Shown here one piece after another: positions 1 to 64,000 of a stretch of DNA of 64,000 bases. Position numbers and translations under genes: made by a program. The notes below the pieces were generated by a model. That model was not told the DNA's origin, ran no database searches, and was given only the letters and a program-made list of their open reading frames with translations. Source of the stretch: Macrostomum lignano (taxonomy: Eukaryota); assembly GCA_002269645.1 (NCBI GenBank), contig NIVC01002830.1, positions 1 through 64,000 of the forward strand. Direction: 5' to 3'. Position 1 is the stretch's first letter, and each line of letters opens with the position of its first letter.

Positions 1-6
1 AACGTT

Positions 7-96
7 GTATGATATAAGGGGCTGAGTCACCAGCAAGCTGGCGCGCAACGCGCCGAGCAATAAGTGTGGCGCAGCCCCTTATATCATACTACTACT
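7..96. repeat. 18-bp inverted repeat followed by ACTACTACT; possible Polinton/Maverick-type terminus or tiny non-autonomous element
   Basis: GTATGATATAAGGGGCTG (7-24) is the exact reverse complement of CAGCCCCTTATATCATAC (72-89), which runs into ACTACTACT (88-96). A degenerate copy of the end motif (CCCTTTATATCATACTATACTAC) is at ~757-779. (AGT)n/(ACT)n ends are known for Polintons; the assignment is inference. Confidence 0.35.
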
Positions 97-2558
97 GCCA
101 TTTGTTAGATAGTAAAAAAAATTGATAAATAATCATACAATGGTAAATATCGCGGCCCAGCATGTCAATCATGTAATTACCAAGGAGGGTAAGGCGATAA
201 ACAGTACCATTGTTTCTCCTAAATGAATCTGGAAAAGATTCAAACTATTTGATAGTCCCATTAACAAGAATAAAGAATGCAGCATATAAATTGATTTCAT
301 TTCTGAAACATCGGAAGACCATGTTGCAATTAAGTTGGGGAATTATACAAGTGGCGTTGTGTTTTTAGATAGATCTAGGTTTTTGGAACCAATTTATACT
401 CTCTGAAGAAGAAATAAAATATTTGCCACCCAGTGATACAACAGCAGTATTAGAAAGATTTACTCATTTGTCAATGCTTTTGAGAAGTTTCGATCAACAT
501 TTTTGAAATATTTCAAGATAGATCCTGCGTATAGCTTTTCCTTTTCTGGATTATTGTATACATGTGGGTTGAAATATAAATGTTGAGCTTGCGTCGGCTG
601 TTCAGGGATTAGTGGAATGGGCGCCCGCGCCTTATCGCTATGTACCCTCTGGGACGCCCTGCAGTGTCAAGTAATCAAGGGGCTAATCCACATTGATCGT
701 TTAGGCGCAGTTTGCGCCCACTCACTAAATGACTATCCCTTTATATCATACTATACTACAGGAGGTCAGAGTTTGCAAGAGGGGTGTAGACGTGGCGTGG
801 GGGCACTGAGGGTAAGGGTATGTACGGGCATTGGAATTTGAGATTTTGAGAATTTGAAATTTGAGATTGGTATTTCATAAAGCTTCTGATTTTCAGAATT
901 TTTTACACTAAAAATTGGGTGCCCTCGCTCTCATGCCCTCACTCATTTTAAAATCACTAGTGTGAAAATGACTAAAAACAGGTGAAAATGGTCTGAAAAC
1001 CGCGATTTTTTCATTTTAAATATTGTTTAAAAAGTGCAATTTTAGAGATTTCTTGAGTTTAAACCATGAGAAATGTGTGGTTTGGAGTTAAAATAATCTA
1101 TTTTCAAGAATAAACAATATGGAAGTGTCATGTAATTTAATGACAGTAAATTTTATATATGTAAAATCAATAAACTATTATTTCTAGGTTCTTCTTTAGT
1201 TATTTTGTCAGCTATAACAAAACCACCACCCATCTTCTGCGCGATGCTCTACTGGGTCTCATATTTGCAATTCATTCTGATTTTATCCATGTGTAATGTG
1301 CGTCATTTTTGTCTATTTTAGTAACAGAAAATAAATGAAGGACACTTACTTCGCCTCTCGACTTTTGGACAAACATGTACTTTAATATTAAATATTAAAT
1401 GAATTTATAACCCCAAAACTTTGTATTTATTGCCGTTCTCACTCGTTTTTTTCGCTCAAAATATACCTAGCCTGAAGATGCACAGTTTCATGCGAAACGC
1501 GTCGCTAAAAATGTTTATTTTCGCCTTCCTATTTATCGTACTTGCCAAGCGAGCAACTTTACCTGAATTATTGCCTAAGTACTCCTAAAATAAATATTTT
1601 ACAGGAAAAAATTACACAGCTACAGCAAGTGCAGGCAATGGTGATATACATGTACGTGCCCCTACCACGGACAAGGGCAGTTAACCAACTTGAATCGCAA
1701 ATGTATTTATTGAGGTTGAAGACCAGACCTTCAACCTAGGGCCAAGAAGAGGAAGGCTAGAGAAGAGGAGTGCATGCTTTATTAGCAGCTCTAACAAACA
1801 CTCAGAAACTGAACTTTTAACTGACAATAAATTGATTGCGGATTTTGACGAATCAATGCTCTTCCTTTATTGCTCACTTGATAACTTATTCACAATATTT
1901 ATGCATAAAATTCGGCTTATAAATTCTAGGGTAAGCAATGTAAAAATTTTTAGGGAACAAAATAAATTATATTCAAAAGCAAAAGCTATGAGAAATGAAT
2001 ATATGAAAAAGTACAAATAGCCCCTAAAAATAACATAGGCAACAGATAACTGTGTGCTTCTTATTACTAAAATATTGCATGGTTTATAAAAACGGTTGGA
2101 GCTACAAATATTTTAGAAGCTATAAAGCTACCACGCTAGTTTTTAAGTCATAAAGTCATTAAGTTGTATAAGTCATTATTAAACATTTATACAAATTTCA
2201 TTAGTGTAATAACTTTCTGCTATTATTTTTCTTTAAAACATTGTTCGACGTTGGGGTGACCCTACAATTGGGGCGCCTCGCTAATGTCAAGCGGTCACCA
2301 GGCAAACGTCGGTCGACGATTTGGCAAACTAGGATTTTCCACGGACAGGCACATTGTGCCATTAAAAATTAGCCAAAATATTTGATGCCTAGGGTTAGGG
2401 TCAGTGTTAGGGCCTTGCTCAATAAATAGGACAGAGGGAAACTTTAGGAGCCTGAAAGTAAATAGGCATTCTTTTCCCACAAAATCCAGGTAGCAGGGAA
2501 TGACATGATCATTTTCCTTTGAGGGCAAATGGCAATTTATCATTCACTTTACCTGTCT

Positions 2559-2636
2559 TCTTATATTCTATATGGTCTGTAGACGGTGGGCCTAGCCATC
2601 TTATATTCTATATGGTCTGTAGACGGTGGGCCTAGC
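2559..2636. repeat. 38-bp direct duplication (period 40)
   Basis: TCTTATATTCTATATGGTCTGTAGACGGTGGGCCTAGC occurs at 2559-2596 and 2599-2636. Confidence 0.9.
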
Positions 2637-3351
2637 TAGCGAAAGGGAATACTCTACATATGAAAATGACCATTCCCAATTCAAGCCTCTCTGAGTGGAT
2701 GAAAAAAAGCTCCATTAATTTTTGTTTGGGGGGGGGGGGGTTACAAACACTGTCCACTTTGTCCTAACTCATTTAATTTGAAGGCGCACGTGATTTCAAT
2801 GTCACAGATTCAGCTACGCTCTTGCTATTATCTAGTTACGTGTATTTTGTTCTTTATTCTCACATGCCGCGTCACGCCATCTTTCTACCCCCCAAGCCGC
2901 CACCCCCTCCGTGGTCGATAATGTACATCGCGAGTCAGCATGCCCATGTACTCTCAGACCCCATTCCGCCACGCCCCCTTTATTAAGCTCAATATATACG
3001 ATAACTGGGGCAATTTTGTACTGTGGCACGCTTATTGATAAACTGCTTGCAACGTCCTTCTTTTCTATCGGAGTTGATTTGTCTCGCTAACATTATTGGT
3101 AGCAGAGCGTGGTTTCTATGATGTCAGACCACGAGTCCGATCAGCAGCAGACCGGCTGCTCCAACGAAGATGGAAAAGAAGGACGTTTGATTTGAAGCTT
3201 TTCTTAGTCTCATCTGTTATTACAATTAGTGCTTGCTTACATAAAATTTTCCTTTAATTCACTAGTTCATTAACCAAATACATGCGCAAGAGCCTAGTAG
3301 ATTTGCAGACCCTAGTAGAATGCATGAGGGGGCTTCTGGGACAAAATTTTT

Positions 3352-3617
3352 CACGTCCTCCATAATCCATTAAATCCATCCATATTATCCCCGACAGAAT
3401 CAGAAAAAAGGGGGTCGCACTTGCTCCAAAAACTTTGAACGTAATCCATTAAATCAATCCATATTATCCCTGACAGAATCAGAAAAAAAGGGGGTCGCAC
3501 TCGCTCACAAAACGTCCTCCATAATCCCATTAAATCCATCCATATTATCCCTGACAGAATCAGAGCATAACAGGTGTCCTACTGTTATGCTCTGAGGGTT
3601 TATGCTCTGAGCATAAC
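3352..3617. repeat. ~75-85-bp tandem repeat (~2.6 copies) followed by short palindromes
   Basis: Unit core CCATTAAATC(C/A)ATCCATATTATCCC(C/T)GACAGAATCAGA appears three times; it is followed by CAGAGCATAACAG...CTGTTATGCTCTG and TTATGCTCTGAGCATAA hairpins. Confidence 0.8.
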
Positions 3618-5530
3618 AGCTCCAAATCCACCCATAGCATCTTCGAAACAATCAGAAAAAAATCTGCATTCTTCTCCCCACATTCAATTCGCAACGCGAA
3701 GCGTTGAAACCAGATCCCTAAAACTTGAAATCCCCTAACCCAGGGTCCTTACCCTTTGAAAAAAATTAAATTTTCTCTAAGAATGTTTCCAGTTCTCTCT
3801 CCAGGTTCTTATTACAAAGCGCACGAGCCTAATTACAAGAGTAAGTACCGATGCAAACTTGAATGCAGCGAGTACATGAGAAAATATTGGCCTGGCGTTG
3901 ATATCAATGTCCCTAATATCAATCTAGCTCTCCAACGAGACTGGTTTCTTAAGTATGGAGTAACCTACGTAAAAGATTACGACAGCTATTATAACTTTGC
4001 AGAAATCATTAGGCAATTGTAAAATGTCGTTACAATACGCTTTAAGATTTTAAGACTGCATTAATAGATATTTTTACGCATGTTATTTTGCTGTGTGGCG
4101 GGTGGGTGATAGCGGAATGGGTATGGCAGCTGTTTCTTGTCATAGCGCGAGCGGCGTGTGCAGCATAGAGAAAAAAGCTTTTGCCCAGCTCAAGCCTTAA
4201 CTAGCTCAGAAGATCCCTTGCCTAGCTTCAGAAACGCCCATTTAGTTCCTTGTTTAAACCCCCAGCCTTCTCAACCCCCAGCTCTTTCAGCAGTCTTCCT
4301 AGATCTTTACTTGGCGCATGCAGTCCGTTGTAGAGAACAGTAAATTATATTAAAACGCACTACTTAAAGTAATATTCTAACTAAATCAATTTAAACTCGC
4401 AATCTATTTTTAGAATGAGTCATGATGAGTCATATCTATTTTTAGAAAGTCTATTTTTAGAATGAGTCACATGCAAACAGAAGTGACTCTGAGCCCTACG
4501 TAGGACCGACGTTTATTTGATCAAAAAACCGGTTCTCGTGAGTTTTATTTGCTTAATTCCATATATGGTAATGCTCAAACATGCATGACCGCTTAATCAA
4601 ACATTTTTGACCTAAGTAAATACCCAATCCCAAACCGGTTTTTCTCCAAAATTTTGCTATAAATATAAGTGAAAATTCAAGTCAAAAATTCAGACTCGGA
4701 GCGGTCTCTAAGAAGACACTGAAGAAATAAGAAGACCAATCTCTGAGGGACCATACCTGTCCAATTGGTAAGCGTTTACCCGATTTAGTTAATTGTTAAT
4801 AGCGCTAATAAAGTGATTAATTGAGTTTACGAGAGCCACTTATTGTCGACACATTTGAGAAAGGCCTCCTTGTTTCCTAGGATACATTCCTAGAGGATTT
4901 ATTGAATTGAATTGAGTTATCCGTTACGTTTCGGACGTAACGAAGAAGACGCCCTTCAGGAGGACCTATCACAGAAAATTAGAGAATTTAATTGTTCATT
5001 AGGGCGCACGTTCTACTGTTAATTCCGAGCTCGAGGACTGTCAAGAAATTCCGATTCGCTCTCGTTTTTGGTCGACCCACAGATAAAAGTCAAGGACTCC
5101 CGGAGGTACTGAGTCACCTAAGCCAAACCAAGTAGCCTACAAGCCACTAAAGGATCCGCTGCCGTAAGTTATTTGAACTGGTAAATACCTAGGCACTTGT
5201 TCCCCAGTGTCTAGAAGTGGGAGTTTCTGAGTGACTGATCACCACTCTTAAACTCTTCACCCTTTTCCCAGGCAACCCCAATCAACCATTAATAGAAAAT
5301 ACTGGCTATAAGTAGAAAATCTGCGGGTTTCCCTTCTAGAATTCGAATTCTAGAAAATTCTAGAATAAAAAGAAAATCCATGGATTCGTGAGCCCACACC
5401 AATGGTATATAAACAGCCAATTCACAACGCCCCTCGCCTCACCCTGCCTGCTCCACCTCGCCCCGCCCCGCCTCGCCTTGCCGCGCCAGCAACTTTTTAT
5501 TTTTGACTTGCTTAATCTCTGGATCTTGCC

Positions 5531-6154
5531 ATGGATGCTGAAATGCAAGCAGGCGAAAACGTTTACATCGAAAATCTGGAGAACTTCATCAAGGCGGTTT
5601 TTTCTAGTAAAGATCTTGACAATTGGAATGTTTGGGCCGATAAATATAATGCAATTGCTCGGTCACCCATCATGAAGCCAACTATCAGTGGTCGGCAAGC
5701 GAAAACTGCCGACAAACAATCACAAATCAGCAAGGCTCTGGACGAGTTGCGCATGGCCTACAAGACCAACAGTGAGCCTGTTCCAGAGCATTCTCTAGAA
5801 GAATTTAAGCAGGGAACATTCACGATCGACGCAGTGCTTGAACAGATTGCCAACCTTAATAAACTAGTTGAACGGCCCGGTAAGCATGGCTTTGCAAACG
5901 GCCTACAGCTCGGCAGGATCTTTCTGTGAATGGAGCGGGTTCTCAGTAAGGAACAGTTCAACGAGCTGAAAAGACGTGCACCGTTCACCAGCCAGTGGAC
6001 CAACTTTCTAATGAAATTGGCCGACCAAGCTGAAAAATATCCGGTGCTACAAAGATCTGCAATGTCCCTGCACAAGCTGAAGTCGATGATGGCATACTTG
6101 CCAGAGGCCCTTGCGATGCTGCAACAGGAAGTGGACGAAGGCTTGTTGTTTTAA
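5531..6154 (+). pseudogene. ~207-aa protein of unknown function split by one in-frame TGA (Polinton-associated, inferred)
   Basis: ORF 5531-5929 ends in TGA (5927-5929) and is followed immediately by in-frame ATG 5930 (..LGRIFL*MERVLSKEQF..). The composition is protein-like across the stop. Confidence 0.6.
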
Positions 6155-6255
6155 CTTTTAAATTAGCTATCTATTGTTTATTTAGCAACTCATGAAGCTA
6201 TAATAATAGCAAATTATCCTTGGATAGTTTTTTATTACTAATATTGACACCAACC

Positions 6256-6692
6256 TCAAATTTTGAAACCACTGGTTTCATTTTCTGGGGTCAGAAAGAA
6301 ACCAGGTCTTATATCAATTAATAGCAAAGTCCTTTTTTGTAAAATGTGAGTCGTCAGACCCAATAAAAAATCAAAGGGAATTCCGAAACGCGTGGTTGGG
6401 AAGGAAATAATTAAAGCTGAATACAGAGACGCCTTGAATTGAATTGAATTGACGCCTGTAGTCGAAAAATTTACAGTTGCTGTCATAGCGCTTAATTTTC
6501 TTTGTGCTGTGGAAAATATTTTTTTTCAAGATCATCTCGCATTTTTTGAATCTCCACCAGTCGAAATTGTTGAGAGTTACAAGTAATGACGGGGTAGAGT
6601 TTTTGTTGCTCATATTGGGTTGCAACAGGTGCTGTGGGAACTGTGGGTGTTGTGGGAGCATTCTGATCATAAAGAGAATTTTGAGCATCCAT
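6256..6692 (-). pseudogene. Frameshifted small protein with QQFRLxEI motif and hydrophobic C-terminal segment (Polinton accessory ORF-like)
   Basis: MDAQNSLY..QQFRLVEIQKMRDDLEK is followed by frameshifts at an A-run (~6510) into MTATVNFSTTGV..SALIISFP..FDFLLGLTTH. The family resemblance is from memory of animal Polinton ORFs, not from a search. Confidence 0.5.
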
Positions 6693-6796
6693 TTTTAGGG
6701 AAATTTTTTTTAAATCGACAACTAGTTGGTGGTGCTAGATTTGTTTTACGGTTGATTGCTTCGTCTGCACTGACGGCAACGGGTCACTAAATCTGC

Positions 6797-7532
6797 CTAT
6801 TCATTGTCTGTGAGCTCCATTCTACGTCTGATCTCAAACAAGTCGGTTGGATCACTTATTTCCCTTGTGGTCTGTGGTGCCTCTTCAGCGTCAATGTTTT
6901 TGAGATTATGCAAGCGTTCAAGACGACCGATTCTTCTCACCGATTTCTGCCATTCGGTAAAAACTAAATCTACAAAGACTTTATTTGCAGTAATTCTTAC
7001 TTTGATTTGATCATGCAACGCTGTTGACTGACTCTTCTAAATTCCTCACTTTACCTGTGTTGGTTGCGACGTTTTCTTTAATTCTATCATGCAATGCTGT
7101 TGACTGGTTCATGAACTCTTCTAAATTCCTCACTTTAACTGTGTTTGTGAAAAATCCTTCTTCAAGAATGTGCATTTGCTTATCAATGGAGTTTCTCAGA
7201 AGATTAATTGTCGATGCTAAATTTGTTCTTAAACCGTTGATTTGCGAGACTGCCGAAGTTATTTCTGACCTAAGTTCATTAGCTGCTTGTACAACCTGTA
7301 CATAAAGCTTATCACTTTCAAACTTCTGCCTGGCCACTTTTATGCGGAGATCTTCTATGTTTATCTGTAGCTGGTGCATGGAGCGCTCTAATTGTTTCAG
7401 TCTGTTTTTATTCAGTTTGATCTCTGGGATCTCTTCGTCGCTGTTGATATATCGCCTGTCAAGGATGGATATTTGAGCTGATGTAAGAGCGCTGTTGCCA
7501 GAAATGGATTCACCTGCAAAGTTTATCGACAT
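6797..7532 (-). pseudogene. Coiled-coil protein (~245 aa) with a frameshift from an 8-bp deletion
   Basis: Heptad-rich ORF 7532-7011 continues in ORF 7018-6797. The internal repeat GAAGAGTTCATGAACCAGTCAACAG versus GAAGAGTCAGTCAACAG shows loss of TCATGAAC in the second copy, which explains the frameshift. Confidence 0.65.
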
Positions 7533-7544
7533 CTTTTAATAGCA

Positions 7545-7985
7545 AATTTTTAATTACAGTTCTTTTTTCTTTGCTGATAATCACAAACTGGTAAGGCTGA
7601 TTCCACTTGTCATAGCAAAGATTAACGAATTCCTACTGTGAATTCTTTGTTTGAGTTTTTTGTTGGATTTATGAAATAGGCAGGCGCAATGACCTCATTG
7701 TAAAATCTTTTTAACCTGTCCTGTGGAATGGTTGGAAACAGGAGAATCAGATTGCAGTTCCCGCGAATTGTTTTGTTCGGGAGCTCGAACCAGTTCTGTG
7801 CAATATAAATTACATTACAATTGTTATGTCGCCCTCTTGTAAAATAGTTTTCTATCTGCTTCTGTGGGCCTGTCATACAATCATCAAAGACGATCAAATG
7901 CTATCTCCTCTTTTCTAGCTCATCTGGTTGGGGTAGAAGTTTGGTCTTTGGATCCCACTGTGGATCTCCATAGGTGAACACTTTA
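7545..7985 (-). pseudogene. A32-like DNA packaging ATPase, C-terminal half (Polinton/adintovirus type)
   Basis: Minus-strand translation gives LPQPDELEKRR*HLIVFDDCM (Walker B), YFTRGRHNNCNVIYIAQNWF (Arg-finger/sensor motifs) and, after a frameshift, EFVNLCYDKWNQPYQFVII. Walker A is missing because the gene is truncated by MULE-1. Confidence 0.85.
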
Positions 7986-7988
7986 ATG

Positions 7989-8223
7989 TTCTCCTGTTTT
8001 CTTGTTTGCACTTACTCTCTCCATAGTCGCTTCCCTTGTCACCATATTTAGTCATTCTAGGCTTCCAACTTGAGAATCTAATCATTTCTAGGCACTCTGT
8101 GACGTCTGCTCTTGCTCAATCTGATCACCTGGACTCAAAACGAAAAAACTTGGTATTCTCCTGTTTTCTTGTTTGCACTTACTCTCTCCATAGTCGCTTC
8201 CCTTGTCACCATATTTGGTCATT
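7989..8223. repeat. MULE-1 left arm: ~1.4 copies of a 167-bp unit
   Basis: CTCCTGTTTTCTTGTTTGCACTTACTC recurs at 7991 and 8158 (167 bp apart). Confidence 0.9.
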
Positions 8224-10489
8224 CTTCTGTATGTTAGTTAATGTCTCTATTTTTGCACCAACGATAGCTAATTTCCCACTGCCATGTTTTAATGCTTCCG
8301 CACTTAGTTTTTCCACTTTAACCAACGTCAATCCACCTTGTCCAACTTCAATCTTGCGTTCTCCAACACCATATCACTCCAGTCTTACCTCAACTAGCTT
8401 TTCTGTTTTGATTCATAGCTGTCTAGGCGGCCTTGGCCTTGCACAGCTGCGTGTTGTCGAGCCATGTCTTGCAGGCATACAATGTGATTTTCTGTTTATT
8501 TACAGCGTTATGCAATGTCACACTGTGTCACACTCGGCGTTCAGCGTGCTGCATTACAATGTAGCGGGTGCTACAACTATGAAAAAGCAGATAATTGCAG
8601 TGGAACAAAAGTGTGAAGCTAGCGATAGGAAATGCCGCTCTGGCTTCTTAGCTTCGTGCTGTCGAACTGTATTTGATTATTAACAACTGCCATAGACAAT
8701 AGAAGCATACTTAGTGTTGTAGTGTTGTAGTGTTATATTAAAACACATAGTGCTATAACAATCTTCTGATGTGTTAAGGCTTATTCGAGCGACTGAGGAA
8801 TCCGAGGAGCGGCTGAAGTTTCGACCACCCTCAGGTTCTATTATTCTGTTTGTGACATCGAATGCTGGGTCAAATGCCATTGACGACTGGCGTTGCGATG
8901 GCTACTCATGGATAGACTGTGGTCACCAGAGGTTGCCAAAGTAAGTTACAACTGTTTTAGGTGTCTTTTAGTAGTTTACCTCATGTGCAATTTTTATACT
9001 TTTCTATTGTTTTTCCCTTTGTATTGTTCTACTTTTCTCTCTTAGCTAAATACGCGGGATTTTTCATATTTCAGATCAAAGCCAGCATTTATGAAGTTAT
9101 CGTTTTCAACGAAGATTTCATCAGTCCCTAGACAAGTTGACAACCGTTTCAAACGACTAGCCTACCGACTTATTAATTCGGACGGAACTGTCGATACAAG
9201 GTATTTTGAACACAGGCACTGACGATTCTTATCCTTTCCCTTATTCCCACAAAATTTTCTCTAATTTTAGCCGCACTTTGATTCACTACATGGGGACTCG
9301 CAAGTGCAACCTGAGCAAGTTACGCATGGGAACTCCATAAATGGCAGTCAGTACATTCGAACTTGTCCGTCTGTCCTCGGCCAATTGGCGCAGCAATTAA
9401 GAAAAGAAGGGACGTCTCCATCGACGTACTATCGTTTGCACGCTGCAACGGAGCAGTCGCACCTTGCGTTAGGCATAAGAAACGAGAAGCAGGTGGGCAA
9501 TGCTAAACATGCCGTTGATTGTGTGTCTCGATTGAGTAAGGATGCGCTTTTAACGTGCATCTTATTGCTTATGAGCTGCCTGATTTCACGCGGTCTATTC
9601 GAACGTTTCCGGATCTGTCAATCGTTGCTGGAGAAAGAAATCTGTTAGATATGGCGAACACCATATTAAATTTAGCAGACAGCGCCCAACTTTTGTGGTA
9701 CGATACCGGCTTCAATCTTACCGATGCTCATGTGTCGACACTCGTCATGCGGTTGACTATCTTCGAAAACAACCCGGTATGCCCGATCATGTTTCTGATA
9801 CACGAAAGAAAATTTGAAGCCCGCCATCAGGAACTATGGACATATGCCAATGAGTTGCTCCCTGCACTGAGCCAAGTGCCGTTGGCTTGCGTGATGGATG
9901 CTGAACATGCGCTGCGCAACGCGATGCACTCAGTTCTGCCAGGTATTGCGTTCTTTGGCTGCTGGAATCACCTGCGAGACGACGTACGCCAATGGGTTCG
10001 TAACAACAATGGAACACTCGCTGATGAGTGCGCCTATTCACGAGATCTGACCTGTCTCCTGAAATGCAGTGGAGTTTCTGATTATAACAAATTGTACGCC
10101 GATCTGAAGAAGCAGTGGTCTAAAGACTTCGTGCTGTACTTTGAACAAAATTTACATCCTAGAATTCCCAAATATTACGGGAAGTGGCTCCTCGGTAACC
10201 ACTACTCACCGATCTCAGGAATGACGCAAAACCAAAGCGAGTCTGTGAATGCGCTACTAAAAAGGTTTACTGCACACCAAGTGAAACCGCTTGATGGCCT
10301 TCTCATCAGCCTCTACTGCTTGTCGACATCGTTCTTTAACGACATTCTTCGTGGCGTCACTGGCACCGGAAAGTTCCGACTCAAAGAGGAGTATCAACGG
10401 CTGAGAATGGATCCAGGCGATGTCACACTTATTCCAACTAAGTCTCCCGAGAAGTATTGCAGATAATCGCTAGCGGCAGACTGACCGAA

Positions 10490-10657
10490 ACCCGCGATTC
10501 GCCGCCTGCTGGCCCTGAAGGAGGTCCAACCCGCGATTCGCCGCCTGCTGGCCCTGAAGGAGGTCCAACCCGCGATTCGCCGCCTGCTGGCCCTGAAGGA
10601 GGTCCAACCCGCGATTCGCCGCCTGCTGGCCCTGAAGGAGGCCCAACCCGCGATTCG
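10490..10657 (+). repeat. In-frame 39-bp coding minisatellite (TRDSPPAGPEGGP x4)
   Basis: ACCCGCGATTCGCCGCCTGCTGGCCCTGAAGGAGGTCCA repeated 4+ times between the DDE core and SWIM. Confidence 0.95.
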
Positions 10658-11514
10658 GCATTGGCTGCTGACAGGGATTTTGGCCCGGCACCGGCTGTGA
10701 ATACTGACGCAGCAGCAGCGGCAGAAACCGGGAGTCAGCTAGACTTCACCTTGAACATTAAAGTCACGTTTCTTTCGGATACGTCGGAGTTTCTTGTAAA
10801 CAGCTTTGGAGTGAGCAACGTTGTTACGTTTAGACAAAGCCCACCGCTGTGTTCATGTGTACTGAGACATAATTGCGCACACATTGCTGCAGTTAAACGC
10901 GCGACTGGTTTCCAATTTAAGCTAAATCAACCAAGCAAAAATCTCAGCCAGCTTCAAAGCGTTTTCGAAAACCCGCAGGTAGACCTGGCAGGAAGCATTG
11001 GACTCGTAACGAGCGGAATGACGCTAAAAAGCAGCCTATTATCACAGTTTCCAACGCACACTCCGCAATTGGAAAGCGAAAAGTTTCCACGATGGCCAAT
11101 GGGACGACATCAGTGGTGCCCGTGAAACGGATGGCGACGCACGGCAGTTCAGCAATGGTGTCCTGTATACGAATCGTGCAATTAGATAAATCCGCAGCAT
11201 CGCCTTCTGCTCGACCGATGGTGACCGGCGTTCAGCCAGGAGGGCCCGCCGTGCAGCTTATTTCACTTAACACCGGAGGTATGACAATATTAATGAACTT
11301 TAAACGCTCGTAATTTTCATCCACAGGCTGCTATATCAGCCGACAATTCATACGTTGCTTAGCTACATAAACCTGCTTTTCCCTGACTGCAGAATCCGTC
11401 AGAGCAAGTAAAGTGGCAGCCACGGCATCCATCGTGACGCCAGCGGCGCCCCGCGTGAGGTCAGCGGCGCCCCTTGTGTCGCCAGCGGCGCCCCTCGCTT
11501 TACCATTGAATTTG

Positions 11515-12528
11515 GGACTTGAGAATCCAACCGGAACGTACTGTGCCTTCAACGCTGCCTGTCAGTGCATCGCAGCAGCTGTTGGGTCGTTGCTCCCAGT
11601 TTTTCCAGAATCGCCTCCGGTTGTCTTTTTGCTGAACGCCATTTTGAGCCGAGACAAACAAGTGATTATCAAATTTCACACCGCTGCCTTTTTATGGTGT
11701 GCGAATCAAATGAAAATGGATCCTAAGCAACAAAATTGTGTGCTGGAGGTCCTAACTGGAATTATTTCACTTCGAGAAATTGAGGAGCTCTTTACATGCG
11801 AAGTAGGTTTCCCTGCTCTGTGAAGTTTATTTTTCCCTGCACTATATTTTATGCTCGTGCAATATTTTTCTGCGTTAAATCACAATTGAGTATTTTAATA
11901 CGTGCTTTGATACGCAGACACTAACACAAATAGCTAGCTCGGGATTATGTTATTTGCATTGCATATTATGTTTATGCCATGGTTCTATCTCTTTCAAAAC
12001 TCTACTTGTCAGACGTCATCGACGCGCGTGTGCTCATCGTGCGGATATGTTACACGACTGGACCACAATGAAATTATTACGATCCTGCGCCTGCAAATTA
12101 TCAGGGATGATGATATCGACTCTCCTCATCTGATTCGTGCGTCTCTGTTATCTTTGTCGAATTGATCGGATATTTTGTGTGAGAATTGTACGACCGGTCA
12201 GTGCAGTCACAATCAGACGCTGGAATCACTATCGAAGATTCTCTGTGTCGGAATTGGCCGGGTCAGTTACGATTCCAAACATGGCTCGCGCAAAATAACT
12301 TCGCCAATGCCTGTGGAGCTAAGTCTTCAGCTCAACGGCCGCTCGTACAACCTTCGCGCAGCCGTTGTTCATTTCGGTCGCTCAGCCGAAAATGGTCATT
12401 ACGCTGCCTACACATTTTATGATGGGTACAAATGCATCTTTATTAGCGATTCTAGCGTTCGCGCAGTTTCTTTGTCGTCCGCTTTTGCTGACATCAAGCA
12501 CAATTGCTGCGCTCTATTTTATGGGTAA
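11515..12528 (+). other. USP (peptidase C19) catalytic domain within MULE-1
   Basis: Cys box GLENPTGTYCAFNAACQCI (Cys 11542-11544), QQNCVLE (QQD box), two CxxC finger pairs (CSSC, CENC), LSKILCVGIGRV, His box YNLRAAVVHFGRSAENGHYAAY (His 12397-12399), FISDSSV and terminal ALFY. One in-frame TGA at 12163-12165. Confidence 0.85.
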
Positions 12529-12765
12529 CATTTACCGATCGCTTTGTCCGCTCGTTCTAATCATTTGCTTTCGTAGAAAGCTGTCACACAGTAGATAGTG
12601 TCTCATAACATCCTACGATATAAATTCGGATTTTACGCTCCCTTTTTTACTTTTTATGCACAATTTTGTCCCTCCACTTTCAATACTTAAAATATTTGTA
12701 ACGGTGTGAATAGATACCACAGTGCTTTATAGTGTTTTTAGAAGTGAAGATCAATAAAAGACAAC

Positions 12766-14434
12766 GACTACTCGCTGGAGTTCCGGCCAACCAGCCAGCA
12801 CGCCAACTGCGATTCGCTCTCCCGCCTGCCGCTGCCAAGGCAATTTGAGGAGGAGCCGGCCGTGAACGCTCTGCTGCTAAACGAGGAGACCGGATCCGCC
12901 ATAACGGCTAAGGCAGTGGCGCGGCACACCCGAACGGACGCCGTCCTCGGCCACGTGCTGCGCTGCCTGTAGGCCGGCGTGCCCATGACCGGCTCGGATC
13001 TCATCGACTTTGCCAGGCGTAGCAACGAGCTGAGTGTCGAGCAGGGCTGCATGCTGTGGGGCGCCCGCGTTGTGGTGCCAACGGCTCTGCGGCAAGGCGT
13101 GCTGGACGAGCTGCACCAGGCGCACCCCAGCATCAACCACATTCGAGCGCTGGCCCGCAGCTATGTCTGGTTGGCCAGGCCTTGACAAGCAACTCGAGAC
13201 GACTGTCAAGTCTTGCCGGACCTGCATGCTCAACCAAGCCAACCCTCCCAAGGCGCCAGTGCAGCCATGGCCGTTTCCGGCTGAACCATGGGCGAGGCTG
13301 CACCTGGACTTCGCAGGCCCTGTTGACGGCCGCACCTACCTGGTGATTGTGGACGCCTTTAGTAAGTGGCCGGAGGTTCTTCGGGTGCATAGCGTCACGT
13401 CTATGGCTACCATTGAGCGGCTCCGCGAGGTCTTCGCCAGACTGGGTATCCCCCGAGTACTGGTTTCCAACAACGGCACGCAGTTCACATCTGCGGAGTT
13501 CGCCAAATTCACTAGGCGCAACGGCATCCATCATGTCTTCTCTGCACCATTTCACCCGGCAACGAACGCGCAGGCGGAGAGATTTGTCCAAGTGCTTAAG
13601 CGGCACCTGGTCAAGAGCGGGCACTCAGCGGCCGCTCTGCAGCAAATGTTGATGACTTATCGCAACACGCCGCACTCCATCACCGATGCGGCCCCCAGCC
13701 AGCTGCTCATCGGAAGGAAATTGCGCAGTCGGTTGGACTTGCTGATGCCATCGCTGATGGACAGCATGCAACAACGCCATGAGCAGGAGGTGGAGCAGCA
13801 GCCGCAGGCACGTGATTTCCAAACCGGCAATAAGGTTCTGCTGCAAAACTTTAGTACTGGAGGCACTCGTTGGACTGAAGGTACCGTGCGATCTGCCGGC
13901 GCGCGCAACTGCACTGTTGAAGCTGATGGCACCATCCACCGACGGCACACCGATTAGCTGTTGACAAATTCGCTTCCCGATGCCGAGACTGTGTCATCAC
14001 CATAACTCTCAGATGCGACGACCCCGACAATTGCTGAGATGCCAGACAAAGTTGCTAGACCCATAGACAGCGAGATCATCAACCCTGCTGACAGCATCGG
14101 TGGCACAGTTGCAACAAACACCCAGGCCAGGCGTTACCCACAACGGCGCAGACAACCGCCGGATGGCCTTCAACTATGATTGGGGACTGTTACTTTGACC
14201 TGACTGAATTTCTTTGAACTTTAGGGGGGAGATGTCAGATGTTAGTGCGCAAGCACTAATCATCTAATGTTTATACTGTATATTCAAGTTTATTTTCTGT
14301 CTATGGTCTTAATCTTGAGGACAGCCGCCTACCAAATATATACTCTTATGCAAACGACGGACCACGGCCAGCAAGCGCTTAGACCGAAGCACCGTCATTC
14401 TACATCGCATAGTCTCATCGGCCATAACTCGACA
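12766..14434 (+). mobile_element. 5'-truncated Gypsy (K02A2.6-like) fragment: RNase H end, integrase, PPT, 3' LTR
   Basis: YSLEFRPTSQHANCDSLSRLPLP; LHQAHP..ARSYVW/WPGLD..CRTC; RLHLDFAGP; LVSNNG (D mutated); NAQAERFV. PPT AGGGGGGAGA at 14223-14232. LTR TGTC...GACA at 14233-14434. Stop and frameshift present. Confidence 0.9.
14233..14434 (+). repeat. ~200-bp 3' LTR of the truncated Gypsy
   Basis: Starts TGTCAG directly after a polypurine tract and ends CTCGACA, directly before the MULE-1 right arm. Confidence 0.75.
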
Positions 14435-14975
14435 AAGTGCAAACAAGAAAACAGGAGAATATCAAGTTTTTTTCGTTTTGAGTCCAGGTGATCAGATTGA
14501 GCAAGAGCAGACGTCACAGAGTGCCTAGAAATGATTAGATTCTCAAGTTGGAAGCCTAGAATGACCAAATATAGTGACAAGGGAAGCGACTATGGAGAGA
14601 GTAAGTGCAAACAAGAAAACAGGAGAATACCAAGTTTTTCGTTTTGAGTCCAGGTGATCAGATTGAGCAAGAGCAGACGTCACAGAATGCCTAGAAATGA
14701 TTAGATTCTCAAGTTGGAAGCCTAGAATGACCAAATATAGTGACAAGGGAAGCGACTATGGAAAGAGTAAGTGCAAACAAGAAAACAGGAGAATACCAAG
14801 TTTTTTCGTTTTGAGTCCTGGTGATCAGATTGAGCAAGAGCAGACGTCACAAAGTGCCTAGAAATGATTAGATTCTCAAGTTGGAAGCCTAGAATGACTA
14901 AATATGGTGACAAAGGAAGCGATTATGGAGAGAGTAAGTGTAAACAAGAAAACAGAAGATTACCAAGTGTTCCTT
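14435..14975. repeat. MULE-1 right arm: ~3.2 copies of the 167-bp unit, inverted relative to the left arm
   Basis: AAGTG(C/T)AAACAAG recurs at 14435, 14603, 14769 and 14936; the unit is the reverse complement of 7991-8157. Confidence 0.92.
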
Positions 14976-15556
14976 TTGAGTGTTACTTATTGAGTGACAA
15001 GATTTAGGAAAGAGTTGGATAATGTTGGATTAAAATTTGATTAAAGTTGGAAGAGGTTCTATTAAAGTTGGATTGTAGTTTGAATAAAGTTAGATAGGGT
15101 TGAATTTAATTTAGACTAGGTCTGTATGGCTATATACTTTAACAATAATATACCTTATAGAAGAAACATTATTGCTCTAGATGAATAGGCCTAGTAATTG
15201 AAGAGTAGAGTAGTAGTAGTAGTAAGGATTGGCTCAGGCAAATGGTGCCTGTTGTGCCAACATTAGAAAGTATATTTGGTTATTTTTTGTTTGAAGTTCA
15301 ATTTTAACATAACACATATATGAGATAATTCATATATTTTTAGAATTTGGAAATTAATTTGACTCAAAAAGTGCAAAAATCAAATTAAGCAAGGATAATA
15401 AATTCAAATTTACAAAGTAATAACATATTAAAAAGAAAGTATTTTGAAAGGTTGGTTAAAATATTAGATATTTACCATAGTATAGTTTTGATATATTGTA
15501 GTAAATAGTAAATGATTTGCAAAAATGGGAAGAAAACAAATTTAGGAGAATACTTT

Positions 15557-16603
15557 TGTAAGAGCCATTATTCCTTGCCTACTATACTTATACATTGCCT
15601 TATAAATACGACTATTTTTTAGATTCGATTGAAGAATTCTGTGCCTAATAAATATATGTTTTTAGTATTGTTAAGTAGTAAAATAGCATCAATAGTAGCT
15701 TTTAGCCTAATTCTGTATCTTTAATTAGTTTTAATATGTACGCCATTTTTACCTGTAATACTATAAAAGAGAGAGAGAAAAATAAACGAAGGAGAACTTG
15801 CGCTCGTTGGTTTCCTCCGCCTGCCAATTTTAGACTCCGGTCTTGGCCCCAGCGGTTGTAATTGTTCCAAAAATAGATCTGAATTGGTCTTAGTCATTTA
15901 AAGGCGCTCCGCCTTCCCTCTCCCACGGAGCTTCGTACAGCCAGAAGCGTACAGGCCTCCTTTCCCCACTCTCCCCAGGACGTGCAGTCCCACCCCAAGC
16001 CACTCCCCTTTCCTCCTCTTTCCCAGAGAATATACGTCCCGCCCCTCAATCCTCTCCCCTCTTTGTGGACATTCTGTCTGCACAGGTGTACAGCCTTATT
16101 CCCTCGGACTTACAGTCTGATCCTCCCCCAAGCATCCCCGCTCCCGACCCTTCTTCGTAGAAATTTCCCACATCCATTAGGCAGATTGCCTTCTTATCTA
16201 ATGCTGTCAGCATTCCCTATTAGTATTTAGAAGTTCCCCTTAGTGTGCTTTCCCAGGCAACTCTGATCCATCGCGAAGCCCTTAATTCCATCTCCCATCT
16301 ATATTTCCCGGACTGAGAATAGAAACTGTGTCTTGCCGCTCGGACACACCACGCCACCAGGAGCAACCTACGGCTTACTCCTGTTAGTAGCATAAATTGC
16401 GAAGTTCGCCCCGGATTCTAAGAAGACCCTGAAAATTCCAATAACCCTCGACCCCCCTTACAACAGATTTTGGTGTCAGAATAGGAAAAACTTCCCTCCC
16501 CCAAGAACCCTATAACAAATTTGATTGCAGCAGTAAGATTCTTAGACAAAAGGACCAGAACCCTACAACAGATTTGGTAGCAGCGTTGTTTACCCCTACA
16601 ACA
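15557..16603 (+). repeat. 5' LTR (1047 bp)
   Basis: TGTAAGAGCC...CCCTACAACA; matches 24075-25121 except for 6 substitutions found by eye. Confidence 0.97.
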
Positions 16604-16606
16604 ATT

Positions 16607-16619
16607 TGGTGGCAGCGGT
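16607..16619 (+). promoter_or_regulatory. Primer-binding site, complementary to the 3' end of tRNA-Leu
   Basis: TGGTGGCAGCGGT lies 3 nt after the LTR and is complementary to ACCGCUGCCACCA, the typical 3' end of metazoan tRNA-Leu(AAG/UAG). Confidence 0.8.
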
Positions 16620-16691
16620 AAAGGATTGGAATCTGGTGAAACGCGCACTCAAACCCCAGTATAATTTCCCATCCCCTATCCCCAAAATACA

Positions 16692-17681
16692 ATGGCCGCA
16701 GGAATCAATGAAGCCCTTGCGCTATTAGCTGAAGAGCTCCGCAACCGACTTGAATTAGGCCCCCTTAGACATGTGAAAATCCAGAAATACCTCCCCAGCC
16801 AAGATATCAGAGTCTGGCTTACCGCATTCGATCAGCGATGCGAGAACGAAGGAATAGATGAGGAAAACCGGAAGCAGGAACTGCTTACCAATCTAGACCT
16901 GAGTACTGCGTTTGCAGCAGTTCAACGCCTCAACCTCCCAGCTAATCTCCCCTATGAAGATTTCAAGGAAAGACTAATCGAAAGATTTGGAAAAGTAGGT
17001 AGCTCCGCCGAATTTCGCGAAGAGTTTAGGAATCGCTGCCAAGGCAGAAACGAATCCACTGACAGTTTTGCCGATGCTTTGATTGAATTAGCCTCCCGCG
17101 CATTCCTAAATATGGATGCTGAGCAAAGAGAGGAAGAACTTGTCGAGCAGTTCATTAAAGGCGTGAGAACCCCTCCCAACACCCGTGAGAAGCTGATCTT
17201 TGCCCAACCGGCTAGTCTCCAAGCCGCTCGCAGAATGCTGCGCAGAATTGAAGCTGCTTATCAGATGTCCCACAAAGGTGGAATCCGAGTGACTAAAGAT
17301 GAGAAAGAGGAGAATAAGGTCAGAACCGATCAATTGATCATTGACCAGCAGACTAAGATTGACCGCCAAGAAAGGCTTATTCAGAACCTGCAGAAGCAAC
17401 TGGCCGAAACAGCGCAATGCGCCCCGCCATCTCAGGTGTTCCCCCAGCAACAGTATAGGCAGCCACCTGCTCAGCAGTACAGGCAACCAAACCCTCAGCT
17501 GTACAGACAGCCTCCCCAGCAGCAGTACAGACCGCAACCTCAGCAGCAGTACAGGCCCCAGCTAATGAACCAGCCGCCAAGACGTGAACCCCCAAGAAGA
17601 AATGAACGTCAGCCCCCTAACCCAAGATATGAGCCGCTGAAGTTCCGCAACCCCCGTGACTCCCAGAAGTCGGGAAACTGA
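16692..17681 (+). CDS. gag: Gag (capsid-like region, coiled coil, Gln/Tyr/Pro/Arg-rich tail, no CCHC knuckle)
   Basis: Intact 329-aa ORF after the PBS, with retrotransposon gag-like motifs (WLTAFD..C, FRNRCQGRNESTDSFADALIELA, EQFIKG). Confidence 0.9.
   Translation: MAAGINEALALLAEELRNRLELGPLRHVKIQKYLPSQDIRVWLTAFDQRCENEGIDEENRKQELLTNLDLSTAFAAVQRLNLPANLPYEDFKERLIERFGKVGSSAEFREEFRNRCQGRNESTDSFADALIELASRAFLNMDAEQREEELVEQFIKGVRTPPNTREKLIFAQPASLQAARRMLRRIEAAYQMSHKGGIRVTKDEKEENKVRTDQLIIDQQTKIDRQERLIQNLQKQLAETAQCAPPSQVFPQQQYRQPPAQQYRQPNPQLYRQPPQQQYRPQPQQQYRPQLMNQPPRREPPRRNERQPPNPRYEPLKFRNPRDSQKSGN
17672..17678 (+). promoter_or_regulatory. -1 ribosomal frameshift slippery site G GGA AAC
   Basis: X XXY YYZ heptamer directly before the gag stop (TGA 17679-17681). 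The -1 frame is stop-free from 17672 and in phase with the pol ATG at 17837 (165 nt). Confidence 0.85.
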
Positions 17682-20600
17682 GAAGCCAGGGTCGAGTTAA
17701 GAGGCCACGCCCCTCAGGCCAAAATATTGCTTACTCTCCGGCCTCCTCATCATTCGAAATTGCCCCCCAACCAAAATACCGGCAACCTCCCCAGTACGGT
17801 TTCCGCTATCCCCGCAAAACCTCTCATGTACAGCCAATGCCTGTGAATAATGCGATATTTACCTCACCCAATAACTTCTCATTACTCGCTTGCGACGAAA
17901 TCGATGACGTCACGCCAATTGCCCCCCATGACCCCCATGTGTACAATGACCCCCATGCGACTACAGCTCATGCGACTGCTTCCCATGTAACCAATGCGAT
18001 TTCTGCTCATCACGCGTCCGCACCCCATGTACCCACTGCGCTTGCACCCCATGTATCCCATGCGATTGAAGCCAATAATGCCTTATCCAGTGCTGAAACC
18101 CGCTCAAAGAAGCGACGAAAGCCAAAACCCAATTCCCCATCCCGAATCGACCTGACTAAGCTAGAAGGCTATGAAGCTGTAATAGTCGGCGATATCCAGA
18201 AAGAATCGATTGATTTCTTGCTAGACACAGGCGCCAGAAATAATTTCCTGAGCCGCTCAACCTGGTCTAAGCTATTCCGTGCCGATCAAATCCGAGACAC
18301 TAGCAAAAGCATTAGTACATTTGACGGTACCCCAGTTCAATTAGAAGGAGAAATATCCGCCCAAGTGAAGTTTGGCGATATCCAAATCGAAGTTGATTTC
18401 CTCCTATGCCGACATGATTGTGACAATATTCTAGGTATGGAATTTTTCCTATCCCAATGTGAAAGCATTCAGCTAGCCAAAGGAATGCTAGTGCTTAATG
18501 AAGGTACCTGTATACCCATGCAGTATACCCGTCTACCCGTGAAAGTTTGTCGAGTCTATACTCAAGAAAGAGTAATCATCCCAGCTAATAGTGCCCTCCG
18601 AATACCCGTGAAATTAGCCAAGAATTGTGAATCAAATTACGGCACTCCCATGACCATTGAAACCATTGGCGATACTATCCGAACCCGTGATTTCTCATTA
18701 GAAATGGTTCCGACCCTAGTAACCATGAAAGAAGGCAAAGGAATTGTCGAGATTATTAACCGCCACCCAGTAGATGTGAATCTAACTAAGACTTCCCTAA
18801 TTGGCTTAGCCAGACCCATGAAGGCTAAAGATTTAACTTATTGGCAAACCCCAACTCCCAACCCCCAACCCTCTGCGAAAGTCAACCAGACTCAATGTAC
18901 TGAAGATTCTTGGATTAATGAAGTGAGCCTTGGCCCTGAATTATCGAATGAACAGCGTAAAGCAGTCATCGATCTTATGAAAGAAAACCGTGAAGCTTTT
19001 TCCCAGAATGAATTAGACATGGGCCTGACACACCTAGTAACCCACGAAATCTCTATTAAAGACCCCACCCCCGTTAGAATCCCAGCTAGACGCATCCCCC
19101 CACACTTGCAAAAGCAAGTTGATGCCCAGTTAGATGATATGTTAGCCAAAAACCTAATTAGACCCTGCTATTCAACCTACTCCACCCCCCTAGTAATTGT
19201 CCCCAAGAAAGATGGTTCTATTAGAATCGTGAGCAATTTCCGAGTGCTCAATTCAAGAGTTAATTATTACCCCTACCCCCTCCCTAATATTCAAGAGACC
19301 TTCTCCCACCTAACTGGTAGCCAATATTTTAGCAGCCTAGACTTAAACTCAGGATACTGGCAAGTCCCCATCAAAGAAGAAGATAAACATCGAACCGCAT
19401 TCTCCACCCTAACTAGAGGCCAATTTGAATATCAAGTAATGGCCCAAGGACTTTCCAATGCCCCCGGAACCTTCCAACGCCTAATGAATTTAGTACTATT
19501 AGGAATTCAACATAAGTTCGCCATGTCCTATATCGATGACATAATAGCCTACTCCCAAACTTTTGCCGAACATTTAGAGCACTTAAGAGAAGTGTTTAAG
19601 CGACTAATTGCCGCAGGTCTGAAGTTGAGACCCAAAAAGTGCAACCTTTTCCATCACGAGTTGAAATATCTAGGACACGTGATTGGCCGACAAGGCATTC
19701 AAACAGACAAGACGAAGATTGAAGCAATCCAAACTTGGCCCCGTCCCAAAGACGTAAAAGAATTACGCAGTTTTCTTGGCCTATGCAATTATTATTGCCG
19801 ATTTGTGAAAAATTATGCTGAAGTGGCTCACCCCCTATTCCAATTGACTCGAAAAGGAGTTCAGAATTTCCAATCTAAGTGGAGCAAAGTGCATGACGAA
19901 GCCTTTGAGTCCCTGAAGCAGCGAATGATGTCTACTGAAGTGTTAGCATACCCCGAATATGTCGAAGATGAAAATGTGAAAATGGTGCTCGACACAGATG
20001 CCAGTGACGACAGGATTGGCGCATGCCTTGGCCAAATCCAGAGTGATGGCATAGAGCGACCAATAGCCTATTTTAGTAGAGCAATGAAGGAATCAGAGAA
20101 GAGATACCCCATTACTCGGAAAGAATTGTTAGCCCTTGTCGACGCTATGAGGCATTTCAGATTTTATCTGATCGGCAAGAAATTCTTAGCCCGAACTGAT
20201 CATAAAGCGATAATTTGGCTCATGAAACAAACTGAAGCAACCGGAATCCTAGGTAGATGGATAGAGCGTCTGAATGAATTCAGGTTCGACATTGAACACA
20301 GAAGCGGCGCAAAACATTCCAATGCCGACGGATTGTCGAGAAGACCAGCTGAGATAGCTGAAGCCCCTGAAGTATCCTCTGAAGCAGCCCCTGAACTTGC
20401 TGAAATAGCACCTGAAGCAACCCCTGAAGTCCCTGACGCAGCCACTGAGCCTGCTGAAGCGATCATTGAAACCCCTGAAGCATTTGAAGAAAATTTTAAG
20501 AAAACTGAGCCAATCCCTGAGAAAGTTGAGAAGTTGACCCCTGTTCCCCTGAGAGATGAGAGTGCTCCCGCTGAAACTAAGGACAACCCCATGTCCCAGT

Positions 20601-22510
20601 CACCTGAAGCCCTGACAGAAAGCGAGACCCAGCTTGAATGTCCCAAATCTAGGACAAAGCTAATTGTCTCAGGTAGAGAAGTAGAAGTAGAAGAAGAGAC
20701 AGGAAAGTGTGAGAAACTGTTAACTGATTATCTCCCCAGCCCCCTGAAGAAAGAACAAATCCAAGAAGCCCAAGCTGCTGACCTCATCATCAAAGCTCTG
20801 TTAGAAGCCAAGAAACAGAAGTTGAGCCAACTTCCCAAAACACCGGACGTGCCAGAAAAGATCAGTAAGCATTATGCGCTGATGAAAATCGATAATGAAT
20901 TATTAACAATTACTGAAGACGGAAAAGACAAAGTAGTTTTGCCCTCATCCCTAGATAAAGCAGTCTTTACTGACCTTCACTGCAGCCCCCTCGCAGGACA
21001 TTTAGGAAGAGATAAGACGCTCCAGAGAATCCGAGAAAGATTTTGGCGACCTGGACTAAGCACTTCAGTTGAGCAATTAATTGCTGAGTGCATCCCCTGC
21101 CTTGAGAGCAAGAAAGGACACTTTGTCCAGGCCCCAGTCCAGTCATTCCCCATTGGCGAAGCATTTAGCCGCCTGCACATAGATATTATCGGTCCAATTT
21201 CTAAAGAAAGCAAACGAGGTCATAAATATGTCCTGACAGTTGTTGATAGTACAACTAGATACCCCTTCGCTTTTCCCATTAGAAACCAAAAGTCAGACAC
21301 AGTTATTAAGATACTACTTGAACGGATAGTAGCAGAGTACGGACAGCCCACCTGGATCCACACAGACAATGGAAAAACTTTCGCTAGTAAACAATTTAAA
21401 GCTTTTTGCGAACTTTATAATATTCGCCACACCTTCACTACCCCCTACCATGCCCAATCTAATGGACTAGTTGAACGTTTCAATAAGCAAGTCAAGTCAA
21501 TCATCACCTGTCTGATCAATAAGGATCATGGTGATTGGGATTTACTAATTCCAGCAGCCCTAGTAGCAGTCCGCACCAGCCCCAATTCAACCACAGGTTT
21601 TTCCCCTCACTTCCTATTATTTGGCAGAGAAGCCACCTTACCTCTAGACACTCAGATCAGAAGTACAGCAGAACACGCTGATTATCCCGCCTACATTACT
21701 AAGCATGCCGAAAGATTAGAGGAAGCTCATAAGATAGTCAAGAAGAAGTTGGAAAAAGTAGTAGAGAAAAGACAAGTCGCCGCTGAAACTAACAAGCTAC
21801 CCCCTAGAATTCCTATAGGTTGCCTTGCACTGATTAATAACCCCCAGCTAGATAGCGAAGAATCCCACAAGTTCCACCGAAAGAAGAGATCCGCCTTTAG
21901 AGTTTTAGCCCAACTATCAGAAGTGGTTTTCAAAGTCCAGAAAGAAGAAGAAGGAGAATTAGTAGGAAAAGAAATGCTCGTGCATCGAGATAACTTAACT
22001 CCAGTCCCGAACTCAACCCCAGAACAAATCACTAAGGAAGGCCAGCGAGATGCCTCTGATTCCGCCCCTGTTCCCATCCCCACTTCCGCTAAACCTAAGA
22101 GACAACCTGTAATTAAGGAAGGCCAACCCCGCCGAAATTCCCAAAAATTAATCTTGCCCGAACCAGTTGAATCAGAAGAAGAATCCGATGAAGAAGAAAT
22201 TAATTGGAGATGCCAAATTAGAGAAGCAGAGAACGAAGAGTTAGAAGAAGGAGACAATGAAATCCAGCCAGAAGAATGGAGTGAAGCCCAAACAGAGGAA
22301 GCGAATGAAATGACCGATGAGTCAGAGAGTGAGGCCCCAAACGAAGAGATCCCTGAGCCCCAACCCCCCTCTCCTGCCCCGCGAGATCCCGAACCCCCGC
22401 GCCGTCACCCCTACAATTTAAGGCCCCCACCCCAAAATAAACAGCGTTGCAACTGCCATCTAGACAGACTACTAATAGCACTAAACCTCTTGCGCAACTT
22501 AGAATTTTAG
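17672..22510 (+). CDS. pol: Pol polyprotein (protease, RT, RNase H, integrase), probably translated as Gag-Pol by -1 frameshift
   Basis: FLLDTGA (PR), YIDD (RT, 19529-19540), LDTDAS..IGACL (RH), H-x4-H...C-x2-C zinc finger, LHIDIIG / IHTDNG / NGLVERFN (IN DDE). Uninterrupted ORF of more than 1550 aa. Confidence 0.95.
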   Translation, partial: GKLRSQGRVKRPRPSGQNIAYSPASSSFEIAPQPKYRQPPQYGFRYPRKTSHVQPMPVNNAIFTSPNNFSLLACDEIDDVTPIAPHDPHVYNDPHATTAHATASHVTNAISAHHASAPHVPTALAPHVSHAIEANNALSSAETRSKKRRKPKPNSPSRIDLTKLEGYEAVIVGDIQKESIDFLLDTGARNNFLSRSTWSKLFRADQIRDTSKSISTFDGTPVQLEGEISAQVKFGDIQIEVDFLLCRHDCDNILGMEFFLSQCESIQLAKGMLVLNEGTCIPMQYTRLPVKVCRVYTQERVIIPANSALRIPVKLAKNCESNYGTPMTIETIGDTIRTRDFSLEMVPTLVTMKEGKGIVEIINRHPVDVNLTKTSLIGLARPMKAKDLTYWQTPTPNPQPSAKVNQTQCTEDSWINEVSLGPELSNEQRKAVIDLMKENREAFSQNELDMGLTHLVTHEISIKDPTPVRIPARRIPPHLQKQVDAQLDDMLAKNLIRPCYSTYSTPLVIVPKKDGSIRIVSNFRVLNSRVNYYPYPLPNIQETFSHLTGSQYFSSLDLNSGYWQVPIKEEDKHRTAFSTLTRGQFEYQVMAQGLSNAPGTFQRLMNLVLLGIQHKFAMSYIDDIIAYSQTFAEHLEHLREVFKRLIAAGLKLRPKKCNLFHHELKYLGHVIGRQGIQTDKTKIEAIQTWPRPKDVKELRSFLGLCNYYCRFVKNYAEVAHPLFQLTRKGVQNFQSKWSKVHDEAFESLKQRMMSTEVLAYPEYVEDENVKMVLDTDASDDRIGACLGQIQSDGIERPIAYFSRAMKESEKRYPITRKELLALVDAMRHFRFYLIGKKFLARTDHKAIIWLMKQTEATGILGRWIERLNEFRFDIEHRSGAKHSNADGLSRRPAEIAEAPEVSSEAAPELAEIAPEATPEVPDAATEPAEAIIETPEAFEENFKKTEPIPEKVEKLTPVPLRDESAPAETKDNPMSQSPEALTESETQLECPKSRTKLIVSGREVEVEEETGKCEKLLTDYLPSPLKKEQIQEAQAADLIIKALLEAKKQKLSQLPKTPDVPEKISKHYALMKIDNELLTITEDGKDKVVLPSSLDKAVFTDLHCSPLAGHLGRDKTLQRIRERFWRPGLSTSVEQLIAECIPCLESKKGHFVQAPVQSFPIGEAFSRLHIDIIGPISKESKRGHKYVLTVVDSTTRYPFAFPIRNQKSDTVIKILLERIVAEYGQPTWIHTDNGKTFASKQFKAFCELYNIRHTFTTPYHAQSNGLVERFNKQVKSIITCLINKDHGDWDLLIPAALVAVRTSPNSTTGFSPHFLLFGREATLPLDTQIRSTAEHADYPAYITKHAERLEEAHKIVKKKLEKVVEKRQVAAETNKLPPRIPIGCLALINNPQLDSEESHKFHRKKRSAFRVLAQLSEVVFKVQKEEEGELVGKEMLVHRDNLTPVPNSTPEQITKEGQRDASDSAPVPIPTSAKPKRQPVIKEGQPRRNSQKLILPEPVESEEESDEEEINWRCQIREAENEELEEGDNEIQPEEWSEAQTEEANEMTDESESEAPNEEIPEPQPPSPAPRDPEPPRRHPYNLRPPPQNKQRCNCHLDRLLIALNLLRNLEF

Positions 22511-22886
22511 CCCGTCTACACCTTCCTACCCCTCCCTCGCCGTCCCCATTCGCCCAACAGACCCCAAATTTTAGACAAAGAGAGCCCTCGACTAGACCCT
22601 TGCTATACACAAAGGACCCCTCGAATTATCGATCAACAAAGAAATTAGAGCCCAAAGAGCGTAGAAAAATGAGGTTGGTCACGAAAACAAGAGGACCTCC
22701 CTGGTCTGTGAACAATAGTCAGTAAATATAAGCATTTTAGGCCGTTGCACAATCAGATCCCAAGCCTCCTGCTCTCCGAAATTCCCGAATCCTCCGCAAT
22801 CACTACTGTCAAGCCCGACTTTTAAAATTTCTACTATCCAAGCGATTTTTAAGACCCTATACTGATCAAGCAATCAGTCCCCAATC

Positions 22887-23909
22887 ATGTACTCCGAGGA
22901 GAGTCTTAGGCAATTAGAGGATGACCTCCGCCTCAGCGATTCTGACGCTGATGAGTTCGACGACGAATCAGATAGCGACTTGCCTGTCCCCGAGCGCCAG
23001 CCTACGAGACCAAGTAAGCCCGGTCCCAAGCCCCGCATCGCCTCGGTTGTGACTCGTCCTCCGCCATCCACCTCAAACGCCTGCCCACCGTCATCCGCCT
23101 CAGACGCCTGTCCTCCGCCATCCACCTCAAACGCCTGCCCACCGTCATCCACCTCAGACGCCCGCCCGTCGCCATCCATCTCGGAAGCTCGAGTAGCACT
23201 GCTCAAGCGTCACGCCGACGTGCCAGTTGCTATCTCCCCGGCCGCCATTCAACGCCAACCCCCCAACACCAAGTCGGCTATCGTTTTGAGCACGAGTGAA
23301 GCCCCGCCGCCGCCCATCCGCAAGAGACTTGGACCCCGTCCTTCATCAGCGCAACAAGAGTCTCGACCCCGCTCCCGATCTCCGCCGAAGCAGCAGCCTG
23401 TGAAACCTCTTGTCACCCCGCCGCCGAATTATGGAGTACGGCCGATGAACCAGCCGCGTTCCCGCCCCGCTCCGCCGATCAAAATGGAGCCACTGGATTC
23501 TGGCATACCGCCCCTGATGGCCGGCTTTGTCAGGCAGGATCAGCCGCTGCGCGAAATCGGCGGTAACTTCACACAAGCTGTCGAGAGCCTGCCGGAGGCT
23601 CAGCGTGCCAGCTACCGCCGCCTGATTACGGCCATTAAGCTGTACTTGGTTCAGGCTGGAAGGTTTCGAGACGGACGCGAATTCCCACAGCGCGAGACTC
23701 TGCGGCCGGTTTTAAATAATCTGCGCCAACTGCAGCCCGTGCACGCAGTCGCTGCTTGGAGGCGCGCTGTGCATTACGCACTATCGGACCTTCGTCGCGG
23801 CCCTCGACGTTTCAACGAGCAGAGCCTCGGCCTCGAAATTCGCTGGCTCGGCCAGGAGTGCGGCTGGCCGTATCGTAATCAACTGCCAAGCGAGTTTAAT
23901 ATGTTTTAG
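22887..23909 (+). CDS. Gypsy ORF3: 340-aa accessory protein of unknown function (not env-like)
   Basis: Intact ATG-to-TAG ORF between pol and the 3' LTR: acidic N-terminus, 27-bp PPSTSNACP-type repeats, Pro/Ser/Arg-rich middle and ~110-aa helical-looking C-terminus. No signal peptide or TM segment. Confidence 0.8.
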   Translation: MYSEESLRQLEDDLRLSDSDADEFDDESDSDLPVPERQPTRPSKPGPKPRIASVVTRPPPSTSNACPPSSASDACPPPSTSNACPPSSTSDARPSPSISEARVALLKRHADVPVAISPAAIQRQPPNTKSAIVLSTSEAPPPPIRKRLGPRPSSAQQESRPRSRSPPKQQPVKPLVTPPPNYGVRPMNQPRSRPAPPIKMEPLDSGIPPLMAGFVRQDQPLREIGGNFTQAVESLPEAQRASYRRLITAIKLYLVQAGRFRDGREFPQRETLRPVLNNLRQLQPVHAVAAWRRAVHYALSDLRRGPRRFNEQSLGLEIRWLGQECGWPYRNQLPSEFNMF

Positions 23910-24074
23910 TAGCATTTGACATTCATTTTGCATGCGTAAAACTTTTAGATACATCATTTTGTTTCCATAATCTACGTTTTAATTTTGTGTGTATTGTTCA
24001 TTATTGCCTTATTAGTACTTTTTGAAAATTTTCACTCATTACTCATTCAAATTTTTCAAGCCAGGAAAGCCAAT

Positions 24075-25121
24075 TGTAAGAGCCATTATTCCTTGCCTAC
24101 TATACTTATACATTGCCTTATAAATACGACTATTTTTTAGATTCGATTGAAGAATTCTGTGCCTAATAAATATATGTTTTTAGTATTGTTAAGTAGTAAA
24201 ATAGCATCAATAGTAGCTTTTAGCCTAATTCTGTATCTTTAATTAGTTTTAATATGTACGCCATTTTTACCTGTAATACTATAAAAGAGAGAGAGAAAAA
24301 TAAACGAAGGAGAACTTGCGCTCGTTGGTTTCCTCCGCCTGCCAATTTTAGACTCCGGTCTTGGCCCCAGCGGTTGTAATTGTTCCAAAAATAGATCTGA
24401 ATTGGTCTTAGTCATTTAAAGGCGCTCCGCCTTCCCTCTCCCACGGAGCTTCGTACAGCCAGAAGCGTACAGGCCTCCTTTCCCCACTCTCCCCAGGACG
24501 TGCAGTTCCACCCCAAGCCACTCCCCTTTCCTCCTCTTTCCCAGAGAATATATGTCCCGCCCCTCAATCCTCTCCCCTCTTTGTGGACATTCTGTCTGCA
24601 CAGGTATACAGCCTTATTCCCTCGGACTTACAGTCTGATCCTCCCCCAAGCATCCCCGCTCCCGACCCTTCTTCGTAGAAATTTCCCACATCCATTAGGC
24701 AGATTGCCTTCTTATCTAATGCTGTCAGCATTCCCTATTAGTATTTAGAAGTTCCCCTTAGTGTGCTTTCCCAGGCAACTCTGATCCATCGCGAAGCCCT
24801 TAATTCCATCTCCCATCTATATTTCCCGGACTGAGAATAGAAACTGTGTCTTGCCGCTCGGACACACCACGCCACCAGGAGCAACCTATGGCTTACTCCT
24901 GTTAGTAGTATAAATTGCAAAGTTCGCCCCGGATTCTAAGAAGACCCTGAAAATTCCAATAACCCTCGACCCCCCTTACAACAGATTTTGGTGTCAGAAT
25001 AGGAAAAACTTCCCTCCCCCAAGAACCCTATAACAAATTTGATTGCAGCAGTAAGATTCTTAGACAAAAGGACCAGAACCCTACAACAGATTTGGTAGCA
25101 GCGTTGTTTACCCCTACAACA
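24075..25121 (+). repeat. 3' LTR (1047 bp)
   Basis: Near-identical to the 5' LTR; preceded by AAGCCAGGAAAGCCAAT (imperfect PPT). Confidence 0.97.
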
Positions 25122-26305
25122 CTCTCAAAAAAGTATAATAGTACATTTTAGCAAAAAATGCAAATATGAAAATTAACAAATATATTGTATATATATATTA
25201 GAAAAGAGAAAAAGTGAAAAATGAGAAGGAAAGAAAGTCAATAAATTATGGAACTTCAAATAGTAAATCTGAATAGGCCTAACTGGTAGACAGTCAACAA
25301 TTTTTATAAATGTCACAATAAAATATGAGGGATTTTATTTTTGGTATATTGAAAGATATAAACATGGTAAAGAAATTCAAATAGCATGGGAAAATTAAAA
25401 TACTTTATGCTTAGCTATATAAACAATAGCAAATTATTAGCCTATTAAATAAAACCAGAAATTCAAAATACTATACTCTAAAAATTGAAATATTATAAAA
25501 CTGAGTCTAATATACTCCCTTATAGTATAAATTATATATTAATATAGTCTAAAGACAGTCAATGGAATAAATACAATTGTTTAAGACAATGTATTTTTGT
25601 AAGGAAGGGCCTACCAAGGCATTAGACAGTTGAAAATTCAAGTTCAAGAGAGTAAAAGGTAAAGTATAAGGATGCAAAATCCTGAATGTGAAAAGAGATT
25701 TAAACAGCCTTTAAAATAGAGTGACTAAAAAAAAGACTAGGAATGTTTGCAGAAATACAAGCCAACCAGCTTATTAATATTACTAGGCCTACTACTACTA
25801 GAACTAAGCCCCATTGACCAACCCACTTAAATAAAGCTGCAGCAGACTGCAGAATTAAAATTAATTGCGCGTGCACGAGGTGTCTTTTATTCTAGTCCTT
25901 AAGTGACTTTATTCTCTAAATTTAAATGTATTTAAATATTTAGAAGCAAAAGAATTAGACTAAGGTTTTTGTTTTAGTATGTTACACTCAGATTGGATCC
26001 AATCCAGGCTGATCTGATCCAATCCGTCTTTTAGTGAGACCTGGTAATTAACTGCTGGCTGAAAGATTTATTCAATTTATCCACTATAACAAAGAAGCTA
26101 TCTTCTTGCCTTAAGTTATATGTTTATTTGTCACAAAATTATTTTAATTTACCAGCTATTTTAAATAGAAACAACTATTTCTATATTTGTATATTTTTTA
26201 AGGTTATGTTATGTAGGCCAAGATTTATAAGTGTTTTTTAAAACTAACTTAAGTTAGGCCTAGATAAAAGTTTTTATTTACTACTTGTGATAAGTAGTTA
26301 AATTC

Positions 26306-26683
26306 ATTACAAACCAAATATATTTTTTGTTATATAATTATAACCATTTAAAATAGGAAAGATTCAATTTACTTACTTACAAGAGTCCATTATCCATAGG
26401 CCTATCCATATGAATTAAATAGAAGTAATGGAAACAATATGCTTGTATGAAGCATCATAAGTAATAAGTAAAACTAGAAAACAAACCAGCAGATTGGCAA
26501 ATTTTATTTGTTTTAACTTTGCCTGGTCATGACAACTAGACAAGATTTGCAGTACTTAAAGCATTTTCTGTTACTGAATGAAGGGTTGATCAAATATTAT
26601 ATGCCAATTGCTTTAAGCTGGAGCGAAATACAACTTTCTATTTGGCACGCAATAAATTGACTCTTCGCAAATGTCTTTAGAGG
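26306..26683. repeat. Diverged direct repeat X abutting the left end of MULE-2 (partner 36326-36832)
   Basis: ATTACAAACCAAATATA...GCAAATGTCTTTAGAGG matches 36326-36832 in the same orientation, with many substitutions and indels. Confidence 0.85.
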
Positions 26684-26865
26684 ATGTCTATACTCACAGT
26701 ACCAGAACCAGTACCAAAAAATAAAATACAAAATACAAGTAAAAAACGAAAAATAACCTACAAAAATGTCTAAAATAGTAAAAAATCAACTCTAGTAATT
26801 ATTATAACCGTTACCACAGCGTTCAACATATTTCGTTTCAGCGAATTACATTACAGCATAACTTG

Positions 26866-27942
26866 TGTGGTAGGTGGGCTACCACCGGTGTTTTTGCTTT
26901 GTCCCCGGGTTAGGCCCTTTTGGTCCACCATGAGGTGCGAAATGACGTGTCCCGCCATCTCTCGTTCCCGGGTTTGCCCCTTTGGTTGGTCCCGCGGTTG
27001 CGCCCTTGTGTGGTTTGTCCCTTTCCCGTCTGTGGCCCCTTTTGTTGCCCCACCCCCGTGCCTAATTTACTTTGCTTATTTTCGGTTTAATATTTTGTTT
27101 TTTTCCAATCGATGCACCACCGCTGGATCCCGTAACTGATCCCAGCGTTGGCCTTGTTCACCCCAACTTGTGTCCTAACTTCTCCGTGTATATTTAATCA
27201 ATGCGAAATCGCAGCGTTTTACAAACTTCTCTAGCTTCACTAACTTCTCTAACTTCTCTAACTTTTTCTAATTTTTTTAACCTTTTTAACTTTTCTTTTA
27301 CTGTTTTTCCTCTCATCCTTTGTGTTTAACATTTAACTAGCTGTAGTCCATTAATAAAGCTTAAGAATCCTAAGTAGTTTAGCACCCCGGCACGCCGGAT
27401 CCACTTCCTCGATCGTACCTCGCTCCCTGTCGCATCAATACTTAATCCCTTTCGTTCGTCGACTTAATAAAACCGTAAACAGTCCGCTATTAATTTTCCT
27501 ATCAATTAACTGAAGCCTCGTTAGTCTATATTAAGTTATTTGCCCGTGGGGCGTAAAACAACAAGTTCTCAACTCAAAGAAAGTCTGAGACTTCAACGTT
27601 CCGTAATACGTAAATTACGGTGGTGGCAGCTCTACCCTACTGAAAGTAAGCCGATCAGCACATTCAACGCGTAAATTCTACGGTGTCAAAATCTACGGCG
27701 TCTACCATCTGAACGACCGTGCCGCTCTAACGACCGCTCTGCTACGATTACGACTACCCTCCCCCCGGACCTGAGGAACCCGGCAGTCGGAGTAAAACAG
27801 GAGAAAAGCGTCCGAATTTTCTGCAAATTTTTCCGGCTTTACAAGTGCCGAAGATCACGAAGGCGGCAGTTTAAAGTTGAAAGAAAAACCGCTCCAAGCT
27901 CCCAAGATCACCACTAAATTTTTCTTTTCTCCCCCCACCTCA
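26866..27942. mobile_element. Solo LTR (1077 bp) inserted in the MULE-2 left arm
   Basis: TG...CA ends with 4-bp TSD CTTG (26862-26865, 27943-27946). The right arm keeps the empty site (GCATTACAAGTTATGC at ~36128-36143). Confidence 0.9.
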
Positions 27943-28149
27943 CTTGTAATGCCTATTAAAATGCTTATTTGAAAATTAAAAGTAAAACACCGAAATTTAA
28001 CATTCTAGCTAAAAAACCTTAAAACAAATATATATAAAACTAAAAAACCTATCAACAATTGTTGGTGACGCCATAGATACAATATAAATATACCAAAAAG
28101 CTGTACATGTAATATGTTCAATTCCTGTAATTTTTCAGCAAAATTACTT

Positions 28150-28578
28150 TGGTGTACTTCGGCAGGAACCATTGTGAGTACGAAGCTGAAAACTGAGATC
28201 TGGAAGGAAACATTATCAATCTAGAAGCCTACAAGACGCCAAGGCTCCATCTGTTCCCTACTCGAACTTACAGACTCCCAAGTCCCCCCTGCTCAGTACA
28301 CTCAGCTGCAGAAAGTACTTTAGTGTACTTCGGCAGGAACCATTGTGAGTACGAAGCTGAAAACTGAGATCTGGAAGGAAACATTATCAATCTAGAAGCC
28401 TACAAGACGTCAAGGCTCCATCTGTTCCCTGCTCGAACTTACAGACTCCCAAGTCCCCCCTGCTCAGTACACTCAGCTGCAGAAAGTACTTTAGTGTACT
28501 TCGACAGGAACCATTGTGAGTACGAAGCTGAAAACTGAGATCTGGAAGGAAACATTATCAATCTGGAAGCCTACAAGA
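28150..28578. repeat. MULE-2 left arm: ~2.5 copies of a 171-bp unit
   Basis: GTGTACTTC recurs at 28152, 28323 and 28494. Confidence 0.95.
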
Positions 28579-29232
28579 CATTGCTTGAAATGTCTTTGAA
28601 ATGTCTTGAAATGTCTATTTCATTGCTTGAAATACTCGTACTTCAATTTCGCGTCAAATACACTCGCTCTCGCTGGGCTCGTTTCGCCCGACTTTTCGCC
28701 GCCACCCCTGCGTCTTCTTGTTCCTTTCGGTCCGGTTGGCTAAAGGTTTTTTTCTTGGTCACCTGTTCATTGCATTTTTTTATAACATGTTTTTGCCATG
28801 CTTGTGAATTCGTTAACTTTGCTACCCTCCTCTTTTTGCAACCAGGCTTGGGACTGGCTTTGGCAGAGTTTCTCACAAAGTTTTTGTGATTTGCAGAAAA
28901 TTCGTTAAATGCACAAAGAAATGTTGCTTGAGCATTTTCCGCATTGTATTCTTTGCTGAGCTATTGGCTCTCTCATGCGTATGATATTTAGCATGTACAA
29001 GTTTTTACTGTATAAGGTATTAGCTTTGTTATGCTAAATGTTTATGTTTTCTAGTTAATGTCATGTTTTTATACAGAAGATATTGGATATTATAGATAAT
29101 AAATATTTGGATATTATATAGAAAATTTAAGATATTATGTATTTCGAATATTATATAATATACGGAAGATCTTAGATATTATGTATTACAAATATAATAT
29201 TTTCAATTTAAGAAATCAGATACTACGAGCGT

Positions 29233-29431
29233 ATATGCAAAATACGCAGACGAGTATTTACAATTTCAGATACTATATGCAAAATACGCAGATGAGTATT
29301 TACAATTTCAGATACTATATGCCAAATACGCAGACGAGTATTTACAATTTCAGATACTATATGCAAAATACGCAGACGAGTATTTACAATTTCAGATACT
29401 ATATGCAAAATACGCAGACGAGTATTTACAA
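29233..29431. repeat. 42-bp minisatellite (~4.7 copies) downstream of the MULE-2 gene
   Basis: TATGCAAAATACGCAGACGAGTATTTACAATTTCAGATACTA repeated in tandem. Confidence 0.95.
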
Positions 29432-29472
29432 CAGTGTGTTCGCACAAAGCCGGTGAAAGTCAAAGAAAAATT

Positions 29473-32400
29473 TTAGTTGTATGGCACGCAGCAGCACACA
29501 TAGCTATGAGCGCTGTGGCGCTGGAGCATCTCTGGAGAGGCGCATTCAATGTGCATCCATGAGTCACAGAGGTCGCATTGTAGCCAAGTACCACTCTCTC
29601 TGGCTTCTGCTTCGTTGCAGAGTATGCACGAGTTTGCGTTTCCATTATTCGAATAGGCTGTGCCTTCTAAATATTCCCAAATATGGGTTCTTGCTTTGTT
29701 AAAAAATTGCCTCGAAGTTGGAAAGCACGAAGACCTGAATTCATTATCGTTAGATGTGATCAATACTTTTGCGTAAAAGCACACAAAGACTCCACAGTTG
29801 TAGCCATCTGCTTGAATGGATCTTAGCATCGATTTATTCCTATATTTTCCTTGAACACTAGGAACGCACATCTTTACTTGGGCCGTGTTGATGAACCTGT
29901 GCCAAAGCTCAATGTATCGATTCGTTATGTCGCTGTTCCTAATTGGCCTTGTGTCTAAGACTGCAAGTTGCTTTGTGTTCAAATCAATATAGACTAAGTG
30001 AAAGTGGTCGTTTTCTAAAATGGGACTCAGTAGGCGCTTGCAACCGGTTGAAACAGTGTTCTGTAGCATCCTCAGTGCATCATTCGAATCTACGTTTCGG
30101 ATGCAGCTGAAGAAGCTGGACGGCAAGTGACCAACTTCACGATCCGGGTTGCTAACGCAGAGAAGATGGAAAAAGGCATTCACGATGCCGATGGACAGCC
30201 ACTGCCCTGGTGCTAACGAATCTTTGTCGTACCTGCTCAGGAAGTCTCCCGCCCGAGTGTACCAAACCTCTGAGTGCTCTTGGTCGTGCGTGCCTGATGG
30301 ACCAGATGTCATTGGGTTGGTACGGTGGGCTCTTTGACTTGTTTTCTGCCGTTTATATTTCGAGCGCGTATTTGATTCACGTTTTTTCCACTCCTCCTGG
30401 CATGATGAAATGTCCTCACGCTTTCTCTTTCGTCCTGACAATGTAGCATTTCCACACTTGTTAAATATATTGAATGCAGATATGCGAGCTTTCAAGTACT
30501 TCAACTGCATCTCAACAAAGCATGTCGTGCGCACTCTCTTTCCTCTCTTTGATATGCGTGATTTCACGTCGGCAAAGTATGATTCAACGTATGAATTTGA
30601 AAACCAGCTCTTTTTCTTCTCAAATCTTTTTAGAGCAGCTATAAAATGACAAAAGAGAGGCGCCAGGCTGCACCAGTTTTTTAGAAGGTAAATCAGCAGC
30701 TGCGGAGAATAATATTTTTCGAAAGGCGTGTTAGAAGGCTCAGTGCTGTCAATTATTTTCTGCCTTGCCAGAAACAGGCTAAAGAATGGCGAGTTTTCTC
30801 GGAGCGATTTAATTCGAATAGCATGTGATTTATCATCACAAGGTTTGGGTTTTTTTACTTTTTCGTTTATGTCTAGCAAAATGTTTTCATCGGTTGTGGT
30901 GTGAGTCGTTTCCCATTGATTGATTTGATTTATTAAGTCCCGAGGATGGCGCTGCCCTAGGAATGTTTCTGTTACGATATTCAATGTGAACTCAAACGCC
31001 TCAAAGGTTTCCTTCGACAGTTCCTTTTGCTTTGATGCCTCGGGCAAATGCATGAATTGCATGATTAGTGCAAATAAACGGAATCGTGTACGATATGGAC
31101 CTCCCACTGTGAACTGCCTCGAATGAATCGACCAGGTATTCCTCTAAGCTGTTTCCAAATGACCGACAAACTGAATGCAACATCGCCCATGAAAAGTCGG
31201 TGACAATTACAGCCGGCATAAACACGTATGACATCAGTGTGCCGGAAGCGAGTGCTCCTAAATCAGCTCGCACAGAGAATAGGAAATGTTGAATTGATTT
31301 TGTTTTATGATCGCTTGTAACCATCTGAGCCACTGGTACACTGATGTTTCCTGGTTGGCGGAGGGAAGTACTAGGGAGTACAGCATCATCTTTTTGCCTA
31401 GGCGCTGGATCTTTTTGAAAAGGCCGCCAGTCGCGTCAAGATGCAATACACACTGAGGCCTGTTGACTATTAATTCAAGTTGCTTTTCCAGATACAAATG
31501 AATGTGAAAAGGGCGACGTGATGTGGCTTGAATGTAGCCTAGCACGTACTTACTCTCCACATCTGTATCGTGCAAAATTTGCTGCTGCACAGAGAGTTCG
31601 ACTTCAACATTATTGTGGAGACGATCTTCAGCAGAGACAATGCGCTTTGCATTGACGCGCCGAATGGCTTCTAAATTCTTTGCTCTTGAGAAGTTGTACT
31701 CGTCTCTGTCTCTCTTAGACATTTCGGAAAGAAGCCTATCGTGAACCTCTGTTGGTGCATCGGCTTCAAGCAGCTTCGTTATCTTTTGCGCCTCCGCAGG
31801 GGTCATTCTCGAAATCGTAGCTTTTTGGTGACATTTTCTGCCCCTGCTATGTACCACTACCTCCACTGGCTGATTTGAGGTAGGTACGTTGGAAATTCTG
31901 AAATCGTCAACAATCTCGCAACCAGCGTGCTGACAAAAAGCGACTTGTTTTAAAAAATATTTTGGGTTTTGCCTTTTGGAACACGGAAAGTTCACATAGC
32001 GATTTTTGAATTTTAACACACAATTACTTCCCTGTTCACTAGCAGAGCAATAGCTTCGATAGTTTTCCCTCAACGTATCTAGCCACCATGATGCTGCACT
32101 CCGCGTGAGTGCAGCATAATTCTTCTGACTCTGCCTAATTTTCATATTTTTTTGCCACACATCAAAAGACAACTTAATAATAAAATTCGAATAATGAAAT
32201 TGCTTCACAACATCACTGCTCTCCGCATCATCACTCCGACCAGCATCACTCCCAACATCATCACTCACAACATCATCACTCCCAGCATCATCACTCCCAG
32301 CAGCATCACTCCCAACATCATCACTCCCAGCAGCATCACTCCCAACATCATCACTCCCAGCAGCATCACTCCCAGCATCATCAATCCCAACATCATCACT

Positions 32401-33750
32401 CCCAGCATCATCACTCCCAGCATCATCACTCACAACATCACCACTCCCAGCAGCATCACTCCCAGCAGCATCACTCCCAGCATCATCACTCCCAACATCA
32501 TCACTCCCAGCATCATCACTCCCAGCATCATCACTCACAACATCACCACTCCCAGCAGCATCACTCCCAGCAGCATCACTCCCAGCATCATCACTCCCAA
32601 CATCATCACTCCCAGCATCATCACTCCCAGCAGCATCACTCTCTGCATTATCACTCCCAACATCATCACTCCCAGCAGCATCACTCACAACATCATCACT
32701 CCCAGCAGCATCACTCCCAACATCATCACTCCCAGCACCAGCCCTCCTAGCAGCACCAACAACACCGGCAGCACTCCTCCCAGCAACACAGGCAACACCA
32801 GCAACACCAGCAACACCAGCAGCACCAGCAGCACTCCTCCCAGCAACAGAAGCAGCACTCCTCCCAGCAACACCGACAGCACTCCTCCCAGCAACACCAG
32901 CAGCACTCCTCCCAGCAACACCAGCAGCACTCCTCCCAGCAACATCAGCAGCACCAGCAGCACTCCTCCCAGCAACACCAGCAGCACCTCTCAAAGCAAC
33001 ACCAGCAGCACTCCTCCCAGCAGCACAAGCAGCACTCCTCCCAGCAACACCAGCAGCACCCCTCAAAGCAACACCAGCAGCACCTCTCAAAGCAACACCA
33101 GCAGCACCAGCAGCACTCCTCCCAGCAACACCAGCAGCACTCCTCCCAGCAACACCAGCAGCACTCCTCCCAGCAACAGAAGCAGCACTCCTCCCAGCAA
33201 CAGAAGCAGCACTTCTCCCAGCAGCACAAGCAGCACTCCTCCCAGCAACACCAGCAGCACCCCTCAAAGCAACACCAGCAGCACCTCTCAAAGCAACACC
33301 AGCAGCACCAGCAGCACTCCTCCCAGCAGCACCAGCAGCACTCCTCCCAGCAACACCAGCAGCACTCCTCCCAGCAACAGAAGCAGCACTCCTCGCGGCA
33401 ACACCAGCAGCAACCCACAAAGCAACACCAGCAGCACCAGCAGCACTCCTCCCAGCAACACCAGCAGCACCCCTCAAAGCAACACCAGCAGCACCTCTCA
33501 AAGCAACACCATCAGCACCTCTCAAAGCAACACCAGCAGCACCCCTCAAAGCAACACCAGCAGCACCAGCAGCACTCCTACCAGCAACAAAAGAAGGTTT
33601 CCTCCTATCATTTGGAATAGAAAATTTGTTACTAGATTTAGTCGGTATAGTTGACTTACCTCCAACGAGCTTCCTTTGGTAGAATAGCCATACAATTCGA
33701 CGATTTTCTAAACTATTTTTTGCTGAGATTTTTGAAAGATTTGCCCGCAA
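29473..33750 (-). pseudogene. NOF/Rehavkus-type MULE transposase with C-terminal Ulp1 (C48 SUMO-protease) and PHD finger; two or more frameshifts
   Basis: LHLDATG (D1, ~31440), IVTDFS (D2, ~31200), ICTNH (CxxH), FSNSYVESYF (E, ~30585). Ulp1 motifs GQWL..IVN, NDHFHLVYID..VLDT, QADGYNCG (~30230-29750). PHD CILC..WLQCDLCDSWMHIEC..YVC (~29628-29480). Frameshifts at ~31340 and ~31020. The 5' exon is unresolved. Confidence 0.9.
32205..33590 (-). repeat. Two abutting in-frame coding minisatellites: 15-bp (SDDAG-type) and 24-bp (GRSAAGVA / LRGAAGVA)
   Basis: CCCAGCATCATCACT-type units at ~32205-32735 and CCCAGCAACACCAGCAGCACTCCT-type units at ~32736-33590. Both unit lengths are multiples of 3. Confidence 0.95.
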
Positions 33751-34443
33751 GCACCATATGGGCAGCGAAAGGACTTTCTAAGACTTTCGTCACTGTACTC
33801 TTGAAACAAATTTTTGGACAAATCCAGAAACGATATGCGCCGATTGTGCGTTCCGTCACAAAGCAACACAAGAGCAGCCAGTAGGCAAATGCGAATGAAG
33901 AGACTCATGATTTGAAAGACAAGACAGAAAGCTATGATGGCGAGTTTAAGTTGGACAACAATGAAAGCAGCTGCATATATGGAGTGAGCAATGGGGAATC
34001 GTCGTCCATGGAATTAAGCAGAAGCATCCTTATTGGACGATCCATTCAATCGGGCAGATCTAAGCGTAAAGCTCTTTCATACCATGAGACTAACCACATA
34101 AGAATTGGGGGCTTACAGACGGGGTTTAGTGCGGCGAACAGGAACTAAGAGGGAATAAAAACAGACAGAAGACGGCACAGAGCACATTGACAGCATCAGA
34201 CGAAAGATAAAAGTATTACAAAAAAGACACCGAAAACGTCTAACAAAAAGCACATCAAACAAAATAAACAAAAGCGACAACTTCGAACAAAGACCTATTA
34301 TCTATTAGTAATAATACAACAAGAATTACCACAAGTAATTCCAAGCTTTAACAATTGAAGTCGCAAATGGCAGTGCCGCAACAGAAGCAACACACAGCGC
34401 CCTGCCGTCTGAGAGGGGATATTGGACTGAGGGGGGCATTAAA

Positions 34444-35930
34444 GAGTCTGTAAGTTCGAACAGATGGAGCCTTGGCGTCTTGTAGGCTTCTAGATTGATA
34501 ATGTTTCCTTCCAGATCTCAGTTTTCAGCTTCGTACTCACAATGGTTCCTGTCTAAGTACACTAAAGTACTTTCTGCATATTAATGTACTGAGCAGGGGG
34601 ACTTGGGAGTCTGTAAGTTCGAGTAGGGAACAGATGGAGCCTTGGCGTCTTGTAGGCTTCTAGATTGATAATGTTTCCTTCTAGATCTCAGTTTTCAGCT
34701 TCGTACTCACAATGGTTCCTGCCGAAGTACACTAAAGTACTTTCTGCAGCTGAGTGTACTGAGCGGGGGGGACTTGGGAGTCTGTAAGTTCGAGTAGGGA
34801 ACAGATGGAGCCTTGGCGTCTTGTAGGCTTCTAGATTGATAATGTTTCCTTCCAGATCTCAGTTTTCAGCTTCGTACTCACAATGGTTCCTGTCTAAGTA
34901 CACTAAAGTACTTTCTGCATATTAATGTACTGAGCAGGGGGGACTTGGGAGTCTGTAAGTTCGAGTAGGGAACAGATGGAGCCTTGGCGTCTTGTAGGCT
35001 TCTAGATTGATAATGTTTCCTTCTAGATCTCAGTTTTCAGCTTCGTACTCACAATGGTTCCTGCCGAAGTACACTAAAGTACTTTCTGCAGCTGAGTGTA
35101 CTGAGCGGGGGGGACTTGGGAGTCTGTAAGTTCGAGTAGGGAACAGATGGAGCCTTGGCGTCTTGTAGGCTTCTAGATTGATAATGTTTCCTTCCAGATC
35201 TCAGTTTTCAGCTTCGTACTCACAATGGTTCCTGTCTAAGTACACTAAAGTACTTTCTGCATATTAATGTACTGAGCAGGGGGACTTGGGAGTCTGTAAG
35301 TTCGAGTAGGAAACAGATGGAGCCTTGGCGTCTTGTAGGCTTCTAGATTGATAATGTTTCCTTCCAGATCTCAGTTTTCAGCTTCGTACTCACAATGGTT
35401 CCTGCCGAAGTACACTAAAGTACTTTCTGCATATTAATGTACTGAGCAGGGGGGACTTGGGAGTCTGTAAGTTCGAGTAGGAAACAGATGGAGCCTTGGC
35501 GTCTTGTAGGCTTCTAGATTGATAATGTTTCCTTCCAGATCTCAGTTTTCAGCTTCGTACTCACAATGGTTCCTGCCGAAGTACACTAAAGTACTTTCTG
35601 CATATTAATGTACTGAGCAGGGCGGACTTGGGAGTCCGTAAGTTCGAGTAGGGAACAGATGGAGCCTTGGCGTCTTGTAGGCTTCTAGATTGATAATGTT
35701 TCCTTCCAGATCTCAGTTTTCAGCTTCTTACTCACAATGGTTCCTGCCGAAGTACACTAAAGTACTTTCTGCATATTAATGTACTCAGCGGGGGGACTTG
35801 AGAGTCTGTAAGTTCGAGCAGGGAACAGATGGAGCCTTGGCGTCTTGTAGGCTTCTAGATTGATAATGTTTCCTTCCAGATCTCAGTTTTCAGCTTCGTA
35901 CTCACAATGGTTCCTGCCGAAGTACACCAA
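34444..35930. repeat. MULE-2 right arm: ~8.8 copies of the 171-bp unit, inverted
   Basis: CAGATGGAGC recurs at 34461, 34631, 34802, 34973, 35144, 35314, 35485, 35656 and 35826. Confidence 0.97.
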
Positions 35931-36325
35931 AGTAATTTTGCTGAAAAATTACAGGAATTGAACATATTACATGTACAGTTTTTTGGTATATTTATATTGT
36001 ATCTATGGCGTCACCAACAATTGTTGATAGGTTTTTTAGTTTTATATATATTTGTTTTAAGGTTTTTTAGCTAGAATGTTAAATTTCGGTGTTTTACTTT
36101 TAATTTTCAAATAAGCATTTTAATAGGCATTACAAGTTATGCTGTAATGTAATTCGCTGAAACGAAATATGTTGAACGCTGTGGTAACGGTTATAATAAT
36201 TGCTAGAGTTGATTTTTACTATTTTAGACATTTTTGTAGGTTATTTTTCGTTTTTTACTTGAATTTTGTATTTTATTTTTTGGTACTGGTTCTGGTACTG
36301 GTTCTGGTACTGGGAGTATAGACGT

Positions 36326-36832
36326 ATTACAAACCAAATATATATTTGTTATAATATAATTATAACTATTTAAAATAGGAAAGATTCAATTTACTTACCC
36401 ACAAGATTTCATAGGCTTATCCATATGAATTAAATAGAAACATTGAAAATAATATGCTTGTATGAAGCATCATAAGTAAAACTAGAAAACAAACCAGCAC
36501 TGCACTCTGGTCCAGCAGACTGGCAAAAATTTTTTACTTAATCTGTGTAATTAACTTAGTTCTTACTTAGCACTACTTAGTTGTAGTGCTTGGTATAGCT
36601 TGCCCCGCCTCTCAAAAATTTTCTGATCCGCGCCTGGTCAAGTCAAGACAACTGGGACAAGATTTGCAGTATGCATTAATGCTTAATGCTTAATGCATTA
36701 ATACTTAAAGCATTTTCCGTTACTGAATGAAGGGTTGATCGAATATAAATTGCCAATTGCTTTAAGCTGGAGCGAAATATAACTTTCTATTTGGCACGCA
36801 ATAAATTGAGTCTTCGCAAATGTCTTTAGAGG
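36326..36832. repeat. Diverged direct repeat X' abutting the right end of MULE-2
   Basis: Same-orientation match to 26306-26683 from the first to the last base, with extra insertions. Confidence 0.85.
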
Positions 36833-39136
36833 TTGTTGTTTTCGCAGCAGCGTTGGGCCAGGACAAAAGCCAGGGGAAGAAGTTGAAGAACGTGCGCGCA
36901 GAGATTAGACTGAACAAAACTAGAGTAAATAAACAAATTTAATTAGTTTTTAATAAAAGTAAAGCAAACTTATATAAGTATTAGAAAAGTGTGTAACTTT
37001 AAGTATTGATAAGGTTGGATAAAGATTACTTCGATTACAGAATAAAATACGAAACTTGAAAGCAAATTATCCAAATATATTAACAGTGGAACTACCCCAC
37101 TCACGTTTCGCTAGCGAATCATTATCACATCATTTTTTTAGAAAAAATTCGCCATCGCAAAAAATATGTCTAACAAATAAACTTCTTTATTATGAATATT
37201 CGCCACGAGGTTTTGTCTCCAATTTCCGCAGAGCCTTTTTCACAGAGCATTAAAAATTGCCGATGAGAAGATAGTGCGAAAATAGCAATGTGATAGCTTT
37301 TGGAGGCATAACGCTTGCATGAATTCTTTCACCGTTTGATATTTTGAAGAGCATAATTTGTTCCACATAATATAGCAAACATTTCAAATGAATCCATGAA
37401 GAAATGATTGCACCACACTGTGCCAAAGGTTGGGAAAGTACGTTTCTGTACTTTTTTCTTTTCGCCAACAGGGTAAATGGAGTGCGATACTTGCGCCATT
37501 TTCAAAAATAGATTCTACAAAGCCCATTTTTATATTCCAATCGATTTTCACACATTCGCCACTTATTATATCAACCATAATGGACCTTCTTGTCAAAGAT
37601 CCATTTGCTGCAAAGGCGCTATGCAATAATCACGTAGTATTGTTTTTTTATTGCAATAAAAACGGATTAAGTAAGTTTATTTTCATTTTTAGAATATTTT
37701 TATGCAAACTATTGTACAATATAAAGCTTTCGCAATAATATTAATTACCCATGTTGTTGTAATAATTAGCATGCTACAATTTCAAATAGCAGTGCTTGTC
37801 ACGGCTTTATGGTCTAAGGGATAGTCCAATTATCCTACACGGTAACGCTTCAAAGTGTATTTTATACTCGTAGGCATGTGTTGCACCACATTAATTTGCT
37901 TTCAATTTTTTTAGAAAGATACTTAGCAATGTTTACTAGGGCAATGTGCATGCAACCGGGTCAAAAAATACTAAGTTGCAAAACTGTCTGCGAAAACTAA
38001 AATTAAGTGAATGAGTAGTATGGCGTAAGCTTAGTAGTATTGCGAACAAGATTCTTGAGTCGTCTTAGACTCTATTATACAGGTAAAAGTCACATTAAAC
38101 AATGAACACAACATACTTTTATTTGTGGAGTGTGGATAGCTAGCCAGTAGTAGGTATCTAAAATTTTAAGTTATGTGGAAGTAAAAGGAAGAGTAAAAAT
38201 TATGTAATTGCACCGATTCTGCTGTTATAAATTATATTTGGTTCTATATTTAAAAGAGTAAGATAAAGTAATAAAAAATAAAGCAATTAAAAGTTTTCAA
38301 AAATATTTTCTATCTCTAGTCATAATATAAACTACAAAGATAGGCTGTATTGAAAGTTACTTTGGTTATATCTATGATTAATAATTAGTTGGCTTACTTT
38401 TATTACAAAAAATTATATATAGTTTTATATAAATCAAATTCTTTATTTTATTTGTTTTGTAGCTGGTTAGGTAGTTAGTTAATTTTTTTATTTTTTCACT
38501 ATAATTTATATTAAATGATATTGTGTTTCTTCATTTTTAAACATATTTATTTCTAAAAAACAATTGGGTTTACTAGTTAGCATCTAAGATTTAAGATTTA
38601 GTGTATTGTAAAGACAAGCATTTTCTATACAATATACATATATCTAAATTAGGCAATTAGACAAGAGGGAGCTGACATTGTGATTATAGCTGTCATCTCA
38701 CATGACACTCCTCACAAAGAACTCTCACTCTCACAAATATGTTCCTCATATTCCAGATTTATCATCCATATGGTTGAAAACGGAACTCACCTAAGTAAGT
38801 CACGGTAAAATGTTTTTATTGCTCTATTCTAATATCTACAGTCACATACTCATATAGGTACATTTATTTTTAAGCACGTATCCATTAGGTTAAGAAATGA
38901 ATGCGGTCACTTATACTGTCTAGAGTTTGTAGTAAAACTTTGTTTGAGTTTGTGCATCGATTGTTCTTTTAATAACAAATTGACAACCTTCTTATGTGAG
39001 ACTTTACTTGGTGAGGAAAGATGGGTGATGGGGGTAAACTGAAATTTTTAGTATGTCTGCTGCTTAATAAAATTCTTTACTCGTGACGCATACACTACTA
39101 CTTCAATAACTTTTCTTACTTTTAGACTGGCAAGCA

Positions 39137-42100
39137 GTGTCTCTACTGGACCTCACACTGCCGTTTCGGGATGGTAGGCTAGAGCCGAAAGATTTTGCTG
39201 GCTCTCGTCTTCCCAGTTGGCGAAGCCAGGAAGACGCGCGTCTCTCTCGTTGGGCCCATTTTGTTGGATTCTATGGAAGTTATGAAAAGAATCGGAAGTG
39301 GCTTTACGACCAACTGCAGAAGGATAGCCGAGGAATTCGTGCCGCCATTCTGGAATGCTGCAAAGAACCAACCAATCCCGCTGTGTAAGTTTACGAAACC
39401 TCTCCTTGATACTTTAAAAAGTTTCAATTTAACAGTTTTAATGGGCAGATGTATGTTTCATTTTTTTCTAGATCTTCAGCTAGTCAAGATGACTTGAAGT
39501 GCACGTCTGATGGGACAGATACTGCAGACCTTGACTGTCCCACTTTCTACTATACAATTGGTCAGGACTGTGTGGTAGACGAACAAGGCCAATTGAAATC
39601 TTTCTGGCACAACGATATCATTCCGGGATTCTCCCGCCAAGAAGGTTTCTGCTGCTGCCTGTGTGTGGATAAGCGACGAATTCTGCGCTCTGACGAAGTC
39701 AAAGCGGAGTTATACTGCAGGTTTCATGCATGTGGTGCTCAATTTGTACTGTCGTCAGATGCTCAGCGACAAAACTGGCAACTGCAAGCTCTTTCAACCA
39801 TCCGTGAGCATCCAGTTGTCAGCCGTCCAGTTCGCGGACCGAGGCGTCAGGAGGTGGCGAAAGCCGTAAGACAATCCAATGCTTTCAAAGTTGTAGCTGG
39901 ACTGGCAACGGAGGGTATCAGCGCAGAGAACTTCTCTGCTAATGCAGCCCGCATCATGGCGTGCCGCGAGCAGCAGGCCGAAAACCCTTCTTCTGGAAAT
40001 CTTTTAACTGATTTGGTTAATGCCGGTGAAATTCTCCAGCCACAATACATCCGACTAGTTGGAACGTTTTTTGGGTCCGGGGAACCCCAATACGCAGCAG
40101 CCTGGCTTGACTGCGGGATTGAGCTGATGCGCACGCTGCACAGTCGGCGCCTGCCGATAGTACTGGGATTGGACTCCACCGGGGCGCCAATACGACGTGC
40201 AACGGGCAGTTCGGAAAAGTCACTTTACTACCACGCAATTGTCCTTCGCCACCCTAGGCCCGGTAGTGCCCCCATTGCACTGATGGAATTACTGACCACC
40301 TGCCAAGCAGGAGCTCTGCTGAAGTTCGTCACTGAATCGTGGTTTACGGATTTTCGACGCGCCATTCCTGGGCTGCAAGTAAAAGCAGCCGTCACCGATT
40401 ATAACCTCCCATCCATGCGTGCTCTTCTGAACTGCCTGCACGGGATGGACGTACTACCTTTTCTCCGGCACTGCATGCAGGCGCTCACAATGAACATGCC
40501 GTCAGCCGAGCTCCGTGAGTTCACAGTAGTTCAGCTGGGACGCAGTCACGTCATGCACGAATTTTGTTCTTGGCCAGAAGTTGCATCGTGCCCCCTAAAA
40601 GGCACTAAGCGTCTTTGGAAGCACGCTTTCGGTGCGCTAATCTTGAGCACCAGCTTGGATCAGGCAAAGACTATTCTGCGCGCGTTTCTAGTTATTTTGC
40701 TTGCGCCAAGCCTGGAGGGGGTGCACGTTGCTGTCACTGGAGAACGTAGAGATGAGCCACTTGCTGTTCTCCGAGATGCCATCACAGGAGAATGGCCAGG
40801 CGACGAGGCTGAGCTTCAAGAGAGAGAATTACAAGAGAGAGAGAGTATTGACTATCAGAGACCGGACAAAACTCTAATGCGCACATCTCCCTTCTGGCAA
40901 TGGGGACAGCGAGTATTGTCCGAAGTTGAAGGAGAGCTAACTTTGATGAATGAAGATGGTGAACCGAATGCCTATTTCAGCCGAGCTGTAGCTGATAAAC
41001 TTTTGAACGTAATTGTACCTTGAGGCGGCGTGTTGGTTTGCAGGGTCAGACTCTTGAGTTATTGATCTATATATTTTATTGAACCAATGAGCCAATGCCT
41101 TCTTACACCCGAAGTGTTCAGATGTACGTATTCACTCTAAGCACTTTATTTATTTTATGCCTTCTGTGCGCGCACTGCACCAACCACCCCAATATTATCA
41201 CTATCGTGTTTGCTATATATCGTTAGTTTTCTCTCGCTTTGAAATCGTGAAATACAATAGCATTTTGACCATGCATAATTAAGCTAGACTTGTTTCATTC
41301 AATCGACGACACGTCATACCTTTCCTGCCCATGGTGACTAGCGTTCTTGTTCACCCACTAAGGTATGCAAATGATGGAACGTTTTTCTCCGTTTCGCGAG
41401 AGGAGCCCGCATTCACAGAGGCTCACACAGAGAGGTGGATGGGTTTGGTGAAAAATTCCCTTTGCGAAAGTCGCCTACTGCGCAAACCAATGGATTTCTG
41501 GCGCCAACAGCACAAATATCTCCCAGGACTAATTGAGATCTATCTGCGTGATCTGGGCGTGACAGATGGGGGTCCACACTCCATGATGAGACACGAGGAG
41601 GCACCGACACCAGCACGAGCCTCAGCACCACAATTTTTCCCAAGTTTATCTCCGACTGCGCCACGTCTTGCAACTTTAGCTTCACGAGTTGCCCCAGAGC
41701 CACCTCCGGCCACGACACACACCACCTCAGTGCCACAAGTTTCCCCAGAAGGTCCTCCCGCTCCAGGACCAACTGACTCCTGTTCAGTGCCGCAATCAGG
41801 CCATTTCGCTTCAGCGCCACAAGTTGCCCCAGAAGGTCCTCCCGCTCCAGGACCAACTGACTCCTGTTCAGTGCCGCAATCAGGCCATTTCGCTTCAGCG
41901 CCCCCTCATGCGACAGGAATTCCGACGGAGGAGCTGGTGACATCAAGACTTCATCAAACTGCGCCAATACCACCTCAAGGCTCGAGCCACCGCCCCTCTC
42001 CATTTTCCCCCATGATGAATGGCCGGAGCATCACTGTGGATGGTCTGCACGAGGCCACGGTGACGAACAAAAAGCGTCGTGGAAGGAAGCCGACATACAC

Positions 42101-42360
42101 TAGTATTAAACGCCCCTTCAGCCTTCCAACAAATTCGGCGGCACACACTTTCTCGACACTGCGCAACGGTGGACAAATCAGCGCTGTTCCTGTTGGAAAT
42201 GAATTGTTTACTCTCACCCTGAGGAATTCATGCACGGTAGATGGTGTGCTTACGGCCTTAACTTTTGCTTACAGAGACAACAATGTATTTCAGCAGGCAA
42301 TTCAGGACACCCCAGACGGTCCTGCCAGATACTTTTTTGAATTTCTGTCAGAAGTAATTC
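39137..42360 (+). pseudogene. NOF-FB-like MULE transposase, spliced, with nonsense codon and LINE-disrupted C-terminal Cys-box
   Basis: Exon 39137-39384, intron to 39471. LGLDSTG (D1), VTDYN (D2), LGRSH (CxxH with C>G), VIVP*GG (probable W>TGA at 41021), FTEAHTERWMGLVK (E), an 84-bp tandem duplication, KKRRGRKP, and TLRNGG...LRNSCTVDGVL (Cys at 42231). Confidence 0.8.
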
Positions 42361-43357
42361 AGTTGCAATTCAATTTCAATTCTGCTACAGTCCTCGACTG
42401 TATCAAACTCCTCAACATGCTGGGTTCCACCAACAAAATTACCCTTAAGTGGGTTCCGGGGCATGTGGGGATCCGAGGGAATGAGTTGGCTGACACTCTT
42501 GCAAAATTGGGTGCCTCCGGCTCCTCTCTCGGCTCCAAACCTCTTGTCTCGATTCCCGGCTGTGTCATCGACTCGCGCATCAAAGCGTGGATCAGGACTC
42601 AAGCACCGCTCGATTTGGGCGAACTGCACTAACTGCAGGCAATTCAGAGGCGCTGTCCATCAGCCCTCTCACCAGCTCCGGAAGCTCCTCTTGCGCCTCT
42701 CGCGTAGAGACATCCGGGCTGCCATCATGACCCTTTCAGGCCATGGCTGCTTCTCCAGGCACCAGTACCTGGAGGGCAACGCCACCAACGCCATCTGCAA
42801 TTTTTGTAACTCAGTTGACGAAACCGCTGAGCATTTCTTCAGCATCTGTCCCACCTGACGCGGGCCAGACTCACTTACCTCAGGACACACATCTATTACT
42901 GAAGCGTGCAAACCCGAAAACTTTAATCAGCTCTTGCGCTACCTCCGGGCCACCCGCAGGGCTGAACTCTCCTTTCCAGAGAGCACCATAGCTGCTGGCG
43001 ACACTGGGGGACCTCCCTGGGCGGCGCCAACCCTCCGCCTACTAAGTAGTGGAGGCGTCAACTCCATGGAGTTGCAAATGGATCTCATCCCCATTCAACT
43101 CAGTTCAGTGGCGATTATCCATTCCATTTTAGGCTTTTCACCCTCAGTGAGGGGATGCCCAAGGACTACTCAAGGACAACTGAAGGACAAGGACTACTTA
43201 ATACGGACGTACGTAATATATACGTAATATATACGTTACTTAAGTCGTCCTTGGGTATGCCTCACCCCACGGCGCTAGGGTCGTCAGTGCCGCATTTCCT
43301 TCTGTGGCGATGATCGTCATCTACATCGTCATCTACATCTACATCAGCGTCATCTAC
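42361..43357 (+). mobile_element. 5'-truncated non-LTR retrotransposon (RNase H + C-terminal Cys/His motif), I-group-like
   Basis: KWVPGHVGIRGNELADTLAK (RNase H), LSGHG..HQY, CNFC..ETAEHFFSICP, then a 3' UTR and a (CATCTA/CATCGT)n tail. Flanked by the 6-bp TSD TAATTC (42355-42360, 43358-43363). Confidence 0.88.
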
Positions 43358-43762
43358 TAATTCCGTGCAAAAATACAGTAGCTGATGAGCTACTCCAATC
43401 CGGATACCAGCAGCAACATTTCCTCACCCACATCGACAATAACCACCAGCACCTGAATACACACGGACATTACTACTACGAGTAAGGTTCCGGATGCATC
43501 TGAACAGGCGCCGAGAGGTCTCTAAAATGTCAATGCCGTTATTGACTTAAACACCACAATACATGTGATTCTTGACAAGAAACATTTTCCCAGAAGGAGG
43601 CAGCGTTGTCTCTGCTTCAGATGCCAATAGACGCAACTGAAATGTAAAAGTGAATGAAAACTAAATGTATCCAAAAATAGGAACGATACAGACTGAAGTC
43701 AAAATAACAAGCTGTGCTAAGACTAACAGTAATAAAACCTAACTGTTGCCAACTGCTAACCA

Positions 43763-43874
43763 ACCAACTGGACACTATAGTAGGAGAAACCAACTGGACA
43801 CTATAGTAGGAGAAACCAACTGGACACTATAGTAGGAGAAACCAACTGGACACTATAGTAGGAGAAACCAACTG
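43763..43874. repeat. 26-bp minisatellite, ~4 identical copies
   Basis: AACCAACTGGACACTATAGTAGGAGA in tandem, with no spacers. Confidence 0.95.
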
Positions 43875-45652
43875 ATGCCAACTGCAGACCTAAATAGACA
43901 ATATAGCAGAGGAAAGCAACTGATATCTTATCTCTAAATGCTTTTACTATATCAACTTAACAAGCATTATAAAGCTGTAAGGAAACCTTGTTTTTTTAAA
44001 GATTCTTAAATATTGAAAAATGTAGCTTTTTAGTTTGATAGTGATAGAACTTTTATATATATTCTTACTTCACTAATATTTTTTATTTTGGACATACAAT
44101 GAATTATTTTTACATTAGTATCTATCTACGCTCGTATAGTCCCCAGATCGCTAACACTGTTGTTTTTATTTTAACATTCTCTCAACAACAACAAATAACT
44201 CATTCCACCAACCAACATAAAGAGGCCAGAAGGGGAAAAGGAGTCAAATGGCACACTGGTAGGCCATGTCCCTCAAAAAGCCACACCTGCCTTGCATCCT
44301 TTATAAGTCAATCAATGTTTGATGTTAGGCTTTGTATATTGATATAATAGTAGGAATGATTAATAAATAGCAAATTCTTTACAAATTAGAGATTCTGGTC
44401 AGTTTTATTAAACAATAACACCACCCTCATCTAAGGTTAAAATTTTTATCTAACAATCAATAAAACATGCAAAAATCTATTATAGTCATACGTATGAATA
44501 AAATTATAATTTAAATATACGCACAATAGTTAAAGAAAATATAGCCTTAAAAAGCAATATGTAAAAAATAAATAAACTATTTGAATTAAAAAGAAATCTA
44601 GACAAAACTATTTAACAAGAATTCTTTTTAAAAACTTTGCTTTAAACTAAATATTACTAGGCTTAATCCACTGCAGCAATTGATAAAATAGACAAAACTC
44701 TTGGTTTCATGTACAAATTTTCAATGCAATCATCAAATAGCAAGCACAAATACAAAGGAAAACAGCTGAAACAAAATGTGCTTCGGTTGCTTCTAATTAA
44801 ACTGACTTTATGCTGAAAAAGCGTGCAAAATATACTAGATTTGGCTCTGGGTAGTTTTGGCTCTGGTCAGTTTGGCACAGGGGCGATTAAAGTATACCCT
44901 TGTCCCTTATATTATTATTAACGGTATTCGACACGTTTGATAGATAACATCTTGGAAAGTAAAGCATTTGAAATTGTAGCATGCTAATTATTATAACAAC
45001 ATGGGTAAGTAATATTGCGAAAGCTTTATATTGTACAATAGTTTGCATAAAAATATTCTAAAAATGAAAATAAACTTACTTAATCCGTTTTTATTGCAAT
45101 AAAAAAAACAATACTTCGTGATTATTGCATGGCGCCTTTGCAGCAAATGGATCTTTGACATGAAGGTCCATTATGTTTGATATAATAAGTGGCGAATGTG
45201 TGAAAATCGATTGGAATATAAAAATGGGCTTTGTAGAATCTATTTTTGAAAATGGCGCAAGTATCGCACTCCATTTACCCTGTTGGCGAAAAGAAAAAAG
45301 TACAGAAACGTACTTTCCCAACCTTTGGCACAGTGTGGTGCAATCATTTCTTCATGGATTCATTTGAAAAGTTTGCTATATTATGTGGAACAAATTATGC
45401 TCTTCAAAATATCAAACGGCGAAAGAATTCATGCAAGCGTTATGCCTCCAAAAGCTATCACATTGCTATTTTCGCACTATCTTCTCATCGGCAATTTTTA
45501 ATGCTCTGTGAAAAAGGCTCTGCGGAAATTGGAGACAAAACCTCGTGGCGAATATTCATAATAAAGAAGTTTATTTGTTAGACATATTTTTTGCGATGGC
45601 GAATTGTTTTTAAAAAAATGATGTGATAGTGATTCGCTAGCGAAACGTGAGT

Positions 45653-45810
45653 CCCGGGGGGTGGGGGAATTTCCCATCGATCTGACAGTTCTTTTGCCGC
45701 GTCGGAACGGAACAACGCAGGCACATGAAATTAAGGAACACTAGCCAAACTTTTGTTGCGCACCTTCTCAAACAAGAATCAAGTCCCCAGCCTTCCGGAC
45801 CGCCGAGAGA
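45653..45810. mobile_element. Fragment of a relative of the TTAA foldback family, split by MULE-3 (5' end at 37084-37098)
   Basis: CGGAACGGA(A/G)CAACGCAGGCACA..GAAATT..TTGTTGCGCACCTTCTCAAACAAGAATCAAGT matches 48880-48990. The left flank of MULE-3 is TTAA+CAGTGGAACTACC, like TTAA+CAGTAGAACTACC at 48823. Confidence 0.75.
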
Positions 45811-48800
45811 AAAAAGTACAATAGTATCAATTTTTGCCTGCTCATGGGGGGTGGGCGGAATGGGCAGTAATGCCTCTCGCCGATTGTGCGAAAATTTCGT
45901 TAAAGTGCGCCAAGGTGCACACAGTTTCAATGTCTCTGATAAAAAAGGTTTTAAAGTACCCTGATCTTGGTGAGCCATTTCTCTCCGATCGAATTTATAG
46001 GCCATATTTTAAAAAATAAAACAGTTGGCTTGTTTGTTGTCATTGGGACAATAAACGATGAATTATATAGTGATTCATCAATTAATTTCTATTATAGTGA
46101 GAAAATTACGAGCTACATGTGATGAGGACGCACTTTTTCAGAAATCCCGCGCTAGCACATGGGCTCTAAACTTACTTGCCTACTAACAGTGGGCAATGGG
46201 CATTTTTATCCTTTTTCTGCGAATTTTCATAAAATCTATACTAGATATAATGTCTGGTCATACTAGTAGTCATAATAACATAGGCGCAGCTTTTTGGGTC
46301 ATAAATCATCGCTTTCGAAGCTGGTCTGACAGCCACCTGCGCCTCACTCAGTGTTGAAGCGGGCGCCAGATGGTCTGAGAGGATGCGGGCGGTAGCTTTT
46401 TTCTCATCATTTTGACAGGCCATCAAGATTTATGAGGTCAGAGCCTATTATTCGTGTTCACTCAAGCGTGTGACAGCTTTGACAGCTATGCGTTTTACCC
46501 CTAAAAGTTCTTTGGGATTAGCGATTAGCGATTTCTCTTCATTATCTTCACTTTCTATTTAATAAGAGCCTTCTAATGTATATTTTTTCATTAATTTCCG
46601 TCAATCCTACGCTTGTTGACGCTTATCTTACGCTTGTCGTTTCTTGATCCCCGGATTGCGACTTCCCCCCATCATCATCAAGGACGAGTCCCCCGGTCAT
46701 CAGCAGCGAACATCAAGTTAAGAGCATCACCTGCTAGCTAACAGCGAAGATTGTGACAGCATCATCCCGAGTCTACAGCTGCAGAGCATCGAGCCGATTC
46801 GGTCACTGTGGATTACCTGGTCTCCGGCTGTTGAGTTTCTGATTGGTTGGGTGAGAGGCTACCTAGGCTTGCTTGATTGGGTGATCCCCTATCTGTCCCC
46901 TGTTTCAGTAGCTGAATTAGGCGCACACTTTTGCTCATTTTGTTCAGTAGTGCTGTTGCTGAGGCAGAAATCACTTAATAATACTGCTAGTAGTCTGAAA
47001 CTCCAATTCAATCTGAGGTGTGAAGCGATCTAAGGAGAAGGTTAAATCTAACAGTTACTTTTATCGGTTTTATTTCTTTGTTCGCCGATGGCTCAGATGA
47101 GTAGCTAAGCTAGTAGGCGCCGGTCACAGTGGACCAATGGCAAGGCAGTTCTCAGTCGATCAATCTATCAAATCAGTTAGCGAAACTGCCAGGAGTGCAG
47201 AATCGGCGCCAGAGATGTACCCTGTGCACTCTAGGGTAGCCAAGCGGCTCGGGTAATGAATCATGCCAGGCCTCTGAAGTTCGAGTTAGTCTATCATCAG
47301 CGCTATGAGAGGCTAGTTGGCGCGTTGAAGGCCAAAAGTACATATCTTCGTATTTAGCAATGTAATAGTACATGTAGCTACCCCATAGACTCGCCACCGC
47401 AAGAATCCCCTGCAAAAGTCCCCTGCACAAGTCCCCTCTGTACCTGCATGGCCAATGCGATCTAGTCCCAGCAGTGTCCCTTATCATCGGCTATGACTTC
47501 GAGATTGACAGCAAAAAGACACTAGTTGGCAGGTAAGTGCAAAGCCCCTTCTAGTCGGAAGCCCGATTTCGAGAGTCCCGGTGTGGTGAGCCAGGACGCA
47601 CGGGCTGGTGGCAGCAAGTTAGTTGATCTGCGGATTAGCTAATTTCTACTTTCAAAATTCTCCCTGCTCGTCTCTCGCTGTCCCTCTCTTAGCTATAGGA
47701 CCTAGACTGCTCGCCACACGATCAAGCTACCATGGGGCTGACCATCTGACAGGAGTGGGGGGCCAGGTCTCTAATTGATTTATTTCTGAGCCTGAGGCCC
47801 GAAGGCTTCCCTAACAAGGAGCCCGAAGGTCGAAACCCATCACATGTAAATAATACCGTTTCTCGCGCGGGATGCCATATGCCAGCCAGTTGCGCGTAAC
47901 TTGCAGTTTCGATCAGAGAGAAATGGCACACTAGATCAGGGTGGATCCTTATGCAATGTCCCTGAATGTATTCTCGCATAGCGCGATTTAATTACTCGCA
48001 CTAAATTACAAGGATCTTGTTAATTAACTGTTTAGACTTTAGAGATTAATAGAGATACATGTAAAAACGATTTTCTTGGTAGCTAAAACAGCGCATACGA
48101 ACTATATTCTACCTTTTATGCATTGGAAAACAATCGAAAAGCTTCTACAAAGTTTTGCTTTTGTGAAAAAACACACACTACGAGCGTATTGCCAAAAGCA
48201 TATACAAACATTGCAGAGCTTTTTCGAATTTACATAAGCTTTTTTCTAGAAAAAGTGTATCTAATATCATTTCTAGCACGTGTTCTCCGCCAGCCAGGCA
48301 TTTGTCGCAATTTACACAATCTAAATTTTTTGGTGGAACCTGATCTGAACACTGCAGTTGACACTGACGCAGATTTATCCGGAAATGTAGAGAATTCGTG
48401 CGAATTCCGTTAGACTCATTGTTCCCTATCTAAACCCAGGTAAGGCTTCAGTGTTTGAACGAACCTCAAATCCTGTTGTGAAACTCGAATAAAGAAATCA
48501 ACATGTAGGCAGCTGCAATTAGTTGCGAGAGTTTGCATCCGCCCGGCATCGGGTTTGTGCGACATGTAAACATTTATCTTGGCAACTGCAAACTCTGATA
48601 TTTAACACCGATCCAGACGGGGCCAACTTAGCGTTTTCCCAACGAGTTTCAGTTTTTAGTGGAAAATAAAGGATTTACATGTAGCTCTGCCTTATATTGA
48701 GATTAAAAGTGGGCTCAATTTCGTTGACCGCATAATATAGCCAACAAATTATTCACTTGTCAGCCTATAAGGGATCGTGGCTGATATGTCAGGGCTTAAT

Positions 48801-48826
48801 TGTAGGAACGTTGATTGTTTATTTAA

Positions 48827-50047
48827 CAGTAGAACTACCAAGAGGGGGGGAAAAATTTCCCCCCCCTGACAATTTTTTTTGCTGCGCCGGAACGGAGCAA
48901 CGCAGGCACACGAAATTCAAGAACATGGGCTAACTTTTTGTTGCGCACCTTCTCAAACAAGAATCAAGTTGCCAACCCTCCGGACCGTCGAGATATTCGA
49001 CGATTCTGCCAGAAGGTCGGATTTTTCCCATAAGCGCTAGTGTATTCAGTACACCCCTGTGCGCCAATTAGCACTGCGCCTCAGTGCAGCCTTGCCAAGT
49101 CTCCAAATTTCATCAGCACGTCGACCAAATGTGTCTGCATCAGCTCTGACTTCGTTGGTTACTGGCCTTCACCGAGACGGAGCTTCTAGACCTTCAACAG
49201 GTGGCACCAGGTGACTATGAACACCTTGATGCGAATTTCTCTAGTTTCGCCGATCAAGCCTCGACAGTAGGCAAGCCTCAACTGCTGGACATCCTCAGCT
49301 AGTCTCTCAAGCATTCCGTCATCATCCCGACACCGACGGCACCTTCAACAGGTGGCATCAGGTGACTATGGACGTCCTTTTGCAAATATGTCAGGTCTTT
49401 CTTATCAAGCTTCAATAATGGGCAAACCTCAACCGACGGACATTGAAAGACCTGACATATTTGCAAAAGGACGTCCATAGTCACCTGATGCCACCTGTTG
49501 AAGGTGCCGTCGGTGTCGGGATGATGACGGAATGCTTGAGAGACTAGCTGAGGATGTCCAGCAGTTGAGGCTTGCCTACTGTCGAGGCTTGATCGGCGAA
49601 ACTAGAGAAATTCGCATCAAGGTGTTCATAGTCACCTGGTGCCACCTGTTGAAGGTCTAGAAGCTCCGTCTCGGTGAAGGCCAGTAACCAACGAAGTCAG
49701 AGCTGATGCAGACACATTTGGTCGACGTGCTGATGAAATTTGGAGACTTGGCAAGGCTGCACTGAGGCGCAGTGCTAATTGGCGCACAGGGGTGTACTGA
49801 ATACACTAGCGCTTATGGGAAAAATCCGACCTTCTGGCAGAATCGTCGAATATCTCGACGGTCCGGAGGGTTGGCAACTTGATTCTTGTTTGAGAAGGTG
49901 CGCAACAAAAAGTTAGCCCATGTTCTTGAATTTTGTGTGCCTGCGTTGCTCCGTTCCGGCGCAGCAAAAAAAATTGTCAGGGGGCGGAAATTTTTCCCCC
50001 CCTCTTGGTAGTTCGACGGGCGGAAAAATGGCTTGGTATTCCTACTG
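48827..50047. mobile_element. TTAA-flanked non-autonomous foldback element: 570-bp near-perfect inverted arms around a 43-bp spacer
   Basis: 48832-49401 is the reverse complement of 49445-50014 (about 2 mismatches seen). Termini CAGTAG/CTACTG; TTAA at 48823-48826 and 50048-50051. Confidence 0.9.
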
Positions 50048-50413
50048 TTAATGAGAGCAAGGCGGTGGTTCGTTTGGTTGTTTATCGACGGTAATTAGAT
50101 CGGGGATTCAAAGAGAGAAAAAGGAGGCGTGATTCATGTCACTGCCGTTGCTGTATATTTACAAACTTATAAAGCTTTCCGGAAATTTCTAGAAAGATTG
50201 AACGCATCTTAACAAATCGATTAAACACTTAATTATATACGTTGCGCAAATACAAGTAGAATATTAACAGTTAAGTATTTATTAATTATATAGTATTAAT
50301 AATGCGTACCTTATAGATAAGCTGCTAACCCGAAGAAGTTTCTGGAAATATAAATGAGTTTTTGACTTATAGAAATCTGATGAAATTTCTAGAAATTTAT
50401 TAAAGTACGCTAC

Positions 50414-50876
50414 AGGCTCATCAGGGAGTTGCTGAGATGTCAAGGATCATCGGGGAAGTTGCTGAGATTTCTAGGCTCATCGGGGAGTTGCTGAGATTTC
50501 AAGGCTCATCGAGGTGTTTCTAATATGTCAAGGATCATAGGGAAGTTTTTAATATATCAAGGCTCAAGAGGAGTTGCTGAGATGTCAAGGCTCAAGGGGA
50601 GTTACTAAGATGTCAAGGCTCAAGGGGAGTTACTGAGATGTCAAGGTTCATAGGAAGTTTCTAATATGTCAAGGCTCAAGAAGAGTTGCTGAGATTTCAA
50701 GGCTCATGGGGGAATGGCGGAGATGTCTAGGCTAACGGGGAGTTGCTGAGATATTTAGGCTCGTAGGGAAAATTGCTATGACGTCAAGGCTCATGGATGA
50801 ATTTCTGAGACGACAAAACTCACGGGGAATCGCTGAAATTTTGTGACTCTTGGGGGAAACTGCTGAGATGTCAAAA
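50414..50876. repeat. Degenerate ~29-bp minisatellite (~16 copies)
   Basis: Consensus approximately GGGGAGTTGCTGAGATGTCAAGGCTCATC with 28-30-bp period. Confidence 0.85.
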
Positions 50877-51189
50877 CTTTATAGCGTCAACGATTCAAAA
50901 GAAGATTCTATTTGTACAAGGAAACTAGAAAAAAAAGTTACGCAACACGCAACTAAGAAGTCCAACATCTAGTTGGCATGACAACCGATTCCCCATCGTG
51001 ATAAAGAGCTATCAAACAATGGAAAACTCAGTCGAGTTTCTTCCATTTATTATTGGCTGATATTTTTTAACTATCCCCTATACGAGCGTACATATAAGAG
51101 GTGTGCGACAACTTCGCACCAATAGATAAAAAAGAATAAATAGCAAATCAGGAAGCCCTGTTTAGAGTGATAATTTTCCCACATCTAAA

Positions 51190-51936
51190 ATGAGCAAGAT
51201 CGCGTTCATATCGGTTTTCTTAATAAAAATCACTATGTTGTCGCTGATGGTTTTTAGCACTAGTCAGCAACTGTACCATCGGATTAATGGAAGCCTCTGT
51301 ATCAAAACAGAGTTCGTTGAGTCCTACTCGAACGAGGCAAGCAATATCAGGTGCGCCTCCCTGTGCACCAGAAATGAGCGCTGTCGGGCGTTCAGCTCAA
51401 CTGATGGTCCGTGCCAGCTGTTCGTGTTCGACAAGTGCAGCAAGTCAGTGCGAGACTGCGGCTGCTCCAGGAGAGGTCAGGTGTTCGTGAAGCAGCTGCC
51501 GGTACTCGAGGCAGGCGAGCTGTGTCCCTCTGGGTACGGCATGGACCTGTGCGGAGTGAAGTACAGACTGTACTCTGGCATCGGGACGTGGTAGCCGAGC
51601 AGACAGAAGTGCGAGTCTGAGAGAGGCCTGGTCATCATGGCCGACGTGACCAGCGCAGAGGAGAAGAGCCGCGTTGACTCAATCTTTGATATCAACGCTA
51701 GGAAGCCATTCTGGCTCGGAGGCTACCAACCAGAAGGCAATACTGAGCCAGCAGGAGGATGGTACTGGATCGGCTGCAACGTCACTGTAAACGGTTTTGT
51801 ATGGGCATCTGGAGAGCCCAATAACGGCAACAATCGAGAAAATGTAACCATAAAGTACATATCTAGCGGCCTGAGGGATACAGAAGTAACCCTGAGGGAT
51901 GTTCGGGACGGCAATTTTTTCAGGGTTTGGGGTTAA
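51190..51936 (+). pseudogene. Secreted PAN/apple-like + C-type lectin domain protein, intronless, with one in-frame TAG
   Basis: Hydrophobic N-terminus; IRCASLCTRNERCRAFS..C (PAN-like); CPSGY..YRLY..TW*..C..G..MADVTSAEE; FWLGG; WYW; WASGEPNN (EPN motif). TAG at 51592-51594 is in frame with the downstream ORF. Terminal CTLD cysteines are absent. Confidence 0.75.
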
Positions 51937-52615
51937 CCTCGAACCCCGAACACTGAATCCGGTACCAAACCTGACCCCAAACCCCGAACACCCCTACTCA
52001 TGCTGAACCTTTCCAAAAGCTGATTCAACAAACTGTGAAACTGGATTTGCTTCGTTATACTATTTAATCACTGTATAGTCCAGCTACCCGTGAAGCATTC
52101 TGACCTACACCGCTGGCTAAATGAGTTTTCACATTGACGACGTTTATAGGATGGAGAAAGTGCATGGACTGCCGCACGGGCTAGCTAACGGCGTTGCAAT
52201 ACCATCAACCATCAGTACGAGCTATCAAACTCTATTTACGAAACACTAGCTATACTTCAAACATATTAATCGAATAGTTGGCTTGAGAACTATTTCACTA
52301 GCAAAATACGTTATTTTACTCGTGAATTCTTCTTCATGGAAAAATCTGTTTTATTCTTTATTCCTAATCAGAGACTATCATCAAAATTAAAGTGTAAGTT
52401 CCTCAGATACGAGTACATTACTTTACTATCGGACATAGCTACGAGAGTAGCTTTATTTCGATCGCCGCAACATCCTCGTTATTAAATCTCCGTAAACTGC
52501 CAAAATCCTTAGTTCCAGGTGCAATTTGTTCCTCTTATGGGTAAAAGCGAGCGTCGTATTTTAAATAGCTCACCTAATTTCAGGAGTTTGAATCGCAACT
52601 GCTAGCCAAAAGATG

Positions 52616-53168
<553 letters not shown>

Positions 53169-53197
53169 ATTTAATGCCACTCTGGCCAGTGCTAGCT

Positions 53198-55706
53198 TGT
53201 ACATTGTATTAGCACGTACATGTCGCTACTCAACTTATGTACGTAAGGCACGCGGCTCAATTGTGCACGTTGCAATCAGATCGCTTCCAAATATATAAAT
53301 ATCGTCTCACCCTACTTGGAGGGTTAAGGCTTTTTCTCGCACGCCACAAATACTGCCTGACTCCTGAGGCTGAACCATGGCCTTCCTACAACTGCCGGCC
53401 CCAGGTAACTTTAGCATTAGAGACGACCCCCACTCCACAAGCAAGCGCTGGCAGGAGTGGTCATCCAACCTTCTACGCTACCTGGCGGCCACGGGCATCA
53501 CAACGAGACACAGAAACGCCAGATCCTCCTATACACGGCAGGCAAAGAAGTAAGCGACCTGTATAGCGAGATCATAACAACAGAGACCGACACAACAGAA
53601 GGCGAACCTACAGTCGAACCCACGGTCGACCAGCTGATCACGCTGCTCACCAAGCGTTTCCAAGGTCGCGACAACATTGTGTTTCTCCGCTACCAATTCC
53701 GCCAGTGCGTGCAGGACGAAGGCGAGTCGATAGACGCCTGGCACAGCAGACTCTGGAGCGCCTCGGAAGCCTGCCAGTTCGAGAGCCTCCGTAATTCGCT
53801 CGTCAGGGACCAAATTGTGGCCAGCTGCCGCAGCGAATCGCTGAGGAAGCGCCGGCTGAACATCCCCAACATCAACCTGGCGGACACCCTCCAACTGGCC
53901 AGGACGCACGAGGCAGCAGAGAAGCAGGCGGCCATCATGTCCAGGACAGCGGCAGCCTCCGAGGAAGTGGCGCAGGTGCGCCGCCAGCGCAACCCGCCGC
54001 CGGAACCGTCGCGCCAGCCGCAGCCATCCGCGAAGTGCATCCGATGCGGCGAGTCGGGCCACAGGAGCTGCAACAGGGCGCAAGGCAAGCGGTGCACTAA
54101 CTGCGGCAAGTTCAACCACCTGGCCAAGGCCTGCCTCAGCCGCTCGAAGATCAACGCGCTACAGCCCGAGCAAGACCAGCCTGTAGACCAGCCAGTCAAC
54201 GAGGAGTTCTGCACGCTCAGCGGAAAGGACGATAGCGCCAAATTCCCCATCAGCTTCAACGGTCAGCAGGTCTGCACACTGATCGACAGCGGAGCAAGCT
54301 GCAACGTACTGGACATGGCGACGTTCCGCAGAATTTGCCGCCGCGGCACGCCACTTGCGCCGTCCAGCACCAGAGTCTTCGCGCTCGGCGCCAGCGAGCC
54401 GCTGGAGGCAGCCGGTCAAACGACGCTCACCGTCAGGACAAACCACCGCGAGCTGCAGGCGAACTTCATTGTCATCCGGAGCAGCTGCACCCCAATCCTC
54501 GGCAGAGCGTCCAGCACGAAGCTCGGTATGCTGAGAGTCGGCCCAGAGGCCTGCACGAACTCGGCGGTGGTGGCCAGCCTGGCCAATCCAGCGAGATGCG
54601 AGGATCAGCACCTGCCCAAGCAGCTACAGCTTGAGAGCATCCTGGCCGACTTCAGCGACCGCTTTAAGGGCATTGGATGCGTGAAGGGCGTCACCATCAC
54701 TATCAAGCTGAGATCAGATGCCAGCCCAGTCTGCCAACCGCCATCCCGAGTGCCAGTGCACCTCAGGGCTGCCGTCATCAAAGAGCTGGAAGAGCAGCTT
54801 GCCGTGGGAATCATCGAGCGGGTGCATGGGCCAACAGCCTGGTGCTCCAGGATGGTCGCGGTCCCGAAGGCCGAGCAGGGAGAGGTGCGCATCACTTAGG
54901 ACCTCCGCGAGGTGAACAAGTACGTCATCCCGGAGAAGCAGCCGATCCCCACATTCGAAGAGGTAACCGACGAAATGGCCGGATCGACGTATTTTTCGGA
55001 GCTGGATGTCGCCAAAGCGTTCCACCAAATTGAAGTCGCCGAGGAGTCCAGGGATCTGCTGACGTTCTCCACGCCAATCGGGCTCCTACGGCTGCGCCGG
55101 CTCTGCATGGGCTACACATCCGCCACCGAGATCCTCCAGCGGGTGATGTCCTCCGTCCTCAGCGGCCTGCCCGGCGTCCGCTGGGTGCACGACGACATCC
55201 TGGTGTATGCAAAGAACATTGAGGAGCACAACCAGCGCCTGCGAGACTGGCTGGCTCGGCTGAAGGCCAGCAACATCACGCTGAACCCCAAAAAGTGCCG
55301 CTTCGCTCAGCGAGAGGTCGATTTCCTCGCCATGCGACTGTCGGCAGTCGGCATTCACCCCAGCACCGAGAAAGTGGCGGCCATCAACAGTTTCAAGCGG
55401 CCGACCAACGCGACCGAGGTCCGCTCGTTCCTCGGCCTCGTCACCTTCGTCGCGCGCTTCATCAGCAACCTGTCCGACCGGGGTCGGCCACTCCGAGAGC
55501 TGACCCGACAGGCCGCCGAGTGGACATGGGGCGAGCAACAGGAGGCCGCGTTCAAGGACATTAAGCAAACGATCGCCAGCAGCGAGGCGCTGGCATTCTT
55601 CAACAGCAAGCTTCCGACCCAGTTAATCGTGGACGCCAGCCCCACAGGCGTCGGCGCCATCCTCGCCCAAGTCCAACCTGACGGATCGACGCGGCCGGTG
55701 GCCTGA
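53198..55706 (+). mobile_element. 3'-truncated Gypsy (K02A2.6-like): short 5' LTR plus degenerate gag-pol
   Basis: LTR-like ~53198-53348; ATG at 53377 (MAFLQLPAPGNF..KRWQEW) with a frameshift; LRYQFRQCVQ; two CCHC-type knuckles; LIDSGASCN (PR); RIT*DLREVN; WVHDDIL (RT); LIVDASPTGVGAIL (RH). Ends abruptly, with no integrase or 3' LTR. Confidence 0.9.
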
Positions 55707-55725
55707 CCCCTGAGTCATTACAACT

Positions 55726-55794
55726 GACAGACAGACAGACAGACAGACAGACACTAAGACACTAAGACACTAAGACAAACACTAAGACAGACAC

Positions 55795-55859
<65 letters not shown>

Positions 55860-55860
55860 G
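55726..55860. repeat. (GACA)n microsatellite with ACTAAGAC variants
   Basis: Direct reading of the sequence. Confidence 0.97.
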
Positions 55861-56407
55861 GCTTTGTGTGTTTAGACAATGGTATCGCATCAAGAATAAA
55901 ATTTAAATGACCAAATGTTTAAAACCAATTATTCGCATATGATTCTGTAGACGATAGAGTTTACCGAATGCAACAGGCGACGAAGAACTTTTTGGATTTT
56001 ATTAGCAGAGAAAGCGAATAATCTTGTGTAATATACTTACAGTTTTAAAATAAAAGTTTGCAAAGAAACTTTGACGAAAAAATCTGATTACCGGAAATGA
56101 ATCGCAGCTCTGTTGCATGAAGTACGAATACTGTATGTTGACAAACGTTTCAGTCGCCAAAAAGAGAATAATAAGGTTGTTAAAAATTTGAAATCTTATC
56201 TTCTGCAGGTTCTTCAAAACATCAATTAAGAAGCAATAAAGGCCTGAATATTAAGCTTTTTAAAGGAATCAGTAAAAGCGATTAGACTACGCACTCGATG
56301 AGGTAAAATGACAGTGTTAGTAGCTAAAAGCGCAAAAATCTTGCGCTAGTAATCTTGTTTTTCTTGCTCAAACAGTCCAATCAAAGTGTTCAAGTTCACT
56401 GATTCTA

Positions 56408-59400
56408 TTAAAACGCCGAGCCTGCTGAAGCCTGTCGACACAGGAGTCCCAGGCCGACAAAGGTTGCGATGAGCATGCAGCCCGCCACCACGCTGCACCA
56501 GATGATGAGCCTATTGAAGTTGTCGGAGCTCGAGAAGCTGGTCCCTGTGGTGCCGGACTCAGCTGGTACAGCGTAGAACTTCCTGCAGCCGTTCAGAGTG
56601 CAAACTGCCAACTCGCTGCCCGAGCCGGAGCAGCTCGACCCGGTGCCGACCGCTGCGGGACAGCCGCAGGTTCGGCTGCGCGACATTGTGCCGCTGTTGG
56701 CGAGTCCAGCCTCCCAGCTGCCCCAGCTGCACCAACCGCCGTCAACTCTGGACGTTGTGGTCGTCTGGCAGGAGCTCACGTTGCAGGGGAAGTCCTCACT
56801 AGAGATGCCGGTGCAGTTGTAGCCGATCTCGTTCGGAGCCGAACAGTTGCACAAGCGAGTTCTGCAAAATGTTTTTTTATTCCGTCATGATTGAAACGCC
56901 TACACGATCTACACTTCATAGGAAGTTTGAATTTGAAGTCACTATAATAGAGCACACCTGGCCTAAGGGATTTTTAGACTGCAAGTTAACAAACAGCTCA
57001 CCTGGTAAGAACACCGTAGCCACTAGTCAGGCTACTCCACGCGCACCAGCTGCCGTTCACTTGAGTCAGCGAGTCTGTTGAACTGCCAGGGCAGCTGGCA
57101 CCGGTATAGGCGGCCGCCGGGCAACTGCAGTTTCGAGTCCTAGAGCCGACGCCCGCTGTCACCGTGTACGCGCTCCAAGCGCACCAGCCACCGTCAACGA
57201 CGGCGCCAGTGTCATTTGAAGAACCTTGACAGGTGATCCCGCCGTAAGCTTCGGCGGAACAGGCGCAAGTTCTTAGTCGGGTAGCGTAGCCAGAATTGAC
57301 AGTGTAGCTGCTCCAGGCGCACCAGGTGCCATTTACCGCCAGTCCAGTGTCGTTGCTGGTACCGGTACAGTCAAGTCCCGTGTAAGCCGGAGCGCTGCAG
57401 TTGCACTCTCTGGTTCGAGTTCCGTAGGCTCCGTTGACCGTGTAGCTGCTCCAGGCGCACCAGTTGCCGTCAACAATCAGTCCAGTATCGTTGCCAGACC
57501 CGGAGCAGGTGGCTGTACCACCGTAAGCGGATGAAGGACAGGCGCATGTCCTTAGTCGAGTTGCGTAGGCACCTGATGTAGTGTAGCTGCTCCAGGCGCA
57601 CCAGCTGGCGTTCACCGCTAGGCCTGTGTCGTTGCTGGTACCGGTACAGTCAAGTCCCGTGTAGGCTGGAGCGCTGCAGTTGCACTCTCTGGTTCGAGTT
57701 CCGTAGGCTCCGTTTACCGTGTAGCTGCTCCAGGCGCACCAGTTGCCGTCAACAATCAGTCCAGTATCGTTGCCAGAACCGGAGCAGGTAGCTGTACCAC
57801 CGTAAGCCGCTGATGGACAGGAGCAATTCCTCAGTCTAGTTGCATAGGCCCCAGAAGTTGTGTAGCTGCTCCAGGAGCACCAGGATGCGTTTACAACCAG
57901 GCCTGTGTCATTTCCGCTTCCAGGACAGTCGAGACCACCAAAGGCGGGGGCGCTGCAGTTGCACTCTCTGGTTCGCGTTCCGTAGGCCCCGCTGACGGTG
58001 TAGCTGCTCCAAGAACACCAAGTGCCGTTCACCGTGGTACCCGTTTCGGAACTGTTGCCGGCGCAGGTTGTGCCGCTTCCCGCTGGTGCAGGACAGTTGC
58101 AGGTACGAGTACGAGTGGCAGTAGTACCCGAGTATGTGTAAGTAGACCAAGCGCACCATTCTCCGTTTACGTTAGTGGCAGGGTCCTCGCATGGTAGCGA
58201 CAGACTAGCCAGCTCTGAACTCGACAACTGTTCAAAACGCCATGTTGAGGAACTGCCACTGTTAATTTTTGCCACTTCATTGCCACTTAAGGTATCTCTC
58301 GTTAAGTAGTGACCGCTTGTACTGTTCCAGGTTGACTGGACAGTGTACACTCCAGAAGTTGCTGTTGCCTTGATGTTCCAGAACTCCCGCTCGATGGTAA
58401 CGTAGTCATAAACGACGTCGGACGTGTCGGTGGTGACGGAAATAAAATTTGTGGCGCAGGGCAGTGGAATGCGCAAGATAAAGTACCCGTTGCCCTGGGG
58501 CATCACTTCGAATACGGTTGTTGCAGTCGAGCTCAGCACCATTCGTGGAGAGCCGAACGTGCCCAGAGGAACACTACCACCTGCTTGGGTGAGTGACATG
58601 TTACAGTAGGTGCCGCCGCTACCACACCCATCATTCAAGTAGATGCGATAGAAGCCCCAGTTCATAGCTAGGCCGGTGTAGGTTCGGTACTTCCTGTAAT
58701 ACGGACAGACCCGGGTCATCTTGTTGGGCTGGTAGTACTGATCTGTTGAGCACCAGATTAAGTACCAACGGGTAGCATCTACTGTTGTGCAGTCATCGTA
58801 GCACTTCTCCTTATAGTAGAAAGGAAATGTGCAGTTTCCATATTGGTCAGTTTGCAGTGTGCCAGAGATAGAATAGTTGCCAACCTGTGGCGGAATGTAG
58901 TAGGTTGTGGCCGAACTAAGAGACGCGCAGCTGGGATCGTTCTTTCCGGCGAAGGTGTACCGACAGTGCTTGTAGTTCGAGCTAACGTGCTCCGCTACGT
59001 CTGTAGTTGCGCACCAGGGCTCCGTGGCTGAGGTAACGCAGTCGTAGTGGCAGGCTCCGTTGTAGAGAAATGGAAAGTAGCAGCTGGTGCCGCTGCCGGA
59101 GCCGCCGTAGAGCAACGGCTCAGCCGAGGTTGTCGCCGAACCCAAAGCGCTGCAGTTGGTCTTGGCCAAGTCGCTCAGCCTGAACTTGCAGTAGTTCCAC
59201 ATCGAATCTAGGCCATAGTTGCAGCTAGTTGCACACCAGTAGTTGCAGTATCCCGAGGCGTCACAGTAGGGCGAGGTCAGCGGATCCCCTGAAGTGTCGC
59301 CTATGCAATCATTGTACGTCGTGCCGCTGTATTCGAATGGGAAAAAGCAAAGCGTTCCAGAAGTGCCCGTCTGGCCCGGGTCCAGTTTTATCTGAGTTGT

Positions 59401-59496
59401 ATTTTTCGACCCGACGGGATCGCAGGTGGCATCGATCCTCGACCAGGCCAGACTCGTAACAAAAAGTGCAATTACGCAGTAAAAATAGTGAGGCAT
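56408..59496 (-). CDS. Type I membrane protein: signal peptide, 3 x FN2, beta-trefoil-like module, 10 x TSP1, TM, short tail (~982 aa, 2 exons)
   Basis: Exon 59496-57002, GTGAG...GCAG intron 57001-56862, exon 56861-56408; total 2949 nt, in frame (TR|TRLC). SP MPHYFYCVIALFVTSLAWS; FN2 C-x-FPF-x-Y...Y-x-DC...WC-x-T three times; WxxWS...RxRxC ten times; TM LIIWCSVVAGCMLIATFVGLGLL. Further exons cannot be excluded. Confidence 0.85.
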
Positions 59497-61277
59497 GCTG
59501 ATGGCTGAGGAAAGCGGTGCAGCTGCGATTTTGAGTGAGAGGTACGGCTTGGAGCTGTAGGCGAGGGCGCTCGCTTTTATCCTGTCAGATGACAGCAGCC
59601 GGGGGTTGGGCAGAGACGTCAGAAGTGAATCGCAATGAGACTTAGTTAGAAAAAATGAGCGGGGCATTCACAGTTTTCTAAACTTTTAACGAAAAGAAAC
59701 CGCCCCTCACTCCACCAGCTTGAAGAGCCCAAGGCGATGCACTGAATTGCATTGTGCGACTTGAGCCTTCCAATAAAAAGGAGGCCTTTGACAGCGTAAT
59801 TAATTTAGAGAGCTTATTTTGGCCTCTGGAGTCCAGCTGCGAAAGGCATTGTATCGCTACGGGGGGGGGGTGTTAACAGCTGCCTACAAGCATTGAAGAG
59901 CCTCGAAGCGTTTCGCACCGGCTCATGGAGATGGAGAGGCGACAAGAGCCGCTAAAAGGTGTTGGCAGTGAATCCAAAGGCTACACACAATGCACAGCTC
60001 TTGTCGCCTCAACACTAAGCTCCACCCGCTAAGCAGCCTCTTAAATGCAAACTATATCGCTAGCTGTTTATACTGGCCCAGCGGGGTGACAATTTTTGTG
60101 GCATTTTGATGCCCCGCTATTGTTGGAAAGGCCAGGATCGCGAGAGGGTGCATGGTTGTGGCGTTCGAAATACAAAAAAATGATTAAGAATTTCTGACAG
60201 CAGCTGAGGCCTCAGCAGAGCATTTCGCTTCTTTTCAACAAGCTTTAAATTTTACAGCATCGCCAGTTTTCTGTTGTAGCAACAGGCGGAGGGGTTGTTC
60301 GTTGCCCCGTAAGCTACAATCGCAGTAAAGAAGCAGTCCTGAGCTGCACTCATTCCAGTTTTTATCTAGGGTGAGAATTGCATTACAATTCGCAAACTGC
60401 AGAAATCTGGATCTTTAGTCGAGGTGCTACTGACTAAATGCAATTAGCAAAATATTGTTTTTATAAGACCTCATCAGCAGCTGCCAGCCAGACAAGTGGC
60501 ATCGTCATGCATTCAATTTGTTCTGTATTCGCTAGGAGCAAAGCATCAAACCCTTTCGTGTGGAACTTAACTATACAGAAGAGTAGAGGCAGAATTTTGT
60601 TGGCATGTTTCATTTTATGACAGAGTAACATGCACATTTGGGGCATGTCTTTAAAGCTAGCTGTTTACTTTCAGTAACATGTGAATGTACATGCATTTAT
60701 ATAAGTATAAAATATGAATTTACGTGAGAAAGAGGGACAGGGGCCGCGGACCCCAAGTCGAAAGAGGCAACCAATTAGATTGACGAATGACAAGAATTCA
60801 AATTTTGCTACAGTCTTTGGGTGCAGTTGTTACACATGAAGCTTCACTACAGTGTTGTAAAAGTGTGTAAATAATAAATAGAAGGTCGCAGTTTTAATTG
60901 TACATTAATAATTATTTCAAACAAATATTTAATTGAGGTCAAGTTGGCTGCGAAATGTTCTCAAAGCTGAAAATTACCCGTTCTTTCCATCGAATGTGTA
61001 ACCCTCTCTCCCAGGTAACTCGATCTTTTCTTCCTGGTGGCTCATGAGAGCAATATTTTAGTCTGCACCCCCTCCCTCCCATGCCACACTCTCGTTTGAA
61101 ACTAGACTATCGTTTAGACCACTCGGACCCAGATTCCAAGAATACGAGAGAACCCTAAGTGTAAGCTGTAAGCCGAGGCTTTCCCGACCCGATCAAGCTC
61201 CTCTCCCAACTAGCCACCTAATCAATCTACTTCACACTTATTAATAATAGTCATCTCTTGTTTGCATCGTAACTACT

Positions 61278-61278
<1 letters not shown>

Positions 61279-61328
<50 letters not shown>

Positions 61329-61348
61329 TAATAATAATAATAATAATA
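61279..61348. repeat. (TAA)n microsatellite
   Basis: Direct reading of the sequence. Confidence 0.95.
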
Positions 61349-61351
61349 TTA

Positions 61352-62427
61352 TGTTGGAGGGGTAATTAATTATTATAAACTATTCCACCGATGTCACCAA
61401 GTTGTCGTAGGCCTCTTTACTGTTATTGAATATTATCTCACTGTGCCACCAAGTTGTTGGAGGTAATTCTTATGCCTATTCACAATTTCACTGCTATTAC
61501 CAAGTTGTGCTGGGGTGAAATTCGCTATAATTCTAGAATTTCATAAATTAGCTATTCCGCCTATTCGATGTGTTATAAGTTACTAAAATATTGGGTCATG
61601 GGGTTAGGATTATGGGCTTTCACGTAAGCACGGATTGCCCTGGTAGCGCGCAGTGCCCGAGCGGCAAGACACTGTTTAGCTAGGAAAAGGGGGGGGGTGA
61701 CTAAGTCCTAAAGCAGCGTCCTCCAATGGATCGAGGTTGCCCGGTGAATTTCAGTTTCCTCTTACGGATTTGCTTTTGTCATATACGACTTCCCATTGGT
61801 TGTTCAGTTCGAATATTTCTATTGGGATATTTCTCCCTCTCCAATTGGCTCTCTACGCCTTTACTGTTCGCGGTTCCGCTATTGGCTTTTAGACTGATCG
61901 TCTTGAGCTTTCGGTAATTTTTACCTGGCCAATGAGCATTCGCTCTTTATTCTTGGCAAATAAGGAAGGCTTTAGCAAGATTCGCTTATTCAGTTTGTTA
62001 GGCAAATATCCTTGAACCAAAGCGGTTGCCTCTCTGGGCGCTGAATTCCCTTTTATTTATACGAAAAATTGGGGTGGGGACGGGTGCATTCAAACAAAAT
62101 TCTACAAACTTCGCGGTTACTAAAAAAACGGCGGGGATTCAAAACTTGGCCTCTCTCAATTAATAATAATAATAACTCTACTCGGCCTAGTGCCATTTAA
62201 TTAATTAATTAGCAATTAATTTGTGTTAAACGGTGTCTTAAGCCTTCGTGAGCTCGGAAGAATTTATTTGCCCTCGGCCGGTGGTCTAACTAAGAGAAGT
62301 TCTAGGGCAGATTCGAGTAAATTGAGCTTTTCTCCGCGAATTACCGCGGTGGTTGGCAGCGAACTACTACTTTTAGTACAACACTCAGCAAATCTCAGTT
62401 TATCTTAAGTTCTCCATAGCGGTTACA
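61352..62427 (-). mobile_element. Diverged LTR related to the 15557-25121 Gypsy LTR, minus strand
   Basis: Minus strand ends TTACCCCTCCAACA (cf. TTACCCCTACAACA), shares GTGTCTTGCCGCTCGG (16328-16343 versus 61657-61672 rc) at a similar distance from the end, and has a plausible TGTAAC start at 62427. Length ~1.08 kb. No TSD found. Confidence 0.55.
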
Positions 62428-64000
62428 TTTCTGCATTTCGGCATTCTGAGAGACGGCATCAAGTAGACCGCTCAGCCACGACCACATCTACCCTCCCCCT
62501 GAGCCTGAGGAACTCAGCAGCCGAAGCTTCCCTTTATTTTGCACCCCGCGACTTGATCGAGTTTGTTTAAATCGCAAGACTAGCGCCGATTCGAACGGCC
62601 AAAACCGAAGTCTTCGAGGTCGACATGCAGATTTCGCCCAAGAAATTTTATGTCAAACCTCGTCCTTACAAACTCACTGTGCTGAATAAGTCTGTGCTGA
62701 CTGCTGCTGTAAATTGCAGATCCCTGTTCCAACAGACCCTGCGTGGTCCCGACGCCCAACGAGTCTAAAGTCAATCACTTTCACACCAATTTAGCCTCGC
62801 TGCCACCTGCCACTGCACCACACCACATGATGTGATTCATCATGGCACAACTTGGCAAGTTGCCATGAAAAATGACAATGACCGATTGGCGATTGACCAT
62901 TATGATGGCATTAGTGTTGCATTAAAGTGTAGAATCCAAAGCCGAAAAGTAGCAAATAATGGAAATAAAATTACAAGTTAAACAATTCAAGTCATAAATA
63001 AGTCAAACTAATCTAACCACCCTAACCAGTAGGCCATCGCTGCTATAACCTTGTTTTTAGCTTTACCTTTAAATATGTAAAAATGTAAATTTAGGTTTAT
63101 TAGTTCAGCTTAAATTAAATAATTTATTTTTTAACTATTTAATTTTTTATATTTAATTTAATTTATTTATTTTTTATCTTTAAGCTTCTTTACAATAAAC
63201 CTTCCTTCTTTACATTTGCTAGCGCTAGCCTAGGCCTAGCAAATGAGCTATTAAATCATATGATTAATGCACAAAATAATTAAATTTGATATATTATAAA
63301 TTATAATATTTGCTTTTATTTTTCATAACAATACCCATAAGGCATAAGCCTTTATTTACAGGACTTATTTAGAAAGGCCAAATCAAAACCACTAAGGTTA
63401 TAAGTAAAGATATATAGGCCAAGGACAAGGTATCTTAGTTATTTATTTCTCATTGAAAACAATGAGAATAAATTGACTATAAAAGCATTTTATAGTTTTT
63501 ATTTTTTGCATTTTCTTTTTTTGTCTACTAATCTATCTCAGAATCTGTCTATTTAAATTTAATTAAAAATCTAAAATATAATGTCATAACCTTTTAGACC
63601 TTTTAGAAACTAAAAATTCTGAAGACTGTCCCAAAGGTACTAAGGTAATGTTCATTTTTATTATATCTCTTGTTCTAATGATCCAAATAATATCATTTTG
63701 CATAATATTATAGTGGCAACTCTCTTCTTTAATATTTATATTAACTTCAAAATCTTTAAAAACAGACAATGGAAACAAAAGTTATTAACAAAGATGTAAC
63801 ACAAACTTGGCTATAGACTTCTGACAATTTAACAAGCTAGTAGAAATTAGCAAAAGTACCTTTGATTGAATGCACTTTAAGTTCTTTATTAGGCTGCTGT
63901 GATAAAAAGATATCTATGGATAAACTTGAATAAACATAAAACTTAAAGCAATAGAATATTTCCCACTAGGCTTCATCTTCATTGCTTCTTTGTTCCCTCC

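What the first reader, a model, noticed from the sequence alone, without database searches (positions are those of the whole stretch)
8765..12528. Mutator-like transposase spliced in frame to a complete USP-family deubiquitinase
Seen: a DDE core and SWIM finger continue through phase-matched introns (~11279-11326, 11803-12012) into a domain with every USP landmark in order: Cys box GLENPTGTYC, QQ box, two CxxC finger pairs, His box HFGRSAENGHY, FISDS and ALFY. The gene lies inside inverted arms. Known: MULEs commonly carry Ulp1 (C48) proteases, and other transposons carry OTU domains. A USP (C19) cargo fused to a MULE transposase is not something I recognise as described. Inference: the transposase could protect itself from ubiquitin-mediated degradation or remove histone ubiquitin at its targets. 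This copy has stops and frameshifts.
Basis: partly seen in the sequence, partly recalled or inferred. Interest (0 to 1): 0.86.

Follow-up and report, generated by a model that had tools for sequence, protein, structure and literature searches.

The report
Mutator-like transposon carrying a deubiquitinase domain
A flatworm (Macrostomum) jumping gene of the Mutator type encodes its DNA-cutting enzyme fused to a ubiquitin-removing protease, and the same fusion turns up in two other elements elsewhere, so it is a real, apparently undescribed variant of transposons that carry ubiquitin or SUMO proteases.

Summary
Window 8774-12528 (+) is one five-exon gene with four GT-AG, phase-consistent introns. 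It encodes an N-terminal WRCDGY DNA-binding-like region, a MULE DDE transposase, a SWIM-like CxCx5CxH motif, a long repeat-rich linker and a complete USP (C19) domain. That domain has Cys, QQ and His boxes, two CxxC pairs and the catalytic Asp. Pfam UCH scores 47 bits against a cut-off of 23.9, and all PDB sequence hits are USPs.

The DNA is from Macrostomum lignano or a close relative (96-98% identity to two UniRef proteins). The fusion is not a one-off. An unrelated ENA contig (L003) encodes DDE, SWIM and USP in one uninterrupted ORF. A second, diverged element in that sample (L008) has the transposase and USP on one strand. Other transposase relatives carry a Ulp1-like (C48) domain plus a PHD finger at the same position, so the protease module has been swapped.

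- Intron 1 is 11279-11392, which removes one supposed stop.
- The four frameshifts are all -1, three of them in homopolymer runs, so they may be assembly errors.
- The "arms" are inverted arrays of a 166-167 bp tandem unit, with no target-site duplication.
- The family is not Rehavkus.

Deubiquitinase function is inferred, not shown. I rate it a new variant of a known kind.

The parts
7976..8225 (+). Left inverted arm: about 1.5 copies of a 167-bp tandem unit
   Evidence: the repeat finder pairs I1-I5 and blastn of the unit. The unit occurs nowhere else in the window.
8774..8940 (+). Exon 1: N-terminal region with DDWRCDGYSW (8882-8911), a putative WRKY/GCM1- or CG-1-like DNA-binding module. 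No start codon was found.
   Evidence: Conserved in P0001 (DDDWRCDGYSF) and P0004 (ADDWRCDGYRW). Only weak Pfam hits: CG-1 E 0.018 and WRKY E 0.055 on P0004.
8941..9073 (+). Intron (GTAAGT...TTTCAG), phase 2
   Evidence: Read from the sequence. Splicing gives ...RLPK|SKPAF in frame.
9074..9200 (+). Exon 2 (SKPAFMKL...DGTVDT)
   Evidence: Translation. Homologous to NNFKRHAYQL in P0004 and DNRFKKHVWRL in P0001.
9201..9270 (+). Intron (GTATTT...TTTTAG), phase 2
   Evidence: Read from the sequence. Splicing gives DT|SRTLIHYMG, matching VLIHYTG in P0001.
9271..11278 (+). Exon 3. It holds the MULE DDE transposase core (D 9702-9704, D 9897-9899, CWNH 9960-9971, E 10239-10241), a 39-bp x4.3 in-frame repeat (10489-10657), the SWIM-like CxCx5CxH motif (10850-10894) and a basic linker. 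There are four -1 frameshifts near 9295, 9549, 10451 and 10966.
   Evidence: Homology to P0001, P0004, P0005, P0006 and P0020. Pfam MULE. Tandem Repeats Finder. Coordinates.
11279..11392 (+). Intron (GTATGA...CTGCAG), phase 1.
   Evidence: M. lignano models P0002 and P0003 read LISLVTG|ESVRASK. Junction sequence.
11393..11802 (+). Exon 4: 21-bp x3 peptide repeat (11432-11497), then the first half of the USP with the Cys box (11515-11568, catalytic Cys 11542-11544) and QQ box (11725-11754)
   Evidence: Translation. 51% identical to M. lignano P0008 and 40% to L005. Alignment.
11803..12012 (+). Intron (GTAGGT...TGTCAG), phase 0. Its position is conserved in related USPs.
   Evidence: Similarity of P0008 ends exactly at ...SCE. 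L005 has an intron of about 1.25 kb at the same point.
12013..12528 (+). Exon 5: second half of the USP with the CSSC and CENC zinc-ribbon pairs, an in-frame TGA (12163-12165), the His box (12358-12411, catalytic His 12397-12399), Asp 12448-12450, ALFYG and the stop codon
   Evidence: Pfam UCH 47 bits. PDB hits USP15, USP12, USP46 and USP35. 96% identical to P0002, which has Arg at the TGA position.
12770..14400 (+). GC-rich fragment of an LTR retrotransposon (integrase region), lying between the USP stop and the right arm. The fragment edges are approximate.
   Evidence: Pfam rve E 7e-13 on ORF 13034-13957. The same USP-to-retroelement junction appears in M. lignano protein P0003.
14435..14981 (-). 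Right inverted arm: about 3.3 copies of the same 166-167 bp unit, in the opposite orientation

Best explanation
This is a copy, damaged at least as assembled, of an autonomous Mutator-like (MULE) DNA transposon of Macrostomum lignano or a close relative.

Its single five-exon gene encodes one polypeptide made of five parts in order. These are an N-terminal WRCDGY DNA-binding-like module, a DDE transposase, a SWIM-like zinc motif, a roughly 200-residue basic and repeat-rich flexible linker, and a C-terminal USP (peptidase C19) domain with an intact Cys-His-Asp set. This part is shown by the sequence and by homologues.

The USP is a lineage trait of this transposase clade, not a local accident. 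Relatives carry either a USP or a Ulp1-like (C48) protease plus a PHD finger at the same C-terminal position. The clade has therefore exchanged one ubiquitin/ubiquitin-like isopeptidase module for another. This is also shown.

The mechanism is inferred. The transposase part would bind the element's ends and cut and paste the DNA. The tethered USP would remove ubiquitin (or a ubiquitin-like modifier) from nearby proteins. Candidates are the transposase itself, sparing it proteasomal turnover, or chromatin and repair factors at the element, countering silencing or aiding gap repair. My preferred version is removal of a repressive or degradative conjugate close to the transposition complex, because the alternative module in sister elements pairs a SUMO-type protease with a chromatin reader (PHD).
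For: Gene structure: four GT-AG introns all keep the reading frame. The linker ORF is continuous from the SWIM motif to the USP. M. lignano gene models join the linker to the USP.

Domain identities:
- The transposase matches MULE-domain proteins at E 1e-77 to 1e-93.
- Pfam UCH scores 47 bits.
- All PDB sequence hits are USPs.
- The catalytic Cys, His and Asp align with those of P0020, L005 and canonical USPs.

Recurrence:
- L003 (P0020) has the DDE, SWIM and USP regions in one ORF, E 2.6e-39 to the window protein.
- L008 has a transposase ORF 36% identical to P0020, plus USP pieces on the same strand.
- The AlphaFold2 model of the P0020 USP has pLDDT above 90, and its Foldseek hits are USP21, USP46, Ubp8, USP14 and USP30 at E about 1e-18.
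- Two rare motifs, Q[QN]C[AV]xE[FV] and C[CV]AL[FLI][YF], are shared by the window, P0020 and a few others among about 150 USPs.

Module swap: P0001 and the ORF downstream of P0004 carry a C48-like domain plus PHD at that position.

Transposon character:
- At least two more M. lignano loci are 96-98% identical, and a second family is about 50% identical.
- Relatives are multi-copy: 17 and 6 cluster members, most of them on different contigs.
- The surroundings are rich in transposons.

Precedent for the idea: Ulp1 and OTU domains occur in MULE, Ginger and Helitron elements, and active VTD deubiquitinases occur in Helitrons (PMC2836005, PMC9741609).
Against: - No target-site duplication or defined termini were found. 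The inverted arrays end at different unit phases, and nothing outside them is inverted-repeated.
- No second copy lies in the window, and the host genome could not be searched, so copy number and mobility are not shown.
- The M. lignano gene models start only after the SWIM motif and skip the Cys-box exon, so they do not themselves show a transposase-USP transcript.
- Pfam MULE is below threshold on the window copy, and Pfam SWIM is not matched.
- No start codon was identified.
- Catalytic activity, substrate and any role in transposition are untested.
Confidence: 0.75

Rival explanations
1. Domesticated gene family. The transposase-USP fusion is (or has become) a host gene family derived from a MULE and is no longer mobile. 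The window then holds a decayed paralogue.
For: No target-site duplication or true terminal inverted repeats were found. The intron position is conserved, and the USP reading frame and catalytic residues are intact, in copies only 40-50% identical (L005, P0008). That pattern suggests purifying selection. UniRef carries these as host proteins.
Against: The gene sits between inverted repeat arrays in a transposon-dense region. It is disrupted in this assembly. Several near-identical and several diverged copies exist. Two diverged families co-occur in one other sample (L003 and L008). Relatives are multi-copy. The catalytic DDE residues are retained.
Confidence: 0.12
2. The architecture is the same, but the USP-fold domain acts on a ubiquitin-like modifier (SUMO-, ISG15- or NEDD8-type) rather than on ubiquitin. 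It would then be a direct functional replacement for the Ulp1-type protease of sister elements.
For: Sister elements carry a C48 (Ulp1-like) domain at the same position. The USP is very divergent: only 157 hits at E<=1e-3 among 1.84 billion representatives, with unusual Cys-box spacing and QQ box. USP18, which acts on ISG15, is among the structural matches. From my own knowledge, USPL1 is a USP-fold enzyme specific for SUMO.
Against: The best structural and sequence matches are ordinary ubiquitin-specific USPs. Nothing in the sequence identifies the substrate.
Confidence: 0.15
3. One-off juxtaposition or capture. A host USP gene, or a Pack-MULE-style captured fragment of one, happens to lie downstream of a MULE transposase in this lineage only.
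For: The USP part has its own introns. The M. lignano gene models begin after the SWIM motif. A retroelement fragment has also ended up between the same arms.
Against: The same transposase family is joined to a USP in L003 (one ORF) and L008. No close host USP parent exists: outside the transposon-like group, identities over long alignments are mostly about 25-32%. The reading frame is continuous across the SWIM-to-USP linker and the phase-matched introns.
Confidence: 0.04

Closest known systems
MULEs carrying a Ulp1 (peptidase C48) domain, such as the plant KI-MULE/Kaonashi elements and MuDR elements cited in PMC2836005
   Same: A Mutator-superfamily transposon carrying a cysteine isopeptidase of the ubiquitin/ubiquitin-like system as an accessory domain. 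Direct relatives of this transposase (P0001, L001) have a C48-like domain at the same C-terminal position.
   Different: Here the protease is a USP (clan CA, family C19) and not Ulp1 (clan CE, family C48). It is fused in frame to the transposase, and no PHD finger follows it.
Helitron/Helentron elements with OTU and VTD deubiquitinase domains (Erven et al. 2022, PMC9741609), and Ginger1 elements with OTU or Ulp1 plus PHD (Bao et al. 2010, PMC2836005)
   Same: A transposon-encoded deubiquitinase or ubiquitin-like protease fused to the transposition protein. The proposed role is the same: protecting transposition proteins or modifying ubiquitin/SUMO signalling during repair. VTD domains were shown to be active deubiquitinases.
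   Different: Different transposon classes (rolling-circle, or integrase-like) and different protease families. No USP fold is involved.
Trichomonas vaginalis protein XP_001314237.1: transposase_11 (IS5-like DDE) plus Peptidase C19, mentioned in PMC2836005
   Same: The only precedent found for a C19 ubiquitinyl hydrolase joined to a DDE transposase.
   Different: An unrelated transposase superfamily (IS5/PIF-like, not MULE), a protist host, and a single protein noted in passing. It was not compared by sequence here.
Rehavkus group of the MULE superfamily
   Same: Animal host, and tandem arrays near the element's ends. Relatives of this transposase have a PHD finger, the Rehavkus hallmark (PMC6446971).
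   Different: The transposase is not detectably similar to six Rehavkus DDE domains (0-6 bits, hhalign probability 1.8%). The window copy has no PHD finger and no 9-bp target-site duplication was found.

Membership tests
MULE (Mutator-like) transposase superfamily | Transposase matching the MULE domain (Pfam PF10551 / PF00872) | tested here: met
   The window copy scores 20 bits, below the cut-off of 27.6. It is homologous at E 1e-77 to 1e-93 to P0001 (PF10551 36.4 bits, PF00872 weak) and P0005 (29 bits).
MULE (Mutator-like) transposase superfamily | DDE triad with a C/DxxH motif after the second Asp | tested here: met
   YDTGF, VMDAEH, CWNH and SESVN are all present and align with P0001, P0004 and P0020.
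MULE (Mutator-like) transposase superfamily | Terminal inverted repeats flanked by an 8-10 bp target-site duplication | tested here: inconclusive
   Inverted 166-167 bp arrays flank the gene. No target-site duplication and no matched termini were found. Other copies were not available.
MULE (Mutator-like) transposase superfamily | SWIM zinc finger after the catalytic core (present in many MULE groups, not all) | tested here: inconclusive
   The CxCx5CxH motif is conserved in the window, P0001 and P0020. Pfam SWIM is not matched at E<=0.1.
USP / UCH (peptidase family C19) | Match to the family profile above the curated threshold | tested here: met
   PF00443 E 3.5e-12, 47 bits against a cut-off of 23.9. 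The PDB phmmer hits are only USPs.
USP / UCH (peptidase family C19) | Cys box with the catalytic Cys, His box with the catalytic His, and Asp/Asn in the (D/N)D/S motif | tested here: met
   Cys 11542-11544, His 12397-12399 and Asp 12448-12450 align with canonical USPs. There is one extra residue between the conserved Asn and the Cys.
USP / UCH (peptidase family C19) | USP fold (fingers, palm and thumb) with the triad in place | tested here: inconclusive
   Shown for the homologue P0020: pLDDT above 90, Foldseek E about 1e-18, target TM-score 0.70-0.76 to USP21, USP46 and USP14. Triad geometry was not measured.
USP / UCH (peptidase family C19) | Ubiquitin isopeptidase activity | not testable with these tools
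   This needs biochemistry.
Rehavkus | Transposase similar to Rehavkus transposases | tested here: not met
   A family HMM against six Rehavkus DDE domains from the PMC6446971 supplement scores 0-6 bits. The hhalign probability is 1.8%.
Rehavkus | PHD finger in the transposase protein | tested here: not met
   The window protein ends with the USP at 12528. A PHD finger is present only in relatives P0001 and the L001 ORF.
Ulp1-carrying MULEs (KI-MULE type) | Peptidase C48 domain | tested here: not met
   The window has no C48 match, and the C-terminal module is C19. C48-like modules occur in relatives.
Pack-MULE (captured host gene fragment) | Non-autonomous element whose internal fragment is closely similar to a host parent gene | tested here: not met
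   The element encodes its own transposase. The USP has no close non-transposon relative (157 hits in all).

The most novel reading that the evidence does not exclude
USP-bearing MULEs are a living lineage in flatworms and at least one other eukaryote. Their tethered, catalytically active isopeptidase is required for transposition or for escaping host silencing. It is functionally interchangeable with the Ulp1+PHD module of sister elements. That would mean that stripping ubiquitin or SUMO marks at the transposition complex or on local chromatin is a general, modular counter-defence of this transposase clade. It would also make this clade a source of a previously unrecognised, highly divergent USP subfamily.
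Probability: 0.3. Interest if true: 0.75.

Novelty: new variant of a known kind. Interest (0 to 1): 0.6.

Why it matters
Transposons that carry ubiquitin or SUMO proteases (Ulp1, OTU, VTD) are known, but why they carry them is unresolved.

This transposase clade has swapped a C48 protease plus PHD finger for an unrelated C19 USP at the same position. That is natural evidence that the activity matters, not the particular fold. It also provides matched pairs of elements for testing what the protease does for transposition, for example in a yeast MULE transposition assay.

The finding further defines a very divergent USP subgroup that current annotation files as ordinary host "ubiquitinyl hydrolase". 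This matters for gene counts in flatworm genomes.

Tried and rejected
- **Whole-protein search.** A search with the 1060-residue conceptual protein gave only one hit, probably because low-complexity words dominated the candidate list. Separate searches were needed.
- **Rehavkus membership.** I first suspected it because relatives have a PHD finger and tandem arrays lie near the ends. I rejected it after comparing with six Rehavkus DDE domains.
- **Element ends.** I looked for true ends in three ways: inner inverted repeats between 8226-8800 and 12500-14450, similarity outside the arrays, and shared 7-10-mers as a target-site duplication. All were negative.
- **More copies.** There is no second copy of any part of 7900-15100 in the window. 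Exact-protein look-ups of P0002, P0008, P0009 and the window ORF 9555-10463 were not on record.
- **Structure of the window's own USP.** The homologue P0020 was modelled instead.
- **Transposon domains in other USP hits.** Ten other long USP hits were scanned with Pfam. None had a transposase domain, though one has both UCH and C48. Only P0020 among the 150 matches this transposase.
- **Left-flank ORFs as Polinton genes.** My impression that the ORFs at 7011-7897 on the minus strand are Polinton/Maverick genes got no Pfam support and is dropped.
- **Literature.** Six searches found no description of a MULE-USP fusion. Repbase Reports could not be searched.
Full report
**What is in the sequence**

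Three-frame translation of 8600-12700, read against homologues, resolves the region into one plus-strand gene of five exons:
- exon 1: 8774-8940
- exon 2: 9074-9200
- exon 3: 9271-11278
- exon 4: 11393-11802
- exon 5: 12013-12528

All four introns are GT-AG and keep the reading frame. The product reads in this order:
- An N-terminal region with DDWRCDGYSW. It gives only weak Pfam hints to CG-1 and WRKY-type DNA-binding domains.
- A DDE core with YDTGF, VMDAEH, CWNH and SESVN.
- Four in-frame copies of a 39-bp repeat.
- A CxCx5CxH SWIM-like motif.
- A basic, low-complexity linker with a 21-bp x3 repeat.
- A complete USP domain.

**Checking the USP**

Pfam UCH (PF00443) matches at E 3.5e-12, 47 bits against a cut-off of 23.9. 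A phmmer search of PDB sequences returns only USPs: USP15, USP12, USP46 and USP35. An exhaustive phmmer search of 1.84 billion representatives finds just 157 proteins at E<=1e-3, so the domain is a very divergent USP. In a multiple alignment the catalytic Cys (11542-11544), His (12397-12399) and Asp (12448-12450) line up with canonical USPs. Both CxxC pairs are present.

**Checking the transposase**

The window copy is below threshold for Pfam MULE (20 bits against 27.6). It is nevertheless clearly homologous to P0001 (E 1e-77), P0004 (2e-85), P0005 and P0006. P0001 and P0005 pass the MULE threshold.

Relatives carry a PHD finger, and tandem arrays sit near the ends, so I tested Rehavkus membership. 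I used six Rehavkus DDE domains from the supplement of Dupeyron et al. 2019. The family HMM scores them at 0-6 bits and hhalign gives 1.8% probability. The family is therefore a MULE but not Rehavkus.

**Source organism**

The second half of the USP is 96% identical to UniRef A0A1I8IIT2 (P0002), and the linker and USP middle are 98% identical to A0A1I8GN48 (P0003). Both are from Macrostomum lignano. P0008 and P0009, about 50% identical, are also M. lignano proteins. That genome therefore holds at least two diverged USP-bearing families.

**Is the fusion real and recurrent?**

Within the window, the reading frame runs from the SWIM motif through the linker to the donor site at 11279. Models P0002 and P0003 start in that linker and continue into the USP.

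Two further elements, from one other sample, carry the same combination:
- **L003.** Protein P0020 (ENA ERZ25039471, locus L003) is a single uninterrupted ORF. It contains the C-terminal half of this transposase family (phmmer E 2e-23), the SWIM-like motif, a linker and a full USP (Pfam UCH 2.6e-15). tblastn of the window's conceptual protein gives one HSP spanning query residues 246-1059 (E 2.6e-39).
- **L008.** A second contig of the same sample carries a transposase ORF 36% identical to P0020 (E 6e-51). A Cys-box piece and the rest of a USP follow on the same strand.

The USPs of the window, L005, P0008, P0010 and P0020 share the unusual QQ-box variant Q[QN]C[AV]xE[FV]. The window, P0002, P0020 and P0043 share C[CV]AL[FLI][YF] at the C-terminus. 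Both motifs are rare among the roughly 150 nearest USPs. This favours a common origin for the transposon-linked USPs.

An AlphaFold2 model of P0020 is confident over the USP part (pLDDT above 90 for residues 445-729). It matches USP21, USP46, Ubp8, USP14 and USP30 at E about 1e-18, with target TM-scores of 0.70-0.76. The transposase part of the model is poor and was not used.

**Module swap**

P0001 (1443 aa) and the ORF downstream of P0004 in L001 end instead in a Ulp1-like domain plus a PHD finger. The Ulp1-like domain has the signature H...D...C (HWVV/FDS/GTDCG). On the L001 ORF, Pfam C48 gives E 1.3e-3 and PHD 1.8e-8. The two C-termini match each other at E 7e-27. The clade therefore carries one of two unrelated isopeptidase modules at the same place.

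The junction used by the M. lignano models corresponds to an intron at 11279-11392 and removes it.
- *Damage.* There are four frameshifts, near 9295, 9549, 10451 and 10966, and one TGA at 12163-12165 where P0002 has Arg. All four shifts are -1. Three lie in G4 or T4 runs where one extra base restores homology (reading). That is the signature of long-read assembly error as much as of decay, so the copy may be less broken than it looks.
- *Start codon.* None was found.
- *The arms.* They are real (7976-8225 against 14435-14981, 95-98% identical). They consist of about 1.5 and 3.3 copies of a 166-167 bp unit and end at different unit phases. Nothing outside them is inverted-repeated and no target-site duplication is present. 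They may be subterminal arrays of the element. Relatives also have tandem arrays near their genes (147-bp units in L002, 45-bp units in L003). This is not proven.
- *Retroelement fragment.* An LTR-retrotransposon integrase fragment (about 12770-14400; Pfam rve E 7e-13) also lies between the arms. P0003 reads from the USP into this same fragment. At least one other copy therefore shares the arrangement, through transposition after the insertion or through genome duplication.

**How it probably works**

Shown: one gene encodes a transposase with intact catalytic motifs, tethered by a long flexible linker to a USP with an intact catalytic set. The linkage is conserved across very distant elements.

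Inferred: the USP removes ubiquitin or a ubiquitin-like modifier from proteins near the transposition complex. The target could be the transposase itself, stabilising it. It could also be chromatin or repair factors, giving anti-silencing or repair signalling. The same idea has been proposed for Ulp1 and OTU in Ginger, MuDR and Helitron elements (PMC2836005). It has partial biochemical support for Helitron VTD domains, which are active deubiquitinases (PMC9741609). Sister elements pair a SUMO-type protease with a PHD chromatin reader, so I favour a chromatin-proximal or complex-proximal target. A ubiquitin-like substrate rather than ubiquitin remains possible.

**Novelty**

Six full-text searches found no MULE-USP description. 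The nearest precedent is one Trichomonas protein that combines an IS5-like transposase with Peptidase C19, mentioned in passing. Recent MULE surveys list SWIM, FLYWCH, PHD, OTU and SET as accessory features but no USP (PMC6446971; PMC13359780). Repbase Reports could not be searched. I rate this a new variant of a known kind: transposons that carry ubiquitin or ubiquitin-like proteases.

**Limits**

The host genome could not be searched, so copy number, termini, target-site duplications and transcripts are open. The organisms behind L001-L003 and L005-L009 are unknown. All functional statements are inference.

Noticed in passing
window 9295, 9549, 10451, 10966: All four frameshifts in the transposase exon are -1. 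Three sit in G4 or T4 homopolymer runs where one extra base restores homology. This looks like long-read assembly error, so the gene may be nearly intact.
   Followed up: partly
window 12770-14400: A GC-rich LTR-retrotransposon integrase fragment (Pfam rve) lies between the USP stop and the right arm. M. lignano protein P0003 (A0A1I8GN48) reads from the USP straight into this same fragment, so another genomic copy shares the arrangement.
   Followed up: partly
window 16692-22510: An apparently intact Gypsy-type LTR retrotransposon. It has a gag ORF at 16692-17681 and an uninterrupted 1557-aa pol at 17837-22510 (protease, RT, RNase H, integrase by Pfam). Its LTRs were not mapped.
   Followed up: partly
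window 10489-10657 and 11432-11497: In-frame coding tandem repeats in the linker: 39 bp x4.3 (99% matches) and 21 bp x3.1 (80% matches). The M. lignano paralogues P0008 and P0009 have different peptide repeats at the corresponding place, so the linker evolves by repeat turnover.
   Followed up: partly
window 8882-8911 (and P0001, P0004): The conserved N-terminal motif DDWRCDGY(S/R)(W/F) gives weak Pfam hits to CG-1 (E 0.018) and WRKY (E 0.055). It may be a WRKY/GCM1-type DNA-binding domain of this MULE clade.
   Followed up: no
window 7011-7897 (minus strand): ORFs of 173 aa (coiled-coil-like) and 91 aa abut the left arm. The 91-aa ORF reminded me of a packaging ATPase of Polinton/Maverick elements, but Pfam gave no hit.
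   Followed up: partly
P0038 (hit): A 1402-aa protein among the nearest USPs carries both a UCH domain (423-691) and a Peptidase_C48 domain (1052-1179), so both isopeptidase types occur in one protein. Its origin is unknown.
   Followed up: no
L002 3669-4553; L003 4245-4600: Relatives also have tandem arrays near the transposase gene: 147-bp units upstream in L002 and 45-bp units downstream in L003. Subterminal minisatellites may be a family trait.
   Followed up: no
L005-L007 (Logan SRR31628425/394/392): The gene caller read TGA as Trp in these contigs (P0155 has W at stop positions and 'translates_to_query: no'), so its 302-aa product runs through an intron. The real USP there is two clean exons split by an intron of about 1.25 kb.
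   Followed up: partly
window 22887-23909: A 340-aa proline/serine-rich ORF downstream of the Gypsy-type pol has no Pfam match.
   Followed up: no

Follow-up and report, generated by a model that had tools for sequence, protein, structure and literature searches.

To our knowledge, regulatory accessory proteins have been characterised for few animal LTR retrotransposons. In foamy viruses the accessory gene Tas/Bet is located past the enzyme genes and ahead of the 3' LTR; Tas is made from an internal promoter and activates both promoters (PMC12789967). The gene that we describe here, a 340-aa third open reading frame (ORF3) at 22887-23909 on the plus strand of the window, by which we mean the whole 64,000-nt stretch of Macrostomum lignano DNA that was analysed, has the same position, a likely internal promoter and a proposed role in trans-activation. 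It differs in having no sequence match to Tas/Bet, in residing in a retrotransposon without env and in carrying its acidic helix at the N-terminus, and activation by it is predicted only. The C. elegans element Cer1 offers CERV, likewise a novel accessory protein that is not env and belongs to an animal LTR element (PMC10309623); it shares with ORF3 a candidate export signal, as do Rev, Rex, Rec and Rem. CERV, however, is a large protein translated from a spliced mRNA, with G, M and Cys-loop domains; in ORF3 there is a single small helical domain, and neither a Cys nor a splice acceptor is conserved. Non-env third ORFs with modular exchange are also found in the invertebrate Ty3/Gypsy elements of bdelloid rotifers (PMC5408684), although there they encode recognisable enzymes (DEDDy exonuclease, GDSL esterase), while ORF3 has neither of these Pfam domains, and no recognised domain or donor. 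In Oikopleura, the third ORF (env) of Tor3b/4b is driven by a promoter that lies within pol or beyond it (PMC4402516), as we predict for ORF3; the Tor protein is however a membrane glycoprotein with mapped start sites, whereas ORF3 has no membrane features and its start is predicted only. Finally, the anti-silencing VANC proteins encoded by VANDAL DNA transposons (PMC13547354) and the additional ORFs of plants (PMC7264820) are, like ORF3, lineage-specific and fast-diverging accessory genes, but these are plant systems with different proteins, and no target motif was found for ORF3. In our reading, ORF3 has long resided in one Ty3/Gypsy clade as an accessory gene under selection; that it is functional and not an env we regard as almost certain.

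The host element is a young, intact Ty3/Gypsy LTR retrotransposon. Its two TG...CA LTRs (15557-16603 and 24075-25121, on the plus strand like all features of the element) are equal at 1042 of 1048 aligned bases (99.4%), the differences being six transitions. The primer-binding site follows at 16607-16619, where 13 nt can pair with the 3' terminus of the host tRNA-Leu (AAG/TAG), then gag (329 aa, 16692-17681) and a pol frame, open from 17660 to 22510, in which Pfam finds protease, RT and RNase H, followed by integrase, in the order typical of Ty3/Gypsy elements. The pol frame is in -1 relative to gag, and GGGAAAC at the gag stop (17672-17678) is the likely frameshift site. The ends are also those of the group, with TG...CA, a tRNA primer site and a target duplication, here of 4 bp with one mismatch (CTTT/CTCT). 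Between pol and ORF3 lies a spacer (22511-22886) that would hold an internal promoter and the ORF3 leader, and whose final 217 nt lack ATG; a short purine-rich tract at 24063-24073, ahead of the 3' LTR, is the likely plus-strand primer. The LTR elements of M. lignano have been classified, with a list of the clades present in this host (PMC12801592); candidate clades for the window element are Gmr1/Osvaldo, Mag, CsRN1 and Mdg3. Both window LTRs also carry, at their 3' end, tandem cassettes of an LTR end plus primer site (two extra ones in the 3' LTR, at 24989-24999 and 25093-25103), the first of which matches tRNA-Leu(CAG). Such cassettes are present in 16/23 representatives, with five in L053, and we found no precedent in the literature searched. 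A His/Ala-rich stretch ahead of the protease (17837-18100) is 79-82% identical in most relatives and 91-92% in three, and near the integrase C-terminus pol residues 1526-1530 (22412-22426) read Y-N-L-R-P, which we take to resemble a chromatin-binding motif.

ORF3 stands apart from pol in composition, with a GC content of 0.61 against 0.45 and a GC3 of 0.63 against 0.42, and it is free of pol's A-rich, CpG-poor bias (A 0.20 vs 0.33; CpG observed/expected 1.28 vs 0.59). Net charge is -12 over the first 35 residues and +16 over the middle. AlphaFold2, run with 25 homologs, predicts a C-terminal domain of five helices at residues ~222-330 (mean pLDDT 81; 86-96 by block from residue 231). In the full-length model confidence is confined to this domain, so that only ~110 aa are folded; short helices appear at residues 4-15 and at residues 97-110 (23175-23216, within a conserved basic stretch), and the remainder is mostly of low confidence. 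The domain (23550-23906) keeps an invariant D, P, E, W, W, L and P across 25 proteins at 23-85% identity. The N-terminus is acidic in 28 of 29 family proteins, the exception being a mis-chosen start; its predicted amphipathic helix (residues 4-19, 22896-22943) matches the class 1d nuclear-export pattern at residues 7-16, and L/F/I-x-x-L/I-L occurs in this region in 13/29. Acidic amphipathic helices of this kind can act as activation domains. P-x-R-x-x-T-R-P (residues 35-42, 22989-23012) is kept in 26/29 proteins against 0.14 expected, and Y-x-(L/V/M)-R-(P/S), which presumably resembles nucleosome-binding motifs, is found in 7/29, these motif tests, like all others in this study, having been picked after seeing the alignment and run on related sequences. 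The overall layout may resemble that of herpesvirus ICP27, and the motifs may resemble Daxx-type SUMO-binding and foamy Gag chromatin motifs.

The linkers between these conserved parts are variable low-complexity repeats. Among them are five 27-bp units at 23056-23190, which we read as a variable linker because their Cys is not conserved (it is absent in L031, L032 and L033) and the number of units differs, with one fewer in public contigs. A metal site built on these Cys was ruled out for the same lack of conservation. Peak 19-residue hydropathy is 1.01 in the window protein and 0.27-1.11 across 29 family proteins, and the furin-type R-x-K/R-R is absent from the window ORF3 and from 25/29. 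The preliminary description, made from the letters, had anticipated much of this: a 340-aa frame between pol and the 3' LTR and richer in GC than pol, intact gag and pol between 99.4% identical LTRs, an acidic N-terminus, a basic middle, a helical C-terminus of ~110 aa, and a protein that is not env and has no signal peptide, TM segment or furin site. All of it stood (the lack of a signal peptide and TM segment as judged by hydropathy and the acidic N-terminus, that of a furin site by a motif scan), while of the 27-bp Pro/Ser/Cys repeats that it reported the units were confirmed and neither the Cys nor the number of units proved constant.

The C-terminal domain has 151 matches in the M. lignano genome, 24-100% identical to the window copy (150 of 226 candidates were scored, and a distant query added more matches). 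Among 40 hand-picked ORF3 loci, pol lies upstream in 33, a short gag-like ORF alone in 5 and neither in 2. The domain is found 1-8.5 kb downstream of 86/93 integrase matches at >=70% identity, a pairing that used a typed subset of domain-match coordinates; six of the 7 integrases without it were fetched, and 4/6 hold ORF3 pieces. None of the 11 outgroup integrase rows checked, of 57, has an ORF3 domain match. Between the window and L031 the domain gives dN 0.078, dS 0.62 and dN/dS 0.13 (p 4e-12), the whole ORF3 0.15, and L054 vs L068 0.22. No interpretable ORF3 pair exceeds 1; the value of 0.73 for the window and L057 is not interpretable because of their 31% identity and near-saturated dS. 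The open frame is thus conserved under purifying selection in sister families, a point that the preliminary description had proposed to check, and we found neither a match to a known env/ENS-type or host gene nor a lack of open ORF3 frames in other copies. Its idea of a captured or novel accessory factor survives in part. The gene is conserved, selected and not env; but all 28 copies measured have a GC3 of 0.53-0.65, and a richness common to all of them is not the mark of a recent capture. A recent host capture was rejected, as no donor was found and synonymous sites are saturated between ORF3 types.

ORF3 is also an orphan protein family. Pfam, searched with the full ORF3 and with sets of 25, 12 and 17 domain sequences, gave no family (best E 0.0066-0.05, scattered); no env family matched ORF3 or the domain sequences, and no DnaJ, TatD or chromodomain matched the full ORF3 or the 25 domain sequences. 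The best E among PDB sequences against the domain was 0.11. Foldseek with the domain model, a check already proposed in the preliminary description, returned nothing at E<=0.001 from PDB and BFVD; the best VIA Z of 7.5 (rmsd 4.9, 116 aligned) is within the helical-bundle background, with unrelated rows tied, and two ESM Atlas queries yielded no usable match. Such blank fold searches alone do not make the domain a new fold. Against 1.84 billion representatives the domain profile had 7 matches, 5 of them named M. lignano (two being gene models that fuse unrelated repeats); of the other two, P0002 is a true member and P0007 a spurious repeat. In line with this host, a M. lignano protein matches an exportin exon of the genome searched at 100% identity. 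Since the cluster member P0008 reaches at best 44% identity in the M. lignano genome, the family also exists in another genome. ORF3 is not described in the open literature searched, although other sources might list it. In the main text of PMC12801592 the words 'ORF', 'envelope', 'accessory' and 'non-autonomous' are all absent, three 11-12-nt motifs were not found in its supplement 5, and the passages of PMC13524379 that were searched do not mention Macrostomum.

ORF3, its upstream spacer and U3 form one block, which is unalignable between elements with closely similar gag-pol. When 14 relatives were compared with the window, gag-pol bins were mostly 90-98% identical, whereas ORF3 and U3 bins aligned at only 0-24% in six of them (L035-L038, L040, L066). 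The protein therefore does not track Gag or Pol. RT dS is 0.2-0.3 where the dS of the ORF3 domain is saturated and domain identity is 46-54%, and integrases 97-99% identical can be followed by domains that differ by 50%. This combination of low RT dS and saturated domain dS indicates that old ORF3-U3 blocks ride one recombining gag-pol, a single backbone carrying at least eight divergent ORF3 types. Domain identity follows 3'UTR/U3 identity (Spearman 0.69 over 39 elements, the pairs not being independent), but ORF3 and U3 are not rigidly tied. Among 22 discordant pairs listed, the domain and the downstream DNA are respectively 79% and 86% identical in L033/L065, and 83% and 97-99% in L087. Adjacency, together with the lack of homology for template switching, could also keep the block together.

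Some of these blocks reside in elements that lack pol. A mini-Gag query has 50 matches in the genome. Eleven mini-Gags of 150-197 aa fall into a single clade (100/100), to which none of 14 full Gags belongs; their dN/dS is 0.10-0.13 at dS 1.0-1.7. This lineage looks undescribed; it is non-autonomous, retains its mini-Gag under selection and carries the ORF3-LTR blocks of its partners: the ORF3s of its members group with those of different autonomous elements (L075/L076 99%, L082/L058 97%, L072/L074 100%). The lineage is old; in L050, L055, L057, L072, L075 and others the mini-Gag has 191-197 aa and ends in C-x2-C...H-x-C, and its opening residues correspond to the beginning of the partner family's Gag. 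One premature ORF3 end near codon 213-218 is common to 5 of the 24 loci examined, most of which were chosen as looking broken; such sets give no unbiased intact fraction, and private frameshifts in them could be assembly errors. L096-L098 are without the domain, and the LTR pairs of these loci are 98-100% identical where both LTRs were seen. As pol-less copies can amplify with ORF3 broken, ORF3 is dispensable in cis, and these sequences make it likely that its protein acts in trans. Head-to-tail tandem elements were also seen, at L096-L097 (G000:C1833) and L074 (G000:C2404), with periods of ~4.6 kb and ~7.9 kb.

With regard to expression, a spliced or an internally initiated RNA had both been suggested, and it is internal initiation that the data favour. 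An exact TATA lies at -115..-65 of the ORF3 ATG in 10 of 23 representatives (actually 72-111 nt upstream), against a shuffle mean of 0.45 with a maximum of 4, and 0-4/23 in other intervals. CCAAT boxes are found upstream in L043, L044, L048, L060 and L053, and the two signals suggest an internal promoter just upstream of ORF3 in these relatives. In the window's own subclade the exact TATA is found in 0/7, the window copy having a degenerate one with a single mismatch at -164 (22723-22732). For splicing, no conserved acceptor was found ahead of ORF3 in the contigs of the 23 representatives. From runs presumed to be RNA there are contigs over parts of ORF3, none of them with a leader-to-ORF3 joint. 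In one of these runs depth rises about fourfold near the predicted start of L072; we gave this no weight because the same contig break occurs in other runs and contig depth cannot rank parts. Spacers and LTRs of the same element had no outstanding motif in common: cognate pairs scored 24.0 on average and non-cognate pairs 22.9. The word GATGCGGTCCAGTTTT is conserved just ahead of the TATA position in the spacers of divergent families (L050-L058, L075, L077), and the spacers of the window's subclade have GTCACGAAAAC or variants in its place.

Sister clades, represented by 14 outgroup loci with integrases 53-61% identical, have related arrangements. In the first type the pol stop is followed within 2-5 nt by the start of a 240-280-aa ORF. 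Over 99 columns the helical end of this ORF can be aligned with the ORF3 domain (P 3.5e-4, probability 37%); the two are probably homologous. Two further types have a similar tail in frame with Pol (L119, 1798 aa; L121), whose homology to the ORF3 domain is no more than suggestive (P 0.0066, probability 5.8%; P 0.27 against the first sister type). Two motifs found in the window's subclade, L-S-L-S-x-S and R-L-G, recur in L116-L119, and the Pol-fused forms keep a Met just before the motif, hence they may start internally. The integrase tree separates the ORF3-bearing and sister groups, but it has a midpoint root only and does not give the direction of change. Fused to Pol, abutting the pol stop, or separate with a promoter, these forms would be natural intermediates of how an accessory gene may arise.

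What would such a protein do? Our tentative answer, plausible but short of probable, is that ORF3 is a nuclear activator or anti-silencer that works as foamy-virus Tas does, without homology to it, made from its own internal promoter and acting in trans on the matching LTR. The TATA promoter of the spacer would give a short ORF3 mRNA independently of the LTR; the basic helical domain, or the basic linker, would find the element's own DNA or nascent RNA; the acidic amphipathic helix would recruit a host coactivator or chromatin factor; and the LTR would then make genomic RNA. We find that this fits best because of the likely LTR-independent promoter, the acidic helix in all types, the basic folded domain, its tie to U3 instead of Gag or Pol, and the likely trans action. 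Against it stand the missing exact TATA in the window's own subclade, the absence of a cognate spacer-LTR motif, the fact that ORF3 and U3 can be uncoupled, and the probable relatives fused to Pol. A broader scenario, possible but rather doubtful, would have a self-promoted transactivator of new fold that split off the end of Pol and forms with its cognate LTR a swappable cassette, many old cassettes sitting on one recombining gag-pol and the mini-Gag satellite lineage repeatedly acquiring those of its helpers. Inheritance as a block would also be explained if ORF3 bound cognate RNA elements, as Rev-type proteins do (PMC12789967), and Cer1 CERV is a Gypsy-type precedent for an export factor (PMC10309623). 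ORF3 would then be a shuttling adaptor like Rev, Rex or CERV, whose basic Arg/Ser/Pro middle or helical domain binds RNA in the 3' block and whose N-terminal leucine-rich helix brings in CRM1, so that genomic RNA is exported or stabilised. Class 1a-d export patterns (as defined in PMC5358978) do occur in residues 2-30 of 13/24 proteins (shuffle mean 2.4), and in a tight 14-residue window in 10 against 4.6 (p 0.002). However, 11/24 lack a class 1 pattern, CRM1 bound only about half of the consensus-matching NESs tested (PMC5358978), no 200-nt window over 21800-25150 folds better than z -1.0 (20 shuffles each), and no acceptor is conserved although CERV comes from a spliced mRNA. A co-fold of residues 1-36 and host exportin-1 (380-800), made from single sequences, scored 0.03 and speaks neither for nor against the adaptor. 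We hold the export adaptor to be rather unlikely.

The Pol-fused tails, the L116-L119 motifs, the sister ORF abutting pol with its 99-column alignment and the Y-x-(L/V/M)-R-(P/S) motif would also be expected if the module began as a C-terminal tail of the integrase and served the integration complex as a partner for chromatin tethering or nuclear import, being now produced on its own. We consider this improbable: homology to the Pol-fused type is weak, those forms may start internally, and domains 50% different sit on near-identical integrases, with linkage to U3 and not to integrase. Several conserved short motifs in a disordered chain, the many divergent types on one backbone and the trans action would also suit a protein that counters host defence in general (small-RNA, SUMO or mRNA-decay factors), using short linear motifs and showing no preference for its own LTR, its diversity being driven by host conflict. 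Yet no interpretable pair has dN/dS above 1, there is no enzyme fold of the kind seen in rotifer ORF3s, and we judge it to be of low likelihood. As for a decayed env or a neutral passenger, ORF3 does occupy the place of env and many pol-less copies carry it broken, but a dN/dS of 0.10-0.15 and seven residues invariant over the 25 diverse proteins are hardly compatible with decay, the highest hydropathy among 29 proteins is 1.11 and Pfam finds no env family; the selection data refute this explanation, to which we leave a negligible probability. Specificity of the protein for its LTR is directly testable, since dozens of natural ORF3 variants exist and LTR reporters and transgenesis already work in M. 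lignano (PMC12801592).

Elsewhere in the window, fragments of other Gypsy-like elements lie at 13034-13957 and 53421-55706. What looks like a large DNA transposon occupies 27942-36137, where long inverted arms containing 171-bp repeats enclose two minus-strand ORFs, one of which (29473-31143) ends in a PHD-like Cys pattern while the other (31258-33777) has long internal repeats. At 37099-45652, inverted arms of 551 nt surround transposase-like frames (39410-42632), and a near-perfect palindrome of 573 nt with a 43-nt spacer is found at 48829-50017. Finally, an 889-aa frame on the minus strand (56998-59667), in which fibronectin-II-like and many thrombospondin-like repeats can be recognised by eye, is likely a host gene.
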